Shown here in pieces: positions 1 to 64,000 of a stretch of DNA of 64,000 nucleotides (within the stretch, counting starts at the first letter, position 1; each line of letters begins with the position of its first letter). Source of the stretch: Candidatus Woesearchaeota archaeon (lineage in GTDB: Archaea > Nanobdellota > Nanobdellia > Woesearchaeales > WJKR01). Both the position numbers and the translations under genes were made by a program. The notes under the pieces were generated by a model. That model was not told where the DNA came from and did no database searches. It saw only the letters and a program-made list of their open reading frames with translations. The stretch is taken from the NCBI GenBank assembly GCA_016927245.1, contig JAFGNA010000011.1, positions 29,330-93,329 of the forward strand, read 5' to 3'.

Positions 1-3000
1 GGCAGGATTTGTGGAGAATTTCTCGTCGTCGATGCTAGTGAATGATTCGTCCTCGTTGCAGGAGTAGAATGCGTTGTCATAGAAGAGGATGTGCGGCCAG
101 TGGGCAGTGGAGTGGAACGCTCGCGAGACGGGCATGTCGTCGCCGACGGCCCTGCCCGCCCAGCACGCGGCCACGTTGTCGATGTAGAACTCTGCCTGGT
201 CATAGGAGGTGCTCTTGGTGTCCGCGCCGCAGCAATAAGTGCCGGTCCACGTCGTGGTGAACTGCTCTTCGCAGGCGTGGGCGTACGGCACCACTTCTTC
301 TGCGGATGCTTCTTCAGGATTGGGGGGCTCGAGTCCGCGCACCCAGGTGCGGTGGTCGCCGGCGCAAAACCATTCCTGCTCCTCATCTTCTTCGTGGAAG
401 ACGAAGTTGTCGGTGTAGACGGTGACATCGCCGCTTCCAGGGGTGCTCGTCCTTGCGAAGACGATGTTCGCCCCGGTGATGTCATAACGGTAGAACAGGC
501 CCTGATTCTCGATGGGGATGGTGAACTTGTTCCAGATGCCTGATGGCAAGGTGTTGATGATGGCGATGTCCTTTAGTGCGAAGGAGCCCACGTTAGTAGT
601 TGAGGAATAGAAATCGATGCTCTCCGGTCGTAGGAGGCCTGCTGGATCATCATATTTCATCTCGAAGCTGATGCTGTCGAAACGCTGCGATGCACGCGAC
701 GGGATGGTGAAGTGGAGGCTGATGGAATGGTCGCCGCTCCCGGAGACGGCGATGGTGTTTTCCCCTGTCAGCTCTCGCAGGAAGGATTGCTCGAGTAGAT
801 CGAAGCTCTCGATGGTGTAGAGGTGGTTGCCTGGGGTGAAGGTCTTGCCGTTGTCCTCGCCGAGGTAGTCTCCGTCCCAGAGGAACGCGTTCTGGCAGTT
901 CTCATTGGAGCAGCACTCACCAAAGGCGGATTCCCCGTAGATGTCCTGGTAGCACATGATCGCCTCGTTCGGTCGAGGTTCGAAGATGACCGCGTTGCCG
1001 ACGTCATAATCCAGTTTTCCCAAGCAACAGTCGGCCTCGGTCATTCCCAGGGCTTGGACCTCATAGGGCTGTCCTTCAGGGACGTCGCCTCGCAAGCACG
1101 TGAGCCCCGTCCCGGTGGTGACCATGCCGCCGAGCGCCTCGCATGTCTCTTCTTCTGGCAGCTTGCAGTGGCCGTTCAAGCAGCAACGTTCCGTGCCGCC
1201 CGAGGTGGAGACCTCTCTTCCGTCGCCGCTGAAAAAGACGCAGTGCTCTTCTTCTTCGCAGACTTCTGTGTGGGTGATGGCGGATGAGAGTTCTTGACAT
1301 GTTCTCTCCTCGAAGGATGCTGTTCCGCTGGTGGGGCCACGAGCGTCATCCTCATCGGCGAAGCCACTACCACCGCCACCATCACCGTCACTGCCGCCAG
1401 GGAGGTTCTCCTGGTCTTGTTTGCAGACCAAGCTGGAACACTCTCTACCGAAAAGCGAAGGTTTGAAGAAGGTGTAATAATCGTTCGTGACGTAAGAGAG
1501 GCCCGCGCCCGCGGAGGACGCCTCGAAACCACTCGTCGGCTCGAAGTCGTTAGGTATGCCGCCTTCGTACTCGCAGCAACCGATGAAGGAATCCTTGAGC
1601 TCTTTCTTCTCCTCATCGGTGAGGTCCGCGCCGAGCGAGTCGACATAAGTGTCATAGGCCATGCGGGGATCGTCCGTGTTCCATACAGGCATATCGCATT
1701 CGCTCGCCAGGATGTAGTTGAACCATTTCTGCTGGGTCCTATCAGAAGGGTCTGGATTGATGAGCGCGTAGTCGGTGATACCGGGGTGGCAGGAATCATC
1801 GCCGTAGAAGATGCCTGTAAGCGTTGTTGGCGGAAGTAGTTCATAATTGCTGAGGACGATGTCTTCTGATGATTCCGCTCCTCCTATCACGTCGCAGGAG
1901 AACCATTTCTCGCCGTTGGAGATGAAATCGACTTCCCCATCAGGGTGGATGGTGTACTCTTGCTCGTACGCGTCCCACCATTGCCATTGCCCGTCCTGTA
2001 TTGCGATGTGTTGTGGTTCTTGGTTGCCATCATAGTCATTCAGGCAGAGGTAGTCTTCTTCTATGTGGCCGTAATCATCTGTCCCGTCAGTAATGGGTGT
2101 CCAAGTGCAGGTGACGTCAGGGCAGGCGGCCTGGGTGATGTAAAGCGAGCATGGCGTGGTCTCGAGTTCTCCTTCGCATTCTTCTGATACAATCACCTGC
2201 ATGCTTGGGGAAGGCTCGCAGCTGTAGGAGGGGACGTACCCCATTTCATCGCTCCAGTAAGAGTCTGCGACAGCTACGCATCCGGCGTTGTGCCCTTGTT
2301 CATCGCAACCGTCAGGAATGTCTCCTGCGTATACTTCATGTTCTTGGCAGTACGCTTGGGGGTCTGCCGAGGTGACCTTCCACGAGCATTGGTCCACGGT
2401 GTCGCAGTCTTGCTGGTTAGTGATGGATGAGCAGCTGGAAACGTCGCTGGGCCTGCAGGCGAAGTTCGCATCATCGCCGCAGCAACCGTCGCTACCGTCG
2501 GTTATTTCGCCTATACTGTACCAGGGAACCGCGGTGGAGAAGCTCTGGTAGACATTAGGCCCTGCTCCCTCCACGTTGCTTGCACAGTATCGTTCCTCTT
2601 CTCCGGTCTTCCAGCCTCCAGTGGTGCAGTAGTGTGTATTGCCCGAGTCGTCAGTATAGCTGAGTATTCCTATCTCATTCTCGTCATCGCCGCAGCAATG
2701 ATAGCTCTTGTCAGGAAGGGTCATCCTTTCCGAATCATAGTATTTTCCTCCTGCGTATTCGCAGAACTTCTGGTTCTCGTCACCGTCATAGACAAGGAGA
2801 AAATCATCTTGGTTGAGGAACCTGTTATATACAGGAAACTCTGATATGCGGTTCACAGTGTCTGCATTCAGGGTCCAATGCTCATAAATGTTGACTTGCG
2901 CGTTCTCGTCGCGGGAATAGGTGTCATCCCCTTGCATCCTGACCATCATGGTCAAGAAGTAGACTCCTTCTGGAAGGGTGGAGAAGTCGTACGTGTCATC

Positions 3001-3714
3001 GGTCGTGGTATGCCACCCAGAATCGCCGGCACGGTTGTCCAAGTACCTGAAATCATGGAGAAAGACGTCATGACTATTCACTTTCGTAGGCCCGCCAGAA
3101 AAATCTACCTTTCCGGTAAGGTGATTAACGTCGAATACCATGAGATCGAACACTGCGAGTTCGCAGTCGTGATAGTTATCTTGCCATGCGCGCCAGTTGA
3201 AGCCGATGTTGTTGAGATCCGGTACACTATCGTCAAGGTCGTGGTAGAAGTACGCCCCGACGATGAAGATGCCACCGTCTTCCTGCCGGGTTATCTTCAA
3301 GGAAGTGTCCTGAACGCAGTTCAGGACGCAGCCTGGACAGTACCCTCGCTCAAGATAGTAGCTGGCGTACGGATTGAAATATTCAGAAACCTGACTCTTA
3401 TAGAAGGATACATAATCATCATAGGCCTTATCGCCTGGAACTGCTCCTTCGAGGGAATCCTTCACATCAGGACATCCAGTATCCAAAAAGCCACCGTTTA
3501 TGTGTATAGGGGGAAAAGGAGCCTCGAGCAGCACGATGAGGGATGTTTCGAGGTTGTCACCAGGTTTCACACCTCCCTGGCAAGACTCGCTTCCTAGGCC
3601 ATCATTGCCGCCTGAGTTCGAGATGAGTGTGACCGTGGCGTGCGCTGAGGGTGCAATCGCCAAGAGCACTACTAACAGTAGTAGCGATAGTGTCCCATTT
3701 GCTCGTCCATCCAT
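1..3714 (-). CDS. Large secreted cysteine-rich surface protein, >1237 aa. N-terminus is inside the window and the C-terminus lies beyond position 1.
   Basis: Minus-strand frame is open from the ATG at 3714 to the window edge. Spot translations at 3601-3714, 1801-1860 and 1-60 show no stops. The track lists no minus ORF in this frame because no stop falls in the window. N-terminus MDGRANGTLSLLLLVVLLAIAPSAHA is a signal peptide. There are many Cys, including repeated CCGDD and CxC motifs. Plus-strand ORFs across this region are antisense artefacts. Confidence 0.7.
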   Translation of the reverse strand, partial: MDGRANGTLSLLLLVVLLAIAPSAHATVTLISNSGGNDGLGSESCQGGVKPGDNLETSLIVLLEAPFPPIHINGGFLDTGCPDVKDSLEGAVPGDKAYDDYVSFYKSQVSEYFNPYASYYLERGYCPGCVLNCVQDTSLKITRQEDGGIFIVGAYFYHDLDDSVPDLNNIGFNWRAWQDNYHDCELAVFDLMVFDVNHLTGKVDFSGGPTKVNSHDVFLHDFRYLDNRAGDSGWHTTTDDTYDFSTLPEGVYFLTMMVRMQGDDTYSRDENAQVNIYEHWTLNADTVNRISEFPVYNRFLNQDDFLLVYDGDENQKFCEYAGGKYYDSERMTLPDKSYHCCGDDENEIGILSYTDDSGNTHYCTTGGWKTGEEERYCASNVEGAGPNVYQSFSTAVPWYSIGEITDGSDGCCGDDANFACRPSDVSSCSSITNQQDCDTVDQCSWKVTSADPQAYCQEHEVYAGDIPDGCDEQGHNAGCVAVADSYWSDEMGYVPSYSCEPSPSMQVIVSEECEGELETTPCSLYITQAACPDVTCTWTPITDGTDDYGHIEEDYLCLNDYDGNQEPQHIAIQDGQWQWWDAYEQEYTIHPDGEVDFISNGEKWFSCDVIGGAESSEDIVLSNYELLPPTTLTGIFYGDDSCHPGITDYALINPDPSDRTQQKWFNYILASECDMPVWNTDDPRMAYDTYVDSLGADLTDEEKKELKDSFIGCCEYEGGIPNDFEPTSGFEASSAGAGLSYVTNDYYTFFKPSLFGRECSSLVCKQDQENLPGGSDGDGGGGSGFADEDDARGPTSGTASFEERTCQELSSAITHTEVCEEEEHCVFFSGDGREVSTSGGTERCCLNGHCKLPEEETCEALGGMVTTGTGLTCLRGDVPEGQPYEVQALGMTEADCCLGKLDYDVGNAVIFEPRPNEAIMCYQDIYGESAFGECCSNENCQNAFLWDGDYLGEDNGKTFTPGNHLYTIESFDLLEQSFLRELTGENTIAVSGSGDHSISLHFTIPSRASQRFDSISFEMKYDDPAGLLRPESIDFYSSTTNVGSFALKDIAIINTLPSGIWNKFTIPIENQGLFYRYDITGANIVFARTSTPGSGDVTVYTDNFVFHEEDEEQEWFCAGDHRTWVRGLEPPNPEEASAEEVVPYAHACEEQFTTTWTGTYCCGADTKSTSYDQAEFYIDNVAACWAGRAVGDDMPVSRAFHSTAHWPHILFYDNAFYSCNEDESFTSIDDEKFSTNPA

Positions 3715-3795
3715 GCAGTGCCCTCAAACCCTCTTTTCAGAGGTATCCTTGCAGCAGGTAGTTTAAAAAGTTTGCTTTTTTGTCGAGAATGTTCG

Positions 3796-4359
3796 TCACA
3801 GCATTTCAAGAAAGTGTGCTCGTTCTTTCGGCGCGCGTACGCGGAGCGGTGTCGTGGCGAACGAGCTGGTCTGCGTGGCGGCGCCGTAGTTGCGTATGAT
3901 GCGCTTGTTCTGCTGCATCCTTCCGAGCACGCGCGCCTGGTCGGGGTTTCCTAAGAGCAGTGAGAGGTCGAAGCAGTACGTCTTCTTCTTCTCTGCGAGT
4001 ATCTTGGCGAGCACGTGGTTCATGCCGCTTCCGCGGTGGTGCGTCTTGTCCTTGTCCTCGAGCGTCTCCGCGCCGTGCAAGTACCGCACCTGCTTGCTTT
4101 CCGCTACGTCTCTCGTCGCGGTCCCGATGAGTTCGTCGTAGTGCTGCGCGTATTTCTGCGCTTCTCGTGCGTCTTTGATGAGGAGCGCTTTGCGGAGCTT
4201 GGCGTCCTTCACGCCTTCTTGGAGCTCTCTGAACGCGTCGTCGTTGGTCTTGTCGTGCTTCTGGAAGGCTATGAGGAGTTCTTTGGTGCCGAGCGACGCG
4301 GCGAACAGCGCGGTCTCGGTCGTGTTCTTGGCGTCGGTGTAGAGGATGATGTCTTGCAT
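3796..4359 (-). CDS. rnp3: RNase P protein component 3 (Rpp30)
   Basis: C-terminal half aligns with Pyrococcus Rpp30: G(M/I)(N/D)HVLAKIL..KK...FDLSLLL..NP..RA..LGRM. TATA TATTTAAAT lies about 30 nt upstream. Confidence 0.7.
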   Translation of the reverse strand: MQDIILYTDAKNTTETALFAASLGTKELLIAFQKHDKTNDDAFRELQEGVKDAKLRKALLIKDAREAQKYAQHYDELIGTATRDVAESKQVRYLHGAETLEDKDKTHHRGSGMNHVLAKILAEKKKTYCFDLSLLLGNPDQARVLGRMQQNKRIIRNYGAATQTSSFATTPLRVRAPKERAHFLEML

Positions 4360-4512
4360 GTGGTGGTCGTGGAAGCGAGAGGACTATTTAAATCATGCTC
4401 TCGTGCCCGGAAAAACTACTGGACAGGTGGAGGGTGAGGCTTTATAACGCCGCGTGCGTTCGCACGTATTCGACCGAAAGAAATAAATAATAATTATACT
4501 TATGTATAATTC

Positions 4513-4752
4513 ATGGTGGGGAAGATAACGCTGACAGGAACCATCCTCAAATGGGGGAACTCCTACGGCATCCGCATCAACAAGGAAGAAGTGGAAAGGA
4601 TGAGACTGCAGGAGAAGCAACAAGTCGAGGTAGCCATCAAGCCCATCAAGAACCCTCTGCTCGAACTCTGGGGATCAGCAAAGGACAACCCCATAACCAA
4701 GGAGGACTTTCTCAGGATACGAAGAGAGCTAGAAGGTGAATTCGGAAAATGA
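4513..4752 (+). CDS. vapB: AbrB/MazE (SpoVT-AbrB) type antitoxin, VapB-like
   Basis: KWGNSYGIRINKEEVERMRL is a swapped-hairpin motif like MazE KRWGNSPAVRIP. 79 aa. Overlaps the downstream PIN gene by 4 nt. Confidence 0.7.
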   Translation: MVGKITLTGTILKWGNSYGIRINKEEVERMRLQEKQQVEVAIKPIKNPLLELWGSAKDNPITKEDFLRIRRELEGEFGK

Positions 4753-5111
4753 AACTGTGCCTGGACACCTATGCTCTCGTCGAGATAGAGAAGAACACAC
4801 CCACATACCGTTCCATAATAGAGGAGGAATTCATCATCACCGCAGCAGCTCTAGGAGAATTCTACTATCTCATGGCACGATTGAAAGGCGCAAGAACCGC
4901 GGAGTACTGGGCCAAGCGCCTGCTGCCATTCACCGAGGACGTTGACAAGCACCTATGGGTGGAGTCGATGCGATTCAGAGCAGAGCACTACAAGGAGAAG
5001 CTGTCGGTCATCGACGCGCTCAGCTACACCTACGCGAGGAAGCACAAGCTCTTGTTCGTCACGGGCGACGCCGCGTTCAAGGACAAGCCAGGAGTCAAGC
5101 ACATCGCCTAG
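4749..5111 (+). CDS. vapC: PIN-domain ribonuclease toxin VapC
   Basis: N-terminal LDTYALVE with conserved acidic residues and C-terminal LLFVTGDAAF are typical of PIN/VapC. 120 aa. Translationally coupled to the AbrB-type gene. Confidence 0.75.
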   Translation: MKLCLDTYALVEIEKNTPTYRSIIEEEFIITAAALGEFYYLMARLKGARTAEYWAKRLLPFTEDVDKHLWVESMRFRAEHYKEKLSVIDALSYTYARKHKLLFVTGDAAFKDKPGVKHIA

Positions 5112-5875
5112 GCGACGCCGAGCGCCTTGCGCAACCCGAAGCTGAGCGCGACGCTGAACAAGATGTAGATGCCGATCCACCCCCAGTTCCCTACTAACGG
5201 GAAGCCCTCCAGCGGCTTGATCTTCTCGTTGCTCAGCGTGACGGCGCTGAAAGGCGCCACTTTCACCTTCTCGAACGGCGGCGCGTACTGGCCAGTCTCA
5301 GAGGAGATGACGACCTCCTTGGCAGTGCTCGCCCCCGAGGCGTGCGTGAAGGCCAACTGGTACGTCCCCTCCTCACCCATCAAGGTCCACGACGCCACCC
5401 CATCAATCACTTCCTTGGTCCACGTGTCATTCCTGTGCAAGCCCAGCTCAGGAATGGTGTCCAAGGTGACCTCGCCCGCAGCCCCTTTCTGGAGCTGCAT
5501 CGTGACGGTGAACGGCTCTCCCGGCAGCAGCGGCTCGTACGCCATGTGCGCGTTCAACCAGCCGAAGATGATGATGATGGGGATGAGCGTGTACAAGGTG
5601 GGCTTGAAGCTCTGCTTCATGATCTCCATGTTCTTGCCCATCATCTCCTGCTGGACCTTCATAGCCTTCTTCGGGTCAGTCTTAGAAAGCTCCTTGACCT
5701 TCTTCTGATACCCTTTCATCTCCGCCTTCAACGCCTTCATCCGCTGCTGGTCGGTCAAGTACTTATACGCAATCGTGGTCAGTGTGGTGATGACCACGCT
5801 GATGACGAGGATGGCGAGCCAGCTCGGCAAAGCCAATAGCGGCGAGAAGACCGGGTCGAGGAAGCTCCCTACCAT
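5108..5875 (-). CDS. DUF106 / EMC3-TMCO1-like membrane protein (archaeal Oxa1/YidC-superfamily insertase homolog)
   Basis: Coiled-coil Lys-rich segment KALKAEMKGYQKKVKE..KKAMKVQQEMMGKNMEIMKQSFKPTLYTLIPIIIIFGWL matches DUF106 architecture. TM helices. Located next to secY as in many archaea. Confidence 0.55.
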   Translation of the reverse strand: MVGSFLDPVFSPLLALPSWLAILVISVVITTLTTIAYKYLTDQQRMKALKAEMKGYQKKVKELSKTDPKKAMKVQQEMMGKNMEIMKQSFKPTLYTLIPIIIIFGWLNAHMAYEPLLPGEPFTVTMQLQKGAAGEVTLDTIPELGLHRNDTWTKEVIDGVASWTLMGEEGTYQLAFTHASGASTAKEVVISSETGQYAPPFEKVKVAPFSAVTLSNEKIKPLEGFPLVGNWGWIGIYILFSVALSFGLRKALGVA

Positions 5876-5962
5876 GGAAGGACGGGAACACCAAGCCTAT
5901 TTAAAGATAGTGGAAGAATACCGGATACGCCACGACGAGGGAGCAAGGAAAGGCCTATAATA

Positions 5963-7294
5963 TCATCCGCCCATGAACTTCCTCATCATCGGGTTCATGT
6001 CGTACATGTGCTGCTTCGCGATCTCCTCGTACAAGCGGTACACGATCATGACGGTGAGCAGGATGCCCGTCCCCGAGCCGATAGCCCCGGTGAGGTCAGC
6101 CACCCCTGCCAACAACCCGATGGCGATGCCACCCATGATGGTCAATGGCCCGATGTACCTTTGCAGCAACCGCTCCAGGACGCGCTGGTCCTTCCTGAAC
6201 CCTGGTATGGACAAGCCAGAGGCCATGATCTGCTTGGCCTGCGACCGAGCGTCCAGCCCCGACGTCTGCACCCAGAACCAGCTGAACAAGACTGAGCCGC
6301 CGACCATGAGGAGGAGGTAGACCGCTCCTTGCGCGAGCTGCAAACCTGACAGCGTGCCGGTGATGACGCTGTTAAGGAGGTTAGGGGCGCGCACCCACGC
6401 GGCTATCCCCGTCTCCGCGCTGCCCGTGATGAGGTTGGCCATGAGCTGGATGTTCGCGAGCAAAGCCGCGACGAGGATGACTGGGATGTTCGAGGTGTAG
6501 AGGAAGTTGAGCGGCCACCGTATACCATGACCCCTGATGCGGCCGAAGCTGAGCGGTATCTCGACCTTCATGGCCTGGACGAACACGACGAACGCGAACA
6601 CGGCGATGGTGGCGAGGATGGCACCGAGAGCGAGCCCCGCAGCGGCGCTGTCGAGGTTGAGGAATGACTGGAATATCTGCCAGACCTTGCCCACGGCGTA
6701 CTGCCCCTGCTCCTTGAGCGGGCTGAAGAGCTGGATCACGATGGACTTCGACACCCCTGCTGCGATGAACAAGCTGATGCCCGAGCCGAAGCCCCATTTC
6801 GAGACGACCTCGTCCATGAACATGATCATCAAGCCGCCGAGGAAGAGCTGGAACACGAGGAGCGATGAGGACACGCCCGGCTCCGGCGAGATGCCGCCTA
6901 GGTTGACGTAGATGAACGATTCGAGGATGATGAAGAAAACGCTGAGGAGCTTCTGGAACCCTTGGAAGCGCTTCTTGCCATCAGGCGTGGTGAGGTCGAA
7001 CTTGAACAACCCGCTCCCATTGAGGAGCTGGAGGATGATGCTCGCCGTCACTATAGGCCCGATGCCGAGGCTGATGATGCTGCCGAACTCCGCGCCGAGC
7101 ACGATGCTCATGAACTCGAGCTGGAGCCTCGTCTCCTCAGAGGCGCCGAAGACAGGGATGAGCCCGAGCACGAAGTAGATGATGAGGACGGTCAGCGTCC
7201 AGGTGAGCTTCTGCTTGAAAGCGAGCTTCTTCTGCGTGGGATGAGCGACTTCAGGAAGGTTCGTCAAGAACTTGTCGTACCAAGCCATAGTCAA
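5963..7294 (-). CDS. secY: Preprotein translocase subunit SecY
   Basis: 443 aa polytopic membrane protein with SecY signature regions. Last gene of the ribosomal protein operon. Confidence 0.9.
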   Translation of the reverse strand: MTMAWYDKFLTNLPEVAHPTQKKLAFKQKLTWTLTVLIIYFVLGLIPVFGASEETRLQLEFMSIVLGAEFGSIISLGIGPIVTASIILQLLNGSGLFKFDLTTPDGKKRFQGFQKLLSVFFIILESFIYVNLGGISPEPGVSSSLLVFQLFLGGLMIMFMDEVVSKWGFGSGISLFIAAGVSKSIVIQLFSPLKEQGQYAVGKVWQIFQSFLNLDSAAAGLALGAILATIAVFAFVVFVQAMKVEIPLSFGRIRGHGIRWPLNFLYTSNIPVILVAALLANIQLMANLITGSAETGIAAWVRAPNLLNSVITGTLSGLQLAQGAVYLLLMVGGSVLFSWFWVQTSGLDARSQAKQIMASGLSIPGFRKDQRVLERLLQRYIGPLTIMGGIAIGLLAGVADLTGAIGSGTGILLTVMIVYRLYEEIAKQHMYDMNPMMRKFMGG

Positions 7295-7770
7295 GCGTCC
7301 TCTGCAGTGGCGGGTGCTGTGCCTTCTCCGGGACCAACAGCGAGGGTGACGGTGCCGCCCGCCTTCTTAACCTTTTCTATGGCGCGCGGCGTCGCCGCGG
7401 CGACGGTGATAGCCCACTTCCTGCTCGGCTTGCCCGTGGCGAGGAGCTTGGTGTACCCTGCCTTGGCGAGGTCGATGGACTCGCCGATGAGGAAGCCTTC
7501 TTCTCGCAACGTGACGGCGTGCGACTCGAGGTGGGCTATGGTGACGGGCGATCGCGGGGAGCGGTGCTTGCTGATGAATCCTCGCTTGCCCGCGTAGTTG
7601 GTGCTGCGCCAGATGCTCGGCTTCTTCGCGTCACCTCTTTTTCCGGAGCCGGCGGCGCCGCGGCCGCCGCGGTGGCCCGCTCCTCGGTGCTTCTTCATGG
7701 CGCCCCAGCCGTGCGTCTTGCTGCCTCGCTGCCGGGTGTTCTTCTTGCGCTTGTGGTCCATGGTGATCAC
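7291..7770 (-). CDS. rpl15: Ribosomal protein uL15
   Basis: GRGxGSGxGKTxGRG Gly/Arg-rich N-terminus. Position between L30 and secY. Confidence 0.9.
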   Translation of the reverse strand: MITMDHKRKKNTRQRGSKTHGWGAMKKHRGAGHRGGRGAAGSGKRGDAKKPSIWRSTNYAGKRGFISKHRSPRSPVTIAHLESHAVTLREEGFLIGESIDLAKAGYTKLLATGKPSRKWAITVAAATPRAIEKVKKAGGTVTLAVGPGEGTAPATAEDA

Positions 7771-8159
7771 GTCATCCTCTTGATGAGCTCGTCCATGCGC
7801 TCCTTGCGGTCGCCAAGGGCTCCTCCTGTCGAGAAGGGCTTCTTGATGCCTTTGCGCTCGAAGCCGCCGCGAGGGGGGTGAAGGGCGAAGGCTTGCTGCT
7901 CCTCGCCGGCGCCCCGCCGCTTGGCGAGCTCTCGATAGGTCTCGTCGGCGATGGCGCCCCAGGTGATGGCGTCCTTGGCCTTGCGGAGCATGCCCCTCGT
8001 CGACGCGTCATCCTTGAGGATGACGCACGCGTGCTTCTTCTTGAGGCCGAGGAGGTCGAGGGTGCGCTTGACGTCGCGGTGGAGCCCTATCCTGCCCCTG
8101 ATGAGCACGGCCACCAACCGTTGGTCGCCTTGTCGATGCGGTTGCTTGTTCTCAGTCAT
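7767..8159 (-). CDS. rpl30: Ribosomal protein uL30
   Basis: LIRGRIGLHRDVKRTLDLLGL motif. Operon position. Confidence 0.85.
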   Translation of the reverse strand: MTENKQPHRQGDQRLVAVLIRGRIGLHRDVKRTLDLLGLKKKHACVILKDDASTRGMLRKAKDAITWGAIADETYRELAKRRGAGEEQQAFALHPPRGGFERKGIKKPFSTGGALGDRKERMDELIKRMT

Positions 8160-8947
8160 GCGTCCTCACCTGTGGGCGTTGCTTCTTCGGCCTCGGCTCC
8201 CTTTTTCGGCGTTCTTCCTTCGATGATGCTGAACTGTTCTATCTGGTCATGCTTGACTTTCATCTTGGAGAGCCGCTTGAGGGCTTGCTCTACGGCCTTG
8301 ACGAGGTTGACCTTGTTCTTTGACTGCCCGCGCGTCCTCGCCCAGCAGTCCTTGATGCCCGCCAGCGCGAGGATCTTCGCCATCTCTTTCTCCACGACGA
8401 GACCTTTGCCTTTCGGCGCGGGCATGAGCTTGACGACGACGCTGCCGCACTTGCCCTCGACGGCGAAGGGGATGCTGTGGGGTTCTGACGAGGAGTCCTC
8501 CCAGCTGCCCGCGCCTCTTCGTATCTTGAACAATGCCAGCTTGGCGTTCCGCACGGCCTTCTCCCGCGCGGGGATGGTCTCCTTGCTCTTGCCAAGGCCG
8601 AGGCCGATGTAGCCGTCCTTGTTGCCGACGACGGCGTACGCGCTGAAGGTCGGCTTGTTGCCTTCCATGGTCTTCTTCTGCGTCTGCCTGAAGACTCGTC
8701 GCTGGCCGCCACCGAACTTTCCCTTGCTCTGGCCGATGAGGATGAGCTCTGATTCCAGGTCGAGGAGGGTGTCCGCTATCTCTGGCTCGAGGACTCGGAG
8801 GCCGTTGTCGAGTATCTGGTCGATGTCGGTGATTTCCTTCGCCTGGACTTTCCTGCCGAGCTCGGTCTTCGGCTGCCAATCGGCGAGGTATGCCTTCGGG
8901 TCTATGTCTTCCCGTCGTCTTCGTGGTTGTCTTGGTCTGGGTGCCAT
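8156..8947 (-). CDS. rps5: Ribosomal protein uS5
   Basis: S5 dsRBD and C-terminal domains (GRRxxFxALVVVGNxxGxVGxGxGKA-like). Likely start MAPRPRQ at 8947; the track ORF over-extends to 9085. Confidence 0.85.
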   Translation of the reverse strand: MAPRPRQPRRRREDIDPKAYLADWQPKTELGRKVQAKEITDIDQILDNGLRVLEPEIADTLLDLESELILIGQSKGKFGGGQRRVFRQTQKKTMEGNKPTFSAYAVVGNKDGYIGLGLGKSKETIPAREKAVRNAKLALFKIRRGAGSWEDSSSEPHSIPFAVEGKCGSVVVKLMPAPKGKGLVVEKEMAKILALAGIKDCWARTRGQSKNKVNLVKAVEQALKRLSKMKVKHDQIEQFSIIEGRTPKKGAEAEEATPTGEDA

Positions 8948-8951
8948 GTGA

Positions 8952-9470
8952 TCATGCTCCTTTCGTGATGGCTTCCTTGAGCTTGCTGAACGCTTCGGCG
9001 ATCGGCGCTCCTTGGACGTGCTTGCCGATGAGCCTGTCTTCCGGCGGGAAGACTTCGTCCGATGCGGGGACGTCAAGCCCGCCATCGATGGCTCCTTTGA
9101 GGGCTGCGTACAGCCGTGATCCTTTGATGGGTGTCTGGAGGCCGAGGTCGAGCACGGCGTGGGCGACCTCGTGCTCCTTGGCGGCGCGTGCGAGGAGGAG
9201 TCCTGTGAGGTAGCACGCGGGGAGGTTCTTGGCGGAGTGCTTCCAGCCCATGCCTTCGAGCTTCTTGCTGCTCACCCCGATGATGACTCGGTCGCCGTCG
9301 GGGTGGTAGTCGACGATCTGCATGATGAGATGCTTGTTCGTCCTCCTGATGACGAGCCGGTGCGTCCTTCCCTTGAGGAGCTCCAGCCGTTTCTTGTAGT
9401 TCGTCTTCCCTTCCCGCTTGCGGCGGTAGGGGACGGTCCTCCTCGTCGTGCTCTTCGTCATGGTGATCAC
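8952..9470 (-). CDS. rpl18: Ribosomal protein uL18
   Basis: RRRxRxGKTNYxxR N-terminus typical of archaeal L18. Confidence 0.9.
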   Translation of the reverse strand: MITMTKSTTRRTVPYRRKREGKTNYKKRLELLKGRTHRLVIRRTNKHLIMQIVDYHPDGDRVIIGVSSKKLEGMGWKHSAKNLPACYLTGLLLARAAKEHEVAHAVLDLGLQTPIKGSRLYAALKGAIDGGLDVPASDEVFPPEDRLIGKHVQGAPIAEAFSKLKEAITKGA

Positions 9471-9919
9471 TCTTTCTTGGTGAGCCTGTGCTCGTCGATG
9501 TAGATCTTGATGTGCTTCTTGCTCCTGAAGAACCCTCCTTTCGCCTTGCGGTAGAGGCCGGTGAAGGTCCGGGTGTCGATGCGGCCCTTGGTCTTGAGTT
9601 CTTTGAGGAAGTCCCGCTGCGCCCTGATGCGCCTCATCCAGGATTCTTTCTTCGGCGCGTGCGCGGTCTTCTTGCCTTTCTTGCTCCCCGCGCCTTTGCG
9701 GAGGCCTTTTCCTCGTTGCGCCTTCCCCTTGTTCGCGCGTGCGCGCGACACGCCCTTCTTCTGGACCTTGGTGATGGCGCCGTCGCCTATCAGTCCTCTG
9801 AGGTCTGTCTTGGTGATGGCTTCTTTGAGGTCTTCTGCCCGTGACGGGTCTACCTTGACGCGCTTCGGGCTGACCTTGAGGATCTTGGCCGCGGTCTTCT
9901 TCTGGTTGTCGAGCTTCAT
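9467..9919 (-). CDS. rpl19e: Ribosomal protein eL19
   Basis: KLxNQKRLAAxILKVGxxRVWxDP-like N-terminus. Confidence 0.9.
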   Translation of the reverse strand: MKLDNQKKTAAKILKVSPKRVKVDPSRAEDLKEAITKTDLRGLIGDGAITKVQKKGVSRARANKGKAQRGKGLRKGAGSKKGKKTAHAPKKESWMRRIRAQRDFLKELKTKGRIDTRTFTGLYRKAKGGFFRSKKHIKIYIDEHRLTKKE

Positions 9920-9926
9920 GGTAGGG

Positions 9927-10523
9927 TCACATGCCTTTCTTGCTGGTCAGGACCTTGTCCTGCTCCTTCTTCGCTTCCTGCTTCTTCTCCTCGTCGCTCT
10001 TGGCGGCTTCGTCCTTGGCGGCTTCCTCGGCTTTCTTCGCCGCCCGCTTCTCTGCTTCCTTGAGCTTCTTGTCCTTGGCCGCTTGTCGCTCTGCCTCTCT
10101 GCGCTTCTTGTCTTCCTTCTCCTTGAGGAGCGCCTTGGTGCGTTCTTGGTACGCCGCGACGGGGAGGTTGGTGATCGCGAGTCCTTTCTTCTTCGCCGCT
10201 TCTATGAGTTGCTCCTTCTTCTTCCTGCCCGTGTTGGCGAGCAGCGCCGCTTGCGTCTTGGGGTCGAGCGCTTCGAGCTCGGCCAGGGTGCTCACGGCGG
10301 TGATGGCTTTGCCCGTCGCGTCCTTGCCGCGCAGGGCTGATGGGGTGCCATGACCGGTCTTGACGACGTCCTTGTAGCCTTTCTTCCGGAGCCGCATCTT
10401 GTTGTGGAGCCCTTTCGGGCGTCGCCAGCCTTCGTTGAGGCGTCGTTTCTTGTGGCTGTCGGCCCTCGTGAACGACGGGTTGGCCGCTTTCTTGTCTTGT
10501 TTTGCCTTGAGGAGCTTCTCCAT
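9927..10523 (-). CDS. rpl32e: Ribosomal protein eL32 with K/E/A-rich C-terminal extension
   Basis: FxRxDSHKKxRLxEGWRRPKGLHNKMR core. About 75 aa of low-complexity Lys/Glu/Ala tail. Confidence 0.85.
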   Translation of the reverse strand: MEKLLKAKQDKKAANPSFTRADSHKKRRLNEGWRRPKGLHNKMRLRKKGYKDVVKTGHGTPSALRGKDATGKAITAVSTLAELEALDPKTQAALLANTGRKKKEQLIEAAKKKGLAITNLPVAAYQERTKALLKEKEDKKRREAERQAAKDKKLKEAEKRAAKKAEEAAKDEAAKSDEEKKQEAKKEQDKVLTSKKGM

Positions 10524-10529
10524 GCGTGA

Positions 10530-11075
10530 TCACATCATTTTTCCTGCTTTCTCGGTGATGTAGATGCCGTCTTGGAAGACGCGCTTGTCGAACCCTGACC
10601 GCTTGGTGAGCTGTTCGATGTCAGCGGCGACTTGTCCTGCCCGTTCCTTGTCGGGGCTCGTCACGGTGATGACGTCGCCGTCTATCTTGACGTCGGCTCC
10701 TTCCTTGAGTGAGAGGACGCGGGGCACCTTTTCGCCGATGAAGTTCTTGACTTCGAGCTTTCCGTCCTTGATAGTGATGCTCATGGGGAAGTGGCCTGAG
10801 CATATCTTGAGCTTGTACGTGAACCCTTCTTTGGCGCCCGTTGCCATGTTCTTGATGTGCGCCTTGTAGGTGAATAGCTTGTTCTTCTGCAGCTTGGTCA
10901 TGTTCTTCCCTGCTAGGGTGACTGCGCCGTCGTTGACGGTTATGGCGAAGGCTCTCGCGGGGAATCCTCGGGATATCTCTCCTTTCTCGCCCTTGAGCGA
11001 GAGGACGTCTCCTTGCTTCGTCGCCTTGACGCCTTCGGGGAGTTCGATGGTTTCGTTGATGTCGAGCCTTGCCAT
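10530..11075 (-). CDS. rpl6: Ribosomal protein uL6
   Basis: Two-domain L6 pattern. Operon position. Confidence 0.9.
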   Translation of the reverse strand: MARLDINETIELPEGVKATKQGDVLSLKGEKGEISRGFPARAFAITVNDGAVTLAGKNMTKLQKNKLFTYKAHIKNMATGAKEGFTYKLKICSGHFPMSITIKDGKLEVKNFIGEKVPRVLSLKEGADVKIDGDVITVTSPDKERAGQVAADIEQLTKRSGFDKRVFQDGIYITEKAGKMM

Positions 11076-11102
11076 GTTCCTCTTCCTTCGCTTGTTTATC
11101 CT

Positions 11103-11504
11103 TTAGTAGCAGTAGCTGATGAGCGTTCCGCCGATGCCTTGCGCTTTCGCTTCCTGATGGGTCATGAGCCCTTTGCTGGTGCTGATGATGATGATGCCGA
11201 AGTCCTTGCTGGGCAGGAAGCGCTGCTCGTACTTCTCGTAGCCGTCTTTGCCGATGCGGAACCGCGGCTTGATGACGCCGCACTGGTTGATGGCGCCGAT
11301 GAGGTGTATTTCGAGCAGGTTTCCTTTGCTGTCTTCGTGTTCCTCGTGGCTGCCGAGGTAGCCGTTGTCCTGCATGATCCGCAGCACGCCTTTGATGAGC
11401 GTCGAGTTCTGCGCAGTCCTGACCGCTTGCTTGCCTTTGCGCTCATAGTTGAGGATGTGGCTGAGGACGTTCGCGAGTGGGTCGTTGTTGGTCATCAATG
11501 TCAC
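11103..11504 (-). CDS. rps8: Ribosomal protein uS8
   Basis: DPLANVLSHILNYERKGK start. 133 aa. Confidence 0.9.
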   Translation of the reverse strand: MTLMTNNDPLANVLSHILNYERKGKQAVRTAQNSTLIKGVLRIMQDNGYLGSHEEHEDSKGNLLEIHLIGAINQCGVIKPRFRIGKDGYEKYEQRFLPSKDFGIIIISTSKGLMTHQEAKAQGIGGTLISYCY

Positions 11505-11507
11505 CTG

Positions 11508-11738
11508 TTAGCTGTACTTCTTGAAGCCGAGTTCTTTCGCCGTCTCTCGGAAGCATTGCCGGCACAGGTTGAGCCCGTACTTGCTGATGTGCGCGCCTGT
11601 TCGGCCGCAGCGAGTGCACTTCTTCGCGCTCTCGCCGAACTTGCGGTCCTTTGGCTTGTTGTGCTTCTCGTACTTCTCCCGCTTGGCTTTCTTGTGGCCT
11701 ATCTGCTTGAGTGTCTTGGCGTGGTCTGACGTGGTCAT
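11508..11738 (-). CDS. rps14: Ribosomal protein uS14 (zinc-binding type)
   Basis: [25 protein letters not shown] CxxC...CxxC. Confidence 0.9.
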
Positions 11739-12262
11739 GCTGCTTCACCGCCGACTGTTATCTTGAACTGTTCTTTCATGAACGCTATGGCGTCCTGCTT
11801 GTTGACGAGGTGGTGCTTGCCTATCTTCCGTTTCTGCCGCTTGCGCTTCTTGACCCTGTAGCCGGGCCTGTCGAGCGTGATGCTGGCTTGGAGCCCGATG
11901 ATGCCGATGTCCGGGTCGTACTTCGCTCCTTGGATGTCGACGTATTCGGGTATGCCGAAGCTGATGTTGCCGTGCTCGTCGAAGCAGCTGCTGCTGAGGG
12001 CGTTGTCCTTCGCTGAGAGTATCCTGGGGATGAGCGCTTCTGCCTCTTTTCCTCGCAGCGTGATCTTGACGCCTATGGGCAGCCCTGGCCTGAGGCTCCA
12101 TCCTTGTATGCGTTTCTGGGTGATGGTGCGCACCGGGTCGATGCCGGTGATGTTCTTGAGGAGCCTCTCGCCTTTCTTGAGCAGGTTCTCGTCCTTGCCG
12201 GCCCCGATGTTCAGGGTGACTTTCTCTATCCTGATGGCTCGCATGTCGGTCATGGTGAACAC
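11735..12262 (-). CDS. rpl5: Ribosomal protein uL5
   Basis: KVTLNIGAG..., [12 protein letters not shown] motifs. Confidence 0.9.
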
Positions 12263-12942
12263 GTGATCGCTGGTTGCTGCTCGCCGGTGATGTACACGTA
12301 GGCGCGCTTGGTGCCGAACTCTTTGTCCTCGGTCTTGATGACGGCCGCGTCGCCGCTGATCCCTTGAAGCGTGCCGGTCATGCCGGCGTGCTTGCCTTTG
12401 TACACGATGATGCTGGCGCCTTCCTTGAGCGCGAGGCGTTGCTTTACTTCTTGCTCGGGGAGGGTGATGAGTAGTGAGTCGCCGACGGCGTACTCGTCCT
12501 TGTCGGTGATGATCGTCCGGCCGTCGCTGAGCTGGATCTGCGTCTTGCCCTTGCTCACGGTCCGCTTGCCGTCTATCCGCGCGATCTTAAGCTTTGCTTC
12601 CTTCTCGGGGATGGGTATCGCTTGGAGCTTTCCCTTGGCTGAGAAGCCGAGCCGGTAGTGCTGCTTGGTCTTGGGGAAGCTAATGACGTCCATGAACCCG
12701 ACGTTGTAGCGCTCGTCGTGCCGTCGCTTGCCGTCGACGAGGACTTCCTGCTCCTTGATGATGCGCTTTGCCTCCTTGCGGGTGTCAGCGACGCGGGCCA
12801 GTTCTTTCATGAACGTGTTGAGGCTGGTGCTGTGCGTGAGGGGGTGGGCTCCTGGGTTTGGGCGCGTGATGAACACGTGTCGCTTCCTGAGGATGTCCCA
12901 TGTCTTCGGGGCGGCTATCCGTTTGAGATGGTGCTGTGCCAT
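12250..12942 (-). CDS. rps4e: Ribosomal protein eS4
   Basis: HLKRIAAPKTWDILRK N-terminus, KOW-like region. Confidence 0.9.
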   Translation of the reverse strand: MAQHHLKRIAAPKTWDILRKRHVFITRPNPGAHPLTHSTSLNTFMKELARVADTRKEAKRIIKEQEVLVDGKRRHDERYNVGFMDVISFPKTKQHYRLGFSAKGKLQAIPIPEKEAKLKIARIDGKRTVSKGKTQIQLSDGRTIITDKDEYAVGDSLLITLPEQEVKQRLALKEGASIIVYKGKHAGMTGTLQGISGDAAVIKTEDKEFGTKRAYVYITGEQQPAITCSP

Positions 12943-13340
12943 TATCGCTTTGCTCCTTGTGCTTGTCGTTCGAGCTTTGCCTTGCGCTTCTTGTCATCAA
13001 GGTTGAGCTCGGTGATCATGAGGTTTGAGGGGTGGAATGCTTGTTGGACCTTGTTCCCGTCGGGCTTGGTGCGCTCCACCTTGAGGAGGTAGACTTTGGT
13101 GCGCTTGAGGTCTACTTTCTCCACCTTCGCTTCTTTTCCTTTGTTGCTGCCCCTGAGCACCTTGACCTTGTCGCCTTCGCGCAGCCTGGCTGAGCGCTTG
13201 CCGTGCTTCTTCTTGAGCTCTTCCGAGAGGTGCGCTGAGAGGAATCGTCCCTTGACGTGGTACGGCGCGTTGTGCGCGTACTTGCGCTGCTTGCGTCGCT
13301 GCTCGCTCCTGTTCCAGGTGGTTGCGAATGCTGGTTTCAT
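12942..13340 (-). CDS. rpl24: Ribosomal protein uL24
   Basis: KOW motif GDKVKVLRGSNKGKEAKV. Confidence 0.9.
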   Translation of the reverse strand: MKPAFATTWNRSEQRRKQRKYAHNAPYHVKGRFLSAHLSEELKKKHGKRSARLREGDKVKVLRGSNKGKEAKVEKVDLKRTKVYLLKVERTKPDGNKVQQAFHPSNLMITELNLDDKKRKAKLERQAQGAKR

Positions 13341-13347
13341 GTTGTCG

Positions 13348-13749
13348 TCACACGATGATGTTGGCTACCTTCGCGATGCCCGACCATCTGGTCGTGGCCT
13401 CCTTCGCGATGGGCCCTTTGAAGATGGTGCCTTTGGGGTTTCCCTTCTCGTCCTTGAGGACGACCGCTGCGTTGTCTTCGAACTTGATGCGGGTGCCGTC
13501 GGGGCGCCTGTACTCTTTTCGTTGGCGGACGATGACGGCGAACACGACTTGCTTGCGCATGTCAGGCCTTCCCTTGACCACGCTTGCCTGGACGAGGTCG
13601 CCGATGCCTGCGGCGGGGCTCTGGCCCTTGACGGTCTTGTGGCCTTTGACGCTGAATATCTTGAGGACCTTGGCGCCGCTGTTGTCGCAGGTCTCTATCC
13701 TGCTGCCTAGCGGGAGCCCTTTGGTGATCGTGGCGTTGACCGCTTTCAT
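13348..13749 (-). CDS. rpl14: Ribosomal protein uL14
   Basis: LxVCDNSGAKxLxII-like start (IETCDNSGAKVLKIF). Confidence 0.9.
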   Translation of the reverse strand: MKAVNATITKGLPLGSRIETCDNSGAKVLKIFSVKGHKTVKGQSPAAGIGDLVQASVVKGRPDMRKQVVFAVIVRQRKEYRRPDGTRIKFEDNAAVVLKDEKGNPKGTIFKGPIAKEATTRWSGIAKVANIIV

Positions 13750-14156
13750 GCTTGTTCACTCTTCTCGGCCTTCTTCTTCGGGGCGGCCTTCTTCTTCGGG
13801 GTCTTCTTCGGAGCGGCCTTCTTCTTGGCTGCTCGCTTCGCGGATTGCTCCTTCTTGGGTGCCTCTTTAGGGGCTGCTGGCGCTTCTTCTGCTTCTTCTC
13901 CGCCGAGCTTCTTGATGATGGTGAAGCGCTTGGTCTTGCTGAGCGGCCTCGTCTCCATGATGATGACCTTGTCGCCGGTGCGCGCGTCGATGTCGTCCGG
14001 GTTGTGTGCCTTGACCTTGGTGCGCCGCTTCTCGTACCGCTCGTACTTAGGGATGTAGTGCCTCCTATTCCATTCGACCGTGACGGTCTTGCTCATCTTG
14101 TCGCTCGTCACGATGCCGATGAAGGTGCGTCCGCGCGTGCTGGTCTTGGTGTTCAT
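13746..14156 (-). CDS. rps17: Ribosomal protein uS17 with Lys/Ala/Pro-rich C-terminal tail
   Basis: OB-fold core (GIVTSDKMSKTVTVE). About 55 aa AKKKAAPKK-type extension. Confidence 0.9.
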   Translation of the reverse strand: MNTKTSTRGRTFIGIVTSDKMSKTVTVEWNRRHYIPKYERYEKRRTKVKAHNPDDIDARTGDKVIIMETRPLSKTKRFTIIKKLGGEEAEEAPAAPKEAPKKEQSAKRAAKKKAAPKKTPKKKAAPKKKAEKSEQA

Positions 14157-14392
14157 GGTCTGTTCCCTTTGATGCGTTCCGTTGGTGTCTTGGTGATGTC
14201 CTTCCCTCGGATGATGTCTCCCTCGACGTTGAGGGTGACGTGGTCCTTGATGAAGGTCTTGTCGTCGATGGTGATGGTGTTCTTCGTCTCGTCGGTGATG
14301 ACGCCTTCCTTACCGGTGAGCGTCGGGTTGGTGCTACTCGTGATGCGCGCATGCCTGCCTATCAAGGGCTTCCTCTTCTCGGCTCCTCTCAT
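14153..14392 (-). CDS. rnp1: RNase P protein component 1 (Rpp29/Pop4)
   Basis: LIGRHARITSSTNPTLTGKEGVITDETKNTITI matches the Rpp29 Sm-like barrel. Classic position between L29 and S17. Confidence 0.75.
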   Translation of the reverse strand: MRGAEKRKPLIGRHARITSSTNPTLTGKEGVITDETKNTITIDDKTFIKDHVTLNVEGDIIRGKDITKTPTERIKGNRP

Positions 14393-14715
14393 CGTCGGAG
14401 GTGGGCGTTCACGATCTCGATGGTGTCAGGGGCGAAGCCGAGCTTGACGAGCTCGCTCTTGATGTCCTTGGCGTGGTTGCCTTGGAGCTCGATGAAGCCG
14501 TCCTTCGCGGTGCCGCCGCACGCGAACTTCGCTTTGAGCTTCTTTGCCAGGTCCTTGATGTCGATCTCGTGCTCATTGATGCCTTCTACCACGGTGTAGG
14601 GTTTGCCGAACTTCTTCTTGGTGAGGGACACGGTGACCTTCTGGTTCTCCTTTGCGAGGCTCTCGAACGTGCCCAGCTCCTTGGGAAGCCCGGTGATGGG
14701 ATCAATTTCCGGCAT
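14389..14715 (-). CDS. sui1: Translation initiation factor aSUI1 (eIF1 homolog)
   Basis: GKPYTVVEGINEHEIDIKDLAKKLKAKFACGGTAKDGFIELQGNH matches the SUI1 signature. Confidence 0.85.
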   Translation of the reverse strand: MPEIDPITGLPKELGTFESLAKENQKVTVSLTKKKFGKPYTVVEGINEHEIDIKDLAKKLKAKFACGGTAKDGFIELQGNHAKDIKSELVKLGFAPDTIEIVNAHLRR

Positions 14716-14920
14716 GCTGTTGCTGTACCTCCTTCTGTTGTTGTGTGCGCAGGGTGTGTATCCTTGCGATGATCTTCTTGAACTGCTTGATCTGGCCGGG
14801 GCTCTTCGGCGCGGTACCCGTGGCCACTTGTGATTGGAGTTTGATGAGCTCGGCGCGGACCTCTTTCTCCTTCTTGTCGAGGTCTTCAGGCCTCATCGCG
14901 GAGAGCTCTGCGTACTTCAT
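14702..14920 (-). CDS. rpl29: Ribosomal protein uL29
   Basis: 72 aa helical protein, ELxKLxxxxATG-like. Operon position. Confidence 0.85.
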   Translation of the reverse strand: MKYAELSAMRPEDLDKKEKEVRAELIKLQSQVATGTAPKSPGQIKQFKKIIARIHTLRTQQQKEVQQQHAGN

Positions 14921-15657
14921 TGCCTGTCACCTGTTTCTTGCTCTTTCTCTGCCTTCCCTGACGATCCTCCTGGCTTCTCGTCCTTCGCGGGCGTTTCTTC
15001 CTCGGTCGCTTCTCCTGCGGGTGTCGCTTGCTCTTCTGTCTCTTCGACCATGGTCTGCGGCTGGTTGAGGAGTTCTACGCTGTCAGGGAGCTTGGTGTCT
15101 CCTGGCATGATGCTGACTTTGATGCCGACAGCCCCTGTCTTGAGGAACGCGGTGGTGTACGCCACGTTGACGCCGGTGAGGGCGATGTCGCCGCACTTCT
15201 TGAGGTAGCCTTCGTAGAAGCGCCAGTTCTTGGCTCGTTGGCTGGGGACCTTGCCGCTGATGATGATCTCGACGCCGAGCGCTCCTGCTTGCATGACGCC
15301 TCGCAATGCCTTGTAGCCGGCGCCCTTGAACTGCTTGGTGCCGAACCGCTCCATGGATGAGGCGATGCTCTCCGCGACGATGGAGGGGTCGAGGAAGACT
15401 TCTTGTATCTCCTCTATCTCTATCTGCGGGTTCTCGAGGTCGAAGTGCTCTTTGAGGTCCTTGGTGAGCTTCTGGATGTTGCTGCCTGCTCGTCCGACGA
15501 CGAGTCCTGGCCTGCTCGCGCTCACCACGATTTTCTCTCCGAGGGGGGTCCGCTGGAGCTTGACTTCGCTGAGGCCTACTCTGTTGAGGTGGCTGGCGAC
15601 GAATTCCTTGATGCGGAACTCCTTCATGTTTTCCGAGACGAATTTCCTTTCTATCAT
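14917..15657 (-). CDS. rps3: Ribosomal protein uS3 with acidic/T/P-rich C-terminal tail
   Basis: KH-domain GRAGSNIQKLTKDLKE plus S3 C-terminal domain. Confidence 0.9.
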   Translation of the reverse strand: MIERKFVSENMKEFRIKEFVASHLNRVGLSEVKLQRTPLGEKIVVSASRPGLVVGRAGSNIQKLTKDLKEHFDLENPQIEIEEIQEVFLDPSIVAESIASSMERFGTKQFKGAGYKALRGVMQAGALGVEIIISGKVPSQRAKNWRFYEGYLKKCGDIALTGVNVAYTTAFLKTGAVGIKVSIMPGDTKLPDSVELLNQPQTMVEETEEQATPAGEATEEETPAKDEKPGGSSGKAEKEQETGDRQ

Positions 15658-16394
15658 GGTTGCGCGTTCTCCTTTGCTCCTGGTGTGGGTGCTGCTTGTT
15701 CCTTGTCGTCCTTGCCTGCGGTCTTCTTCGTCGCTTCTGGCTTCGGCTTCGCCGCCTTCTTGGGTTGTTCGGCCTGTTTCGGTGTTGGCTGCTTCCCGGG
15801 CGCGTCTTCCTTGGCGGTCTCAGGCTTCTCCTTGGCCGCTGCTGGCGTGGTCGTTGCGCTCCTGCTCGTCCCTGCTTCTTCTTCGGGTCGTTCTGGCGCT
15901 TCCTTCTTCGTGGCGGGTGGTTGCGCGGTCTTCGTGGCTTTCTTTGCTTTCCGCTTCGCGCCCGGCGCCTCTACCACGACAATCTCGACGTGCGTCCGCT
16001 TGGTCTGCCGTCGTCGCTGCCTGCCGAAGTGGAACGGCCTGCTTGCGAGGTGCGCTGCGAGGTGCTTGATGAGGAGGTCTGTTGCCAGTCCTTGCTGGCT
16101 CGCGTTGGCTTCTGCCATGTTGATGAGGTCTATGAACGCCTTGCTCGCTTTCTCCGGGTACCTGCCCGCGGCGATGCCTCGCTTGTGGCCGACGCCGTTG
16201 GTGAACCGTTTGAACGGGAGGGCTTCTTGCCGTTTGATGACTCGTTCGAGGTATGCTTTTGCCGCGTCGGTCCGCTTGCCTCGGAGGTGGTTGCAGAGTT
16301 CTATGGCTGCTTTGGTGCTGATGGGCGCGTCCTTGAGGACCGCTCTCGCAGCGTCTTGTCCCGATCCTTGGTATGCGTAGGTGTAATCAGCCAT
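15654..16394 (-). CDS. rpl22: Ribosomal protein uL22 with about 90-aa Lys/Ala/Pro/Glu-rich C-terminal extension
   Basis: L22 core about 155 aa. Tail is PAAAKEKPETAKEDAPGKQPTPKQAEQPKKAAKPKPE.... Confidence 0.9.
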   Translation of the reverse strand: MADYTYAYQGSGQDAARAVLKDAPISTKAAIELCNHLRGKRTDAAKAYLERVIKRQEALPFKRFTNGVGHKRGIAAGRYPEKASKAFIDLINMAEANASQQGLATDLLIKHLAAHLASRPFHFGRQRRRQTKRTHVEIVVVEAPGAKRKAKKATKTAQPPATKKEAPERPEEEAGTSRSATTTPAAAKEKPETAKEDAPGKQPTPKQAEQPKKAAKPKPEATKKTAGKDDKEQAAPTPGAKENAQP

Positions 16395-16401
16395 TTTCTT
16401 C

Positions 16402-16788
16402 TTATCTCACTGACGCGGCGGCGCTGCTCTTCGTGGCGCCTACGCCTGGCCCTCCGTGCTTGACGATCTTCCTGGTGAGGGCGAGTTGTCCGAGGCGCAT
16501 GCCGATCATCTCTGGTTGGACGTGCACGTCGTTGTATCCTTTGCCGTTGTGCACCTTGATGACCTTGCCTACCATGTGGGGGAACACGATCATCTCTCGG
16601 TGGTGCGTCTTGACGTTGTCCTTTCGCTTGGTCTTCTCGTATAGTTGCTTGAGCTCTTCGCTCATCCTATTGGCGGTTCGTCGCTCCCTCGTCGGGAGGA
16701 GCTCGACGAAGCCGTCGAAGTCCAGGTCATTGAGCTGCTCGACGGTGTAGCCTCGGTACGTGAATTCCTTTCTTGCCATGATCATCAC
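16402..16788 (-). CDS. rps19: Ribosomal protein uS19
   Basis: KEFTYRGYTVEQL..., IVFPHMVGKVIKVHNGKGY. Confidence 0.9.
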   Translation of the reverse strand: MMIMARKEFTYRGYTVEQLNDLDFDGFVELLPTRERRTANRMSEELKQLYEKTKRKDNVKTHHREMIVFPHMVGKVIKVHNGKGYNDVHVQPEMIGMRLGQLALTRKIVKHGGPGVGATKSSAAASVR

Positions 16789-16789
16789 T

Positions 16790-17491
16790 TCATCGTTTCC
16801 TGCCGGTCCTCCTCGCGGCGATGGCGCCGACCTTCCTGCCGGGCGGCGCGTTCCTGCTCGTCGGCTTGGCTTTCGACTTCCTGAGCGATCGTTTGTTGCC
16901 GAATGGGTGGGCGACGGCGTTCATCGCGCTGCCTGATACTGAGGGGTAGTACTTGTTCCTCGCCTTCATGGCGTGGTGCCGCTTGCCCGCTTTGAGGAAT
17001 GGTTTCTCCGTCCTGCCGCCGCCGGCGACGATGCCGATGATGGCTCTGCAGTTGGGGTTGAAGGTCTTGCTCTTCTTGCTGGGGAGCTTGACCGTGACTC
17101 CTGTGTCTGACCGGGCGACGAGCTTTGCCGCGCCGCCGCTGCTCCTGACGAATCGTCCGCCGTCTCCTGGTTTGAGCTCGATGTTGAAGACGGGGGTGCC
17201 TTCAGGGATTGCTTTGAGGGGGAGGACGTTGCCGTGGCTGATGGGCGCCTCTGCGCCCATGGGGTAGGTCTTGCCGACGTAGATGCCTTCCGCTGCGATG
17301 ATGAGCCCGTGGGTGTTGTCGTCGTACTTGACCCGTGCGAGGGGGGCGCTGTGGCCTGTGCTGTGGAGGAGGTCTATCACCTCGTATGATTGCTTTGGCT
17401 GCACCGTTGCTTCGCCTGCGGATGCGAAGCTCTTGGCGCGGAACCTGCCGCTTCCTTTTCCTCTTCGTTGCTGGATGAGGTTCTTGCCCAT
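16790..17491 (-). CDS. rpl2: Ribosomal protein uL2
   Basis: GGGRTEKPFLKAGKRHH..., SGSAMNAVAHPFG motif. Confidence 0.9.
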   Translation of the reverse strand: MGKNLIQQRRGKGSGRFRAKSFASAGEATVQPKQSYEVIDLLHSTGHSAPLARVKYDDNTHGLIIAAEGIYVGKTYPMGAEAPISHGNVLPLKAIPEGTPVFNIELKPGDGGRFVRSSGGAAKLVARSDTGVTVKLPSKKSKTFNPNCRAIIGIVAGGGRTEKPFLKAGKRHHAMKARNKYYPSVSGSAMNAVAHPFGNKRSLRKSKAKPTSRNAPPGRKVGAIAARRTGRKR

Positions 17492-17505
17492 GTTCTTTTT
17501 TCTCC

Positions 17506-17757
17506 TTACATGAGGCCGAGCTTGGTGGCCACGTCTATCGCGGGGGTTTCTTTGTTGAACGTGATGTACGCTCGTTTCTTGTTGTCGTGCGTGTTGAGGG
17601 TCCTGACGTCGTCGACCTTGACGTTGAACGCTTCTTCGATGGCTTGTTTTATCTGTGGCTTGGTCGCTTGTTGGTCGACGATGAAGATGAGCTGGTTCTG
17701 GCTTTCCATGAGCCTGATGCTCTTCTCCGTTGAGAGAGGGTACTTGATGATGTTCAT
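17506..17757 (-). CDS. rpl23: Ribosomal protein uL23
   Basis: IIKYPLSTEKSIRLME start. Confidence 0.9.
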   Translation of the reverse strand: MNIIKYPLSTEKSIRLMESQNQLIFIVDQQATKPQIKQAIEEAFNVKVDDVRTLNTHDNKKRAYITFNKETPAIDVATKLGLM

Positions 17758-18692
17758 GCGCTCACCTCAGGCTTCGCTGCGGCTTTGGGCGCGTCCGCAT
17801 GCTTGGCTTGCTTTGCTTGCTTGGGTGCGGGTTTCTTCGCCGGCGCTTCTTCCTCTGACGGCTTCTTTGCCTGCTTGGCTCGTTGCTCGGTGAACAGCTT
17901 GTCCTTTCCTAGTCTGTCGATCGCTGCTTGGGTGTACAGGGTCATCCTGCCGGGCGCGGCTCCTGGTGCGAGGATCTCGGCGTTGAGCTCGTCCACTTTG
18001 GTCGCTTCGACGCCGGGGATGTTGTCTGCCGCGTTGAGGAGCGGGCAGTCATCACTGGTGACGATGAGGATGCTCGTCGCTCGCTTGTACTTGCGGCCGC
18101 GCATGGTGCCTCTGCCTGCTCGTACCTTGCGGTTCTCCGCTCGTGCGAGGTCGTCAGCTAGTCCTATGTCGCGCAGCGCTTGTTCGAGGTCTTTGGTCTT
18201 CTTGAGTTGTTCGAAGTCGTCGGTGATGATGAAGGGGTACGTCTCAGGCGTTTTGTGTCCTCGTGCGCTGACGAGGTCCTTGTCCATGGTGGCCGCCATG
18301 GCTGACCGTATGGCTTTCCGTCGTTCCTTGTCGTTGATCTTGATGGCGGTCTGCTTGTCCGCTTTGGGGGGGTGCGCTCGTCGGCCGCCGACGGTTTGCG
18401 GGGCGAACGCGCCGGTCCAGTTGAACCTGGTGCCTCGGTAGCTCATGGCTTTCCTTGGGGTTCTTGATTGGCCGATGCCGTACGTTCCTCGGTAGTCGTG
18501 CCGTCGTTTGCTGATGCGGACGCTGGCGCGCTTGCCCGCTCCGGGGTCTGCGCCGTGGCGTTCCTTCCTGGCTGCTTGTAGGGCGAGGACTGCTCGTTTG
18601 ATGAGGTCTGGCCGGACCGCTTCTTGGAATTGCGCTGGCAGGGTCGTCTTGCCTTTGTTCGTGTTGTCCGGTGCGATGATGGCGAGTTGCAT
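17754..18692 (-). CDS. rpl4: Ribosomal protein uL4 with Lys/Ala/Pro-rich C-terminal extension
   Basis: L4 core plus about 60 aa AKKPSEEEAPAKKPAPKQAKQAK tail. Confidence 0.9.
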   Translation of the reverse strand: MQLAIIAPDNTNKGKTTLPAQFQEAVRPDLIKRAVLALQAARKERHGADPGAGKRASVRISKRRHDYRGTYGIGQSRTPRKAMSYRGTRFNWTGAFAPQTVGGRRAHPPKADKQTAIKINDKERRKAIRSAMAATMDKDLVSARGHKTPETYPFIITDDFEQLKKTKDLEQALRDIGLADDLARAENRKVRAGRGTMRGRKYKRATSILIVTSDDCPLLNAADNIPGVEATKVDELNAEILAPGAAPGRMTLYTQAAIDRLGKDKLFTEQRAKQAKKPSEEEAPAKKPAPKQAKQAKHADAPKAAAKPEVSA

Positions 18693-18695
18693 GGC

Positions 18696-19673
18696 TTATC
18701 TTCCTTGCTTGCTGTCCTTGTTGATGGCTTTCACGGTCGGTGCGGGTTGCTTCTTCTTCTGCCTGATGGCTTTTGCCATGATGACTAGTCGTTTCTTCGG
18801 TCCTGGCACCGTGCCTTTGATGAGGAGGTAGGTGTTCTTGACGTTGCCGTAGTGGGTGATGCCGCCTGCTTGGTTGACTTCTTCCGGGGCGTCGCTTATC
18901 TTGAGGATGGCGTTGTTGTATTGTGTTCGTTGGTGGTAGCCCATCTGTCCCGCGTGGGCGATGCGGTACATGAAATGCGCTTGGCCTGACCAGCCGCCGA
19001 GCGAGCCGGGGGTGCGTCGTCCTTTCTCGCTCTTGTGTGGTTTGAGGCCTATGCCGAACCGCTTGACGGCTCCTTGGAATCCTTTGCCGGTGGTGATGGC
19101 GTGGAGGTCTATGAGGTCTCCTTCTCGGAGGAGGTCTTGCGCGGTTATCTCTTTGTTGGCGTGCTCTTTGACGTAGGCGAGTTTTTCCTCGTTGGTCCCT
19201 CCTAGTTTGATCTCGAAGAGGTCTGGCTTCTTCTTGAAGCCTATCTTCTTGGGCTGGGTGTACGCGATGATGGTGATGTCTTTCGCTTCTTCGGGGTTGA
19301 TGGCGTTGATGTCGTGCTTGGCGTTCTTGGGGATGGTGAGCTTGCGTGCGAGGTCTTTGTCCGTGTTGATGATGACTTCCTTGCTGACCGCGACGCCGTA
19401 GCCGTGGGGCTTGTAGGCGCGTACGCTGTATATCCTCATGGGCGGGCATTCGATGATGGTGACGGGGATGGTGATTTCTTGGTTCTTGGAGGTCGAGGAT
19501 TTGCGGTTGTCCGTCGCGGTGATGTGGGTCATGCCTGCTTTGTAGCCGGCGAACGCGAGGGGCTTGGCGTCTTTGGCCGTGGCCCATGACCGCACCCTGG
19601 CTACTGGTCTCTTGGCTCGTTTCCGGGGCCAGTATTGCATGCTGCCGAATCGTGGTCGTTTCGCCTTTGGCAT
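18696..19673 (-). CDS. rpl3: Ribosomal protein uL3 (first gene of the operon)
   Basis: FAGYKAGMTHI..., FQGAVKRFG signature. 325 aa. Confidence 0.9.
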   Translation of the reverse strand: MPKAKRPRFGSMQYWPRKRAKRPVARVRSWATAKDAKPLAFAGYKAGMTHITATDNRKSSTSKNQEITIPVTIIECPPMRIYSVRAYKPHGYGVAVSKEVIINTDKDLARKLTIPKNAKHDINAINPEEAKDITIIAYTQPKKIGFKKKPDLFEIKLGGTNEEKLAYVKEHANKEITAQDLLREGDLIDLHAITTGKGFQGAVKRFGIGLKPHKSEKGRRTPGSLGGWSGQAHFMYRIAHAGQMGYHQRTQYNNAILKISDAPEEVNQAGGITHYGNVKNTYLLIKGTVPGPKKRLVIMAKAIRQKKKQPAPTVKAINKDSKQGR

Positions 19674-19971
19674 GGTGTCGTCCTTGTGAGTGCAGCCTTT
19701 TGCTGGAGCATCCCTTGAGAATACGCTCTTCGCGTACTGAAAAGGGGCTTCTTTTCAGGCTGCTGGTGTGTTCGTCACAATCCTTTGAAGGTGACGTGTG
19801 GTGGGGGAGAACGTGAAGGGTTTTTTAAAGCTATCGTGTGGAAAAGAATGTTAAAAAAATTAGTTTCCATATAGTAATTTCTATAAGGAACATAATCTGT
19901 CAGCATACCCAAAAAGAAATAAATTCTATAAAGAAAATAATTCGGGGAAAACAAAGAGAGAACAAAAAGAC
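19674..19971 (-). promoter_or_regulatory. Ribosomal-protein operon promoter and leader. Elements are a leader hairpin (~19737-19763), a TATA-like TTTTTTAAAG (~19821-19830) and a tandem palindromic upstream motif (19863-19896).
   Basis: AT-rich region upstream of rpl3. Motif gtTTCCATATAGtaatTTCTATAAGGAAcataat is shared with the pheS and rpl34e promoters. Inverted repeat tgaaaagGGGCTTCttttca lies in the leader. Confidence 0.5.
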
Positions 19972-20856
19972 TCACCGCACATAACTCTCAACGAGTCCGA
20001 CTAGCTCCTCAGGCGTCTCGACGATGTGACGAAAGTACGCCTGGCCAGAATCAGTCTTCACACCCTCCATAAGGACATCCCTGCCGTCAAAGCCCCACGC
20101 GACCCCGACGGGGACGAGCCGCTCCTTCCTGTAACTCCCCGTCCGCGCGACGTCAGTGCACGCCTGCAAATCAGAGAGCGTGTCGCCGACGAACATCGTC
20201 GCCTCGCCAGCCGCGCCCAAGACGCTCAAGGAGAGCGCGACCGCTATCTTGGACGGCTTCATGATGGCCTGGCTGTTCCCATTCGCGTCGTACCGCTTAA
20301 GCGTCTCCGCCGTGACGAAGGAATCGAAACAACACAAAAGGCCATGATGAGAAAGGTCGCGGTAGATGGACTTCCAGCTATTCGTCGTGTTGATCGCGAG
20401 CCGTACGCGCTGGTTGAATGAGGCATCCTCCTGGAGGTGGCCGAGCTCCCAGACCCGCTTGACCGCCTGCGGCATGCCGTCGAAAGCAGGGGCGACGTAC
20501 GCCTCCTTGAACCGCTCATAATGCTTCCAGACCGGGTGCGCGTGGTCGCTCATGTCGCAAGGGAGCCCGAACGCGTCGTACAAGAACTGCCCGCCGCCGA
20601 CGTTGTAGAGATGATTGTACACTTGGAGGAACCCTTGGAAGTCGACCGGCACGACCCGCTCGCCAGGGCTGTCCTCGAGCGCGACGCGACGCTCCTTCGT
20701 GAGCTCCTCCTTCTCCCCCACCGCGGCGAAACGTGAGAAGTAAGCAAGGGGCGCATCGCCGTTGCTATGCTTGTTCCAGTACAAGAACCACTCGTACTGG
20801 CGCATGGACGTGTCCCCTATCGTGCCGTCATAGTCGAAGATGATCGCGTCGAGCAT
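19972..20856 (-). CDS. HAD-superfamily hydrolase
   Basis: MLDAIIFDYDGTIGDT (motif I DxD), KPSK, GDTLSDLQA (motif IV). Likely start at 20856; the track ORF to 21009 overlaps the primase gene. Confidence 0.7.
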   Translation of the reverse strand: MLDAIIFDYDGTIGDTSMRQYEWFLYWNKHSNGDAPLAYFSRFAAVGEKEELTKERRVALEDSPGERVVPVDFQGFLQVYNHLYNVGGGQFLYDAFGLPCDMSDHAHPVWKHYERFKEAYVAPAFDGMPQAVKRVWELGHLQEDASFNQRVRLAINTTNSWKSIYRDLSHHGLLCCFDSFVTAETLKRYDANGNSQAIMKPSKIAVALSLSVLGAAGEATMFVGDTLSDLQACTDVARTGSYRKERLVPVGVAWGFDGRDVLMEGVKTDSGQAYFRHIVETPEELVGLVESYVR

Positions 20857-20896
20857 CACGGGGAGAGAAGCGAGAAAGGATATATATTGTTTTTCC

Positions 20897-22423
20897 TCAT
20901 GAGTGGTCCTCTCGCGCTTTCTGCCGCTCACGATACGCCCGCCGCATCGCCTTCTGCTCATCGGTGAGCTTCGCGCGTCCGCCCTTCCCCCTCCCTTGCG
21001 AGTGCTCATATTTCAGCCTCGCGTACTGCAACGGGTTCTTGATGCGGTCGCAGAACTCGTCAGGCCTGCACACCCCGAAGTCCTGGTAGTACCGCTTGCA
21101 GTTGTGCGGCGGCGCGGCGTCCTTCTTAGCCCGCTCGTAACGCAACCGCCCCTTGATGATCACTTGCCGCAAAGGCTCCTCGTTCTGCTGGTTCCACTCG
21201 TCCAATCGGTCTTCTATCTGCTCGAAGCTCCAACCAGCGCCGCGCAGGAAGTTGATGAGGGTGAAGAGCGCTCGCTTGCGCCCGTCTTTCAGACCGGAAA
21301 GCATGGCATGGATGCAAGGAGGAAAGTATTCTTCTGGGATGGCCTCTTCGGGGATGGCGTACTCTTTCTTCTCCGCGACGTCCTCTTCCAGTTTGGGATC
21401 GGAGTCGTACGCGGCGATGAGGAGCTTCGTCGCCTCTTCGGGCACGGCCGCTGAGCGGTCGAGGAAGGGAATGGAGAAGTCCACAGCATCGGGTTCGGCC
21501 TGTGATTTCTTGAACGAGAGCACCCTGTCCTTGTCGACGGGCACGCTCACCAGTTCGGACTTCTCATGGAAGCTGTAGGGCATGCGGTAGAGGTGCCGGT
21601 GCGCCAATAAGATGGTGTCAACCTCGATGATGGTGAGCGGGTCGAACCTGGCAGGGCCCTCCCTCCGCCGCTGCCGCGTGACGTGCTCCTGCATGATCGC
21701 GCCGCACGACGGGCACAGGTTCGTCCCTCCTTCCTGGTCCGTCTTGGCGATGAGGCCGCACGACGGGCAGAGCAAGTGCACCTTGCGCTCCTCCTCCTGC
21801 GCGGTGGTGAGATCCTCGACGCGCTTCCCGAGGCGCTTCGCCAATCGCTCCTTGCTAATCCGGTACTGCCCGTCGAACAAGAGGTGGTCGTCGCGCTCTT
21901 CCAAGTAGTGCTCAACGAGGTAGTCGAGGAGGTAGTACGCGATCCTCCTCGGCGCTTCCGGGAACAAGTCCTTCGTCTTTTGTCCTTGGAACATCTCAGG
22001 GAATGACTGGAACGGGACGGCGACGTGGAATCCTTTGTTCCCGCTGAACTTCGCCGTGACCGCGGCGATGCCGTGCGCCTCCAGCGCCTTGATGAAGAGG
22101 TGGGTGATGAGCTTGGACAACGGCCAGTACGGGCAGTCCACGTCGAGGATGAGATCCCACCCTGTCCGGAGCTCCTCGACGTCCTTCCTACCCATACCGG
22201 TCTGGATGAGCAAGGGGTTGCTCCACAACTCCTCAGAGCAGTGAAACGAAGAGGCTTTCTTCTTCGCGAGCTCGAGCACGTCGCCCTCATTGAACAACGC
22301 GTCGGGGCGCTTCCCGAAAAAGGTCTGGAACCGCACCGAGACCTCCTTGTCACGGGCCTGCTCGACGAGGGCTCGCCGCACCTCGGGCAGCTTGTAGAAT
22401 GAGAGCGTCTTGGCGATGAACAT
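20897..22423 (-). CDS. priSL: Fused DNA primase: PriS catalytic domain, then zinc ribbon, then PriL C-terminal Fe-S domain
   Basis: PriS motifs LILDVD (DxD), FSGNKGFHVAVPF (SGxRGxH) and RHLYRMPYSFHEKSELVSVPVD. Zn ribbon CPSCG..x11..CPSCG. C-terminus FPPCIHAML plus three further Cys (NCKRYY..GVCRPDEFCDRIKNPLQY) match the PriL-CTD 4Fe-4S domain. No PriL N-terminal domain. Confidence 0.75.
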   Translation of the reverse strand: MFIAKTLSFYKLPEVRRALVEQARDKEVSVRFQTFFGKRPDALFNEGDVLELAKKKASSFHCSEELWSNPLLIQTGMGRKDVEELRTGWDLILDVDCPYWPLSKLITHLFIKALEAHGIAAVTAKFSGNKGFHVAVPFQSFPEMFQGQKTKDLFPEAPRRIAYYLLDYLVEHYLEERDDHLLFDGQYRISKERLAKRLGKRVEDLTTAQEEERKVHLLCPSCGLIAKTDQEGGTNLCPSCGAIMQEHVTRQRRREGPARFDPLTIIEVDTILLAHRHLYRMPYSFHEKSELVSVPVDKDRVLSFKKSQAEPDAVDFSIPFLDRSAAVPEEATKLLIAAYDSDPKLEEDVAEKKEYAIPEEAIPEEYFPPCIHAMLSGLKDGRKRALFTLINFLRGAGWSFEQIEDRLDEWNQQNEEPLRQVIIKGRLRYERAKKDAAPPHNCKRYYQDFGVCRPDEFCDRIKNPLQYARLKYEHSQGRGKGGRAKLTDEQKAMRRAYRERQKAREDHS

Positions 22424-22480
22424 GGAGTGGTCGGAAAGGAATAAACTATTTATGCGTTGCGCGCGCGTGACCCGTGGGCA

Positions 22481-22945
22481 TCAGTCGTCAAGCAGCGCCC
22501 ATCGCAGCGTCTCCTTCCGGAGGTTGCCCGTCGTGCGGACACGCTCGAAGCGCGTGACGGCGTGGCCCTCGAAGCAGGCGGACACGCGCTCAGCCCCGAC
22601 GTCCTCGTAGTAGTAGCACCTGACCTTGTTCGCGGGGTGCTGGCCTTCTACCAAGTCAAGGTATGGATGGAGCTCGCGCGCCACGTCCTGCATGGCCAGT
22701 TGCGGCATGACCGTGTCTTCGCGGTCTTCGACGTACTCATGCAGCACGGTGAACGTGGTGTTCTCCTCGTACGATCCCTGCTCGTTGAACTCCTCCAATC
22801 CCGTGTCGGCCGCGTACTGCCGCGCCCGGTACTCGTAGGGTGGGTCGAGCGCCGCCAACTCGTCCCTGAGCGTGACCTGCCTTGGAGGGCTGCACGCCGC
22901 TGAGAGGGATGAGAAGAGGAGCAAGGAGAGGAGGAACAAGCGCAT
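22481..22945 (-). CDS. Small secreted lipoprotein, function unknown
   Basis: MRLFLLSLLLFSSLSAAC lipobox-type signal peptide. 154 aa from the Met at 22945. Confidence 0.5.
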   Translation of the reverse strand: MRLFLLSLLLFSSLSAACSPPRQVTLRDELAALDPPYEYRARQYAADTGLEEFNEQGSYEENTTFTVLHEYVEDREDTVMPQLAMQDVARELHPYLDLVEGQHPANKVRCYYYEDVGAERVSACFEGHAVTRFERVRTTGNLRKETLRWALLDD

Positions 22946-22947
22946 CT

Positions 22948-23172
22948 TCACACGAGTCGCTCGCCGGTCTCGTTGTCCATGATGTGGATGACGCCGACGG
23001 GGCACGCCTCCGCCGCGGCCTTGTTCGCGGCCAACTCGTCCTCCTCGATGTCTCGCTTGAGCACGTCCGCCTTGCCATCAGTACCCATCCGCCAGTTCGC
23101 CTCGTTCTCGCTGACGCACGCGGCGGCGCCGATGCACCCGTCGCGGTCGAATGTTATCGTGTACTTCGCCAT
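22948..23172 (-). CDS. fdx: Single-cluster ferredoxin (Pyrococcus Fd-like)
   Basis: DGCIGAAAC...EACPVGVIHI. Compare P. furiosus Fd CIGDAIC...EACPVSAI. 74 aa. Confidence 0.7.
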   Translation of the reverse strand: MAKYTITFDRDGCIGAAACVSENEANWRMGTDGKADVLKRDIEEDELAANKAAAEACPVGVIHIMDNETGERLV

Positions 23173-23227
23173 GAGTCCACCACCTCCTCATCAGTCAATG
23201 GCTGAGAGGGTTTATATGGGTTGCGGT

Positions 23228-26200
23228 CTAGCGATAGTGGACGCGCTCGGCGAGGGCGCCGGCCGCTGCGCATCGCCATGACTGGTGGTCAACGACGCCT
23301 TCGAGGAGCCGCTCGGTGAGCTCTGGGGTGATGAGGGATGAGAGGTGGTTGCGGATCCTTGCCCGTTGCTTCTCCAGGTAGAGGTCCCAGTCAGGCCTGG
23401 CTTCGTTCACTTGTAGGAGGTAGACCCGTGTCTGCTTATTGTTGCTGCGCTCCAGGGCGTACGGCCTGCCGGTCTGCTCGTCGACGTGCATGTCCTGCGC
23501 GTCCGGCCTGTGTTTGGAGAAGCCGCTGAAGGGGTGGTAACTGATGCCGGGGGGCAGCTTGGTCCGGAAGTGGAGTTCTTCGCCGTCTTGGAGGAGTGTG
23601 TAGCGGTCCGAGGCTTTGCTGTAGAGCAACAGTTCTTCTGGTGGCAGGCGTCTCTCCGCGACGTTGTTGTAGCCGTCGATGATGGCTTCTAATGCTTGCT
23701 CGAACCGTCCTGCGATGATGCCTTGATAGAATCCTTGGAATTGTCGCATCTCGTTCATGTTGAGGTGGTGCGCGGGGTGGTCGACTATCTTTATTCCTTT
23801 GTAGTGGCCGTGGATGGTGGTGTAGAGCTGCTGGTCGCCTATGAGGTGGTTGCCCGCTTCTGAGAGCTTAGTGTCGTGGGTGATGAGCGCCTCTTCGAAG
23901 GTGTGGATGATGGGGTGCGCTCCTTCGTATTTCTCCAGGAATGATGAGGGGTCTCCTTGGAGGTAGAAGTAAGGGCCTTCTTGGTGTATCATTCTCAAGC
24001 CATGTTCTTCTGCTACTCGCTTCGCGCTGCGCACCATTCGTTCCAGTCGCGTCTTCGCTTCCTCGTATGTTGTTTGGAATTGTTGTTCGAACTTGTACTT
24101 GGCTTTTGCGAGCTTGCTCTCGTTGTTGAGGAGGTATCGGAGGTCTTCTGCGTCTATTTCTTCGTGGGCACGCAGGGCGAACGGGGCTGCTGCCACTGCC
24201 CGCTTGAGCGCTTCTTCGCTGATCGAGCCGTGGAAGAGGTCGTTGCTCGTCGTCTTGTTGTGGTTCTTGAGGAGTCTTTGGTAGTACCTAATGGTTTCTT
24301 GGTATCGGGGGCTTTCTTTGGACACTTTTTGTCGTTTCCGTTCCAGTCCTCGTCGTAGCTTGTCGACCCGTTCGTAGTCTGCTATGAGCCATTCCGCGAG
24401 GGCGTTGCCGTACCTGCTGAGCAGGACGCGGTCTTCCTTGCTCCTGGGGCGCTCGTTGAAGATGACGGCCGCTTCCGGGTTGGTCTTGACGAGGAGGTCT
24501 TTGAGGGCGTGGCCGTAGCGGAGCATGAGGAGGTGCACTTGCACGTAGAGCCCTGGCTCAGCCCTCGTGTTCCCGAGCCTTTCGAGCGTCTTCCTGAATC
24601 CTTGCTTGTTCTCCGCGTATTCCGCTCTCATTTGTTGGCTGCTGCGGAAGAGCTTGTCGTACTCCGCTCCTGTCGTCTTGAGGAATGCTCGTTCGTTCGT
24701 CTTCTGCACTGCTCTTGAGGAGTAGGCGAGGTGCTCTATCGGCAGGTTGAGCCTGTCCGCGAAGTTGGTGACGCGGTCGAGGAAATTGGTGAATGTCGGC
24801 GAGGCCCGCATCTTCGCGAGGATGGCGACGTCCTTGCCCGCGTACGACGCTATCTTCCTCGCCGCTTCCTCGCTCTCTCGTTGGATGTCATTGAGGGTCT
24901 TCCCTTGCATGAGGAGTACTTCTTGTATGTGCTCGTTGTCCTTGATGCGGTGGTATTGCCTCGCCTTCTCTTCCAATAGTTCCATCTCGTCATACGTCAG
25001 TTCCTTGTCGAACGCTTTTTCTCCGAGCATGACCTTGGCGACGAGCGATAATTTCTTGTTCGGCAGCCAGTCGTATTGTATCTGCGCGAACCGCAGGAAG
25101 TCTATGAGCAGCCTGCTCTTGACGCCTATGCGTTCGAAGAACCTCGTCGTGGCCTCGTGGACTGGTTGGTGCTGGTCTTCCTCGTCGGGGGTGAATGATT
25201 CTTCCAGGCTCTTGAGCTCTTCCGCGTCTCGTAGGTTGATGTAGTCGAACTTGCCGTTGTGCGCGGTCATGAGCAACGGGTCCTCTCGCCTGATGCTCTC
25301 CTTCACCCCTAGCAACAGCTTGGCGATGTCTCCTTGGTAGTCGATGACGTCGTGGTCCGCGAAGGTTGGTTGGCCGGTGCCGCTCGCGGTGTGCATCTCT
25401 TGCTTGTACACTTCTCCTTCTCGTTCGTAGTGGATGACGACCCAGCTGGTCTCGGGCTTGTCCGTCTTCCAGCCGGGTATCTCGATGTCGAGGTGCGCCC
25501 ATGTGTGGTCGATGAGTTCTGTGTGGCTGGGAGTCCTTGCGGGCCAGAGGAGGCTTGTGTCTTGGAGGAGTAGTTCCAGCTCTCCTTCCCTCATGACAGG
25601 GGTCATGCCTCTTGCTTGCTCGAGCGTGGTGTAAAGCTCTTGGAGCTCGTCCCGTTCCTTGATGAGGTGTTCTGGGAGGTGCTTGAGGTAGGCGTTCTGC
25701 TCTGCTAGTTTGCTGGTTGGTTGCTTGTCCATCGCCGCCTTGTCGAGCTCGTTGCTCATCCTCGTCACGTACGCCTTGTTCTTCCCTTTTGCGTGCGCCC
25801 GTAGCTTCTCCTTGAGCGCTCTTCGCCTCTCGTTGTAGAGCTTCGCCATGGCGATGCTTGTCTTGAGGCCTGTTCGTAGCGCGAGTACCGTGCCGGGGTT
25901 GCCGTAGTGCTCCCTGGCGGTCCGCGTGTAGTTCTTGGTGTCGAAGTTCGTTCCTTGCCGTTCCCGCAGCAGTGGTGCGATGCTCGGCGGCCCGGCGAGT
26001 TGTATGACGTTGAATGAGTGGTTCTCGTGCTTGTTCTTCTTGCGGTAGGTGATGCTGATGCCAGGGATGGTTTGGACGTCTGCGAGGACGTCTTCTAGCG
26101 CTTTGTGGGTTGAGAAGTGCCTGCTGGTGAAGACGTGTTCTCGTAGCGGTACGAGCAGCGTTCCTGTGTTCTTGAGGTAGAGTTCCGCTACGTCGTGCGT

Positions 26201-26293
26201 CGGTCTTGCTTTGATGTCGGTGAGTATCCTCTCGACGACGTCACTCCTGCTCATGGTTGGTGGTGAAGCTGGTCGAGCATATAAGCGTTTCAC
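23228..26293 (-). CDS. Family-B DNA polymerase-like protein. 3'-5' exonuclease motifs are present; polymerase catalytic motifs are not recognisable.
   Basis: Exo I AHLDIEIPGW (DIE). Exo II MTAHNGKFDYINL..RDAEEL (hNGxxFDxxYL). Possible Exo III LTYDEMELL. The C-terminal 500 aa has only degenerate counterparts of motif A (EPGLYVQV), motif B (LLSRYGNAL) and motif C (YLQGDPSS), with no DxD or DTD. Size and domain order match a PolB. Confidence 0.55.
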   Translation of the reverse strand: MKRLYARPASPPTMSRSDVVERILTDIKARPTHDVAELYLKNTGTLLVPLREHVFTSRHFSTHKALEDVLADVQTIPGISITYRKKNKHENHSFNVIQLAGPPSIAPLLRERQGTNFDTKNYTRTAREHYGNPGTVLALRTGLKTSIAMAKLYNERRRALKEKLRAHAKGKNKAYVTRMSNELDKAAMDKQPTSKLAEQNAYLKHLPEHLIKERDELQELYTTLEQARGMTPVMREGELELLLQDTSLLWPARTPSHTELIDHTWAHLDIEIPGWKTDKPETSWVVIHYEREGEVYKQEMHTASGTGQPTFADHDVIDYQGDIAKLLLGVKESIRREDPLLMTAHNGKFDYINLRDAEELKSLEESFTPDEEDQHQPVHEATTRFFERIGVKSRLLIDFLRFAQIQYDWLPNKKLSLVAKVMLGEKAFDKELTYDEMELLEEKARQYHRIKDNEHIQEVLLMQGKTLNDIQRESEEAARKIASYAGKDVAILAKMRASPTFTNFLDRVTNFADRLNLPIEHLAYSSRAVQKTNERAFLKTTGAEYDKLFRSSQQMRAEYAENKQGFRKTLERLGNTRAEPGLYVQVHLLMLRYGHALKDLLVKTNPEAAVIFNERPRSKEDRVLLSRYGNALAEWLIADYERVDKLRRGLERKRQKVSKESPRYQETIRYYQRLLKNHNKTTSNDLFHGSISEEALKRAVAAAPFALRAHEEIDAEDLRYLLNNESKLAKAKYKFEQQFQTTYEEAKTRLERMVRSAKRVAEEHGLRMIHQEGPYFYLQGDPSSFLEKYEGAHPIIHTFEEALITHDTKLSEAGNHLIGDQQLYTTIHGHYKGIKIVDHPAHHLNMNEMRQFQGFYQGIIAGRFEQALEAIIDGYNNVAERRLPPEELLLYSKASDRYTLLQDGEELHFRTKLPPGISYHPFSGFSKHRPDAQDMHVDEQTGRPYALERSNNKQTRVYLLQVNEARPDWDLYLEKQRARIRNHLSSLITPELTERLLEGVVDHQSWRCAAAGALAERVHYR

Positions 26294-26394
26294 TCATGAG
26301 TGGTCATCGATTCTTTCAGCGGGTTATTCCTCGTCGAGGAGGTATAAAAAAGCCTTGCTAAAGCCTTAAATACGACTGGTTCTTCTCCGACGGG

Positions 26395-26640
26395 ATGGAG
26401 GTCGCGTACATCCTCGTCCAAGCCCGTCACGGCAAGCTCAAAATAGCGTCTGCGGCGCTGCGCAAGTATGAGGAGATTGAGGAGCTTCACGAGATCTACG
26501 GCAGGTATGACATCATCCTCAAGGTGGTGTGCGCGGACCGGTCAGAGATGAAATCGTTCATGCAGAACAAGCTGCACATCACCGAAGGCATACGCGCGAC
26601 GGAGACATTGGTGGTGAATGACCTGCAGAGCGGGGAGTGA
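26395..26640 (+). CDS. Stand-alone Lrp/AsnC C-terminal ligand-binding (RAM) domain protein
   Basis: AYILVQARHG...YGRYDIILKVVCADRSEM...GIRATETLVV matches the AsnC_trans_reg domain. 81 aa. Confidence 0.7.
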   Translation: MEVAYILVQARHGKLKIASAALRKYEEIEELHEIYGRYDIILKVVCADRSEMKSFMQNKLHITEGIRATETLVVNDLQSGE

Positions 26641-26734
26641 GTTCATTTAACACCGTGTTAGTATTTGCGCCTTGGCAACTGCAACCACTTCAAGCGTCGT
26701 CCTTTGAATCAAATAAAAGACACACAAGAAGCTA

Positions 26735-27046
26735 TTATTTATTATACACTTCATCAGGAAAACAACAAGCCGAGCACGATTGTCCGCTACTGCAAGTTTT
26801 ATGATAAGGCCAAGAGTTACCAGGCATTTTGCACATGCAATAATTATCCCCTGTTGAAAACGACGGCAAGCTTCTCGCGTCCCCGACGACGTTGCCCTCT
26901 TCATCAACTACTACTATCTCGCCGCCATAAGAACTCGCCGACGCAGCGTTATTATGTTGCAGCATCACCAAGCTCACCAGTCCGACGACCGCCACGATGG
27001 CGACCATTGCGATGAGCGCGAACGCCTGGTTGTTCTTCTCTGCCAT
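26735..27046 (-). CDS. Small membrane-anchored or secreted Cys-rich protein; 3' half lies in an AT-rich patch
   Basis: MAEKNNQAFALIAMVAIVAVVGLVSLVML hydrophobic N-terminus (pilin-like without the canonical G). C-terminus CMCKMPGNSWPYHKTCSSGQSCSACCF. Codon usage switches to AT-rich in the last ~50 codons. Confidence 0.35.
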   Translation of the reverse strand: MAEKNNQAFALIAMVAIVAVVGLVSLVMLQHNNAASASSYGGEIVVVDEEGNVVGDARSLPSFSTGDNYCMCKMPGNSWPYHKTCSSGQSCSACCFPDEVYNK

Positions 27047-27094
27047 GAATGCAACACCTCGCACAAAGGTTGTGAAGTGTCCATCAAAGAAATA

Positions 27095-29305
27095 CTATTT
27101 AAACCTTTCTAGTGAATACGCCGCTTCCAACAAGTCCCGTATGGCTTTCGCCTTCTTCTCCCCTATGAGCTCGACCTCCTGCAATTCTTCCGAAGACGCT
27201 TCCAGCACGCCTCTCACCGACCCGAACCGTTCCAAGAGCGGCTTGGCGAGCCTGGGCCCGATGCCTGGCAACGAAGAAACAACGTATTCTTGCTGTTCGC
27301 GCAGCGACCAAGGCTTGCTCGTGTGCGGGTGGTAGTACGGGTCCTCATCCTTGTGCGCCCGCCGCGCCAAGGCCAGGAGCACGCCTGCCGTGTCCACGGG
27401 AGAAGTGGTGCGCAGCAGGGGGATGTGGTAGGACGTCACGATGGTGGCGAGCATGCCCCTGATGGCGGCGGGGTTGACGCGCCGCTGCGCGTACAGGTCT
27501 TCGAGGCCTTCGATGATGAGCACGGGCTTGTACACGGTGCGCAGCTCTGACAACTGCCCGAGCAAGCGGCCGTCGACGATGCTGTCCACGAAGTCCTTGA
27601 CCGTCTTGTACTCCACGACGACGTCATCGCTGATCCTGTAATCGCCGACGCGGAGCTGCTCGAGGTCTAGCTTGGCGTCCTGGGCCAGCAATGATTTCAT
27701 CACGGGCGAGCCCTTCTCGCGGTAATCGACGGTGATGGTAAGTTCCTGCGCGCCGCCGCCGTAGTCCTGCAAGGTCGGCTGCTCGTTCGCAGTGGGCGTG
27801 AATGATCGCTGCAGCTGCTCGATGGCGCGGTACATGCGCTTCTCCTTGTGGTGAGCGCTCCACCGGTAGCCCTCATCCCGAGTCCCCTTTGTGATGAGCA
27901 AGTACACCTTGCCCGCCTCTTGGCGTCCCGTGCGTCCCCGCCGCTGCACCGTCCTTATAGCGGAGGGGATGGGCTCGTAGAACACGACCGCGTCCACGGC
28001 GGGGATGTCCAGCCCTTCCTCGGCCACGGACGTCGCTATCAGTACTTGGAAGTCGCCGTCACGGAACCGTTGCAGCATTGCTTGCTGCTGCTTCTGCGAC
28101 AGGCCGGTGCCGTTCCGCTTCGCCTGGCCGACGAAGACCTCCGCTGATGCTATCTCTTGGAGCCGTCGCTTGAGCACGGCCGCGGTGTCACGGAACTGGG
28201 TGAACACGATGAGCTTCTTCTTGTCGTCTTCCAAGAGCTCCTGCGTCACCAATGACTGCAGGGCGGTGACCTTTGGGTGCTCCTCTCCTTGTCCGAGCAG
28301 GCGGTCGGCGATGATAGCGGCTGATTTGAAGTCAGGGTCCTTGACCAGGTTCTGGACGGCTTTCACCTTGGTCTTCTCGGCTTGCCGCCGGAGCGATTCC
28401 AAGTATGCTGACAGGGCGGCCACGGTCTGCGTCTCGCACAGTTCCAGGGCGTGCTGCACCTTCAACGCCTCTGCTAGCAGGCTGATGGTCTTCAGGACTT
28501 CGTAGCCTTTCTCTCCTTGCGCGGTCTTGGCGTGCAACGCGGCTTGCGCCCTGAGCAGCCCTGTCTTGTTCAGCTCTGATACTTTCAGGACGCCCATCGC
28601 TTGTGCGTCCGCTAATTTGTTGTCGTGGCAGCGCTGGAGGTGGCCGCGCAGCTTGAGGAGGTCTTCTGAGAGCGGGACGTTCTTGAACGTGATGTCGAGG
28701 TCCTGGACGTACTGCGCCACGTCAGGGTCTTCCTGGGAGCGCACTTCGATGCGGTCGATGAACAGGTTCTGGCACACTGCCTTGATGGTCTCCTCGTCCG
28801 ATCCTGGCGACGCGGTCAGGCCGAGGATGCGCTCGTGCAGGGCGTGCTTGTGGTAGTGCTGGGCGATGAAGACGTACGCGTAGTCTCCGAGGGCTCGGTG
28901 CGCCTCATCGAAGACGAGCAAGGCCACGTCGTCCAAGTGTAGCCGCCTGCTGATGAGGTCGTTCTCCATGCCTTGCGGCGTGCTGAAGACGAACGTCGCC
29001 TCCTTCCACAGCTTCGCCCTTTTCTCAGGGGGGACGTGACCGGTGAACAGTGCGAACGAGTCATCGGGGAAGTCGAACAATGACCTGAACGTGTCGAGGT
29101 GTTGCTGCGCCAACGGCTTGGTCGGCGCGAGGAACACTATCTTGCCGTGGGCGTGCTCGTCCAGGCGGTGCGCCGCCAGCAAAGCCGCGATGGCGGTCTT
29201 GCCCATCCCTGTGGGGAGCACGACGAGCGTGTTCTGCTGCGCCGCCGATGAGAGGATGGTCTCTTGGTAGCGTCGCGGCGAGAATCCTGGCTTGAGAAGT
29301 ACCAT
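27095..29305 (-). CDS. hef: Hef helicase-nuclease (SF2 helicase, XPF-type nuclease, HhH2)
   Basis: N-terminal DEAH-type helicase (PTGMGKT, DEAH). C-terminal nuclease VDYREKG...GDYRISDDVVVEYKTVKDFVDSIVDGRL. HhH2 LPGIGPRLAKPLLERFGSV. The nuclease motif reads EYK instead of the canonical ERK. Confidence 0.85.
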   Translation of the reverse strand: MVLLKPGFSPRRYQETILSSAAQQNTLVVLPTGMGKTAIAALLAAHRLDEHAHGKIVFLAPTKPLAQQHLDTFRSLFDFPDDSFALFTGHVPPEKRAKLWKEATFVFSTPQGMENDLISRRLHLDDVALLVFDEAHRALGDYAYVFIAQHYHKHALHERILGLTASPGSDEETIKAVCQNLFIDRIEVRSQEDPDVAQYVQDLDITFKNVPLSEDLLKLRGHLQRCHDNKLADAQAMGVLKVSELNKTGLLRAQAALHAKTAQGEKGYEVLKTISLLAEALKVQHALELCETQTVAALSAYLESLRRQAEKTKVKAVQNLVKDPDFKSAAIIADRLLGQGEEHPKVTALQSLVTQELLEDDKKKLIVFTQFRDTAAVLKRRLQEIASAEVFVGQAKRNGTGLSQKQQQAMLQRFRDGDFQVLIATSVAEEGLDIPAVDAVVFYEPIPSAIRTVQRRGRTGRQEAGKVYLLITKGTRDEGYRWSAHHKEKRMYRAIEQLQRSFTPTANEQPTLQDYGGGAQELTITVDYREKGSPVMKSLLAQDAKLDLEQLRVGDYRISDDVVVEYKTVKDFVDSIVDGRLLGQLSELRTVYKPVLIIEGLEDLYAQRRVNPAAIRGMLATIVTSYHIPLLRTTSPVDTAGVLLALARRAHKDEDPYYHPHTSKPWSLREQQEYVVSSLPGIGPRLAKPLLERFGSVRGVLEASSEELQEVELIGEKKAKAIRDLLEAAYSLERFK

Positions 29306-29358
29306 GGACTAGGAAAAGCGGAGAACGTTTAAATGCGTTGTGACGTCGTGGCCAGTGC

Positions 29359-29589
29359 TTATTTGCGTCCTCTGGCCATCGGCGCCCTGCTCACATCGCC
29401 GTCCTTGTCGACGAAGTACAGGTAACCGGACTCCTTGCGCGCACCGACAGAGGCGACTTTCTCAGCGTTGCCGCCTCCTCTCGAGCCGCCGCGTACCATC
29501 GGCGCCCTGCTCACATCGCCGTCCTTGTCGACGAAGTACAGGTAACCGGACTCCTTGCGCACGCCTGCGCGGGCTACTTTTTCTGCCAT
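29359..29589 (-). CDS. Small protein built from two 40-aa repeats of AEKVAxxGxRKESGYLYFVDKDGDVSRAPMxRG
   Basis: Likely start MAEKVA at 29589 with TATA ATTTAAAT at ~29647. Contains a perfect 65-bp direct DNA repeat (29376-29440 and 29496-29560, period 120 bp). SH3/Sul7d-like beta-hairpin pattern (YxFxDKDGxxxRAxM). Confidence 0.5.
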   Translation of the reverse strand: MAEKVARAGVRKESGYLYFVDKDGDVSRAPMVRGGSRGGGNAEKVASVGARKESGYLYFVDKDGDVSRAPMARGRK

Positions 29590-29724
29590 TGTTGATCCAC
29601 CACCCCCTTCCGTAGAAGGATATCGGTTGCTTCCTAGACGCAATCGTATTTAAATGTTGCGCTTTTCTCGTCGGGGAGAAGCCCTGGAGAAAGCTTTTTT
29701 ATTCTCACCCCGTTCCCTTAGACC

Positions 29725-29994
29725 ATGCTCCTACTCAAGTTCTTCGGCATCATGGACTTGTACAGCGCCGCGGTGATGGTCCTCGTGCAGACAGGGGCGG
29801 CGCCGTGGCGCATCATCATCACCGCCGCTGCTTGGCTCCTCTTGAAGGGGTGGGTGTTCCGGGGCGAGCCTGCGAGCATGATCGACACGGCCATTGGCGT
29901 CTACCACCTCCTCATGTTCTTCTTGCCCGTCCCGGTCTTGACGTTCGTGTTCGCGGGTTACCTCGTCATCAAGGGCGTGCTGTCCTTGTTCTAG
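29725..29994 (+). CDS. Small integral membrane protein (3 TM), unknown
   Basis: 89 aa, hydrophobic helices. Host-like codon usage. Confidence 0.4.
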   Translation: MLLLKFFGIMDLYSAAVMVLVQTGAAPWRIIITAAAWLLLKGWVFRGEPASMIDTAIGVYHLLMFFLPVPVLTFVFAGYLVIKGVLSLF

Positions 29995-30710
29995 GCGTCG
30001 AGGTGGTTGCGGTAGATCCAGAGGAGGAACAGGCCGAACGCGGTGGCGACGACGTAGCTGAACACCCCTGCGATGAGGATGAGCCCGAAGTACGCGGCGA
30101 CGAACGCCACGCTGAAGAACCAGAGTCCTCGTCGGTAGTAGAGGATGTGGAACGCTTCTGTGTCGCTGAACGGGAGGAGGATGCCGAAGAACGCGATGGC
30201 CGCGACGGTCTTGATGACGAGGTCGAGGCCGGGGCCGGGGGCTGCCAGGGCGAACGGCTTGAGGAACGCCATGAGGAGGACGCACGTGGCCGGGGCGGCG
30301 AGTCCTATCATGGCGAGGTGCTTGAGGTTGAGGAGGTAGCGGTGCGCGCCGAGCCTGAGGCGTTTGGATTCCTGGACGTGGATGGCGCCTGGTGCGACCA
30401 GGGGGACTGCGCCGTAGATGAACACGGTGAGGAAGAAGCCGAGGGGGAGCCACCACTTGTGCAGGGTGTACGTGGCGTGGTAGCCTGCTTGGTACGCCAC
30501 CCATTTCTGCGCGGCGACGCGGAGGAGGAGGACTGCGAGCGCGGTGAGGAAGACGATGAGGTACGATGCGAGGAACTCGTCGAGGGGTATCTCCACTTGC
30601 ACGTACCAGTTCCTGAAGTTCATCACGATGCCGATGGCCGCGGCGGTGATGAGCGCGTGTAGGAGCTCTTTACGCTTGAACCTGCGGAACGCTGGCGGGT
30701 CGTCGTTCAT
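29991..30710 (-). CDS. Polytopic membrane protein, unknown
   Basis: About 6 TM helices. Likely start MNDDPPAF at 30710. The longer track ORF reads through the end of the TraB gene. 4-nt ATGA overlap with TraB. Confidence 0.5.
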   Translation of the reverse strand: MNDDPPAFRRFKRKELLHALITAAAIGIVMNFRNWYVQVEIPLDEFLASYLIVFLTALAVLLLRVAAQKWVAYQAGYHATYTLHKWWLPLGFFLTVFIYGAVPLVAPGAIHVQESKRLRLGAHRYLLNLKHLAMIGLAAPATCVLLMAFLKPFALAAPGPGLDLVIKTVAAIAFFGILLPFSDTEAFHILYYRRGLWFFSVAFVAAYFGLILIAGVFSYVVATAFGLFLLWIYRNHLDA

Positions 30711-31402
30711 GCGCCTTCCTTGGCGCGCCGCCTTAATAATGTTATGGTTTCCTCGAATGCTCTTCGCAGGCCGTTGAGGTGGCCTGCGCCGACGATGACG
30801 AGGATGCGTTTGTCCTGTTCCTGGAGTGCCGCTGCGGCGAGCTTGCGGGCCATGTAGTGGTTGCGGTCCTCGACCAAGACTTTGTGGAATGAGGGGTAGC
30901 GGTCTTTGAGCTGTTCTAATAGTGTGGTGATGAGTTTTGCTTCGGGGACTTTCTTGAGGTCTATCCTGATCTTGGGCTGCTTCTTCCACCGGCCGAAGAG
31001 GAGGTCTGATAGGAAGCGTCGTTTCTCCTTCTTGGTGAGGGTGTGGGAGAGCTTGCGCAGCGTGACTTGGATGTCTTGGTCGAGGAGGAGAAGCGGTAAT
31101 TGGTGCTGTCTTGCGAGGTCTGCCGCCGCTTTCATGTCCGCGCCTGGCCGCATCCCGACCGCCCTGCCTAGCTTTTGCTGGAAGTAGCTGCCGATGACGG
31201 CGAAGAGGTAGCCGCTGATGCCGACGTGCTTGATGATCCTTGGGGAGTAGCTGGGCTTTTGGTTGCTGAGGAGCGCGTGGAGCCGTTGCCGGTCGAGCTC
31301 GACGGCGATGATGTCGGGCTTGGTCTCCTCTACCGCTTTTGTGATGGCGTTGACGGATTGCTCGGCGATGTGGCTGGTGCCGAGGAAGGTGATGTGGGTC
31401 AC
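30707..31402 (-). CDS. TraB/PrgY/GumN family protein
   Basis: ITFLGTSHIAEQSVNAI...PDIIAVELD N-terminal signature and GAGHLNGL C-terminal motif of the TraB family. Confidence 0.65.
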   Translation of the reverse strand: MTHITFLGTSHIAEQSVNAITKAVEETKPDIIAVELDRQRLHALLSNQKPSYSPRIIKHVGISGYLFAVIGSYFQQKLGRAVGMRPGADMKAAADLARQHQLPLLLLDQDIQVTLRKLSHTLTKKEKRRFLSDLLFGRWKKQPKIRIDLKKVPEAKLITTLLEQLKDRYPSFHKVLVEDRNHYMARKLAAAALQEQDKRILVIVGAGHLNGLRRAFEETITLLRRRAKEGA

Positions 31403-31427
31403 TGAGTGGTGGAATGCGGCCTCGTTT

Positions 31428-32144
31428 TTAAGGGTTCAGTTCTGGCAGCGGCTCGCCGATCACGCGGTGGTGCTTGTAGAGGTAGTTGTAGAACTTGGCC
31501 GCGCGCTCAGCCCTTGTCTCGTTGAGCGCCGCGTATTCCTTGAATCGTGCCGGTAGCTCGTGGCTGTAGCGTCGGAAGTACCTGCTCGTGCTGTGGTCTT
31601 TTTCTATCATGTTGAGGAGGTCGTGCTTGTCCTTGTCCCTGCCGGTGAAGAGCTTGGTGCAGAACAGGTCTGCCGGGCAGGGTGTGTAGAGGGTTATGCG
31701 GCTGCCGAAGAGCTTCCTTGTGTGCAGGTGCTTGACGTGGCCGTCTGGCATCGCCCATTTGATGCGCTTGATCTTGTGCGCGCGCTCGGCGAAGTCTTGG
31801 GGGAGGTTTGCTGAGGGGAGGTTGAGGCCGAAGTTCTGTACGGTGGCGTTCGGGCTGAGCGTGATTCGCTGGTCGACCTTGCCGTCCTTGAGTATCTCGA
31901 TGGCTACTTCTCCGTTTGCTATCTTGCGGTTGATCTCCTTGGGGATGCCTTGGAACCGGCCGTCGCGGTTGAGGCAGATGATGTCGACGTCTTCCGAGCC
32001 GTACTCGCGCATCCCGAGCACGGTGAGTGCTGAGCCGCCGATGAGGCACAGGTCTGTGTGCACTGGCACGAACGGCGTGAGCTTCCAGATGATCCGGGAG
32101 AGCATGGGCTCATCGATGGTGTTCTTCTTCGGGCCTTCGTACAT
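31428..32144 (-). CDS. Nucleotidyltransferase of the AbiEii/DUF1814-like family
   Basis: LIGGSALTVLGMREYGSEDVDII (GS...DxD minimal NTase) and C-terminal GRDKDKHDLLNMI resembling the AbiEii RDlyDl motif. No AbiEi-like partner is visible. Confidence 0.4.
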   Translation of the reverse strand: MYEGPKKNTIDEPMLSRIIWKLTPFVPVHTDLCLIGGSALTVLGMREYGSEDVDIICLNRDGRFQGIPKEINRKIANGEVAIEILKDGKVDQRITLSPNATVQNFGLNLPSANLPQDFAERAHKIKRIKWAMPDGHVKHLHTRKLFGSRITLYTPCPADLFCTKLFTGRDKDKHDLLNMIEKDHSTSRYFRRYSHELPARFKEYAALNETRAERAAKFYNYLYKHHRVIGEPLPELNP

Positions 32145-32260
32145 GGTGGTGGTGCTGGCACGGGGTGATTATAAATCTTTTTCTTGGGGTGGTTGTTCGT
32201 CTGCCTTGTCGGAGGGAAACTTATTAATAGGGGTGTTTCGATGGTGTTGTCGGTGATACT

Positions 32261-32581
32261 ATGAGCATCAAGCGGTTGGAGAAGAAGCTTATTGATGAGT
32301 ATGAGGATGTCATCTTGGATGAGATCAAGAAGGGCGATGTCAAGCAGGTGTCTGATTGGGTGAAGGATTTCTTGAGCAAGTTCGGCGATTACTTGGATCA
32401 CCGGTTCATGCGGAACAATGTGGATATCGGCGGGTTGCACATCGAGTTCGGGACTCATTATCGTTCCGAGCATCATCTTTCTATCAAGCGGGAGGTGCAG
32501 AGCGCCTATCAGAAGATTCTTGACGCGGTCAAGGAAGCAGGGCTGGCGGACTCGTTGAACGAGGAGTTGAGGAAGCGCTGA
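32261..32581 (+). CDS. Hypothetical protein (106 aa), divergent from the NTase gene
   Basis: ORF with acceptable codon usage. 3' end overlaps the convergent HExxH gene by about 50 nt. Confidence 0.3.
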   Translation: MSIKRLEKKLIDEYEDVILDEIKKGDVKQVSDWVKDFLSKFGDYLDHRFMRNNVDIGGLHIEFGTHYRSEHHLSIKREVQSAYQKILDAVKEAGLADSLNEELRKR

Positions 32582-33314
32582 TGTTGGCGTAGCGCGTGAG
32601 CATCTCGTGGGATACCCGTCGCTCTTGGTTGCTCGTCCGCTCTAGGTGGTGGAGGAGTAGGTAGTCGTGGTCGCTGATGCCGTGCTCGTTCGCGATCCTT
32701 TTCGCGCGTTGCTCGACGGCTAGTTCCTCTTCTAAACTGCCTTTCTCGTGTCCATTCACTTCGTTGTGCGCTTCTTCGTGCGCGAGTATGGCGCCGATGA
32801 AGGGTGATTGCGGATTGGTGAAGAGCTGATGTCTTCGCAGCTCTGGGCGGGCGAGGTCTGTGTAGGCTTGCATGACGTCGAGGTAGGTCTGTCTGAGATA
32901 GAGGTCTCGGCGGATGTTGGCGGCGGCGTTGGTGAACGGGGCGTTCGCGGAGGTCTCGTGGATGAGTAGGGTGTACTTCGTGGCCTTGCCTGATGGGTAG
33001 GTGTACGTCATGGGTTGTTTGCGTGCCTTGATGAACTGGCCGTAGAAGCTGTACGCTACCTCTTCATCAGTGTCGAGGATGATGCCTGCGTCTATGGGGT
33101 TGTCGTGCTCGCGGGGCTGCGCGTCCTTCATGAGCTCGTTCAGGAAGTTTGTGTTCTTGAGCAGTGCGCGTATCTCTTCAGGGTTGAGCTCGAGGTCTTG
33201 CACGACGTACGTGAGCAGGGTGCTGTGCGGGGTTTCTTTGATGTCTTCGATGCTCTTGAGAGGGGTGAAGGTTATTTCGTCGCGATAATTCAAGGGGTTC
33301 AGTGTTGGTCGCAT
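32529..33314 (-). CDS. Putative zinc metalloprotein with HExxH..H motif
   Basis: AILAHEEAHNEVNGHEKG near the C-terminus. Family uncertain (DUF45/WLM/SprT-like or ImmA-like). The last ~30 aa of the track ORF may be read-through. Confidence 0.35.
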   Translation of the reverse strand: MRPTLNPLNYRDEITFTPLKSIEDIKETPHSTLLTYVVQDLELNPEEIRALLKNTNFLNELMKDAQPREHDNPIDAGIILDTDEEVAYSFYGQFIKARKQPMTYTYPSGKATKYTLLIHETSANAPFTNAAANIRRDLYLRQTYLDVMQAYTDLARPELRRHQLFTNPQSPFIGAILAHEEAHNEVNGHEKGSLEEELAVEQRAKRIANEHGISDHDYLLLHHLERTSNQERRVSHEMLTRYANISASSTPRSTSPPALLP

Positions 33315-33349
33315 GGTCGCTTCCTCTCAGCGAGAATGGTGTTGGGGGG

Positions 33350-34153
33350 TCATGCCTTGACCTTGATCTTATCCCATGCTAGGTCGAACAGTTGCTCGAG
33401 CGCTTGCGCGAAGAGCTGCGTGTTCACCCAGACGCCGACGTCGTAGGAGGGGTGTACTTCTGTGTCGTCGGCGAGCATGAACAGGACTTGCGTGGTGTCG
33501 ATGATCATGAACCGCGCGTTGAGTCCTTTGAGGTCTTTGACTTCCGCGAACTCGCTGATGGCCTTCGCTCCTTCCATGTTCTTCTCGGTCAGGGGTGCGG
33601 CGACCCGTACTTGCACGCCTCTTTCCGCGGCTTTCTTGAGCTGGCGGAGCAGGGCGTCTCCTTTGCGGTTGAGGCCTCCTTCGCTCGTGATGAGGGTGAT
33701 GCGTTCCTCTGCTTCTTTTATCATGAGGTTGAGGTGTTCGTAGATGTTGTTCTGGCCTTTCACGCTGCCGGTGAGGTCTTCGGGCTCGACGGTGTCGATG
33801 CCGTTGTTGTGTAGTTGTGTTAGTTCTTTGAGGACGTCGCTGCCGTATAGCTCGTCCATGGTTTTCAGCGTGGCCGCTGTTTCTTCGTGTACGCGTTTCT
33901 TTACTCGTTCCACGACTTCTTCTGGGGGCACGGCTATGTACTTGATGGGCTTGCCGAGCTTCATGATGATGAATCCTTTCTTCTCCAATGATTCTAGGAT
34001 GTCGTAGGATCTTGATCGTGGCACGTTGCTGATGTCTGAGAGTTCGCCTGCTGTCGCGACGCCTCGTGAGAGCAGCGCAGTCCATATCTTCGCTTCGTAG
34101 GTGTTGAGGCCGAAGTCTTTTATTTTTTTGAGGAAGTCTTGTTGTACAATCAT
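33350..34153 (-). CDS. trmB: TrmB-family transcriptional regulator (paralog 1)
   Basis: N-terminal wHTH LNTYEAKIWTALLSRGVATAGELSDISNVPRSRSYDILESLEKKGF plus TrmB C-terminal domain. About 65% identical to the paralog at 60852-61661. Confidence 0.85.
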   Translation of the reverse strand: MIVQQDFLKKIKDFGLNTYEAKIWTALLSRGVATAGELSDISNVPRSRSYDILESLEKKGFIIMKLGKPIKYIAVPPEEVVERVKKRVHEETAATLKTMDELYGSDVLKELTQLHNNGIDTVEPEDLTGSVKGQNNIYEHLNLMIKEAEERITLITSEGGLNRKGDALLRQLKKAAERGVQVRVAAPLTEKNMEGAKAISEFAEVKDLKGLNARFMIIDTTQVLFMLADDTEVHPSYDVGVWVNTQLFAQALEQLFDLAWDKIKVKA

Positions 34154-34656
34154 CTTGTGAGAGGAATACTCGAGGTTTTATATAGTTTTCTAAATGTTAC
34201 TATTATAAAGTAAATACAATTTTGTGAGTTATCTCCAACCCAATCATTTCCTGTAGAAATTGTGAAAGGAAGGGTGGAGGTTGGGTGTACTCGTCAATGA
34301 TTTCTTGTTTTTCAGTGCTGTGAATAAACCAAATATAAAGAATATTTTCAAAAATATATTATTATAATTATATTTTATAAAAAAATAATCTATATAGAAA
34401 TTAATTGGTGGTGGTAAGAAACCACCGTCGAGAAAAGAAATACCTACACAACACACCTCTAACCAACACAAACCCCACATCACACACCAACACTCCACAC
34501 GAATAAAAGGGGTGAGGCTTATCGTTTCCAATACAACCATCCAGAAACCACACATCCCCATACCACATAACAAGAGTGCAAAAAACTTAAAAACAACCCT
34601 CTTTTCCTTTGGAAACGTATTGTAGGGGTGCACAAGTGGTCAACAACAACCTAACG
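34154..34656. promoter_or_regulatory. oriC: Putative chromosomal replication origin (oriC) upstream of orc1/cdc6
   Basis: About 500-bp non-coding AT-rich region. ORB-like elements: TTTCCTGTAGAAA...GGGTGG (~34247-34285), CTCCACACGAATAAAAGGGGTG (~34493-34515) and TTCCTTTGGAAACgtattgtaGGGGT (~34605-34629). 80-bp >90% AT DUE (~34330-34410). Hairpin GGTGGT..ACCACC (~34408-34426). A/C-only tract (~34441-34500). Confidence 0.6.
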
Positions 34657-35850
34657 ATGTTCTTCGAGAAGTTCCTCACCAAGGAATCACTCTTCAAAGA
34701 CAAGAAAGTACTCCAATCAACCTATATCCCAGACGAAATAAACCACCGAGACGAGCAAATAAACACCATCGCACAGATACTCGCACCAGCGCTCCGCAAA
34801 GAGAAACCAAGCAACCTCTTCATCTACGGCAAGACCGGCACAGGAAAGACCCTAAGCATCCGCTACACCGCAGAGCAGATGGAACAAGTCGCCAAGCAGC
34901 AAGAAGTCCCACTCTCAGTGTTCTACCTCAACTGCAAGCTCAAGAAGATAGCAGACACCGAGTACCGCCTCATCGCCGAGCTCGCGAGATTCTTCGGGAA
35001 AGCAGTCCCCCCAACAGGCCTCCCCACAGACGAAGTCTACAACATCTTCTTTAAAGCGCTCGACAGCGAAGAACGAGTCGTCCTCCTCATCCTCGACGAG
35101 ATAGACCAACTCGTCAAGAAAGCAGGTGACGAGATAATCTACAACCTCACCCGCATCAACGCCGAGCTCAAAAGGAGCCACGTCAGCATCATCGGCATCA
35201 GCAACGACCTCATGTTCGCGAACAACATCGACCCACGAGTCAAGTCATCGCTATCAGAGGAAGAGATAGTCTTCCCCCCATACAACGCCCTCCAGATACA
35301 AGACATCCTGCACAAGCGGTCATCCCAAGCGTTCAAGGACAGCATCATCACCGAAGGCGTCATCGCCAAGTGCGCCGCCTACGCGGCGAGAGAGCACGGA
35401 GACGCGAGACGAGCTCTCGAACTCCTCCGCGTAGCAGGAGAGCTAGCAGAAAGGAAAGGAGACACCACCATCATGATAACGCATATCGACGACGCGGAGG
35501 AGAAGATAGAACGCGACCGCATCCTCGACATCGTCAAGACCCAGCCAAAACAATTCCAAGCGACGCTCTACCCCATCCTGATGACCCACCAGAAGAAGAA
35601 AGGGCTCGTCTACACAGGAGAGATATACGACGTCTACAAGGACCTCTGCGAGAAGATAGGGCTACGGCCCCTCACCCAAAGGAGGATCAGCGACATCGTC
35701 GCAGAGCTCGACATGCTCGGCATCATCAACGCCAAAGTCATCAGCAAGGGACGATTCGGCAGGACGCGCGAGATAGCGCTCGCCATCCCCTCACAAGTAG
35801 AGCCGAAGATAAGGAAGATACTCGAGGAAGACCTCGGGGTCGCAGCATGA
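34657..35850 (+). CDS. orc1: Orc1/Cdc6 replication initiator
   Basis: AAA+ Walker A GKTGTGKT, Walker B LILDEID, sensor and a C-terminal winged helix. ATG at 34657; the track TTG start at 34609 lies inside the ORB. Confidence 0.9.
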   Translation: MFFEKFLTKESLFKDKKVLQSTYIPDEINHRDEQINTIAQILAPALRKEKPSNLFIYGKTGTGKTLSIRYTAEQMEQVAKQQEVPLSVFYLNCKLKKIADTEYRLIAELARFFGKAVPPTGLPTDEVYNIFFKALDSEERVVLLILDEIDQLVKKAGDEIIYNLTRINAELKRSHVSIIGISNDLMFANNIDPRVKSSLSEEEIVFPPYNALQIQDILHKRSSQAFKDSIITEGVIAKCAAYAAREHGDARRALELLRVAGELAERKGDTTIMITHIDDAEEKIERDRILDIVKTQPKQFQATLYPILMTHQKKKGLVYTGEIYDVYKDLCEKIGLRPLTQRRISDIVAELDMLGIINAKVISKGRFGRTREIALAIPSQVEPKIRKILEEDLGVAA

Positions 35851-35863
35851 GCACCAAACCCAA

Positions 35864-37390
35864 ATGACCCTGACAGGGTATGCGGGAGGACAGGTGGCAA
35901 GCCACATGGTATCAGTACAAGAGCTCCTGGACAACGGCGTCCTCATCGACCCAGGACTCGTAGAGCAGGGAATACCAGGAACAGTCCTCGGGCGGATACT
36001 CGAGAAGTACGGCGAAGACCTCGTAGTCATAGAGAAAGACATGGTCGAAGAATGCGCCGACCCCCAAGAGACCGGCGGCGCGAACGTCGAGGTCATCTGG
36101 TCCTACGATCAAGAGCCGAAGAAGCGCACCTACGACGACTTCGTAAAGCTCCTCCAAACACGTTTCCGTGAGCTTGAACACCTGCTCAAGACGCGGCAAG
36201 AACTCGCCTCGACGACCTCCATCAACAGGATAAAAGCAAAGCAGGACCGCGACCACGTCAGCGTCATCGCCATGGTCAAAGACAAGTCCGAGACCGCGAA
36301 CAACAACATCATGCTCGTCCTAGAAGACTTCTCAGGAACCATCAAAGCGCTCATATCATGCAAGAAACAGGAATTGTTCGACCTCGCCAAGGACGTGCAA
36401 CTCGACGAGGTCCTCGGCTTCACCGGCATGGGAGCGGGCGACATCATCTTCGTGGACAACATCATCTTCCCCGACATACCACTCACCAAGGAGCTCAAGA
36501 AGGCACCAAGGGAAGAGTACGCGGCGTTCATAGGCGACCCGCACTTCGGCAGCAAGGCTTTCCTCAAGGACGACTTCGAGCGCATGCTCCTCTGGCTACA
36601 AGGGAAAGCAGGGAACGACGAGCAGAGAGCCCTCGCCGCGAAGGTGAGATACGTGTTCATCACCGGCGACCTCGTCGAAGGAGTAGGCGTCTACCCCGGA
36701 CAAGAAAACGACCTCACCATCAAGGACATCAAGGAGCAATACGCAGAAGCCGCCGAGTACCTCTCACGCATACCACCCCGCATGCGCATCATCCTCTTCA
36801 CCGGCAACCACGACGCCGGCCGCCTCTCAGAGCCGCAAGAGCCCATCATGCGCGAGTACGCCCCGCAGCTGTACCACCACCCGAACATCACGATCACGAG
36901 CAACCCATCCATGGTGAACATCGGCGCCGCCGACGGCTTCCCAGGCCTCGACTGCCTCCTCTACCACGGCGGCAGCTTCATCTACTACGCAGACACTATC
37001 CCCAGCATCAGGGCGGCAGGAGGCCAGAAACGAGTCGATCTCATCATGCGCTACCTCCTGCAACGACGACACCTAGCCCCGACGCACAACGCGGCCATGA
37101 CCATCCCCACTACTGACAAGGACTGGCTGCTCATCGACCGAGTCCCAGACCTGTTCATCAGCGGCCACATCCACCGCGTGAGCGTCAGCAACTACAGGAA
37201 CGTGACGTGCATCAACGCAGGTTGCTGGACAGAGATAACTGAGGACCAGGTGAAGCGAGGCCTGGAGCCGCAGCCGAGCAAGCTCATCATCATCGGCCTG
37301 CACAACAGGCAAGTAAAATTGATGAACTTCAAAAAGGAACGATCAGCGCCCGCTAAGAGGACGAGCGATGAAGAACAGGAGGATCCCTGA
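35864..37390 (+). CDS. dp1: DNA polymerase II (PolD) small subunit DP1
   Basis: Calcineurin-like phosphoesterase motifs GDPHFG, GNHD, GHIH. OB-fold N-terminal region. 508 aa. Confidence 0.9.
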   Translation: MTLTGYAGGQVASHMVSVQELLDNGVLIDPGLVEQGIPGTVLGRILEKYGEDLVVIEKDMVEECADPQETGGANVEVIWSYDQEPKKRTYDDFVKLLQTRFRELEHLLKTRQELASTTSINRIKAKQDRDHVSVIAMVKDKSETANNNIMLVLEDFSGTIKALISCKKQELFDLAKDVQLDEVLGFTGMGAGDIIFVDNIIFPDIPLTKELKKAPREEYAAFIGDPHFGSKAFLKDDFERMLLWLQGKAGNDEQRALAAKVRYVFITGDLVEGVGVYPGQENDLTIKDIKEQYAEAAEYLSRIPPRMRIILFTGNHDAGRLSEPQEPIMREYAPQLYHHPNITITSNPSMVNIGAADGFPGLDCLLYHGGSFIYYADTIPSIRAAGGQKRVDLIMRYLLQRRHLAPTHNAAMTIPTTDKDWLLIDRVPDLFISGHIHRVSVSNYRNVTCINAGCWTEITEDQVKRGLEPQPSKLIIIGLHNRQVKLMNFKKERSAPAKRTSDEEQEDP

Positions 37391-40300
37391 TGGCCAAGGA
37401 TGGCATGGCGTGCAGCCCCGCCATCAAGGCGTACTTCGACGATATCGAACGCAAGACGAAGAAAGCCTTCGAGGCGGCCACGGAGGCACGCCAACAAGGA
37501 TACGACCCTGAACGATTCGTAGAGGTCAAGCTCGCCAAGAACATGGCTGAACGAGTAGTAGGCATCATCAGCGTCGCGGCCCCGCAGATCATCGGCAGCG
37601 GCGTGACCGAGCGCATCATCGAGCTCGAGAAGGAGTACGGCCTCCAGGACTGGCGAGTCGCGTTCGTCATCGCGCTCGAGATAGCGCGGCAACGACACTG
37701 CTCCTTCAAGGACGAGCTCGAGGCGATAGAGGTAGGCGTCAGGACAGGGTTCGCGTACGTCACGGTGGGCGTGGTCTCCTCCCCGCTAGAAGGGCTGACG
37801 AGCATCGACATCAAGCGTCGCAGGGACGGCCGAGGAAGCTATTTCTGCCTGAACTACGCAGGCCCCATCAGGAACGCTGGGGGGACCGCCGCCGCAGTCT
37901 CAGTCCTCATCGCTGACTACGTTCGCAAGCACCTAGGCTACGCAAAGTACGACCCTGATGAGAAAGAGGTGCAGCGCTGCTACGCCGAGCTCGAGGACTA
38001 CCACCAATACGTCGCCAACCTGCAATACTACCCGTTCAAGGAGGAGTCCGAGTTCCTCATGCGGCACATCCCCGTAGAGATAGCCGGCGACCCGTCTGAG
38101 AAGCGAGAGGTGTCCAACGTCGGCGTCAAGGACCTCCCGCGCGTGCAGACCAACCACCTCCGCAGCGGCTACTGCCTCATCCACTCATCATGCATCCCGC
38201 TCAAGGCTCCCAAGCTATGGAAGCAGATCTCCAAGTGGAAGGAAGAGATGGGCATGGAGGACTGGGAATTCCTCGAAGAGCACATCAAGCTGCAGAAGGA
38301 GCTCAAGGCGAAGCAGGCAGAGCAGACAGCCCAGCACCAAGAGAGCGACGCGAAGATCAAGCCTGACGGCACCTTCGTCGCAGACCTCGTCGGCGGCCGA
38401 CCAGTACTCGGACACCCGATGAGGAGCGGCGGCTTCCGCCTCCGGTACGGCAGGAGCAGGGCTTCCGGCTACTCAGGACAAGCGACACACCCGGCAACCC
38501 TCGCCATCCTGAACGGGCTCATCGCCACGGGCACCCAGCTCAAAGTGGAACGGCCAGGGAAAGCCGCGGCGTTCACCACGTGCGACACCCTCATGGGGCC
38601 CATCGTCAAACTCGATGACGGCAGCGTGGTGTCGTTGCGGGACGAGGCGACCGCTCGTGAACTCTCCCCGCGCGTCAAGGAGATACTCTACCTCGGCGAC
38701 GCCCTCATCAACTATGGCGATTTCTTCGACCGCGCCCACGTCCTCGTCCCCCCAGGCTACGTCGAGGAGTTCTGGGCGCTCGAGGCCGAGGAGTCGTTGC
38801 GAGAGCACGGCGATGAGCCAGACGCGCGGCTACGGGAAGCGATCAATAACCCGCTCTCCACCAAGGTGTCTTTCTCAGAGGCAAAGTCATGGTCCTCTTC
38901 TTACGGCTTGCCGTTGCACCCCTCGCACCTGTTCTTTTACGCCGAGGTCGACAAGGAGCAGTTGCTCGCCCTCGCGTCCTGGCTTGGCAAGGCGTCGTTC
39001 ATGCTCGGAGGCTCCCCCAGCGTATCGCTCCCGCTCCCTCACCCTGGGAAGCGCACGCTCGAGCTGCTCGGCGTGCCGCACCGCGTCGAGGATGGCCTCG
39101 CAGTCGTGTCCGGCGACGACGCCCTCGCGCTCACGGCCACGTTGCGGGTGAGGAGTAAGGAGGAGGCGTCATCGCTCGAGTCGTTCGTCAAGGACGCGGA
39201 GGGCTCAGCGCTCAGCATCGTGCAGGAGCGAGCATCGTTCATCATCAAGGACAAGTCAGGATTGTTCATAGGGGCGCGCATGGGACGGCCGGAGAAGGCG
39301 AAGATGCGTAAGATGACAGGCAGCCCGCACACGTTGTTCCCCGTCGGCGCTGAGGGCGGCCGGCTCCGCAGCTTCCAGTCAGCGTTGGAGAAGGGGCTCG
39401 TCACCGCGGAGTTCCCCGTGTTCCTCTGCCCTGAGTGCGGTCATCGCTCCCCTTTCTCTGTGTGCGACAAGTGCGGCGCTCTCGGCGTTCGCCAGAAGGT
39501 TCATCCGCGAACTGAGGATCTCGTGCCGCCCGGGGCTGCTGAGGAATCAGGGATCGAGTTCCTTGACTTCAAGCGGTGGGGCGTGCCTATCAGGGACCTC
39601 TTCGACTATTGCTTGCGGCGCATGGGCACGAAGGTGTACCCTGACTTGGTCAAGGGCGTTCGCGGCACGGTAGGCAAGGACCACACCCCCGAGCACCTCC
39701 TCAAAGGCATCTTGCGGGCGAAGCACGACGTCTACGTGAACAAGGACGGCACGGTGCGGTACGACGCGTCAGAGGTCGCCCTGACGCACTTCAAACCGAA
39801 AGAGGTCGGGACGCCTGTCGCTCGTCTGCGAGAGCTCGGCTACACCAAGGATAATAAGGGGGAGGAGTTGCGGCGCGATGACCAGGTGCTTGAGCTCCGC
39901 GCCCAGGACGTCGTCCTGCCCGCCTGCCCTGACAGCCCTGATGAGGGGTCTGACAAGGTGCTCGTGAGCATAGCGAAGTTCCTGGACGAGCTGCTCGTCA
40001 CGTTGTACGGGCTCCCGCCGTTCTATAATGTCTCTTCTCGCGATGACCTCGTCGGCCACATCGTCGTGGGGTTGGCGCCGCACACCAGCGCAGGGGTGGT
40101 GGGGCGTATCATCGGCTTCAGCAAGACGCAAGGGTTCTTCGCGCACCCGTTGTACCACGCCGCTATGCGACGGGATTGCGATGGTGACGAGTCGTGCTTC
40201 TTCCTCCTCATGGACGCGTTCATGAACTTCTCCCGCCGCTTCATGTCAACGTCTCGCGGTAGCACCATGGACGCTCCTTTGGTGTTGACTACCTTGCTCA

Positions 40301-40932
40301 ACCCGGCAGAGGTGGATGACATGGCGTTCAAAATGGACATCGCTGATCATTACCCGCTCGAGTTCTACCGTGCGTGCCAGGAGTACAAGATGCCGTGGGA
40401 TGTTTCTGTCAGGAAGATCGGCGACGTCCTCTTCACCCCCGCGCAGTTCGAGGGTATGCGCTTCACGCACGGCACTGATGACATCAACGCAGGGGTGTTG
40501 TGCAGCGCGTACAAGCTCTTGCCGTCCATGGGGGAGAAGATTGCCGCTCAGATGGACTTGGCGGAGAAGCTGCGCGCGGTGGACACCGCTGATGTCGCTC
40601 GCTTGGTCATCGAGAAGCACTTCATCAGGGATACCAAGGGCAATCTGCGCAAGTTCTCATTGCAGCAGTTCCGGTGCGTGCAGTGCAACGAGAAGTTCAG
40701 GCGTCCTCCTCTGAACGGCCGGTGCTCCTCGTGCGGCGGCAAGGTCATCTTCACGATTTCTGAAGGATCAGTCACCAAGTACTTGGAGCCGTCGTTATTG
40801 CTCGCGGAGAAGTACGACCTGGACGCGTATTTGCGGCAGACGCTGGAGCTGACCAGGGTGCGTGTCGAGTCGTACTTCGGCAAGGAGAAGGAGAAGCAGA
40901 CAGGGTTAGCGGGCTGGCTGGGCGGCGGGTGA
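37390..40932 (+). CDS. dp2: DNA polymerase II (PolD) large subunit DP2
   Basis: 1180 aa. Conserved DP2 regions including Zn-binding CPECG..CDKCG and the catalytic region. No intein (canonical length). Confidence 0.9.
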   Translation: MAKDGMACSPAIKAYFDDIERKTKKAFEAATEARQQGYDPERFVEVKLAKNMAERVVGIISVAAPQIIGSGVTERIIELEKEYGLQDWRVAFVIALEIARQRHCSFKDELEAIEVGVRTGFAYVTVGVVSSPLEGLTSIDIKRRRDGRGSYFCLNYAGPIRNAGGTAAAVSVLIADYVRKHLGYAKYDPDEKEVQRCYAELEDYHQYVANLQYYPFKEESEFLMRHIPVEIAGDPSEKREVSNVGVKDLPRVQTNHLRSGYCLIHSSCIPLKAPKLWKQISKWKEEMGMEDWEFLEEHIKLQKELKAKQAEQTAQHQESDAKIKPDGTFVADLVGGRPVLGHPMRSGGFRLRYGRSRASGYSGQATHPATLAILNGLIATGTQLKVERPGKAAAFTTCDTLMGPIVKLDDGSVVSLRDEATARELSPRVKEILYLGDALINYGDFFDRAHVLVPPGYVEEFWALEAEESLREHGDEPDARLREAINNPLSTKVSFSEAKSWSSSYGLPLHPSHLFFYAEVDKEQLLALASWLGKASFMLGGSPSVSLPLPHPGKRTLELLGVPHRVEDGLAVVSGDDALALTATLRVRSKEEASSLESFVKDAEGSALSIVQERASFIIKDKSGLFIGARMGRPEKAKMRKMTGSPHTLFPVGAEGGRLRSFQSALEKGLVTAEFPVFLCPECGHRSPFSVCDKCGALGVRQKVHPRTEDLVPPGAAEESGIEFLDFKRWGVPIRDLFDYCLRRMGTKVYPDLVKGVRGTVGKDHTPEHLLKGILRAKHDVYVNKDGTVRYDASEVALTHFKPKEVGTPVARLRELGYTKDNKGEELRRDDQVLELRAQDVVLPACPDSPDEGSDKVLVSIAKFLDELLVTLYGLPPFYNVSSRDDLVGHIVVGLAPHTSAGVVGRIIGFSKTQGFFAHPLYHAAMRRDCDGDESCFFLLMDAFMNFSRRFMSTSRGSTMDAPLVLTTLLNPAEVDDMAFKMDIADHYPLEFYRACQEYKMPWDVSVRKIGDVLFTPAQFEGMRFTHGTDDINAGVLCSAYKLLPSMGEKIAAQMDLAEKLRAVDTADVARLVIEKHFIRDTKGNLRKFSLQQFRCVQCNEKFRRPPLNGRCSSCGGKVIFTISEGSVTKYLEPSLLLAEKYDLDAYLRQTLELTRVRVESYFGKEKEKQTGLAGWLGGG

Positions 40933-40984
40933 TCTGGAGGGTTTTTCTTTCTGGGTATGATTACTGTTAACACTCGAGCTTGGT

Positions 40985-41120
40985 CGATTTTCGTAGAAAA
41001 TCAGACGGAGCTGCAAGCGAAGTGACCAAGGTCGTGTTTAGCTCTTCCGAAGCCGCAGGCTGAGAGGACGCAGTCCGTGGGTCGAGGAGAACTTTTGTTC
41101 GACGACGAAGTCACTGTTCC
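40985..41120. repeat. Non-coding repeat element, copy A of a ~150-nt family
   Basis: ttcgtagaaaatcagacggagctgcaagcgaag...cgtgggtcgaggagaacttttgttcgacgacgaag is about 70-75% similar to copies at 41893-42045 and 42048-42090. Confidence 0.4.
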
Positions 41121-41213
41121 TATAACAAAAAAGAGAGAGTTGCCGCCGCTCATTCGTACCTTTTTAAACCAAAAACCAGAAGGTTTTTATAGTTATACAA
41201 ACTTATATACCTT

Positions 41214-41492
41214 ATGCCGCAAGCACTAGCAAAAAAAGAAATTCTACATTATCCTCGATTAGACACTGTTCTAATGGTTGAGGAGCTCATCAAAGAACAC
41301 TCAGGCGAGTACAAAAAAAAGGCACTTTGGGAGTCACTTCCAAAAGGAATGATGTATCAAACATTCTGTGTGGTCTTTGATTACTTGCTAGATTCAGGAA
41401 AAATCGCTCTAGATAAAGAAGGACACATCGCATGGATCTGGAATCCAGAACTCGTAAAAAAATACTTGTCAAAACCAGAACTTTGGGTGTGA
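41214..41492 (+). CDS. Putative antitoxin partner (92 aa, possible winged-helix)
   Basis: Small ORF ending 4 nt before the RelE-like gene start. Low GC. No recognisable RelB/Phd motif. Confidence 0.3.
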   Translation: MPQALAKKEILHYPRLDTVLMVEELIKEHSGEYKKKALWESLPKGMMYQTFCVVFDYLLDSGKIALDKEGHIAWIWNPELVKKYLSKPELWV

Positions 41493-41495
41493 ACC

Positions 41496-41825
41496 ATGGA
41501 GTCAAAGGTAACATTTGGAGATATAAAGCTCAAAGAAGCATATACTAAATTGAAGACTTCAAAAACTGAAGATCAAATGCTTTACAAATGGATAACAAGA
41601 GCAATAGATGATCTAAAAGTAAATGCCTTTTGTGGAACGCAAGTTCCAAAGAGAGTCATCCCAAAAATCTACACTGAGAAATACGAGACGGACAATCTTT
41701 GGAAATATGACTTGCCAAAAGGATGGAGACTCATCTACACTATAGCAAATGGCGAAGTACTTATCATTTCAATAATTCTAGAATGGATGACTCACAAAGA
41801 CTACGAAAAAAGATTCAAATACTAA
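41496..41825 (+). CDS. relE: RelE/ParE-family toxin (mRNA interferase)
   Basis: C-terminal KGWRLIYTIANGEVLIISIILEWMTHKDYEKRF matches the archaeal aRelE pattern (GDYRVIYSV....V.IL.L.PRG) and overall fold pattern. Confidence 0.5.
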   Translation: MESKVTFGDIKLKEAYTKLKTSKTEDQMLYKWITRAIDDLKVNAFCGTQVPKRVIPKIYTEKYETDNLWKYDLPKGWRLIYTIANGEVLIISIILEWMTHKDYEKRFKY

Positions 41826-41892
41826 AAAAGGCGGCAACTCTCTCAAAAACAATAAATAACAGTGATTGAGCTATACATCGGGCTTAAGGAGA

Positions 41893-42095
41893 GTTTCGAC
41901 TGAAAGGAGAAATTCGGGCGGAGTCTGCAAGACGAAGCTCTTTAAGCCCTGTTAAGTCGCCCCGAGCAATTTATTGCGAGAGCCTGCAAGGCGTGGGTCG
42001 GAGTAAAACTTGTTTTACGTAGAAGTAAAATTTGAGCTCTTAATATTCATTCGACTGAAGGGAGTCAAAATGTGCGGAGCACTAGTGGAAGCTTA
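41893..42095. repeat. Non-coding repeat element, copies B1 (full) and B2 (partial) in tandem; possible small structured RNA
   Basis: TTCGACTGAA(A/G)GGAG..GCGGAG repeated about 155 nt apart. B1 contains ggagtctgcaagacgaag and gagcctgcaaggcgtgggtcggag, matching copy A. About 45% GC. Confidence 0.4.
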
Positions 42096-42650
42096 TTAAA
42101 ATAATGAATCCTTAAAATAATCTTTGTAGTATATTGATCTTGAATTGCTAATTAATTTGTCATTATTATAATTAATTATTTCTAATGCTAGTTCTACATC
42201 ATAAAAATTTCTTTCAAAATATATTTCATTATTCTTGCTCCTATCATCAAAATATCCTAACCGTATTTGTTTTTGTTTTTCAATATCCTTTTCTCCTTTG
42301 AAAAGTTTAACTTGTATTTTTTGTTCAAGTGTTATTGGACTATAGAAACCTTCAAATACTAATTTTTTAATAGGTACTGTTTTTTTCGCAGGTACAACAT
42401 CTAAAATATATTTAGTTATCATACCACATTGAATATTTTGGACTGTAATCATATCTCCATAGATATCATCAAAACGTTTACCATCTTGTCCAATTGTTTC
42501 CCCATTATGATCTAGTGAGACTATCTTGATTGATTGGTGAACTATTTGAGATTCTGTAAGTATGTGTGCTATTTTAAATTCTTCAGTAACTATTAAATCT
42601 GAAATGCTTTTGTAAACTCGTTTCTTTGAATCCATATTATTGGAATTCAA
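42096..42650 (-). CDS. Hypothetical protein, about 30% GC, apparently foreign origin
   Basis: 184 aa. Strongly AT-biased codons unlike host genes. No recognisable motifs. Confidence 0.4.
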   Translation of the reverse strand: MNSNNMDSKKRVYKSISDLIVTEEFKIAHILTESQIVHQSIKIVSLDHNGETIGQDGKRFDDIYGDMITVQNIQCGMITKYILDVVPAKKTVPIKKLVFEGFYSPITLEQKIQVKLFKGEKDIEKQKQIRLGYFDDRSKNNEIYFERNFYDVELALEIINYNNDKLISNSRSIYYKDYFKDSLF

Positions 42651-42848
42651 TTTATCTATAAAAAGTTTTCCGCAGCTTTCACTTTTTGTTTCTTTTTTTT
42701 AAAAAGAAAGAGAGCTCAAATTTTATTCGACTTAACACGTATTTAGCGACCTTTTGGGAGCATAAAACGTGTTATGATTGCCGCGTAGCGGATGCTTTCC
42801 GGCTTCTTAGCTGTCATCGTTTTGAATTACTCTCTTTTTTGTTCCTTC

Positions 42849-43658
42849 ATGGATTATATGGCTCGTTTGCAGGAGGAGTGTGATCTTCGTGGTTTTAGCC
42901 GTCAGACTAAGAAGACTTATGCGTGTGTCGTCTCTTCTTTCCTCTGTTTTGTTGAGAAAAGAGGTTTAACCCTTGACAAGGTGGGTGTTAAGTCGTATTT
43001 GCTCTCCTTGCAGGTCTCTGCTAACGCCGCTCGCCTCTATCACGCCGCGCTCAAGTTCTTCTTCGCCAGCGTCCTCGATGACCCTTTCTCTGACGTGGAA
43101 GTCCCTAAGAAGCGGAAGCCTAAGATCCTTCCCAAGGTCCTCTCTAAGGAGCAGATCAAGAAAATCATTGATTCCACGGAGAACCTCAAGCATCGCCTTG
43201 TCATCAAGCTCCTCTACTCGTCTGGTTTGCGCCTCCAAGAACTCATCAATCTCAAAAGGGCGCATGTCGACTTCGACAGGGGTCTTATCAACGTCGTCCA
43301 AGGCAAGGGCAAGAAGGATCGGGTCACCCTCCTCTCAAATGAACTCCGGTTGGACCTCCTCAAATACTACAGCTTAACAACTTTCCAGACGCCGTACGTG
43401 TTCGAAGGACGAAAAGGCAAGTACAGCAAGAAGTCCGTGCAGAAGGTCTTGGAGAAAGCGGGGAAAGCCATCGATGCAGAGCTCACCCCGCACATGCTCC
43501 GCCATTCCTTCGCCACGCACCTCTTGGAGGCTGGCGTCGACATCCGTTTCATACAGAAACTTTTAGGTCACGCTGATGTGAAGACGACCGAGGTCTACGC
43601 GTACGTCTCCAATCAGTCGCTCGCCGCTATCGAGAACCCGTTGGATCGCTTGGCTTAG
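42849..43658 (+). CDS. Tyrosine recombinase/integrase (XerA/XerC/D-like)
   Basis: C-terminal catalytic HMLRHSFATHLLEAGVDIRFIQKLLGHADVKTTEVYAYV (H..R, H, Y) and N-terminal SAM-like domain. About 50% GC with T-ending codons (gat, cgt, ctt, ttt) unlike host C-ending usage. Likely start at 42849. Confidence 0.8.
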   Translation: MDYMARLQEECDLRGFSRQTKKTYACVVSSFLCFVEKRGLTLDKVGVKSYLLSLQVSANAARLYHAALKFFFASVLDDPFSDVEVPKKRKPKILPKVLSKEQIKKIIDSTENLKHRLVIKLLYSSGLRLQELINLKRAHVDFDRGLINVVQGKGKKDRVTLLSNELRLDLLKYYSLTTFQTPYVFEGRKGKYSKKSVQKVLEKAGKAIDAELTPHMLRHSFATHLLEAGVDIRFIQKLLGHADVKTTEVYAYVSNQSLAAIENPLDRLA

Positions 43659-44068
43659 ATCTTGCTCGTGAACGTGTAGCGGGCGCCGCACGCTTGGCAT
43701 TTGAAGTAGTAGATGTCGCCTTCTTTTGACAGTTTCGTGTCGGGCTTGTGGCATTCCCTGCAGATGACGAACTCGTCCGCGTAGCTTTGCAGCTTCTCGT
43801 TGATCTTGCTGGCGGGGATCTTGCTGCCGAAGATGATGAGTTGGTTGACTTGTTCTGCGGTGGTGGCGAGCTCTCGGGAGAGGTATTTGAGGAGGTGCTT
43901 TATGGGTCTGTGCAGGGCGTCCGCTATCTGGTGCAGGTTGCTGATGATGGTCTTGGTGCCTTGCTGGTGGCCTTTGACTTTGGGCAGTTGGAACCGTTCT
44001 TCAGCGTGGTTGATCTCGGGCAGGGCTTCTTTTGCCTGTTTGAGGAGTTGGTGGTAATCGGGAGGCAT
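43655..44068 (-). CDS. eif2b: Translation initiation factor aIF2 beta subunit
   Basis: C-terminal zinc ribbon CRECHKPDT...KCQACGA and N-terminal helix region typical of aIF2-beta. Confidence 0.85.
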   Translation of the reverse strand: MPPDYHQLLKQAKEALPEINHAEERFQLPKVKGHQQGTKTIISNLHQIADALHRPIKHLLKYLSRELATTAEQVNQLIIFGSKIPASKINEKLQSYADEFVICRECHKPDTKLSKEGDIYYFKCQACGARYTFTSKI

Positions 44069-44149
44069 GCGTGCTGAGAACCAGCGGTGTTTTATAAAGC
44101 TGTTGGGTCCTCTAGTTTTTTAAAGGGAAGGTGTTTTCTCGGTGTCCGC

Positions 44150-44223
44150 GGGCTCTTAGCTCAGCCTGGTAGAGCGCAACGTTCGCAACGTTGAGGCCGC
44201 GGGTTCGAATCCCGCAGAGTCCA
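44150..44223 (+). tRNA. tRNA-Ala: tRNA-Ala (anticodon CGC), no encoded CCA
   Basis: Cloverleaf derived by hand. Acceptor GGGCUCU/AGAGUCC with G3:U70 Ala identity pair. D-arm GCUC-AGCCUGGUA-GAGC. Anticodon stem CAACG/CGUUG, loop UUCGCAA. T-arm GCGGG-UUCGAAU-CCCGC. Discriminator A. Upstream TATA TTTTTTAAA at about -30. Confidence 0.85.
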
Positions 44224-44262
44224 TCGCTTCTCTTTTTTGGTTTTGTTCTTGGGGTTTTTTCT
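44224..44262 (+). terminator. T-rich terminator tract downstream of tRNA-Ala
   Basis: tcgcttctcttttttggttttgttcttggggttttttctc. Archaeal terminators are oligo-T runs. Confidence 0.5.
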
Positions 44263-44596
44263 CGTCGGGTTGTTTGGTGGTCAATGATTTTGTTTCACTA
44301 TAGTATTTACTATATTGCAAATAAATAATTTGAATTAATTTCATTAAGGAAAATTATTCTCTCGTACTCACAACCTATAAATACGAGTTATGCAACCAAG
44401 ATCAATGATGGACAGCAGGCACGCTTGGATGACGTACGTCATTGTCCGAGACTGCGTGCTGTTCGCCAAGCGATCCGCGTGCTAGGGCAACACCAAGAAC
44501 CGGTGGTGCACGAGCGCGCGGACAACAAGGTTCTCCGAAGCTCTGCACCGCCAGCGACGGCGCTGTCCCGCACACGGACCGCATGAAGCAACAGCC

Positions 44597-45004
44597 ATGG
44601 AGGTGGTGAAATTGTACAGCTGTGTGGAATGCGGGGAGGTCATCACCAACCCCATCAGCGAGCAGCGCCTCGCCCTCGAGTTCAGGGCGTGGCTGGCAGA
44701 GATGGACGGCGCTTTGGAAGAGCGGTTCTCCGAAGAGTACGTCTCGCGCGCCGACTTCATCGACGAAGAATGCGTCGGCCAGGAGTGCATCCTGACCAAG
44801 CGGAAGATGGATGTCTGCCCGTATTGCGTCGCCGCACAGCTCATCGACTGGCTGCACAGCGCCACGTTCGACCCGGTCGTCCTGGATGCAGCCCTGGATT
44901 TCTTCGTCGCCCGCCAGGATGAGCCGTACGTCCTGCAGCGGTTGCGGGCGAAAGGATGTGGCGTGAGGATCATGCTGACGCGAACCCAGCGGCTCATGGC
45001 ATGA
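44597..45004 (+). CDS. Hypothetical CxxC...CxxC zinc-ribbon protein
   Basis: YSCVECGEV...DVCPYCVAAQ. GC3-rich host-like codons. The overlapping 297-aa minus-strand ORF (44402-45295) is judged antisense noise. Confidence 0.45.
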   Translation: MEVVKLYSCVECGEVITNPISEQRLALEFRAWLAEMDGALEERFSEEYVSRADFIDEECVGQECILTKRKMDVCPYCVAAQLIDWLHSATFDPVVLDAALDFFVARQDEPYVLQRLRAKGCGVRIMLTRTQRLMA

Positions 45005-45050
45005 CTGTTTTTCCTTTTTTTTCCATCTGCATTCGGTTCTTTTCCAGGCA

Positions 45051-45102
45051 TCCCCTCCACAGCGCCTCTCCCCCGCAAATCTCCACAGGAAATGAAAGGG
45101 TG
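45051..45102. promoter_or_regulatory. ORB-like element(s) between the Zn-ribbon gene and tbp
   Basis: CTCCACAGGAAATGAAAGGGTG (~45081-45102) closely matches the oriC element CTCCACACGAATAAAAGGGGTG. A second CTCCACAG half lies at ~45054. An AT-rich stretch follows. Confidence 0.4.
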
Positions 45103-45239
45103 AAAAAACTATACTGTTGTATTTTTTACCAGATATTTTTAAACTTCGCTCGACGAGAAGCGCCCAACTAGTCTTTTCCATGAGAAACGGAGGGGGTTCC
45201 GCCTCCGCAACACACATTTCCTCATATCTAGTTTGATTT

Positions 45240-45342
45240 AAAAAAAGATTTATAAAGGGGAAGTGTTTTCCCCTTAAAAGAGACCCGCAGTTCATCTGGT
45301 GTGGGGGATGAAACCAAGAAGGTCTTCCGAAGGTGATACCCT
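45240..45342 (+). promoter_or_regulatory. tbp promoter: TATA TTTATAAA preceded by an A-rich BRE region, with downstream palindrome GGGGAAgtgtTTTCCCC
   Basis: aaaaaaagatttataaaggggaagtgttttcccc lies about 60-95 nt upstream of the tbp ATG. Confidence 0.5.
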
Positions 45343-45900
45343 ATGGCAGCAACCAAGGAACCCAAACCGCAAGACATCCAAGTGGTAAACATCGTCGTCT
45401 CCACCAGCCTAGGACACGACATCCCCTTGGAGAAGATGGCAGCCACCCTGTCCAACACTGAGTACAACCCAGAACAATTCCCAGGACTGGTCATCAGGAT
45501 AAAAGACCCCAAGACCTCCGCCCTAGTCTTCAGCAGCGGCAACGTCGTGTGCACCGGTGCGCGCAGCATTCCCAAAGTAGAAGAGAGCATCCAGAAGATC
45601 ATCGAATCCCTGGAGAAGATCGGCATCACCATCACCATCAAGCCGAAAATCAACATCCAGAACATCGTCGCCTCAGGCAACATCGGCACAGACCTCAACC
45701 TGAACACCCTGGCGATGAAGCTGGACAACACGGAATACGAGCCGGAACAATTCCCAGGACTCGTCCTCAAGCTGAAAGAAGCAAAAGCGACGTTCCTGCT
45801 CTTCAGCAACGGCAAGGTCGTGTGCACCGGTACCAAATCGGAAGCCATGGTACACGAGGCACTGGACAAGCTGGTGGAAAAGCTTAAGACCGTGATGTGA
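45343..45900 (+). CDS. tbp: TATA-box binding protein
   Basis: Two TBP repeats: QNIVASGNIGTDLNL, EYEPEQFPGLVLKL, KVVCTGTKS. 185 aa. Downstream hairpin plus T-run terminator at about 45903-45935. Confidence 0.95.
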   Translation: MAATKEPKPQDIQVVNIVVSTSLGHDIPLEKMAATLSNTEYNPEQFPGLVIRIKDPKTSALVFSSGNVVCTGARSIPKVEESIQKIIESLEKIGITITIKPKINIQNIVASGNIGTDLNLNTLAMKLDNTEYEPEQFPGLVLKLKEAKATFLLFSNGKVVCTGTKSEAMVHEALDKLVEKLKTVM

Positions 45901-45974
45901 TTCCCTCCTGCATGCCAGGAAGGGCTTTTTTATACGTGATAAACCTCTTGATGAAGTAGTGCGAACCAGGTGGT

Positions 45975-48002
45975 GTGATGGACGCGACAGCGCAAGTGAC
46001 GAAGTTCAGCGAGTTCTTCGAGAGCGTATGCTACGAGGACCTAGTCAAGGCGGTCAGCAAGGGGAACAAGCACATCATCATCCCCTTCAACGAGCTCTCC
46101 CAATTCCACGTCGAACTCGCAGAAGACCTCCTCGACGACCCGGAGAACGTCCTCCTGGCGGCCAGGCACACCATCGAGCAGATGGACCTCGGCGGCGACA
46201 CCAAAGGATTCGAGGTACGATTCTCCAACCTGCCGCAAACCACGCATATCAAGGTCAGAGACATCAGGAGCAAGCACATCGGCAAGTTCCTCCAGATGGA
46301 AGGCATCGTCCGCCAGAAATCAGACGTCCGCCCGCAAGTCACCTCTGCCCGTTTCGAATGCCCGAGCTGCGGCAACATCATCCCAGTCCTCCAGCTCGAC
46401 CAGAAATTCAAGGAGCCGCACACGTGCGCGTGCGGCAGGAAAGGTCAGTTCCGGCTCATCCACAAGGAGCTCGTCGACGCCCAGAAGATAGTCCTAGAAG
46501 AGGCACCAGAGGACATGGAAGGAGGAGAGCAGCCTAAAAGGCTGAACATCTTCCTCAAGAACGACCTCGTTTCCCCCATAACCGACAAGAAGACCAACCC
46601 GGGCAGCAAGGTCCGCCTCACAGGAATCGTCAAGGAAATCCCCATCATCCTCGCCACGGGCGGCAAGTCCATCAGGTTCGACCTAGTGTGTGAGAGCAAC
46701 CATGTCGAGCCCGTGCAGGAAGAGTTCACCAACATCGTCCTGAAGCCGGAAGAGGAGGAGCGCATCAAGGAGCTAAGCAAGGACCCCAACGTCTTCGACA
46801 TCCTCGCCAAGTCATTAGCGCCGACCATCTACGGCCACGAGCGCATCAAGGAAGCCCTACTCCTGCAATTGTTCGCCGGCGTGAAGAAGACCAGCGACGA
46901 CGGCGTCTCGCGAAGAGGAGACATCCACATCCTGCTCATCGGGGACCCGGGCGCGGGGAAAAGCCAGTTGGTGCGCCGCATGAGCGTCGTGGCGCCGAAG
47001 AGCCGGTTCATCAGCGGCAAGGGCGCCTCCGGCGCCGGCATGACCGCCTCCGTCGTGAAGGACGAGTTCCTCCGTGGCTGGGCGCTGGAAGCAGGGGCGT
47101 TAGTGCTCGCCAACAAGGGCATCGCCTGCATCGACGAGATGGACAAGATGAGCCCCGAGGACACCAGTGCCATGCACGAGGCGCTCGAACAACAAACAGT
47201 CACCATCAGCAAGGCGAACATCCAAGCGACGTTGCGGTGCGAGACGACCGTCCTCGCAGCCGCCAACCCGAAGCTCGGCCGCTTCGACCCGTACGACCTG
47301 ATAGCCAAGCAGATCGAGATGCCCTCAACGCTCATCAACCGCTTCGACCTCATATTCCCCATGAAGGACCTCCCAGACCCTGAGCGCGACGACCAAATGG
47401 CCTCATTCATCCTCAACCTCCATCGTGGCGAAGCAGGAGAGAAGCAGGAAGGATTGCTCGAGACCGACTTCGTCAGGAAATACATCGCGTACGCCAAGCA
47501 GCACATCAGACCAGAGCTCACGGACGACGCGCTAGCAGAGATCAAGAAGTACTACGTGCAGATGCGCAACCAAGGCACCAACGAGGGAGCGATCTCCGCC
47601 ATCCCCATCTCCGCGCGCCAGCTCGAGGCATTGGTGCGTCTGGCAGAGGCGAGCGCGAAGTCCCGCCTCTCCCCCAAGGTGACCAAGAAGGACGCGCAGC
47701 GAAGCGTCGAGCTCGTCCACTACTGCCTCCGCCAGATAGGCATGGACCCTGATACGGGAAGGATGGACATCGACCGCATCACCACCGGCATCACCGCCTC
47801 GCAACGGAGCAACATCGCCATCGTCAAGGAAGTCATCTCGGAACTGGAGAGCGCGCTCGGCAAGATGATACCTGTGGATGACGTCGTGCGCGAGGCAGAG
47901 ATCAAAGGCGTGTCACAGGACAAGACGACGGAGATCGTGGAGCGGTTGAAGCGGAGCGGCGACCTCTTCAGCCCGAAGAACGGGTTCATCAGCAAGATAT
48001 GA
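45975..48002 (+). CDS. mcm: MCM replicative helicase
   Basis: Zn finger CPSCG..C.C. Walker A GDPGAGKS, Walker B CIDEMDKM, arginine finger SRFDL. C-terminal wH. 675 aa, no intein. Confidence 0.95.
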   Translation: MMDATAQVTKFSEFFESVCYEDLVKAVSKGNKHIIIPFNELSQFHVELAEDLLDDPENVLLAARHTIEQMDLGGDTKGFEVRFSNLPQTTHIKVRDIRSKHIGKFLQMEGIVRQKSDVRPQVTSARFECPSCGNIIPVLQLDQKFKEPHTCACGRKGQFRLIHKELVDAQKIVLEEAPEDMEGGEQPKRLNIFLKNDLVSPITDKKTNPGSKVRLTGIVKEIPIILATGGKSIRFDLVCESNHVEPVQEEFTNIVLKPEEEERIKELSKDPNVFDILAKSLAPTIYGHERIKEALLLQLFAGVKKTSDDGVSRRGDIHILLIGDPGAGKSQLVRRMSVVAPKSRFISGKGASGAGMTASVVKDEFLRGWALEAGALVLANKGIACIDEMDKMSPEDTSAMHEALEQQTVTISKANIQATLRCETTVLAAANPKLGRFDPYDLIAKQIEMPSTLINRFDLIFPMKDLPDPERDDQMASFILNLHRGEAGEKQEGLLETDFVRKYIAYAKQHIRPELTDDALAEIKKYYVQMRNQGTNEGAISAIPISARQLEALVRLAEASAKSRLSPKVTKKDAQRSVELVHYCLRQIGMDPDTGRMDIDRITTGITASQRSNIAIVKEVISELESALGKMIPVDDVVREAEIKGVSQDKTTEIVERLKRSGDLFSPKNGFISKI

Positions 48003-48012
48003 GGTTCGTGCG

Positions 48013-48648
48013 ATGGCAGACGAGCGACCGGTGAAGCGGCAGACCGCGCATCCCTGCTCCGCGAGCGTCATCGCCCAAGGGACGTACGTGCGCCACGAAG
48101 GATGGGAGCCCAACTTCCTCGCCACCCCCCTCGGCGCGCTCTCACGGGTGAGCATGGCAGGGGTGATCGTGCAGCAAGAGCATTCCCAGGCGTCATTGGA
48201 CGACGGCACCGGCACCGTGGTGCTGCGATCGTTCGATGACGACCTCTCCTCATTCTCCGTGGGCGACACGGTCCTCGTCGTCGGGAGGCCGCGCGTGTAC
48301 GCCGAGCAGACTTACATCCTCATAGAGATTATCAGGCGTTTGGGCTCCCGAGCGTGGCTCAAGTACCACGCGGAGCGGCGGGAGCTGCTCCAACGCCACA
48401 TCCCGCCTGTGCCCGTTTCCGAGGCGCCTTCGCGCCCGGCGCCCCCCGCGCTGCCAGTCCAGGGACGGGCGCCCAGCGCCGCTCCTTCACTCATCACCGT
48501 CATCCGCGAGCTTGACCGGGGAGAAGGCGCCCCGACCGACGAGGTGCTGCGTAAGGCAGGTCCTGGCGCTGAGGAGAAGCTGCGCTCCTTGATAGCGGAG
48601 GGCGAGGTGTTCGAGCTCCGCGCCGGCAAGGTCAAGGTGTTGGAGTAA
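48013..48648 (+). CDS. OB-fold protein with C-terminal winged-helix (RPA32-like architecture), immediately downstream of mcm
   Basis: Central beta-rich region GTGTVVLRSFDD...VGDTVLVVGRPRVY suggests an OB fold. C-terminus LITVIRELDRGEGAPTDEVLRKAG...EGEVFELRAGKVKVLE is wH-like. Family assignment tentative. Confidence 0.4.
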   Translation: MADERPVKRQTAHPCSASVIAQGTYVRHEGWEPNFLATPLGALSRVSMAGVIVQQEHSQASLDDGTGTVVLRSFDDDLSSFSVGDTVLVVGRPRVYAEQTYILIEIIRRLGSRAWLKYHAERRELLQRHIPPVPVSEAPSRPAPPALPVQGRAPSAAPSLITVIRELDRGEGAPTDEVLRKAGPGAEEKLRSLIAEGEVFELRAGKVKVLE

Positions 48649-48862
48649 ACCTTAAATATGAGAGGTGTCCTGTTCTTCTCCTGATGGTACCCCGACGTTC
48701 AGGAACGGGTTCATTCTTTGCTTTCACGTACTGCTATTTTCGGTGAGCGATCCCTCGCCCGCCTCAACTCCTTTCATGGTCTTCTTGCCTGGGACGAACC
48801 ACGGGCGATCACTGGCAAGATAGACCTTTTTTTCCCAGGACTCATCATGGAGGTTATTCATC

Positions 48863-49183
48863 ATGGAACTCAAGGAAGCATTATCTGGTGTCCTCGGGTA
48901 TGACGGAGGCGTTTCTGCCAACACGTGCCCGGAGGTCGTAGGCCATTGCTTGGAAGTGATTACGTGCCAGCTCGCGGTGCTGCGCGAGCACGATGACGAC
49001 AAGGGGTTGTCTCGATCACTCTATCGTCAAGCAACGAGCGTCATCGGCGTGAAGGGGTACGTCTTGCTGCGTGCCCTCGGCGTTGAGCATCCCGAGCGGG
49101 TGTCCGTCGTGGTCGATGAGCATGTTGATTACCGGAGCCTTGCAGGGGTGATGGGCGTCGCTGCGTGGTACGCGCACCGCTAG
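48863..49183 (+). CDS. Hypothetical protein (106 aa)
   Basis: Longest GC3-rich ORF in the 48650-49190 gap. Competing antisense ORF at 48724-49002. No motifs. Confidence 0.25.
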   Translation: MELKEALSGVLGYDGGVSANTCPEVVGHCLEVITCQLAVLREHDDDKGLSRSLYRQATSVIGVKGYVLLRALGVEHPERVSVVVDEHVDYRSLAGVMGVAAWYAHR

Positions 49184-49464
49184 TGGCGTTTGGCTTTTCG
49201 CTCGACGACAATCCTTTCATGAACGCCGAGGTAGACGAGTCCTGCAACCACGACGAGCGCGATGGTCGCCCAGAGCAGGACGTTCATCGACGCTATCTCC
49301 TCTGGCAGCGGCGCTCCCGGCTCGGTCATGCCGATGCCGCCGTCTTCCCGGAAGTACATGGCTTCTCCAGTGGCGTCGCGGTAAGTCTGCATGTTCGCGC
49401 TGAGCGAGAGGATGCTGAATAATCCCAGGACGACCAGGACCACGTGGATGGTTTTCTTGTGCAT
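49180..49464 (-). CDS. Small membrane protein (2 TM)
   Basis: 94 aa. Two hydrophobic helices flanking a short acidic loop. Confidence 0.4.
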   Translation of the reverse strand: MHKKTIHVVLVVLGLFSILSLSANMQTYRDATGEAMYFREDGGIGMTEPGAPLPEEIASMNVLLWATIALVVVAGLVYLGVHERIVVERKAKRH

Positions 49465-49479
49465 GTTTTTTTCCCTCTC

Positions 49480-50334
49480 TCAAAAGATGATGGGTGTCAC
49501 CCATACCTCGAGCACGGCCGCGATGACGAGCAGTCCGAAGCTGACGAGGAAGAGGTCTGCGCTGTCGAGGAGTATGTGCTCGAACTTCCTCGTGCCGAAG
49601 TCGTGTCGTATGATGGCGATGCTGATGATGCCGCCCGCGAGCCCGGCGGTGAAGTATGCGAGTATCTCGGGAACGCCGTGGATGACGTATTTCAGCAATC
49701 CTATGCCGATGATGCTGAAGTACTGCGCGGCCTTCTCGATGCCGATGAGGTGCGCGTAGCTGGCGAGGTTGCCCCGTATGAAGTTGCCGATGGCCACTCC
49801 TATCACCGAGGCGTTCCAGGTGAGGATGAAGATGGCGCCTGCGCCGTACAGCACGGAGAAGATGCCGCAGAAGATCATGACTTTGATGTTGTTGAGGAAG
49901 ATGTGCGTGAACACGGCGAGCTGCTCTTGGAACGTCTGCCCGGTGATGCTGCCGTTGATGTTGTTGATGGTGTTGGTCTGGCTCTCGAACAGGGTGCCGA
50001 CCGTGTCGACGGGCAGCACGGTGTACCATAGCACGCACGCGATGGTCATGCCGAGGAAGAGGTACATGAAGAAGCTGAGGGCTTTGCCGTGCTCCTGCAG
50101 CAACGCCCTCTCCGGGAGGTCCTTGAGGTCTTTCTCTTCTTCGTACTTGATCGTGTTGTACATTAGTGGCACGGCTGCTATCGCGGCGAGGAAGACGAAT
50201 ATCATGCTCGCGTAGCTGTAGAACACCCAGAGGCCGAGGCCGATGGCGACGCTGGCGTACAGGAACCCGTACAGGACCATCCTGCCAGGGGTCTTCTCTG
50301 CCTTGGCGGGGTTGATGAGGGATTCGAGGACCAT
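49480..50334 (-). CDS. SpoIIM/DUF95-like polytopic membrane protein
   Basis: GIFSVLYGAGAIFILTWNASVIG and the overall 6-TM topology resemble the stage II sporulation protein M family (PF01944) that is widespread in archaea. Confidence 0.45.
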   Translation of the reverse strand: MVLESLINPAKAEKTPGRMVLYGFLYASVAIGLGLWVFYSYASMIFVFLAAIAAVPLMYNTIKYEEEKDLKDLPERALLQEHGKALSFFMYLFLGMTIACVLWYTVLPVDTVGTLFESQTNTINNINGSITGQTFQEQLAVFTHIFLNNIKVMIFCGIFSVLYGAGAIFILTWNASVIGVAIGNFIRGNLASYAHLIGIEKAAQYFSIIGIGLLKYVIHGVPEILAYFTAGLAGGIISIAIIRHDFGTRKFEHILLDSADLFLVSFGLLVIAAVLEVWVTPIIF

Positions 50335-50412
50335 GCCTTTTCCGTGACGACGCTGTTTATATAGTTTTTCTTCGCGGAATCTTTAAATGTCATTCGTGTT
50401 CCTCTTGTTTCC

Positions 50413-50604
50413 ATGCGGGTCCTTATCGAGCCGGCAGGGGAGGAGTTGTCTTCCTTCGCGCCTGATGTGCGCTCCTTATTGGAGGAGCATTCCTTGCATC
50501 CTTCCTCGGTGCTCGTGGTGCGTAACGGCGTCTTGGTCACTGAGGACGAGCCTTTATTGCCTGACGATGAGGTCAGGTTGTTGCGTGTCATGAGCGGCGG
50601 CTAG
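50413..50604 (+). CDS. ThiS/MoaD-fold small ubiquitin-like sulfur carrier ending in Gly-Gly (SAMP/TtuB-like)
   Basis: 63 aa, C-terminus ...DEVRLLRVMSGG then stop. Beta-grasp pattern. Confidence 0.7.
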   Translation: MRVLIEPAGEELSSFAPDVRSLLEEHSLHPSSVLVVRNGVLVTEDEPLLPDDEVRLLRVMSGG

Positions 50605-50643
50605 CAGTGATATTTATAAACTTCCGGTGCTTCTTGGGCGTCC

Positions 50644-51507
50644 ATGGAGTGCGCGGTGTGCGGCGGGAAGGCGGTGTTCTCTGCTCCCGCGCTCTGCGAG
50701 GAGCATTTCTGCGAGCACGTCGAGTTGGTGGTGCGGGAGACTGTGGAGCGGTACGGGTTGTTCACCAGGGACGACCGGGTGTGCGTCGCCGCGTCCGGCG
50801 GCAAGGATTCCTCTGTCGCGTTGCACGTCTTGCAAGCGCTCGGCTATCGCGTCGAGGCGTTGGCAGTGGATGAGGGCATCGCTGGCTATCGCGAAAGCAC
50901 CCTCGCTTGCTTGCGCTCGCTCTGCGATGAGCGAGGTATCCCTCTCCGGGTCGTCTCTTTCGCGGAGGAGGTCGGTGCGCCGCTGGATGACTTGGTCAAG
51001 GGTCGTCGCCCGTGCAGCGTGTGCGGCGTGTTCAGGCGTTCCTTGCTGAACAAGCACGCGAAGGGGTGCGACGTCCTCGTGACCGGGCACAACTTGGATG
51101 ACGAGTCGCAGTCAGTGCTGATGAACCTGGTTAAGGCGAGCGGCGGCCGTTTGCGGAGGGGCTATCTTCGTTCCCCCTCTGCCGAGGGTTTCGTCCCGCG
51201 TGTCAAGCCTCTCGCGCGCTTGTCTGAGCGTGAGGTGTTGGCGTACGCCTTCTTGCAGGGGTTGCCGTCCTCGTCAGGGGTGTGCCCGTACGCGCGTTCC
51301 TCGCTCCGGTTCCGGGTGCGCGACGTCTTGGACGAGTATGAGGCGGCGCGCCCTGGCATGAAGCGTTCTTTGGCGGACGCGGCGCTGCGCGTCTCTGCGC
51401 CTGTCGCGAGCTCGTTCTCCGCGTGCCCGGTGTGCGGCGGCCCTGCCGCTGGTGGGGTGTGCCGTGCGTGCTCGTTGCGCGAGGAGTTGCTGGGTGATGC
51501 TCCTTGA
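50644..51507 (+). CDS. ttuA: PP-loop ATPase of the TtuA/Ncs6/NcsA tRNA 2-thiolation family
   Basis: SGGKDS PP-loop. N-terminal CAVCG...C..C, central CSVCG, C-terminal CPVCGG..x..CRAC zinc/Fe-S Cys clusters. Directly after the GG carrier gene. Confidence 0.75.
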   Translation: MECAVCGGKAVFSAPALCEEHFCEHVELVVRETVERYGLFTRDDRVCVAASGGKDSSVALHVLQALGYRVEALAVDEGIAGYRESTLACLRSLCDERGIPLRVVSFAEEVGAPLDDLVKGRRPCSVCGVFRRSLLNKHAKGCDVLVTGHNLDDESQSVLMNLVKASGGRLRRGYLRSPSAEGFVPRVKPLARLSEREVLAYAFLQGLPSSSGVCPYARSSLRFRVRDVLDEYEAARPGMKRSLADAALRVSAPVASSFSACPVCGGPAAGGVCRACSLREELLGDAP

Positions 51508-52259
51508 CTCGTTCGTGGGATCGTCGTTGGCGTATCTTCAAGGATTCGGTGCACCTCGAGCTCAGCGTTATGCGTCACAAGTTGTCAGATCAAGGCTTGC
51601 TCTCGTCGTTCTTCAAGCTCGTCCTCATAGTCTTCCTTCTCTTCTTCGTCGGCTCGGTCGTGACGTTCTTGTTCACGGATCAGGCGCACCTCTCATCGTT
51701 CGTCTCTTCCGCCGGCGCGTGGGGGCCGCTCCTCATCATCGGGTTCATCATCCTCGAGGTGGTGTTGGCGCCTGTTCCTGGCACGTTCATCATGGTCGCT
51801 GCCGGCGCGTTGTACGGTACTTGGCTGGGCGCGTTGTACAGCTATGCTGGTAACGTGCTTGGCTCCTTGCTCGCGTTTTTCCTCGCGCAGCGGTTCGGTC
51901 GGCCGTTCGTGGAGCGCATCATCTCGCACAGCAATCTCCGCCGCTATGACCGGTTCTTCAAGGACAACCGTCATTGGGTATTGTTGTTCTACATGCTGCC
52001 GGTCATCCCGGTGGACATCTTGAGCTTCACGTGCGGCTTGTCATCGTTGCGTTGGCGGCGCTTCCTCACGGTCATCATGGTCGGCTTCATCCCGAACACG
52101 CTTATCCTTGCGTTCTTGGGCGAGCAGCTTGCGGGCTTGAGCTTGGTCGCTATGGTGTTCTACACCTTGCTGTTCCTGCTCGTGTTCTCGTTGCTGTCCT
52201 GGTTGTTCCGCTTGCTGGTCAAGCGGCACAAGCAGCGAAGGATGGAGAAAGATATTTAA
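51504..52259 (+). CDS. DedA/SNARE-associated (TVP38/TMEM64) family membrane protein
   Basis: VLAPVPGTFIMVAAGALYG, FFLAQRFGRPFVERI motifs. 4-nt overlap with the ttuA-like gene. Confidence 0.6.
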   Translation: MTRSWDRRWRIFKDSVHLELSVMRHKLSDQGLLSSFFKLVLIVFLLFFVGSVVTFLFTDQAHLSSFVSSAGAWGPLLIIGFIILEVVLAPVPGTFIMVAAGALYGTWLGALYSYAGNVLGSLLAFFLAQRFGRPFVERIISHSNLRRYDRFFKDNRHWVLLFYMLPVIPVDILSFTCGLSSLRWRRFLTVIMVGFIPNTLILAFLGEQLAGLSLVAMVFYTLLFLLVFSLLSWLFRLLVKRHKQRRMEKDI

Positions 52260-52282
52260 ACTTCTTTTTTTGTGTCAGGGTT

Positions 52283-52561
52283 ATGAGGCGTTTCTTGTTC
52301 TGGGCCGGCGGGTTGGTCTTGGTCTTGGTGCTGCTCTCGTCGTTCGCTTCCGGCTTGTTCCCGAGGCACGTCGCGTGCGAACAGTACTACGGGTCGTATG
52401 CTAACCCGGTGAGCGCTCCGGAGCAGACCTCTACGGCCGTGGCGCCTGATTGGTTTATCCTTGCTGAGTGCCAGGGCGTGCAGAATGACTTGTACTTGGC
52501 GTATTATTTCATCGCGGTCGGCGCGGCGCTGGTCGGTATCGGTTTCGTGACGGGGAGGTGA
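52283..52561 (+). CDS. Small secreted/membrane protein
   Basis: MRRFLFWAGGLVLVLVLLSSFASG signal-like N-terminus and C-terminal TM. ATG at 52283 with TATA about 27 nt upstream. Confidence 0.35.
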   Translation: MRRFLFWAGGLVLVLVLLSSFASGLFPRHVACEQYYGSYANPVSAPEQTSTAVAPDWFILAECQGVQNDLYLAYYFIAVGAALVGIGFVTGR

Positions 52562-52791
52562 GTTTTTTTTTGTCGATTCCTTTCGAGCAATCGTTGGTGA
52601 ATTGGTTGTTGCTGGGCGGCGTGGTCGCGATACTGTACGGGTTGCGGTATTTGGTCTTGCTGGAGCGGCGGTTGGCGTCGGTCGAGGAGAACATCCGGGA
52701 GGTGCTTCGTAGGTTGGAGTTGGATGAGCGTGAGATCTTGTTGCGGGAGAAGCTCATCGAGAAGGCGGTGCTGAAGCGGTCTCGGAAGTGA
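52558..52791 (+). CDS. Small membrane protein with C-terminal coiled coil
   Basis: 77 aa, one TM then LERRLASVEENIREVLRRLELDERE. Overlaps the previous gene by 4 nt. Confidence 0.35.
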   Translation: MSFFLSIPFEQSLVNWLLLGGVVAILYGLRYLVLLERRLASVEENIREVLRRLELDEREILLREKLIEKAVLKRSRK

Positions 52792-52804
52792 TGGTTGGGT
52801 CTTG

Positions 52805-53080
52805 CTATAGTTGGTTGACGATGTAGAGGTAGGTCAGGGTCGCTTCACCGTCGTTGCGGACGTCGTGTTCCTGTTCTTTTTTGATGTAGTGCGTCTCTCC
52901 TCGTGTTATGGTCGTCGTGTTCCCTTCTTCCAGCACGGTCGCCGTCCCTTCGAGGATGACGAGGATTTCTTCCTTGTTCTCGGTCGTGTGCGCGCCTACG
53001 TTCTCGCCCGGTCGTAGCGTGACTCGTCCTGCTTTGAGCCGTTCGCTTCGTGGTGGTTTGATGATGCTGTCGCTTTCCAT
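52805..53080 (-). CDS. Cupin-domain protein
   Basis: LRPGENVGAHTTENKEEILVILEGTATVLEEGNTTTITRGETHYIKKEQEHDVRNDG matches the cupin_2 pattern (G.H.H...E..yvl.G). Confidence 0.6.
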   Translation of the reverse strand: MESDSIIKPPRSERLKAGRVTLRPGENVGAHTTENKEEILVILEGTATVLEEGNTTTITRGETHYIKKEQEHDVRNDGEATLTYLYIVNQL

Positions 53081-53768
53081 CTTCTTGCAATCCCTCTTTT
53101 TCTTTCTTCGTTAATGGTCGCCAGGTGCCTTCTGGGATGTTTAGCCTGACGTCGCCGATGGCGACGCGTTTCAGGTCTTTGACGTGGTATCCGAGCGCGT
53201 GGCAGTATTTCTTGACGATCTTGTTCCTGCCTTCGTGGATGGTGAGTTCGATGAGTTTTGGCTTGATCTTCCGTAGCTTTGCTTGTACGCGCCTGCCTTC
53301 TATGGTGATGCCTTTCCTCGTCCTTGCCATGGCTTCTTTGGTGAGTGGCTTGTCCAGGGCTGCTTGGTAGGTTTTCGTCGTCTTGTTGCTTGGGTGCATG
53401 ATTCGTTGGGCGAAGTCGCCGTCCGAGGTGAGGAGGAGCAGTCCTCTCGCGTCCCTGTCGAGCCGCCCGACGGGGTAGACTGGTCTCGGTACGCCTTTGA
53501 GGAGTTCCATGACGTTCTTGCGTCCCCAGAGGTCTGTTCTCGTGGTGAGGTAGCCTGATGGTTTGTGCAGTGCGAGGTAGAGGTGTGCTTCTTGCGTTAT
53601 CCGTTGTTTCCCGGCCATGATGGTGTCTTTGTCGGGGTCTGCTTGGTCGCCGAGGGTTATCTTCTGCCCGTTCACCGTGACTTTGCCTGCGGCGATGAGC
53701 TCTTCGGCTTTGCGTCTGCTGCAGAATCCTGATGCGGCGATGATTTTCTGGACGCGTTGCCTGTGCAT
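52845..53768 (-). CDS. rsuA: RsuA/RluB-family rRNA pseudouridine synthase (bacterial type) with a ~75-aa Arg/His-rich C-terminal read-through tail
   Basis: S4 domain (RVQKIIAASGFCSRRKAEELIAAGKVTVNG) and catalytic VGRLDRDARGLLLLTSDG. After ...GTWRPLTKKEKEGL the frame stays open 236 nt into the cupin gene in another frame. Confidence 0.7.
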   Translation of the reverse strand: MHRQRVQKIIAASGFCSRRKAEELIAAGKVTVNGQKITLGDQADPDKDTIMAGKQRITQEAHLYLALHKPSGYLTTRTDLWGRKNVMELLKGVPRPVYPVGRLDRDARGLLLLTSDGDFAQRIMHPSNKTTKTYQAALDKPLTKEAMARTRKGITIEGRRVQAKLRKIKPKLIELTIHEGRNKIVKKYCHALGYHVKDLKRVAIGDVRLNIPEGTWRPLTKKEKEGLQEDGKRQHHQTTTKRTAQSRTSHATTGRERRRAHDREQGRNPRHPRRDGDRAGRREHDDHNTRRDALHQKRTGTRRPQRR

Positions 53769-53897
53769 GTCTTTTTGTTGTTGTCTTGGTGTTTTTAATG
53801 TTTTGGATATTTCTTTTCATTATGGTAATTTCTATATGGAACTTAATTTTTTCCCCCACCCGAACCTTTATAAACACGCTGTTGTTCTCCACCCACC
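53769..53897. promoter_or_regulatory. Divergent promoter region with the conserved palindromic motif GGTAATTTCTATATGGAACTTAAT (53825-53848) and TATA TTTATAAA (~53867) for rpl34e
   Basis: The same motif is found upstream of the rpl3 operon and pheS. Confidence 0.45.
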
Positions 53898-54161
53898 ATG
53901 CAGCACAAGCAGAAATCAAGGACGCTGGCGAGGAAGCAGGTCAAGACGCCCGGCGCGCGCGTCGTCACGCACTACGTCAGGCGCAAGCCCAAACAAGCCA
54001 CCTGCGCCCAGTGCGGCGCCAAGCTGAAGGGCGTGCCGCGAGGCAGGCCCGCGCAGATAAAGGCGACGCCGAAATCATCCCGCAGGCCTGAGCGCCCATA
54101 CGGCGGCGTCCTCTGCAGCGCGTGCACGCGTGCGAAGCTGAAAGGAGCTGCGAGACAATAA
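53898..54161 (+). CDS. rpl34e: Ribosomal protein eL34
   Basis: KTPGARVVTHYVRRKPKQATCAQCGAKLKGV...RPYGGVLCSACTR Zn-ribbon L34e signature. Confidence 0.9.
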   Translation: MQHKQKSRTLARKQVKTPGARVVTHYVRRKPKQATCAQCGAKLKGVPRGRPAQIKATPKSSRRPERPYGGVLCSACTRAKLKGAARQ

Positions 54162-54244
54162 GACACCGAGCAGCCTCTCCAGGTGCGGCCGGCGACGGGC
54201 ACCGATCCTTCTGGGAGGGAGGCTTATTCGGAGGTGAACCAACC

Positions 54245-54709
54245 ATGTTCGACATCGGAAGAGTGTGCGTGAAGATAGCAGGGAGGGACGCCGGCAAGCA
54301 ATGCGTCATCATCCAGAAATTGGACGGCGGCATGGTCGTCATCGACGGCCAGACCAGGAGGAGGAAGTGCAACGTGCGCCACCTCGAGCCAACAGATGCC
54401 ACGGTAGAACTAAAAGAGAACGCTCCGGCAGCAGAGGTCAAGAAGGCGTTCTCGAAGCTCAACATAGAGGTTCGAGAGACCAAGCCGAAGCAGGCGGGCG
54501 AGAAGCCGAGGAAGCAGAAGGCGAAGAAGATCCTTGCCGAGGAGAAGCAAGCCAAGAAGGAGCCCTCAAAGAAGCCTCGAGCGCCGAAGGCGGAGACGCC
54601 ACTGGCCGACGCTGATGAGGTCGCGAAGGAGCTCGCAGGAGGCAAGGCGTCAAGACCTACTGAGAAGGAGCAAGAACCATCCGCGGGCCCCGCGGAGAAG
54701 AAGCAATAA
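54245..54709 (+). CDS. rpl14e: Ribosomal protein eL14 (KOW) with Lys-rich C-terminal extension
   Basis: MFDIGRVCVKIAGRDAGKQCVIIQKLDGGMVVIDGQ KOW-like start. About 70 aa K/E/A/P-rich tail. ATG at 54245; the track ORF from 54122 over-extends. Confidence 0.85.
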   Translation: MFDIGRVCVKIAGRDAGKQCVIIQKLDGGMVVIDGQTRRRKCNVRHLEPTDATVELKENAPAAEVKKAFSKLNIEVRETKPKQAGEKPRKQKAKKILAEEKQAKKEPSKKPRAPKAETPLADADEVAKELAGGKASRPTEKEQEPSAGPAEKKQ

Positions 54710-54723
54710 CACTTTTTTTTCCC

Positions 54724-56424
54724 TTACAGCTTCACTTCCTTGTCCACCAATGAGAAGATGAGCGCGACGTCCAGCTCGAACGCCGCCGCCGGCATGCCCA
54801 GCTCGAACCCTTCGAGCACTTCAGGGCTTATTTCCCCGATGGAGCCGAGCTTCTCTCCCTTAATGGAGATGGTGCCTGCCCTCCCCGTGATGAAATGGCT
54901 TGACTCATGCGCGTGCACCTCTGCCTTGAACGACAACGCCTCGCACAACGAGTCCAGCACCTGCCGTATCTTCGTGTACTCTGCGTCCTCGCCGCACACC
55001 AAGACCGACAATCGCATCCCTTCACCCACCCCTGTCTCCTGCTCGTCGTCCTGCCAGAACACGTCGCCGAGCTCGAAGACGTTCTGCGGGTACTCATGAT
55101 GCTTGTTCCGTTGCAGGACGCGCAGCCCGGAAGGCAGCAGCAGTTTCCTGAGCGTGTCGTACTCCTTTGACGCAGCACCCGCCACCCGTACCAGGTCTTC
55201 ATCACCGTTCCTGAACAGCGCGGTCTGCTCTTCCTTGGCGGTGAGGTTGTAGTTCTTGATCTCTATGAGGCCGAGGCCTGAGAGTATCTCGCGCAGCTTC
55301 GCCTTGAACCCTTCGAGGGCGTCCTCCTCGCCCACCGTGGCGACGTCGGGAATGACTGATGCTATGTTCTCCATGCCGTGCGCGATGGCCAAGTCTTCGA
55401 CGAGGTCGATGGGGTGGATGATGTCCGTTCGGTAGGACGGGATGAGCGCGACGAGATCGTTGCCGTGGCTGCCTTCCTCGCACCCGATGCCCATCCTTCC
55501 CAGGAGTTTCCGCGTAGTGCCCTCATCAAGGTCGTAGCCCAAGTACTTGTTGACATAGCCGCGCTTAAAAGGCAATCTCCAAGGGGTCATCTGCGGGCTC
55601 TCGCGCAGACCGCCCAGCGCCTTGGGATACTCGATGCGCATCTCCTCGGCCTTGCCACCCATGTCGATCATGGCAGCGGTGATGATGCTGATGGCGCCGT
55701 GCACCACGTGCCAAGAGAACCCTGAACACTCGATGAACACGTCCCTCGTCTTCTCCGTTATCTTCCCTGTCTTCTCGGAGTTGATGATGGGCGGCATGCT
55801 CAGCACCTCTCCTTTCGCGTCCATGAAGACAGGGAACCGCTCCTCTCCTTCGAGGAGGCGCCCGTACTCCCTGCCTGCCGGGTGCTGCGACAGTATCTGG
55901 GGCCCGGTCAGCTCTTCTGATGATTCCAAGGGCTGGAACCTGATGTCTTCTGGCTTGCGCGCTGCGTACGTGATGGGCAGGGTGATGTGCTCCAACGGAT
56001 AGATGCCGATGGCGCACCGTTTCCTGTTCCTGCCGTACGTGACGTGCAATTTCTCTTGTACCTGGATGACGTCCTTGATGTGCTGGTCCGTGAATGTCAT
56101 GCCTTTGATGATGGCGCACGCCGTGTACGGCCTGACATCCTTCACGGACGGGTCGATGATGACTCGTGCGTCCTCACCGCCTTTTTTCACATGGTACTTC
56201 TTCAGGCCTGCTCGGTCGCCGACGAAGGCGGTGAAGGCTCGTTCGAAACCTTGCTGGCTGAGCAGGTCCGGCCTGTTAGGGAATATCTCGACGTCGATGT
56301 CGTCGCCGTCGATGCGCTCCAGGTCTGTCCCGAGGAATGCTATCCTGTCTCGCAGTTCCTCGTCTGTCAGTTTCTTTTTCAGCGCTGCCTGCAGGGCTTT
56401 CTTGGAGATGGTGATGGTGGGCAT
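54724..56424 (-). CDS. pheT: Phenylalanine--tRNA ligase beta subunit (archaeal type)
   Basis: 566 aa. B3/B4 and B5 domains plus the catalytic-like C-terminal module typical of archaeal PheT. Confidence 0.9.
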   Translation of the reverse strand: MPTITISKKALQAALKKKLTDEELRDRIAFLGTDLERIDGDDIDVEIFPNRPDLLSQQGFERAFTAFVGDRAGLKKYHVKKGGEDARVIIDPSVKDVRPYTACAIIKGMTFTDQHIKDVIQVQEKLHVTYGRNRKRCAIGIYPLEHITLPITYAARKPEDIRFQPLESSEELTGPQILSQHPAGREYGRLLEGEERFPVFMDAKGEVLSMPPIINSEKTGKITEKTRDVFIECSGFSWHVVHGAISIITAAMIDMGGKAEEMRIEYPKALGGLRESPQMTPWRLPFKRGYVNKYLGYDLDEGTTRKLLGRMGIGCEEGSHGNDLVALIPSYRTDIIHPIDLVEDLAIAHGMENIASVIPDVATVGEEDALEGFKAKLREILSGLGLIEIKNYNLTAKEEQTALFRNGDEDLVRVAGAASKEYDTLRKLLLPSGLRVLQRNKHHEYPQNVFELGDVFWQDDEQETGVGEGMRLSVLVCGEDAEYTKIRQVLDSLCEALSFKAEVHAHESSHFITGRAGTISIKGEKLGSIGEISPEVLEGFELGMPAAAFELDVALIFSLVDKEVKL

Positions 56425-56427
56425 GCT

Positions 56428-56772
56428 TTATTCGCACCTTTTCATGATGGTCTTCTCTCCATCGCTCTTTATTATCATCGTGTCCTCATCAGGGAATCTT
56501 ATCCGTGCAGTTCCGTTCGCGCTGCCCGGCGGCTGGTTTTCCATGATGACCGTTCTTCCTTTGAGGGTGTAGCTCCCTGTGGCGAAGTTTATCCTCGTGC
56601 TCCCGTTGAGCAAAGACCAGATGACTTCTCCTTGTTCGGTGAAGGTGATCGTTGTTCCTGATACGTTCCGTTGCTCGTCTTGCCAGCACCCTATGAGGTC
56701 TTCTTGTTGCGCGCCGCAACCGGCGGTGATGGCTCCTATCGCTATGATGCTCACTATTAAGAGTGCTTTCAT
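56428..56772 (-). CDS. Small lipoprotein, unknown
   Basis: MKALLIVSIIAIGAITAGC lipobox-type signal. 114 aa beta-rich. Confidence 0.45.
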   Translation of the reverse strand: MKALLIVSIIAIGAITAGCGAQQEDLIGCWQDEQRNVSGTTITFTEQGEVIWSLLNGSTRINFATGSYTLKGRTVIMENQPPGSANGTARIRFPDEDTMIIKSDGEKTIMKRCE

Positions 56773-57461
56773 CGTCTTTCCTCTTTTTTTCTCTGCTTCA
56801 TGTTCCTCTCACTCGCGGACTCGCGCTTCGCCGGCTTCTTCTTGACCTTAGGGTTCACTCGTAGCTTCCAGTTCTGATGCTTCTCGTGCTCGAGCATCTC
56901 GAGGTCGTGCGCGGTCTGTTGCTTGGTCTGGTTCTTGATGAGCTTCAGCAGCAGTTCGACCGCTTCTTCTGCTGAGTCCGCGCCGTAGATCTTCTGGGTC
57001 TTGCGGATGTCGAAGTACGTGTCGCTGATCTCTTTCGCCATGCCTCCTGAGGGGGTGACGCACACGGTCGGCTTGCTCTGCATGTACGCGTACGTCACCT
57101 CGTTCAGCGTTCCTGCGCCGCCGCCGACGGCGATGGCGCCGTCGCAGCTGTTCAGGTTGATGCTGTTCCTGCTCCACCCGATGCCGGTCGCGACGACGTA
57201 GTCCGCGTAGTCGTTCACGCGTGACTTGTCCTCCCAGGGGATGATGGCGAGGGTGGTGCCGCCGTACTTCTTCGCTCCTTTCATGGCCGCTTCCATGACG
57301 CCCAGCCCTCCTCCGGTGATGACGACGCAGTCCCTCTTCGCGAGCTCTTCTCCTGCTTTCTCGGCGTAGGCGTACGCCTTCTTGGTGCAGATGACCTTGC
57401 TGCTTCCCAGCACTGCTACCTGGATTTTTTTCATGGTCTCTTCCCTCATTCTTTTTTTCAC
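56769..57461 (-). CDS. LOG/TIGR00725-like Rossmann-fold protein (SLOG superfamily)
   Basis: KKIQVAVLGSS...VVITGGGLGVMEAAMKGA...TLAIIP...AIAVGGGAGTL pattern of the LOG / lysine-decarboxylase-like family. Lys-rich C-terminal tail. Confidence 0.55.
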   Translation of the reverse strand: MKKRMREETMKKIQVAVLGSSKVICTKKAYAYAEKAGEELAKRDCVVITGGGLGVMEAAMKGAKKYGGTTLAIIPWEDKSRVNDYADYVVATGIGWSRNSINLNSCDGAIAVGGGAGTLNEVTYAYMQSKPTVCVTPSGGMAKEISDTYFDIRKTQKIYGADSAEEAVELLLKLIKNQTKQQTAHDLEMLEHEKHQNWKLRVNPKVKKKPAKRESASERNMKQRKKEERR

Positions 57462-58987
57462 TTGATGAAGTTCTTCATCCTCCGTAGTTGCTTGAGATCG
57501 TTCTGGTAGAGCTCACGGATGTCTGTGATGCCGTAATGGGGCGCGATGATGCGCTCTAATCCCAGCCCCCAGGCGAGGACCGGTATCTCCTCTCCGATGA
57601 GCGTCTTGGTGACTTCTGGCCGGAAGATGCCTGCGCCGCCCATCTCGACCCATTCCTTCTTGGCAGGGTGCCATACTTCTGGTTCTACTGAGGGCTCGGT
57701 GTAGGGGAAGTGTCCTGGCCGCATCCTCACCTTCGGGAATCCCATTTTCTTGTAGAATTCCTCGAGGTAGCCTTTGAGGTGTCGGAGGTTTGCGTTAGGG
57801 TCGATGACGATGCCGTCGACCTGGTGGAACTCGAAGAGGTGTTTCCAGTCCAGCGATTCGTTCCGGTAGACCTTGCCGATGACGAAGTGTTTTGCGGGGA
57901 TGCCTGTTTCCTTGACGGTCCTGAGCGTCCTTGCTGACAGGACGGTGGTGTGCGTCCTGAGCACGTTGCGCAGCGCCACTTCCTCGTCGAATGGGGTGCG
58001 CCACCCTTTGCTTCCTGTGTCGCCGCCGTGCTCGTGCGCTGCCTTGACGCGTTCCCATGCTTCCTTGTCGGTCACCTTGCCTTTCATGGGGTGCTTGAGG
58101 TAGTAGGTGTCCTGCATCTCCCTTGCTGGGTGGTCTTGCGGGACGAAGAGCGCGTCGAGGTCCCAAAAAGCTGTCTGGACGTGCGTGCCGGTCATCTCTT
58201 TGAATCCCATGTCCAGCCAGATGCGCTTGGCGTACTGCGTGGCCTCGTTGATGAAGTGCTGTCTGCCCCTGTTGATGCGGGGCACGTTGATGCTGACGTC
58301 GTACGGCCTGAATCGCTTCTTCTTCCACGAGCCGGTCTCGAGCATCCTTGGCGTGAGCCGGTCGACTCCTCCTTCTGCGTCGATGCCTTCTCTGAGGAGG
58401 GCGGCTCCTGCTTTTGTAATCGTCGCTCTCACGGTCTTCTTGGTCTCGACTTTGATGATGTTCTTCCGTGTCTTGAGGCTGGTGAGGGCGAATAGCTCTT
58501 CTGGCTTGAGTTGCTTGGTGGGGATTGGGAATTCTTGTTGGAGGAATAGTTCTTCTAGGGAGGGTTTTTCCAGGAGCTTCTTGCCCGTGCCGTTGAGGGT
58601 GAGGGTGAGGTGGTTGTCTTCCTTGCTGATGTCGATGGCCGCCTTTTTTTTCAGGGAGCCGATGATGATGTCGATCTCTTCCGGGGCGATGCCTGCTTCG
58701 GTGAGGGCTGGGACGCTCTTGCTGCCGTCTTTGAGGAGTTCCAATGCCCTTCTTTCCGGCAGTCCTTGTTCCTTGTATCGGCGCCCGTTCGTGTCGAGGG
58801 TGACGAGTTCTTCCTTCTCTTCGTGGAGGGTGACGAGCTTTTTGTTGCTGAGCCATTGCAGGGCGCGCATGGTTTCTACTTCTTGGAGCTTGCTGGCTGC
58901 TGCCAGGTCGTGCAGCTCTGGGTGTTTCTCGACGAGGGGGAGTGTTTTTCGTTCGAGCGCGTGTAGGCTCTCGCCTAGGTTTCTCAT
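57458..58987 (-). CDS. pheS: Phenylalanine--tRNA ligase alpha subunit
   Basis: Class II aaRS motifs (FRPEVT..., GLGLERI). Archaeal-type N-terminal wH repeats. Start MRNLGES at 58987 with TATA GTATATATAAG about 29 nt upstream; the track ORF to 59263 over-extends. Confidence 0.9.
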   Translation of the reverse strand: MRNLGESLHALERKTLPLVEKHPELHDLAAASKLQEVETMRALQWLSNKKLVTLHEEKEELVTLDTNGRRYKEQGLPERRALELLKDGSKSVPALTEAGIAPEEIDIIIGSLKKKAAIDISKEDNHLTLTLNGTGKKLLEKPSLEELFLQQEFPIPTKQLKPEELFALTSLKTRKNIIKVETKKTVRATITKAGAALLREGIDAEGGVDRLTPRMLETGSWKKKRFRPYDVSINVPRINRGRQHFINEATQYAKRIWLDMGFKEMTGTHVQTAFWDLDALFVPQDHPAREMQDTYYLKHPMKGKVTDKEAWERVKAAHEHGGDTGSKGWRTPFDEEVALRNVLRTHTTVLSARTLRTVKETGIPAKHFVIGKVYRNESLDWKHLFEFHQVDGIVIDPNANLRHLKGYLEEFYKKMGFPKVRMRPGHFPYTEPSVEPEVWHPAKKEWVEMGGAGIFRPEVTKTLIGEEIPVLAWGLGLERIIAPHYGITDIRELYQNDLKQLRRMKNFIK

Positions 58988-59270
58988 GGGTGTTTGGGTG
59001 CTTGGTGGGCGTATATATAAGTGTTCCTTCTCAAAATTGTTTTCTATATGGCATATAATTTTTTTGTTCATAACCCCTTTCCGAACAAGACACCCACACG
59101 CATCAGAACACCAAGAAAGAAGCATCGATTCTCTGACGACTTCATCCCCGGAGAAGCCACCTGATGACGCCTCGCCCCGAGTAAACCCCAACAACCACCA
59201 ACGGGCTCCCAGCACGGGAGCGTACGGAAACTCAGGAAAAAGAGAACGAGCGGCTCGGCACAAGGAACGC

Positions 59271-60809
59271 TCACGAGCAGCCCACGCGCTGCCGGCTCAC
59301 CACGACGTTATCAAGGTACACATGGATAGGCGTCAAGCCGAAGTCGCCATCATAATAACCACCAAGCTTCAAGTAGTCAAGCTTGCCACCGTCCCCGACC
59401 ACCACTCCTGACTGATCATACACGCCTACGTCATCCACCCACAACCGCACCGCGCCGTTCGCCGCGCCGTCATCGTTCGCGAGCACCTCCTGCTCGATAC
59501 AGTACCAATGACCGTTATCCAACACCCTACTCGTCACCTGCTCAGAACCATCAACGACCAGAGACAGCCGACCCTTGGCATCATCGCCCTGCCACCTCCT
59601 GATAAGCAGCTCGACCCCCCAATCATTCTCCTCCCCGAACAGGAACAAGCTCAGCCCATCCACGGGGTGGATGAAGTCCTCCTCGAAATACACGTAGTAC
59701 CGGAGGAACAAGTCACGACTCTCGGCCAGCGCGGTGTCAGCGTACTGGTCCTTCTTCAAGGAAGTGCTGCCCGACATGTAAATCAAGTCGAGCCCGTACT
59801 GGCCGCTGTACGGCATGTCCTGATTCACTTTCGAATTAGGGTTGAGGTAGTCCCACGTGTTCGCCGTGCCGCTCTCGAAGCCATCATAGAAGATGACTTC
59901 AGGGGTGCCACAAGCCGCGTACTGGAACGTGTTATCGCAACAATACCCCTCATACCTGCTCGTGCCGCCGCACACACACCCCGTTCCCGGGATAGATCCC
60001 TCCCCGCACTGATCGCACTCCAAGTCCTGCCCATCGCAGTCCTGGTCCTTGCCATCACCACACACCTCCGTGGCCGCGGGATGGACCTTGCTGTCGCTGT
60101 CATCGCAATCGTTCGCGAGGAGGTAGCCGTCCAAGTCGAGGTCATCATCCCTCGTCGTCTCATCGCAATCATCATCGACGCCATTGTACGGCACCTCCGC
60201 CATCCCAGGATTGACGCTCGCATCGTCATCGTCGCAATCAAGCTCGGAGAAGATGCAGTCAACGCTGTTCGTCACGCCGTACAAGTCACCATCGCTGTCA
60301 GGACAAACCACCAGGGCCTCGCTCTCCAGGTCAACGCCCTGCACGTGCCAGTAGCCGCAATCAGCAGGCTCCTTGCACCCGCACCTCCACTCATCATCCA
60401 CGCCCTTGCACACCCACGCACCGATATAGAAATCATCCCCTTCCCGCAGCGTGAACGAGGCGTACTCTCCCTCTATCGTTATGGCCGCGCTGCCGCCCAA
60501 CCACTCATCCCCTGGGAGGACTGCTCGTCGCCAGCCGCCTGCAGTGTAGTAATAGAGATGGTGATAAATCATGCCGTTCGCCTCGGCGATAGCGACGTCC
60601 ACCTCGAATGATTCAGCATCTGATTGGCGGTGTGTGAGGGAGATGATCTTCTGCCCGGTGAACGCGTCATAGGGAGGAGCGAACTGATCAGTGTCCTCTG
60701 ACTGCAGCACCGCGTGTCCGGTCAGCGACGGCCCCGCCTCGATGAGGAAGAGGAGTGCCACGAACAGGAAGGCCCACTGCCAGTACAGGATCCGCGCAAC
60801 TCGTTGCAT
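59271..60809 (-). CDS. Secreted protein with MopE-type putative metal-binding Cys/Asp repeats and a C-terminal jelly-roll (lectin/lyase-like) domain
   Basis: Signal peptide MQRVARILYWQWAFLFVALLFLIEAG. Repeats CPDSDGDLYG..., DCDDSDSKVHPAATEVCGDGKDQDCDGQD match the C-x-D-x-D...C-D-G-x-D-x-D-C-D-G motif. Beta-rich C-terminal 200 aa. Confidence 0.6.
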   Translation of the reverse strand: MQRVARILYWQWAFLFVALLFLIEAGPSLTGHAVLQSEDTDQFAPPYDAFTGQKIISLTHRQSDAESFEVDVAIAEANGMIYHHLYYYTAGGWRRAVLPGDEWLGGSAAITIEGEYASFTLREGDDFYIGAWVCKGVDDEWRCGCKEPADCGYWHVQGVDLESEALVVCPDSDGDLYGVTNSVDCIFSELDCDDDDASVNPGMAEVPYNGVDDDCDETTRDDDLDLDGYLLANDCDDSDSKVHPAATEVCGDGKDQDCDGQDLECDQCGEGSIPGTGCVCGGTSRYEGYCCDNTFQYAACGTPEVIFYDGFESGTANTWDYLNPNSKVNQDMPYSGQYGLDLIYMSGSTSLKKDQYADTALAESRDLFLRYYVYFEEDFIHPVDGLSLFLFGEENDWGVELLIRRWQGDDAKGRLSLVVDGSEQVTSRVLDNGHWYCIEQEVLANDDGAANGAVRLWVDDVGVYDQSGVVVGDGGKLDYLKLGGYYDGDFGLTPIHVYLDNVVVSRQRVGCS

Positions 60810-60851
60810 GCTATGCTCCCCAGGACAGGAACGAGGAAAAAATAAGGGACG

Positions 60852-61661
60852 TCACTTGACCTTGACGGGCTTCATGCTCTTCCAGCCGAGCTCGAACAAT
60901 TGTTCCAGCGCCGCTGCGAAGAACGGCGTGTTGATCCAGATGCCGATGTCATACGTCGGGTGCACATCCTCGTCATCCATGACCATGAACACCAACTCCT
61001 TGCCGTCAACGACGACGAACCGGGCCTTGGTCAGCGTGTTACGCACCTCTGCCACGTCCTCGAGGTCCTTGGCCACGTCCTCGGTGTCCTTGTTCATCGG
61101 CGCGGCGATGCGTATCTTGACGCCGCGCTTCTTGAGCTGATCGAACACCGGCTTGAACCCCTCGACCTTGCGCAAGAATCCCTGACTGGTCGTCATGATG
61201 GTGACCGTCTCTTCAGCGTTCCTGATGGTGAGTTCAAGATGGTTGTACAAGTTGTGCCTGCCTCGAAGGCTGCCGGACAGGTCGCTCGGCTCCACGAGCT
61301 CGACGCCTTGCGTGTGCAGTGAGTTGAGCTCGCCGATGACATCCGTGCCCTTGAGCTCCTCCAGCTTCTTCACCTGTTCGTCAGCATCCTCCTTGACGTG
61401 CTTCTTCACACGCTCCAGGACCTCCTTCGGCGACACCGCGATGTACTTGATGGGCTTGCCGAGCTTCATGATGACGAAACCCTTCTTCTCCAATGATTCC
61501 AGGACGTCATAGGACCTGGACCGCGGCACATTCGCGATGTCAGAAAGCTCGCCCGCCGTGCTGACGCCTCGCGAGAGCAACGCAGTCCATATCTTGACCT
61601 CGTACAAGTTCAGCGAAAAATACCTACGCAGCTTGGTCAGAAACTCTTCTTTCACTATCAT
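60852..61661 (-). CDS. trmB: TrmB-family transcriptional regulator (paralog 2)
   Basis: About 65% identical to 33350-34153 over the full length (LNLYEVKIWTALLSRGVSTAGELSDIANVPRSRSYDVLESLEKKGF...). Confidence 0.85.
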   Translation of the reverse strand: MIVKEEFLTKLRRYFSLNLYEVKIWTALLSRGVSTAGELSDIANVPRSRSYDVLESLEKKGFVIMKLGKPIKYIAVSPKEVLERVKKHVKEDADEQVKKLEELKGTDVIGELNSLHTQGVELVEPSDLSGSLRGRHNLYNHLELTIRNAEETVTIMTTSQGFLRKVEGFKPVFDQLKKRGVKIRIAAPMNKDTEDVAKDLEDVAEVRNTLTKARFVVVDGKELVFMVMDDEDVHPTYDIGIWINTPFFAAALEQLFELGWKSMKPVKVK

Positions 61662-61826
61662 TGCTCACTACCCCCCACTCAAGGGACGTATTCACCCCTT
61701 TTTAATGCAGACTAGTTTCCACTACTATAAATATGTTACGATTTTTTTTCATCGTGCAATGGTATATCTCATTCGTCATAAGATAAAAGTGAAATCACGC
61801 GAGAAACCTTCCTGCTTTTGCAGACA

Positions 61827-62672
61827 TCATCGTGAGAGCTCGTAGAACTCCTCGTCACCGAAGACGAACCTGTCCCACCCAGCCCTTTTTTCCTTGAGGA
61901 AGCGCGTGAACCAGTTGTCCTCGTTGCCAGTCCTAAACGACCGGCCGCCGATGCTCCTCGTGGAGAAGCTGATGATAATCCTACGCACCCACTTGTTCCC
62001 CAGCAAGGCCTCGATGACCTTCTTGGACAGGTCCCGCTCCTGTGATTCCAGCGTGTCCACGAGCTTGAGCAGCAACGCGGTGTCGGCCCTTGTCCTCTTG
62101 AGCCGTTCCCTCGCCGCTTCTCGTGAGAGGTCGCAGACGTACGCCTCGCCGTCGATGCTCTGCTGCTCGAAGAACGACCGCACGAACGCCATGTCCTCCT
62201 CGCTGACATCGCAGCACGTGTACGCCGGCTTGCCAGGCAGCCACCGGTACGCGAGGGGGTTCATCCCGCACCCGATATCAAGGACGCGCCGCGGCGGGTC
62301 GCGCGCGAACAGCCGTCCGTATAACTCTCGGTAATGGTCCTGCCGCTCACCAGTGGACTTGTGGGTGTTGAGGAGCTGACCGATGATGCGCCGCTCCTCG
62401 TCAACGCCATGAGCCGCTCCCAGACGGACGAGGAGCTGCTCGCGCTTCTCATTGCTGGAATTCTGGAACACGCCATAGATCTCGCGCAGCTCCGCCCTGA
62501 CCTCCTTGACCGACCGGCGATACTCCCTCGACTTCTCATTGTAACCATTGTCCTCGAGTGCTTTTGCCGTCTTCTCGTGGCGGTCGAGATAGGCCTGCAC
62601 GTGCCTCTCGACGAATGCGTCCGGGAGCGATGAAAGCTCTTTCTTGTCCTTGACGCTCTCAGCGAGTTTCAT
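61827..62672 (-). CDS. Class I SAM-dependent methyltransferase of the FmrO / ArmA-Rmt family (16S rRNA m7G1405 MTase homolog)
   Basis: VLDIGCGMNPLAYRW (motif I). C-terminal ALLLKLVDTLESQERDL...IISFSTRSIGGRSFRTG closely parallels RmtB/ArmA ALIFKLLPLLEREQAG...AVSFPTRSLGGRGKGME. Start MKLAESV at 62672. Confidence 0.55.
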   Translation of the reverse strand: MKLAESVKDKKELSSLPDAFVERHVQAYLDRHEKTAKALEDNGYNEKSREYRRSVKEVRAELREIYGVFQNSSNEKREQLLVRLGAAHGVDEERRIIGQLLNTHKSTGERQDHYRELYGRLFARDPPRRVLDIGCGMNPLAYRWLPGKPAYTCCDVSEEDMAFVRSFFEQQSIDGEAYVCDLSREAARERLKRTRADTALLLKLVDTLESQERDLSKKVIEALLGNKWVRRIIISFSTRSIGGRSFRTGNEDNWFTRFLKEKRAGWDRFVFGDEEFYELSR

Positions 62673-62980
62673 GCGGCGACCATCGCCTTGAGTAGCCGTG
62701 GAAAGAATATGACGATGATGATGAGCACGAAGAACCCCCACAATGCCAAGGCCATCATGATGTCCGCTCGTTGCCGCGTGCGTTCCAAGCAGTACTCCAT
62801 CCTGTTAGCCTTTCCAAGCCCTGATATCATCAAGATGGTCGCTGCGGCGATGATGGAGAGGCCGACGATGATGAGCTTGCCAGCGGAGGGGTCGCCATAG
62901 ATGTCCATCATCAAAGGGACGAGTATGAGGGCGAGGATGCCGATGACCATGGTGGCCGTGACAAGCCTGTCTGCTCCCAT
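62669..62980 (-). CDS. Small membrane protein (3 TM), translationally coupled upstream of the MTase gene
   Basis: 103 aa hydrophobic. Stop overlaps the MTase ATG (ATGA). Confidence 0.4.
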   Translation of the reverse strand: MGADRLVTATMVIGILALILVPLMMDIYGDPSAGKLIIVGLSIIAAATILMISGLGKANRMEYCLERTRQRADIMMALALWGFFVLIIIVIFFPRLLKAMVAA

Positions 62981-62984
62981 ATGC

Positions 62985-64000
62985 CTACCACCTCCGTAGC
63001 CCAGCGATGCCTCCTAGGCCGTCCAGCTGCTTCATCGATTCCTTGCTCGCGACGATGGTTATTAAGGCTTTCCCTTGCTCGGCTGCCTTCATGACCTGCT
63101 CTACCCGTACGAAGTCCCCTCGCTCCCGCTCCTGCATCATGAAGGAGTCGCTCACCAGCAAAGTCTTGAGGCAACCCTCATTCGCCTTGCGTTCGACCTC
63201 GTCGATGCCGTAAGCCGCCTGGTCCTTCGCTACCGCTCCCAGCAGTTCCTGGACGAGCTGGTCCTCCTGCGCGCCCCGGTCCTCCCGCAATGCCTGCTTG
63301 ACCTCTGGTCTGCGGAGGAGTTCCTGCAATGACTGCTCATTCGTGCTTGACACCGTGGCGTACACGGCCTTCTTCGCCAAGTCCTCGGGCAGCGATTCCT
63401 TGAGGTAGTCCTTCCAGAAAGCCGGGCTCGCGGCGATGATGCTCCTCGGCTGGTAGCGCTGGTCGTACTCTGACGCTTGGCGAGCGATGGCCTTCCAGAA
63501 ATCGCTGACCGAGACGCCTTCCTCGCCCTTCTTCGACACCTCTCCCTTGATGCGGGAGAGGACGTCATGGCCGGTGTTGGTGAGCCTGCAGAACAACGCC
63601 TCTTCGCGGTCGAAGAGGACGACGATGATGTTCTCCTCGCTCCGCTCAGTGGCTTCTTGGAGCTTGTTGAGCTGCCACCCCTGCCATTCCTTGGTGATCA
63701 TGAGCTCATCGCCCGGCTGGATGGTGATGGCGTGATGGTCTCCTTTGGCGACTTCGTCAGGTCCGTCGGTGATAGTGCCGAGGACGCGGAGGGAGTCATG
63801 CTCGTACGTCGCCTTCTCTGCCCGGAGGGTGAGGGTCATCTTCTTCCTGACCACTTTCTGGTTGCGGTCGTCCTCTCCTCCCAGCTTGAGCTTGCGCTCC
63901 GTGCTGCCCTTGACGGCGTCGCCCGGCCCTATAAGCCTGCTGAGCAGCCAGAGGTCTTCTGGCGCGTCAGCCTTGACGTGGAGGAATCCTTCCTTGCGGT
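62985..64000 (-). CDS. pelA: Pelota (Dom34 homolog), N-terminus beyond the window edge
   Basis: Frame is open to position 64000. Upstream translation ...LHVKADAPEDLWLLSRLIGPGDAVKGSTERK matches the Pelota N-domain. C-terminal eRF1-like domain with LDGLGGIAGLLRW. Confidence 0.85.
   Translation of the reverse strand, partial: RKEGFLHVKADAPEDLWLLSRLIGPGDAVKGSTERKLKLGGEDDRNQKVVRKKMTLTLRAEKATYEHDSLRVLGTITDGPDEVAKGDHHAITIQPGDELMITKEWQGWQLNKLQEATERSEENIIVVLFDREEALFCRLTNTGHDVLSRIKGEVSKKGEEGVSVSDFWKAIARQASEYDQRYQPRSIIAASPAFWKDYLKESLPEDLAKKAVYATVSSTNEQSLQELLRRPEVKQALREDRGAQEDQLVQELLGAVAKDQAAYGIDEVERKANEGCLKTLLVSDSFMMQERERGDFVRVEQVMKAAEQGKALITIVASKESMKQLDGLGGIAGLRRW

Follow-up and report, generated by a model that had tools for sequence, protein, structure and literature searches.

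What could a copy of the replication initiator's recognition sequence be doing between a Zn-ribbon gene and the tbp and mcm genes, away from oriC? An earlier note on this DNA had flagged a 22-mer there as resembling an origin recognition box (ORB), and offered two readings of it, a second origin and control of tbp and mcm by Orc1. Here, the element is considered within the window—the whole 64 kb stretch of DNA that was analyzed—and alongside the corresponding loci of related genomes. The comparison indicates that the flagged box, ORB1, probably belongs to a conserved module, linked to a promoter rather than to an origin, through which Orc1/Cdc6 would regulate tbp-mcm.

The organism belongs to the Woesearchaeota (DPANN): its best PolD large-subunit match is 74% identical, and its MCM is 100% identical to an NCBI protein labeled "Candidatus Woesearchaeota archaeon". 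Its replication genes form an island in the order trmB / oriC / orc1-dp1-dp2, continuing further along with eIF2beta, tRNA-Ala, the Zn-ribbon ORF / ORBs / tbp-mcm-rpa32-like (Table 1). The orc1 product matches the NCBIfam ORC1-type DNA replication protein equivalog at 540.8 bits, against a cutoff of 501, while searches of Pfam and NCBIfam gave no significant match to the Zn-ribbon ORF. The mcm gene likely starts at ATG 45978, with GTG 45975 being the mechanical ORF start; tbp is preceded by a Shine-Dalgarno sequence, GGTGAT, at 45332-45337; and the RPA32-like gene follows mcm in most loci.

Table 1. Features of the window from the trmB gene to the end of the tbp-mcm-rpa32-like cluster
Feature	Position	Strand	Remarks
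trmB-family regulator	33350-34153	-	
oriC	34237-34615	.	reference origin
oriC ORBs	34237-34259, 34492-34514, 34593-34615	-, +, -	around AT-rich unwinding region 34293-34429
orc1/cdc6	34636-35850	+	presumed box-binding protein; Pfam Cdc6_C, Cdc6_lid
PolD small subunit (dp1)	35864-37390	+	
PolD large subunit (dp2)	37390-40932	+	
Low-GC insert with XerA-like recombinase	~41000-43660		
eIF2beta	43655-44068	-	
tRNA-Ala	44150-44223	+	
Zn-ribbon / Cys-rich ORF	44597-45004	+	no family match
Decayed ORB0 remnant (TTTCCATCTGCAT...)	45020-45042	+	aligned to relatives' intact ORB0
"Half-site" of the earlier note, CTCCACAG	45055-45062	+	probably non-functional
ORB1	45080-45102	+	full-length origin recognition box; dyad TCCACAGGA, G-track GGGTG
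ORB1 extension: CTATACTG box, then GTATTTTTTAC	45109-45129	+	exactly 6 nt past GGGTG
Conserved spacer motif CTCGACGAGAAGC	45149-45161	+	between ORB1 and ORB2
ORB2, promoter-proximal box TTTCCATGAGAAACGGAGGGGGT	45175-45197	+	15.3 bits, oriC-derived matrix
tbp core promoter	45237-45256	+	upstream TATA-like TTTAAAAAAA (45237-45246); main BRE/TATA AAAGATTTATAAA (TATA 45249-45256)
Second TATA-like box (TTAAAAG)	45274-45280	+	25 nt downstream of main TATA
tbp (TATA-binding protein, 185 aa)	45343-45900	+	Pfam TBP, E=1e-60; NCBIfam TBP
mcm (replicative helicase)	45978-48002	+	Pfam MCM, MCM_OB, MCM_lid, MCM_WH_arc
RPA32-like OB-fold protein	48013-48648	+	third cluster gene; phmmer to RPA32 chains 9f26_C and 8oej_B, E ~1e-7

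The flagged element and its companions

The 22-mer CTCCACAGGAAATGAAAGGGTG lies at exactly the coordinates first reported for it (45081-45102, plus strand), and allowing up to three mismatches yields a single occurrence in the 64 kb window and none in 100 shuffles. Its classical ORB core, TCCACAGGAAA, likewise occurs once in exact form, and the sole copies with one mismatch, at 34247 and 34603, belong to two oriC boxes out of three. Boxes were scored with a position matrix built from 58 boxes that precede orc1, drawn from 80 related genome loci (consensus TTTCCACAGGAAATAAAGGGGTG). By this matrix, which draws on the oriC boxes of relatives only, ORB1 reaches 31.0 bits and is the top ORB match of the window, where the three oriC boxes score 28.0, 22.6, and 20.1 bits. 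The TCCA, GAA, and GGGTG of ORB1 are invariant across eight close relatives. Judged by these features of its sequence, the flagged 22-mer is a genuine copy of the ORB, the recognition sequence of the archaeal initiator Orc1. Its distances from the genes were also well estimated at about 240 nt to tbp and about 900 nt to mcm: 241 nt separate the end of ORB1 from the tbp ATG (45343), and mcm lies about 875 nt away. The resemblance to the oriC element at 34493-34514 calls for correction, the ungapped identity being 17 of 22 positions instead of the 18 claimed, a figure that rises to 19 when each sequence is given one gap.

ORB1 has a companion that was missed at first reading: ORB2, on the same strand and 95 nt downstream. 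Both boxes contain the dyad core TTCCA-N2-3-GGAAA, as TCTCCACAGGAAA in ORB1 and TTTCCATGAGAAA in ORB2, and both carry an asymmetric G-track 3' of the dyad (GGGTG and GGGGGT, respectively), at an offset equal to that of the oriC boxes. ORB2 aligns with the ORB2 of six relatives (L001, L002, L161, L162, L169, and L170), and its variant TCCATGAGAAAC recurs as the distal ORB of L031; a distal ORB, in the position of ORB1, is found in 21 two-ORB loci. A third box, ORB0, survives in the window as a remnant, with just 7 of the 11 core positions retained. The TCCA of ORB1 follows that of the remnant, at 45022, by exactly 60 nt, and an intact ORB0 (TTCCAnnGGAAA) occurs with the identical 60-nt spacing in L001, L002, L161, and L162. 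The half-site that had been proposed 27 nt upstream of the 22-mer fares less well. The 8-mer is present upstream, at a spacing of 26 nt, yet it is not a conserved element: its alignment column shows no conservation among the closest relatives, for which reason it most likely arose by chance, and it occurs four times in the window against 3.2 expected. It was rejected as a partner box on both grounds, chance frequency and lack of conservation.

Further conserved sequence accompanies the two boxes. The ORB1 extension recurs as (G/C)TATAC at the same offset in fourteen loci, and seven of the 26 copies of GTATACTG in 2.15 Mb sit at the extension position. As a feature shared with oriC, the GTATAC/CTATAC box was rejected: none was seen beside oriC boxes, and it is specific to ORB1. 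ORB2 has a tail of its own, GG(G/A)GG(C/T)ATAT. The spacer motif is identical in L001, is shared as CTCGACGAGA by L169 and L170, and has relatives in L019 (CGTCGAGAAGC) and L053 (GACGTCGAGAGG). The ORB1 extension—six nucleotides followed by (G/C)TATACTG—and the ORB2 tail suggest that further factors may be involved, and they are what could be cited for the view that the module answers to something other than Orc1, be it another winged-helix or HTH binder, such as the TrmB-family regulator whose gene adjoins oriC or the conserved Zn-ribbon protein, or a non-protein cause such as RNA. As an account of the module this is very improbable. Both the dyad and the asymmetric G-track match a matrix made from oriC boxes only, at up to 35 bits, such that a different protein is unlikely for this core, though it is plausible for the ORB1-specific CTATAC extension. 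Nor does RNA commend itself, since a search of 44900-45420 against Rfam matched no family down to E=1. The hairpin CGGAGG...CCTCCG at 45189-45206 consists of the ORB2 G-track and non-conserved sequence; in view of the Rfam result and this make-up of the hairpin, the idea of a structured leader or small RNA in the interval from ORB1 to tbp was rejected. The strongest BRE/TATA consensus also lies downstream of the boxes, which probably places them outside the transcribed tbp leader.

Conservation and geometry relative to the promoter

A scan of 1.56 Mb, comprising 80 genome loci and the window, returned 280 matches of at least 12 bits where shuffling gives 13; 185 are upstream of orc1, 51 upstream of tbp, and 44 elsewhere, and 49 of the 51 tbp-upstream matches are on the tbp strand. 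Totals were drawn from the 78 loci whose TBP is 65% or more identical and whose upstream DNA extends for 300 nt or more, with ORBs counted over 450 nt. A same-strand ORB lies within 450 nt upstream of tbp in 61 of these 78 loci, and same-strand matches outnumber opposite-strand matches by 93 to 5; shuffles of the first 68 loci lead one to expect 0.2 same-strand matches. Presence of the box declines with TBP identity, from 18/18 loci at 85% or above to 21/24 at 80-85% and 19/25 at 75-80%, and then to 3/11 among distant relatives at 65-75% and 0/7 below 65%. The circuit would therefore be dispensable, or have been replaced, in those distant lineages.

The pattern is replicated in three independent sources: GTDB genomes, JGI metagenome contigs, and contigs from ENA, Logan, and NCBI. 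The metagenome set comprised 80 contigs retrieved with MCM, among which the pattern recurs, and 11 of 11 contigs obtained from ENA, Logan, and NCBI via MCM homologs show it. A metagenome scan for close relatives found none with MCM above 68% identity; closer relatives for footprinting, at 73-85% MCM identity, were obtained by protein search. In the resulting intergenic alignment of eight sequences (MCM 73-100% identical), conservation is confined to the ORBs, the CTATAC box, CTCGACGAGA, the BRE/TATA, the second TATA-like box, and the Shine-Dalgarno sequence.

The boxes also keep a regular distance from the promoter. A core promoter of consensus AAAAGCATTTATAAA is kept in nearly all loci, and most have another box, TTTATAAA or TTTAAA, that follows the first after 23-26 nt. 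The spacing is bimodal: the proximal box, taken from its TCCA, lies either 56-58 nt (17 loci) or 71-73 nt (19 loci) from the TTTATAAA of the AAAAGCATTTATAAA promoter. ORB2 of the window lies 72 nt from the main TATA, in a spacing class of 15 loci, and 60 nt from the first TATA-like box. Members of the 72-nt class, the window included, have an extra TTTAAAAA box at about 58-60 nt, which makes the distance from the ORB to the first TATA-like element nearly constant; the gap between the end of ORB2 and that element is about 35-50 bp. Position and orientation relative to the core promoter are thus fixed across species (36 loci for spacing; 93 vs 5 matches for strand). The spacing between the boxes falls into classes as well: in two-box loci ORB1 and ORB2 are either 83-88 nt (14 loci) or 95-97 nt (five loci) apart, the window's 95 nt being of the second kind.

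Rearranged loci are informative as to which gene matters. In four contigs (L029, L045, L053, and L081) mcm has no tbp before it, and there an ORB stands on the mcm strand, 45-49 nt upstream of the mcm TATA, whereas no ORB accompanies tbp where it stands apart in L029 and L045. The motif accordingly follows its target gene when gene order changes, and the presence of an ORB at the mcm promoter when tbp is absent implies that the link is to the promoter driving mcm. In many relatives about 8 nt is all that separates tbp from mcm, which implies an operon. The tbp-mcm gap of the window is 77 nt and holds a TTTTTATA box, a hairpin, and, at 45926-45931, a T6 run, making partial termination and an internal mcm promoter possible; read-through from the ORB-linked promoter into mcm is not assured.

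Taken with the phasing of the boxes to TATA and their co-orientation with the gene, these mcm loci lend comparative support to the second of the two original suggestions, that Orc1 may regulate tbp and mcm.

Origin architecture and the tbp-mcm locus

The other suggestion, a second origin, can be held up against what an origin looks like in this lineage. Fifty loci had enough upstream sequence for the layout to be counted, with the AT-richest 80 nt taken as the reference point. All 45 boxes to its left are on the minus strand, and 61 of the 69 to its right on the plus strand; these counts translate into 40 of 50 loci with an inverted pair whose TCCA ends face the AT-rich stretch. The oriC of the window shows the same inverted layout, with an unwinding region of 137 nt that reaches 95-100% AT over 40-60 nt. 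Its box at 34593-34615 falls in the stretch from the orc1 TATA-like box to the start codon. In relatives, too, the ORB nearest orc1 adjoins or overlaps the TATA or start region of that gene, a precedent within these same genomes for an ORB at a promoter.

A second, weaker or dormant origin, or a helicase-loading site, would operate here if Orc1 at ORB1 and ORB2 loaded MCM onto the AT-rich spacer beside the mcm gene. The boxes themselves would allow it, being full-length ORBs as good as those of oriC, and the AT-rich run that the earlier note saw after the element is real but modest, with 82% AT over the 40 nt from 45103. The neighborhood would suit an origin too, given that archaeal origins usually adjoin replication genes. 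Moreover, some archaea, among them Sulfolobus and haloarchaea, are known to have multiple origins (PMC3607249, PMC3936714). The layout nevertheless argues against an origin on several counts. Where the lineage's origins have inverted boxes, the tbp module has direct repeats only, and the window has no inverted pair there. AT content of the run falls to 64% over 100 nt, about ten other intergenic spots of the window are equally AT-rich over 60 nt, and there is no extended unwinding element to set beside the 137-nt region of oriC. The module is flanked by the Zn-ribbon ORF and tbp in place of an adjacent orc1/cdc6 (or whiP) gene, orc1 being 9.2 kb away, and oriC itself is at a distance of only 10.6 kb. 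Orientation and spacing track the TATA box and the gene, not oriC. As an origin test, base skew is uninformative here, since over the 64 kb window the GC and AT profiles mirror the strand of the genes and lack discrimination at the scale of 10 kb. A second origin at tbp-mcm is therefore unlikely.

A further possibility is that the boxes form a satellite cluster for Orc1 with no promoter role, acting as a reservoir that titrates the initiator, as datA does for DnaA, or as an anchor for a higher-order complex across the replication island. Precedent exists in Thermococcales, where a second cluster of ORBs and mini-ORBs lies inside dp1, a few kb from oriC, and in Pyrococcus is bound by Cdc6/Orc1 in vivo and in vitro (PMC1904270). 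A Pyrococcus-like cluster of this kind is absent from the window, dp1 (35864-37390) having no match of at least 12 bits to the matrix; a weak match internal to dp1 occurs in three other loci (L003, L006, and L163). Proximity to oriC speaks for a satellite, since tbp-mcm lies within about 1-16 kb of it in every long contig examined. Among eight contigs with 10-kb flanks (86 kb to 1.07 Mb), no case of tbp-mcm far from oriC was found: seven have orc1 within about 8-11 kb, and in the eighth, L161, where tbp-mcm stands at the end of the contig, the 10 kb downstream lack orc1. This persistent proximity makes an architectural role related to the origin inseparable from a promoter role. A satellite, however, has no need of a fixed distance of 56-58 or 71-73 nt to TATA, of co-orientation with the gene, or of a move to the mcm promoter. 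The distance and orientation of the module relative to oriC vary freely, with the tbp-mcm cluster on either side of oriC and co-directional or head-on, and box orientation follows the tbp/mcm gene. We consider a satellite cluster doubtful as the explanation.

There is a practical lesson for annotation. When archaeal genomes are annotated, a match to the ORB is insufficient on its own for calling additional origins; orientation, pairing, and the presence of an unwinding region should be checked as well.

A putative Orc1 module and its known counterparts

What calls for explanation, then, is a set of ORBs that are conserved, oriented with the gene, set at regular distances from its TATA box, and linked to mcm. 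The reading that we favor is a promoter-linked Orc1/Cdc6 module in which co-oriented boxes, from the decayed ORB0 through ORB1 to ORB2, stand upstream of the promoter of tbp-mcm-rpa32-like. Binding of these boxes by Orc1, and a transcriptional effect, we infer from the comparison of sequences. At ORBs, the winged-helix domain contacts the dyad and the ISM the G-track (PMC9738581), and binding of Orc1 bends DNA by about 35 degrees (PMC3089459). Orc1 would engage each box here as at oriC, with its winged-helix domain on the TTCCAnnGGAA dyad and the AAA+/ISM side on the G-track, the side that faces the BRE/TATA. Bending of the bound DNA could then alter assembly of the pre-initiation complex at the BRE/TATA. 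In essence, how much helicase, TBP, and RPA32-like protein is made would depend on the level of the initiator or on its nucleotide state.

Archaeal activators typically sit upstream of the BRE. The boxes occupy this position, on account of which we lean weakly toward activation. Several observations count against the proposal. Besides the constant nearness to oriC, the mcm promoter that may exist within the tbp-mcm gap, and the lack of the boxes in more distant relatives, the gap of 35-50 bp exceeds that of the archaeal activators we know of, and the tbp promoter is near consensus, so that activation may be needless. A bolder form of the proposal, in which the single Orc1/Cdc6 of a large Woesearchaeales clade is also a direct transcription factor for the operon encoding MCM, the RPA32-like protein, and TBP, acting via TATA-phased ORBs, is offered tentatively; it may well be correct, though we stop short of calling it probable.

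To our knowledge, little is understood of the way in which archaea match production of their replication proteins to initiation, and the sole documented transcription regulator of the Orc1 family is the specialized non-initiator paralog Orc1-2 of Sulfolobales. In full-text searches of the literature, neither ORBs at the promoters of mcm or tbp nor an origin analysis in Woesearchaeota came to light. The module presents a concrete and testable case of the initiator itself at a promoter, spread over dozens of uncultivated DPANN genomes. If the proposal is true, helicase supply and global transcription capacity would be tied to the state of the initiator, and archaea would have their own equivalent of the DnaA regulon, or of the control of MCM genes by E2F.

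Several elements of such a circuit are already known: initiators or their relatives at promoters, in the cases of DnaA and the non-initiator paralog Orc1-2, and ORB clusters outside the origin, in the case of Pyrococcus dp1. In bacteria, DnaA boxes occur in promoters, with autoregulation of dnaA, nrdAB, and others as examples, and datA is a titration locus. The likeness lies in reuse of the initiator's origin motif away from the origin to regulate replication genes or buffer the initiator; the DNA-binding domain is unrelated, the motif is another, and the transcription machinery is bacterial. Closer to hand is the ORB at the orc1/cdc6 promoter, presumed to serve autoregulation, which abuts TTTATAAA in relatives. 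That box is part of the origin and overlaps the core promoter or start, a repressor-type position, whereas the tbp/mcm boxes are off-origin and 35-50 bp upstream of TATA.

Compared with the ORBs of archaeal origins—those of Sulfolobus, Aeropyrum, and Pyrococcus, for instance, where ORB1 and ORB2 are represented by CTCCAGTGGAAATGAAACTCTGGGGG (PMC1904270)—the boxes described here share the TTCCAnnGGAAA dyad followed by a G-track, and differ in being off-origin direct repeats, co-oriented with the gene and phase-locked to TATA. Relative to the Pyrococcus ORBs, their G-track is also 5 nt closer to the dyad. The dp1 cluster (Matsunaga et al. 2007, PMC1904270) offers another parallel, as a conserved group of extra-origin ORBs in a replication island a few kb from oriC. 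It is situated within coding sequence and is not known to be associated with any promoter, unlike the intergenic boxes here with their fixed offset from the tbp/mcm TATA. Finally, Orc1-2 of Sulfolobales, a global regulator of the DNA-damage response, acts through the promoter motif ANTTTC (DDRE) (PMC9738581, PMC12490963), and resembles the present proposal in placing a protein of the Orc1 family at promoters instead of origins. Orc1-2 is a non-initiator paralog that lacks the ORB-contacting arginines and recognizes a different, 6-bp motif, whereas the boxes upstream of tbp are canonical ORBs. In Nanobdellota, ORC1 is a single-copy core gene (bioRxiv 10.64898/2026.05.13.725050); with one ORC1 and canonical boxes, it is the initiator itself that would be the regulator.

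Architecture of the tbp promoter and the tbp-mcm gap

The tbp promoter is preceded by two co-oriented origin recognition boxes (ORBs, presumed Orc1/Cdc6 sites), here termed ORB1 and ORB2, and the spacer between them carries two conserved motifs (see table). Multiple TATA-like boxes at tbp are a feature not only of the window but of most related loci (e.g., L009, L016, and L022; L-numbers denote loci or contigs of related Woesearchaeota). TTTAAAAA is positioned ~12 nt 5' of the main TTTATAAA, while a further TTTATAAA or TTAAAAG lies 23-26 nt 3' of the main TATA box, about where transcription is expected to start. This tandem layout suggests autoregulation of tbp by TBP. CTCGAC-like motifs additionally recur 3' of the tbp TATA box in L021, L023, L027, and L056.

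Between tbp and mcm (45901-45977), an imperfect hairpin, CCCTCCTG...CAGGAAGGG, is followed by CTTTTTTATACG. The pair could serve as a terminator or attenuator and provide mcm with an internal TATA box. Translation of mcm probably begins at the ATG at 45978, which is preceded by GGTGGT, rather than at the GTG at 45975.

Features of the window in and around the ORB-tbp module
Feature	Position	Strand	Remarks
TrmB-family regulator gene	33350-34153	-	adjoins oriC, divergent from orc1
Low-GC insert	~41000-43660		between PolD large-subunit gene and eIF2beta
XerA-like tyrosine recombinase	42792-43658		NCBIfam XerA, 218.9 bits (cutoff 220)
AT-rich stretch	44269-44386		118 nt, up to 87% AT; just 3' of tRNA-Ala(CGC), 5' of the Cys-rich (Zn-ribbon) ORF
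Cys-rich (CxxC...CxxC) ORF	44597-45004	+	135 aa; directly 5' of ORB-tbp module
Spacer motif (G/C)TATACTG + T6 run	45109-45129		conserved; exactly 6 nt 3' of ORB1 G-track
Spacer motif CTCGACGAGAAGC	45149-45161		conserved; ~15 nt 5' of ORB2
Tandem TATA-like boxes, tbp promoter	45237-45280		two or three boxes

Neighboring genes, an insert, and inteins

Many relatives (L001, L002, L009, L010, L017, L019, L022, L030, L163, and L167) retain the Cys-rich ORF directly 5' of the ORB-tbp module. Searches of Pfam and NCBIfam with the window's copy gave no match; one homologue shows a faint match to zf-C4pol. Within the AT-rich stretch, CACTATAGTATTTACTATATTG resembles the CTATAC box that follows ORB1. 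Most related loci throughout the clade likewise keep the TrmB-family gene directly beside oriC and divergent from orc1; in L087 and L137, it is the ORB-tbp module from which a trmB homologue diverges instead.

The insert harboring the recombinase has 36-43% GC, against about 59%, and its small ORFs have no family match. Only about 160 nt separates the flanking genes in L001, the closest relative, so the insert appears to have been acquired recently. MCM inteins with Intein_splicing and LAGLIDADG domains occur in several relatives (P0009, P0012, P0084, P0089-P0091, and P0097; L128, L146, and L148), and in one relative, L166, the PolD large subunit contains an intein. None of the genes in the window has one.

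ORBs at other locations in relatives

Coiled-coil protein ORFs are a third recurrent ORB location, found in Woesearchaeota that are more distantly related to the window, which itself lacks ORBs of this type. Very strong ORBs (29-32 bits against a matrix built from the oriC boxes of relatives) occur at L044:3301, L052:403, L062:2208, and L078:108, on the gene strand within or at the end of these homologous ORFs, which adjoin a conserved gene (MPIVGFNF..., about 140 aa). Short tandem repeats of the types AATC, GTGAGT, and GGTGTCGAAGG directly follow each box.

In L037, an inverted ORB pair (14283-14380; 25 and 28 bits) surrounds ~97 nt that are almost entirely AT. The pair is located between eIF2beta and a trmB homologue, 3' of the PolD genes rather than 5' of orc1, and appears to be an origin of that genome that is either relocated or additional.

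A weak ORB-like match, TTTG(T/C)CCAGGAAATCATGATG (12-15 bits), recurs within the coding sequence of dp1, the PolD small-subunit gene, at L003:16657, L006:6836, and L163:18334 and is not present in the window. It is on the gene strand, at least in L163. Its recurrence probably reflects coding constraint; its placement in the dp1 of relatives recalls the ORB cluster in Pyrococcus dp1.

Follow-up and report, generated by a model that had tools for sequence, protein, structure and literature searches.

A probable native small-subunit rRNA methyltransferase of the FmrO/Arm family encoded next to Pelota in a Candidatus Woesearchaeota genome

The window, which is the whole 64,000-nucleotide stretch of DNA analysed here, carries a gene for an FmrO/Arm-family SAM-dependent rRNA methyltransferase of 281 aa plus stop codon (61827..62672, minus strand). 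Reading of the sequence placed the ATG at 62672 and the stop codon at 61829-61827, and the encoded protein is identical to NCBI protein JXA12_02965 from a Candidatus Woesearchaeota MAG. An upstream GTG start at 62741, giving a protein of 304 aa, was rejected in favour of the ATG at 62672 because the identical NCBI protein and the homologs begin at this ATG, which overlaps the stop codon of the preceding ORF as ATGA. This preceding ORF (62669..62980, minus strand) encodes a predicted membrane protein of 103 aa, for which no Pfam or NCBIfam family scored above its cut-off. Another locus (L001) has a 98-aa ORF in the corresponding place, with 32% identity to it, while in two loci (L003 and L011) the membrane ORF is missing and Pelota overlaps the methyltransferase gene directly.

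The gene for Pelota (aPelota/Dom34; 62985..64000, minus strand) ends 4 nt from the membrane ORF and extends at its 5' end beyond the window. It was assigned by the Pfam domains eRF1_1, eRF1_2 and eRF1_3 and by TIGR00111 (pelota, 169 bits, profile positions 58-349). A truncated or frameshifted Pelota, as the 289-aa ORF might be taken to be, was rejected since the frame stays open up to the edge of the window. On the other side of the methyltransferase gene, an A+T-rich spacer of 165 nt (61662..61826, minus strand; GC 0.50 vs approximately 0.58 in the surroundings) separates its stop codon from a gene for a TrmB-family transcription regulator (60852..61661, minus strand; Pfam TrmB 66 bits, Regulator_TrmB 30 bits). 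In the spacer, a T-run follows the double stop and ATATTTATAG lies some 60 nt ahead of the next ATG; the spacer likely contains both the end of the Pelota–membrane protein–methyltransferase unit and the promoter region of the TrmB-family gene. From this layout, the methyltransferase is likely co-transcribed with Pelota, while the TrmB-family gene probably has its own promoter. The ORF and family assignments thus agree with a preliminary description of this DNA, in which the gene was said to be co-oriented with Pelota and a small membrane protein and to be followed by a TrmB regulator. The neighbours in the window further include genes for a MopE-repeat protein and PheRS.

The same description had assigned the gene to the FmrO/ArmA/Rmt family and proposed a Pfam FmrO search as a check. 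In this search, the 281-aa protein matched Pfam FmrO (PF07091) with 74.6 bits (E = 1.1e-20) against a cut-off of 27 bits, and generic class I methyltransferase models reached 14–19 bits only, under their cut-offs. The best NCBIfam model was NF000466 (Rmt_gen, 'Rmt family 16S rRNA (guanine(1405)-N(7))-methyltransferase') at 129.6 bits, which falls short of its equivalog cut-off of 250 bits, and models specific for RmtB-H gave 35–57 bits against cut-offs of 500–550; the protein should therefore not be named an Rmt resistance enzyme. Among PDB sequences, only m7G1405 enzymes were matched down to 2e-9 (Sgm 1e-19, RmtF 1e-15, RmtB 2e-13, ArmA 1e-9 and RmtC 2e-9), followed by the next family at E = 0.27. 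These results, together with the fold comparison below, confirm that the gene is a true relative of the aminoglycoside-resistance 16S rRNA methyltransferases, an assignment far beyond chance. A near residue-by-residue match of the C-terminal region to RmtB and ArmA, also claimed from the sequence at the outset, is an overstatement: SFSTRSIGGR agrees with RmtB SFPTRSLGGR at 8 of 10 positions, but LLLKLVDTLESQERDL agrees with RmtB at about 5 of 16, the G-M-E motif is absent, and the overall identity to ArmA, RmtB, RmtC and RmtF is 24–27%.

The AF2 model of the protein had a pLDDT of 92.3 and a pTM of 0.87. In a Foldseek search with this model, the top 14 PDB matches were all m7G1405 methyltransferases (Sgm, RmtF, RmtC, RmtB and ArmA; E 1e-18 to 3e-11, TM up to 0.83), while the next fold followed at E = 1e-8 and a TM of about 0.4. 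The match to Sgm (E = 1e-18, TM 0.77/0.83, approximately 286 columns) showed that the similarity spans both domains and is not a motif-I resemblance of some other methyltransferase family. The N-terminal domain (approximately aa 1–100; 62373..62672, minus strand) is predicted to be helical (AF2 helices 2–7, 18–31, 33–41, 49–65, 74–85 and 90–101) and to dock on the 30S subunit. The C-terminal domain (approximately aa 101–281; 61830..62372, minus strand) is a predicted Rossmann-fold catalytic domain, based on the strand order and secondary structure of the model. This modelled architecture matches the description of Sgm, whose helical N-terminal domain is joined to a C-terminal class I Rossmann domain that carries two additional helices at its N-terminus.

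By both sequence and fold, the best solved relative is Sgm, the sisomicin-gentamicin resistance methylase of Micromonospora zionensis (PDB 3LCU/3LCV). The two proteins are alike in length (281-aa PDB chain), in domain organization and in their SAM ligands, and their sequences align with E = 1e-19 over residues 54–279, but their identity is about 26%. The RmtC H54 position is His in Sgm but Arg63 in the window protein, and the G-M motif of the Sgm loop gives way to S-F-R. Sgm is also the self-resistance gene of an actinomycete producer, whereas the window gene lies in an archaeal Pelota operon. With RmtB, RmtC, RmtF and ArmA, the window protein shares the Pfam family, the fold and the motifs HxSTxER, DxGCGxNP, FK(L) and SFPxxSxGG[KR]. 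Its N-terminal domain is about 15–23 residues longer than those of ArmA, RmtB and RmtF: 103 residues precede the HxSTxER motif, compared with 80–88 in these three enzymes and 104 in RmtC.

Conservation of individual residues was counted in 153 relatives, approximately 30–55% identical overall. The catalytic domain carries the motifs H104-x-S106-T107-x-E109-R110 and D132-x-G-C-G-x-N138-P139, followed by D155 and D181. The Sgm counterparts of R110, D155 and D181 are R108, D156 and D182, whose replacement by alanine (R108A, D156A, D182A) abolishes SAM binding, and T107, S106 and D155 align with Sgm T105, RmtC S107 and RmtC D160, respectively. The predicted SAM-binding loop, motif I LDIGCGMNP (aa 131–139; 62256..62282, minus strand), is highly conserved (D132 in 152, G136 in 153, N138 in 152 and P139 in 149 of the 153 relatives), as are H104 (152/153) and S106, E109 and R110 (each 153/153). 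As a set, T107, R110, D155, D181 and S106 are kept in 122–153 of the 153, with two variable positions: 152 relatives have Asp or Glu at D155, and at D181 the residue is Asp in 130 and Asn in 22. For the target base, K203 (codon 62064..62066, minus strand) aligns with RmtC K204 and is Lys in 152/153 relatives, and F69 aligns with RmtC Y60 and is Phe or Tyr in 152/153. In the RmtC-30S cryo-EM structure (8GHU), the universally conserved K204 contacts N7 of the flipped G1405 and Y60 stacks on this base, and both K204A and Y60A abolish activity (PMC10288597). The equivalents of RmtC K204, Y60, R50, D160 and S107 are thus all kept in the window protein.

This conservation bears on whether the gene encodes an active enzyme. 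A degenerate or non-catalytic relic, or a factor that binds the ribosome without methylating it, could be proposed from the missed equivalog cut-off, although nothing speaks for it specifically. We consider it extremely unlikely, given that the SAM-binding and catalytic residues are kept in essentially all of the 153 relatives, and that the ORF is intact, tightly packed in its operon and confidently folded in the model. A pseudo-enzyme was rejected on the same ground, the conservation of the active site in the relatives.

Next to the active site, we compared the residues that mediate docking. The N1-subdomain residues K20, Y21, R50 and H54 of RmtC serve in 30S docking and h45 distortion, with R50 contacting h45 (PMC10288597). 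R59 aligns with R50 and is Arg in 151/153 relatives, and K56 (RmtC K47) is almost invariant. The other positions differ: that of H54, described as near-universal and essential in RmtC (PMC10288597), is R63 in the window protein, Arg in 122 and His in 20 of the 153 relatives, and His in all four reference enzymes; that of K20 is E12, with Glu in 131/153; and that of Y21 is L13, with Leu or Phe in 142/153. A loop at aa 238–253 (TRSIGGRSFRTGNEDN; 61914..61961, minus strand) corresponds, by alignment and in the AF2 model, to RmtC K236 and loop 237–246, which distorts helix 44 and is disordered in free RmtC (PMC10288597). Its block 241–250 is the lowest-confidence stretch of the model (pLDDT 59), matching the disordered RmtC loop, and R239 and R244 align with RmtC K236 and R241. 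After GGR, the loop is one residue shorter than in the resistance enzymes and is without their G-M-E motif, which contains the essential Met245 of RmtC (PMC10288597). One alignment column from M245, 132/153 relatives have a hydrophobic residue (I, M, L or F), to which F246 probably corresponds in the window protein. In addition, the Asp of a clade-specific KLxD[ST]LE motif takes the place of Pro or Thr in the resistance enzymes.

These differences raise the possibility of an active Arm-family methyltransferase that has been retargeted to another guanine, to another site on the small subunit or pre-30S particle, or to another RNA. Besides the changed docking residues, loop motif and clade-specific Asp, this reading could draw on the different proteins that surround h44/h45 in the archaeal 30S subunit, on the NF000466 score under the equivalog cut-off, and on the doubt of Husain et al. 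whether NEQ545, an archaeal relative, has the same function (PMC2896518). Some relatives moreover carry a fused second methyltransferase domain; this domain matches only generic class I methyltransferases and is silent on the target. However, the residues for the flipped guanine and SAM (K203, F69, S106, R110 and D155) are kept, R59 and K56 are almost invariant, and the conserved hydrophobic loop residue adjoins the Met245 column. Tyr21 and Lys20 are also replaced in RmtF, by Leu and Asn respectively, although its m7G1405 activity is proven, and the rRNA surface bound by RmtC is described as highly conserved (PMC10288597). We therefore regard retargeting as unlikely, though it deserves more weight than a loss of activity. 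Since the 30S-docking residues differ, we infer rather than assert modification of the G1405 equivalent.

In 2010, Husain et al. reported NEQ545 of Nanoarchaeum equitans as the first archaeal Arm-family ortholog and described its catalytic-domain motifs as fully conserved and its helical N-terminal domain as diverged (PMC2896518). An archaeal location is therefore not new in principle: archaeal membership of the Arm family is already known, and the window gene is a further archaeal member. By its description, NEQ545 resembles the window protein in being archaeal, chromosomal and from the Nanoarchaeota/DPANN, and in combining conserved catalytic motifs with a diverged N-terminal domain, but it is said to be without one N-terminal helix, whereas the N-terminal domain of the window protein is long (PMC2896518). 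The 2010 analysis derived NEQ545 from the pathogen group (PMC2896518); in contrast, our rough NJ tree placed the archaeal sequences in a large clade of their own, apart from RmtB, RmtC, RmtF and ArmA, and the gene context agreed with the branching. In literature searches on Woesearchaeota or DPANN together with the Arm family, the 2010 paper and a 2026 preprint on CPR bacteria were the only reports found, and in the papers searched no report of a native archaeal m7G at the G1405 equivalent was found.

The protein matched 1303 clusters (50% identity) at E <= 1e-3, and relatives were detected in at least 369 species genomes, the best 80 of which are without exception MAGs of Woesearchaeota, Nanoarchaeota or Pacearchaeota. 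GTDB places Woesearchaeota in Nanoarchaeota. In 28 of the best 80 loci, the gene immediately upstream, in the same orientation, is Pelota, with a gap of <=21 nt or an overlap in more than half of these 28, and in 9 of the best 80, genes for aIF1A and a Pno1/Dim2-like KH protein precede the methyltransferase. This position by Pelota or aIF1A-KH is kept down to about 30% identity. A TrmB-family gene is found downstream in 18–26 of the best 80 loci (mean pairwise identity 75%), while the neighbours are unrelated in about half of these loci; in small DPANN genomes, moreover, proximity to translation genes is to be expected in part. Pairwise identities of FmrO and Pelota are correlated (Mantel r = 0.77, a value reached in 0 of 2000 permutations), and their means are alike (39% for FmrO, 41% for Pelota). 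Pelota acts at the A site, aIF1A at the A site on h44, and Pno1/Dim2 at the rRNA 3' end near h45, and these neighbours point to the same ribosomal site. When the G1405/A1408 site was sought, genes for rRNA were absent from the window, and the universal 1392–1407 motif was found in 0 of 94 loci.

The preliminary description had left open whether the gene serves a housekeeping rRNA modification or is an acquired resistance determinant. All Arm/FmrO enzymes characterised so far confer resistance or self-resistance through m7G1405, the best database models are resistance enzymes, and m7G1405, if made, would bring resistance automatically; the gene might accordingly have been acquired horizontally, or kept by exposure to aminoglycosides in the sediment, with protection from 4,6-disubstituted deoxystreptamine (4,6-DOS) drugs as the selected function. 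The lineage-wide presence, the chromosomal site maintained by translation genes and the co-divergence with Pelota argue against this proposal and favour housekeeping. No transposase, integrase or other mobile-element genes were found near the methyltransferase gene among the window ORFs searched with Pfam, whereas plasmid armA, rmtB and rmtC adjoin IS and transposase genes, and the Rmt and ArmA genes of pathogens reside on plasmids and transposons. The GC content of the gene (0.57–0.64 vs approximately 0.58 locally) is unremarkable, and no aminocyclitol or aminoglycoside biosynthesis genes were found within 5 kb on the readable side or in the related loci examined. According to the 2026 preprint, aminoglycoside uptake needs respiratory membrane energisation, and a resistance role is thus unlikely in reduced fermentative CPR bacteria; this argument may extend to DPANN archaea. 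Taken with these observations, selection for drug resistance appears improbable.

On balance, the gene probably encodes a two-domain SAM-dependent small-subunit rRNA methyltransferase that is native to and vertically inherited in its lineage, and that most likely forms m7G at the G1405 equivalent. If it works like RmtC, Sgm and RmtB, the substrate would be the 30S subunit, the target the G1405 equivalent and the chemistry N7 methylation. In the mechanism so drawn, the helical N-terminal domain would recognise an assembled or late-stage 30S subunit by docking on its conserved h24/h27/h44/h45 surface. Helix 44 would then be distorted, and the guanine equivalent to E. coli G1405 flipped out, by the loop that follows SxGG[KR] together with nearby residues of the C-terminal domain. 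F69 would stack on the flipped base, and K203 would position N7 for methyl transfer from SAM, which may be held by S106, T107, R110, D132, D155 and D181. If the mark is m7G1405, resistance to 4,6-DOS aminoglycosides would come with it without being the function under selection; in the best reading, drug resistance is a by-product at most.

A wider proposal is that m7G at the G1405 equivalent is a constitutive native mark of the decoding centre across Woesearchaeota/Nanoarchaeota, made by an ancient archaeal Arm branch that is genomically coupled to Pelota, aIF1A and Pno1/Dim2. We put this forward tentatively, at somewhat less than an even chance. If it is true, 4,6-DOS aminoglycosides would be intrinsically ineffective against the carrier archaea, and the archaeal branch, rather than the actinomycete producers, could be the deep reservoir of the Arm family. 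The m7G1405 mark is otherwise known only as an antibiotic-resistance mark, and a large, vertically inherited archaeal branch would show the same chemistry in ordinary ribosome maturation, which bears on the origin of the clinical 16S rRNA methyltransferases and on the effect of m7G1405 on decoding without drug. The placement by Pelota, or by aIF1A and the Pno1-like protein, leads to a hypothesis on the time and site of action on the 30S subunit. Resistome surveys that score FmrO matches in DPANN genomes as resistance genes probably over-call them.

The gene that the preliminary description had placed at 61827..62672 lies on the minus strand and encodes a protein of 281 aa (ATG at 62672-62670; hereafter the window protein). 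This reading is identical to JXA12_02965, a 281-aa protein of a Candidatus Woesearchaeota archaeon at NCBI. A longer, GTG-initiated reading of 304 aa was rejected, as the homologs and JXA12_02965 begin at ATG instead. The Pfam model FmrO (PF07091) matched the window protein with 74.6 bits (E = 1.1e-20; cut-off 27), and the generic methyltransferase models of Pfam all scored below their own cut-offs. The top NCBIfam model was the Rmt-family 16S rRNA (guanine1405-N7) methyltransferase, at 129.6 bits, where the equivalog cut-off is 250; the specific RmtB-H models gave 35–57 bits against cut-offs of 500–550. Matches to PDB sequences were confined to m7G1405 enzymes, namely, Sgm (1e-19), RmtF (1e-15), RmtB (2e-13), ArmA (1e-9) and RmtC (2e-9), the next match having E = 0.27. 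An AlphaFold2 model built with 16 archaeal homologs was confident (pLDDT 92.3, pTM 0.87), and its top 14 Foldseek matches in the PDB were these same five enzymes (E 1e-18 to 3e-11, TM ≤0.83), followed after a gap by unrelated Rossmann methyltransferases (E ~1e-8, TM ~0.4). The profile, PDB and fold matches thus extend beyond likeness in motif I and do not lead to another methyltransferase family. Assignment to the SAM-dependent methyltransferases of the Arm/FmrO family is practically certain, bearing out the FmrO/ArmA/Rmt homology first proposed.

An archaeal member of this family is not new in kind. NEQ545 of Nanoarchaeum equitans was the first Arm-family ortholog to be listed from archaea (Husain et al. 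2010, PMC2896518); its catalytic motifs were described as conserved, its helical N-terminal domain as diverged and its function as unclear. Some of the archaeal-type proteins are already labelled 16S rRNA (guanine1405-N7)-methyltransferase by IMG pipelines; the annotation is therefore correct and of a known kind. In the searchable literature we found no characterised archaeal member, and nothing on the Arm family in Woesearchaeota, its lineage-wide spread, or its synteny with Pelota and aIF1A-Pno1. What is added here is that the family forms a widespread, syntenic, apparently housekeeping gene in the Woesearchaeota/Nanoarchaeota radiation.

Of 1.84 billion cluster representatives searched exhaustively with HMMER, 1303 clusters matched at E ≤ 1e-3, 700 at E ≤ 1e-10 and 63 at E ≤ 1e-30. 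When one genome was scanned for each GTDB species, 369 carried a relative; the best 80 of these were without exception MAGs under the names Woesearchaeota, Nanoarchaeota, Nanoarchaeia or Pacearchaeota, or under generic or placeholder ones ('uncultured archaeon', and 'uncultured Methanosarcinales' in third-party TPA assemblies). Many TPA_asm MAGs with the Methanosarcinales label carry the homolog (L012, L020, L021, L023, L026 and other loci), and at least L012 shows Pelota-FmrO-TrmB-PheRS synteny of the Woesearchaeota type. This taxonomic name seems to be a stand-in or erroneous, and should not be taken as a sign that Methanosarcinales possess the gene. Some archaeal homologs (P0023, P0035 and P0050) are fusions of ~485 aa joining the FmrO-type enzyme to a second, generic class I methyltransferase domain (Methyltransf_11/25), for which we found no specific family or solved relative pointing to a substrate; P0023 lies on a contig of Woesearchaeota UBA153 (104,447 bp) that is apparently identical with that of locus L018. 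A bacterial-looking contig (L096:368-8439; GCA_030155325.1, JALYFQ010000319.1) carries RsmI (16S C1402 2'-O-methyltransferase, above cut-off), Tgt and a tandem pair of Rmt-like genes scoring 233 and 165 bits (cut-off 250) and, past a gap, genes for an IolG-like inositol dehydrogenase, a class III aminotransferase and an inositol monophosphatase. This locus could represent clustered intrinsic h44 methyltransferases or, by its aminocyclitol-like genes, producer-type self-resistance.

Two gene contexts recurred among the 80 loci. In 28 of them Pelota is the next gene upstream and shares the strand, usually overlapping or within ~20 nt; so it is on the contigs of homologs P0002, P0003, P0010, P0013 and P0015, down to 30% identity. 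At 9 of the 80 loci and on the P0016 contig, the upstream gene encodes a two-KH-domain protein of the Pno1/KRR1/Dim2 type, mostly preceded by aIF1A; the order aIF1A, Pno1/Dim2-like protein, FmrO homolog was found in L009:1482-3137 (where the last two genes overlap), L017, L029, L041-L043, L049 and L079, sometimes with topoisomerase VI subunit B next. The remaining contexts were varied and included a MiaB-like radical-SAM enzyme, an RsmB/F-type m5C methyltransferase, a tRNA-binding-domain protein and a TP_methylase-family protein, by sequence probably diphthine synthase. A TrmB-family gene follows downstream in 18–26 of the 80 loci.

The preliminary description had left a choice between housekeeping rRNA modification and acquired resistance. 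Pairwise identities of the methyltransferase and Pelota across 28 loci were correlated (Mantel r = 0.77; none of 2000 permutations as high), with similar means (39 and 41%). In a rough neighbour-joining tree lacking support values, the archaeal sequences formed one clade apart from RmtB, RmtC, RmtF and ArmA, within which Pelota-linked and KH-linked genes each grouped together. In GC content the gene does not stand out from its surroundings, and no mobile genes were found near it. Together with distribution and synteny, these results argue that the gene is old, passed on vertically and kept by purifying selection, and they speak against recent acquisition as a resistance gene. We consider it very probably native and vertically inherited, in support of the housekeeping option, and drug resistance as the selected function quite improbable; an enzyme that makes m7G1405 would nonetheless confer insensitivity to 4,6-DOS aminoglycosides.

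To compare residues, armA, rmtB, rmtC and rmtF from resistance plasmids were aligned with the window protein and 152 archaeal-type representatives (153 relatives in total), with roles drawn from the Sgm (PMC2896518) and RmtC-30S cryo-EM (PMC10288597) papers. H104, S106 (RmtC S107), T107, E109, R110 (Sgm R108) and the motif D132-x-G-C-G-x-N138-P139 are kept, and D155 corresponds to Sgm D156 and RmtC D160, and D181 to Sgm D182. K203 (K in 152 of 153) matches RmtC K204, which contacts N7 of the flipped G1405; F69 (aromatic in 152) matches the stacking residue Y60; R59 (R in 151) matches R50, which contacts h45 (PMC10288597). K56 (K in 140), R239 and R244 match RmtC K47, K236 and R241. In contrast, the near-universal and essential H54 of RmtC (PMC10288597) is replaced by Arg in the window protein and 122 of 153 relatives (His in 20), K20 by Glu in 131 and Y21 by Leu or Phe in 142; the proven enzyme RmtF likewise departs at these last two positions, with Leu for Y21 and Asn for K20. 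Residues 241-250, the single soft stretch of the AlphaFold2 model, are the counterpart of an RmtC loop that is disordered when free and ordered upon 30S binding (PMC10288597). The loop of the window protein is one residue shorter and lacks the G-M-E motif, whose Met245 is essential in RmtC (PMC10288597), but a hydrophobic residue (I/M/L/F in 132 of 153) lies one alignment column away, likely F246 here. Where the resistance enzymes have Pro or Thr, an Asp specific to the clade is found (D206 in KLVDTLE). Since overall identity to the resistance enzymes is 24–27%, the parallel with RmtB/ArmA 'almost residue by residue' was overstated; judged from the alignment, the catalytic core is intact and the h44/h45 recognition apparatus is kept in part.

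By homology, the window protein would methylate a guanine of the small subunit at N7, with SAM as the donor. Its helical N-terminal domain would dock onto the h24/h27/h44/h45 surface, the loop following S-x-G-G-[KR] would pry helix 44 open, and the flipped guanine would stack upon F69, with K203 turning its N7 towards SAM. G1405 lies within a universally conserved rRNA stretch; its equivalent appears the most probable target, and m7G at this position a reasonably likely product. The changes at H54, K20, Y21 and in the loop may be adaptations to the archaeal subunit; that they instead mark a shifted methylation target seems unlikely. The A site above helix 44 is occupied by Pelota as well as by aIF1A, and Pno1/Dim2 binds the 3' end beside helix 45, so that these neighbours point to the same ribosomal region; with translation genes so densely packed in DPANN genomes, however, this association is no more than suggestive.

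Within the window, no rRNA genes were found, and tRNA-Ala is the sole RNA gene. The ATG of the methyltransferase gene overlaps, as ATGA, the TGA of an upstream hydrophobic ORF (62669..62980, −; 103 aa, predicted membrane protein) that lacks a family match in Pfam or NCBIfam. Only the nearest relatives have a counterpart (a 98-aa ORF in locus L001, 32% identical); it is absent in L003 and L011, where Pelota directly overlaps the methyltransferase. Pelota (62985 to the window edge, −) ends with its stop 4 nt before the 103-aa ORF; truncation was ruled out, as the frame is open to base 63998 and the gene is cut by the window edge. Downstream, an A+T-rich spacer of 165 nt separates the double stop of the methyltransferase gene from the TrmB-family gene (60852..61661, −). 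Among Woesearchaeota loci this regulator is much better conserved than the genes beside it, with a mean pairwise identity of 75% across 23 loci, compared with 41% for Pelota and 39% for the methyltransferase; its best NCBIfam match, far below cut-off, is the chromatin-associated TrmBL2, and in this lineage it may act as a core chromatin protein or as a global regulator. Beyond it lie a secreted protein gene (59271-60809, −), syntenic in L001 and L003, and PheRS alpha. In the 512-aa secreted protein, a hydrophobic segment at the N terminus is accompanied by MopE-type putative metal-binding repeats (64 bits) and a weakly polysaccharide-lyase-like C-terminal region.
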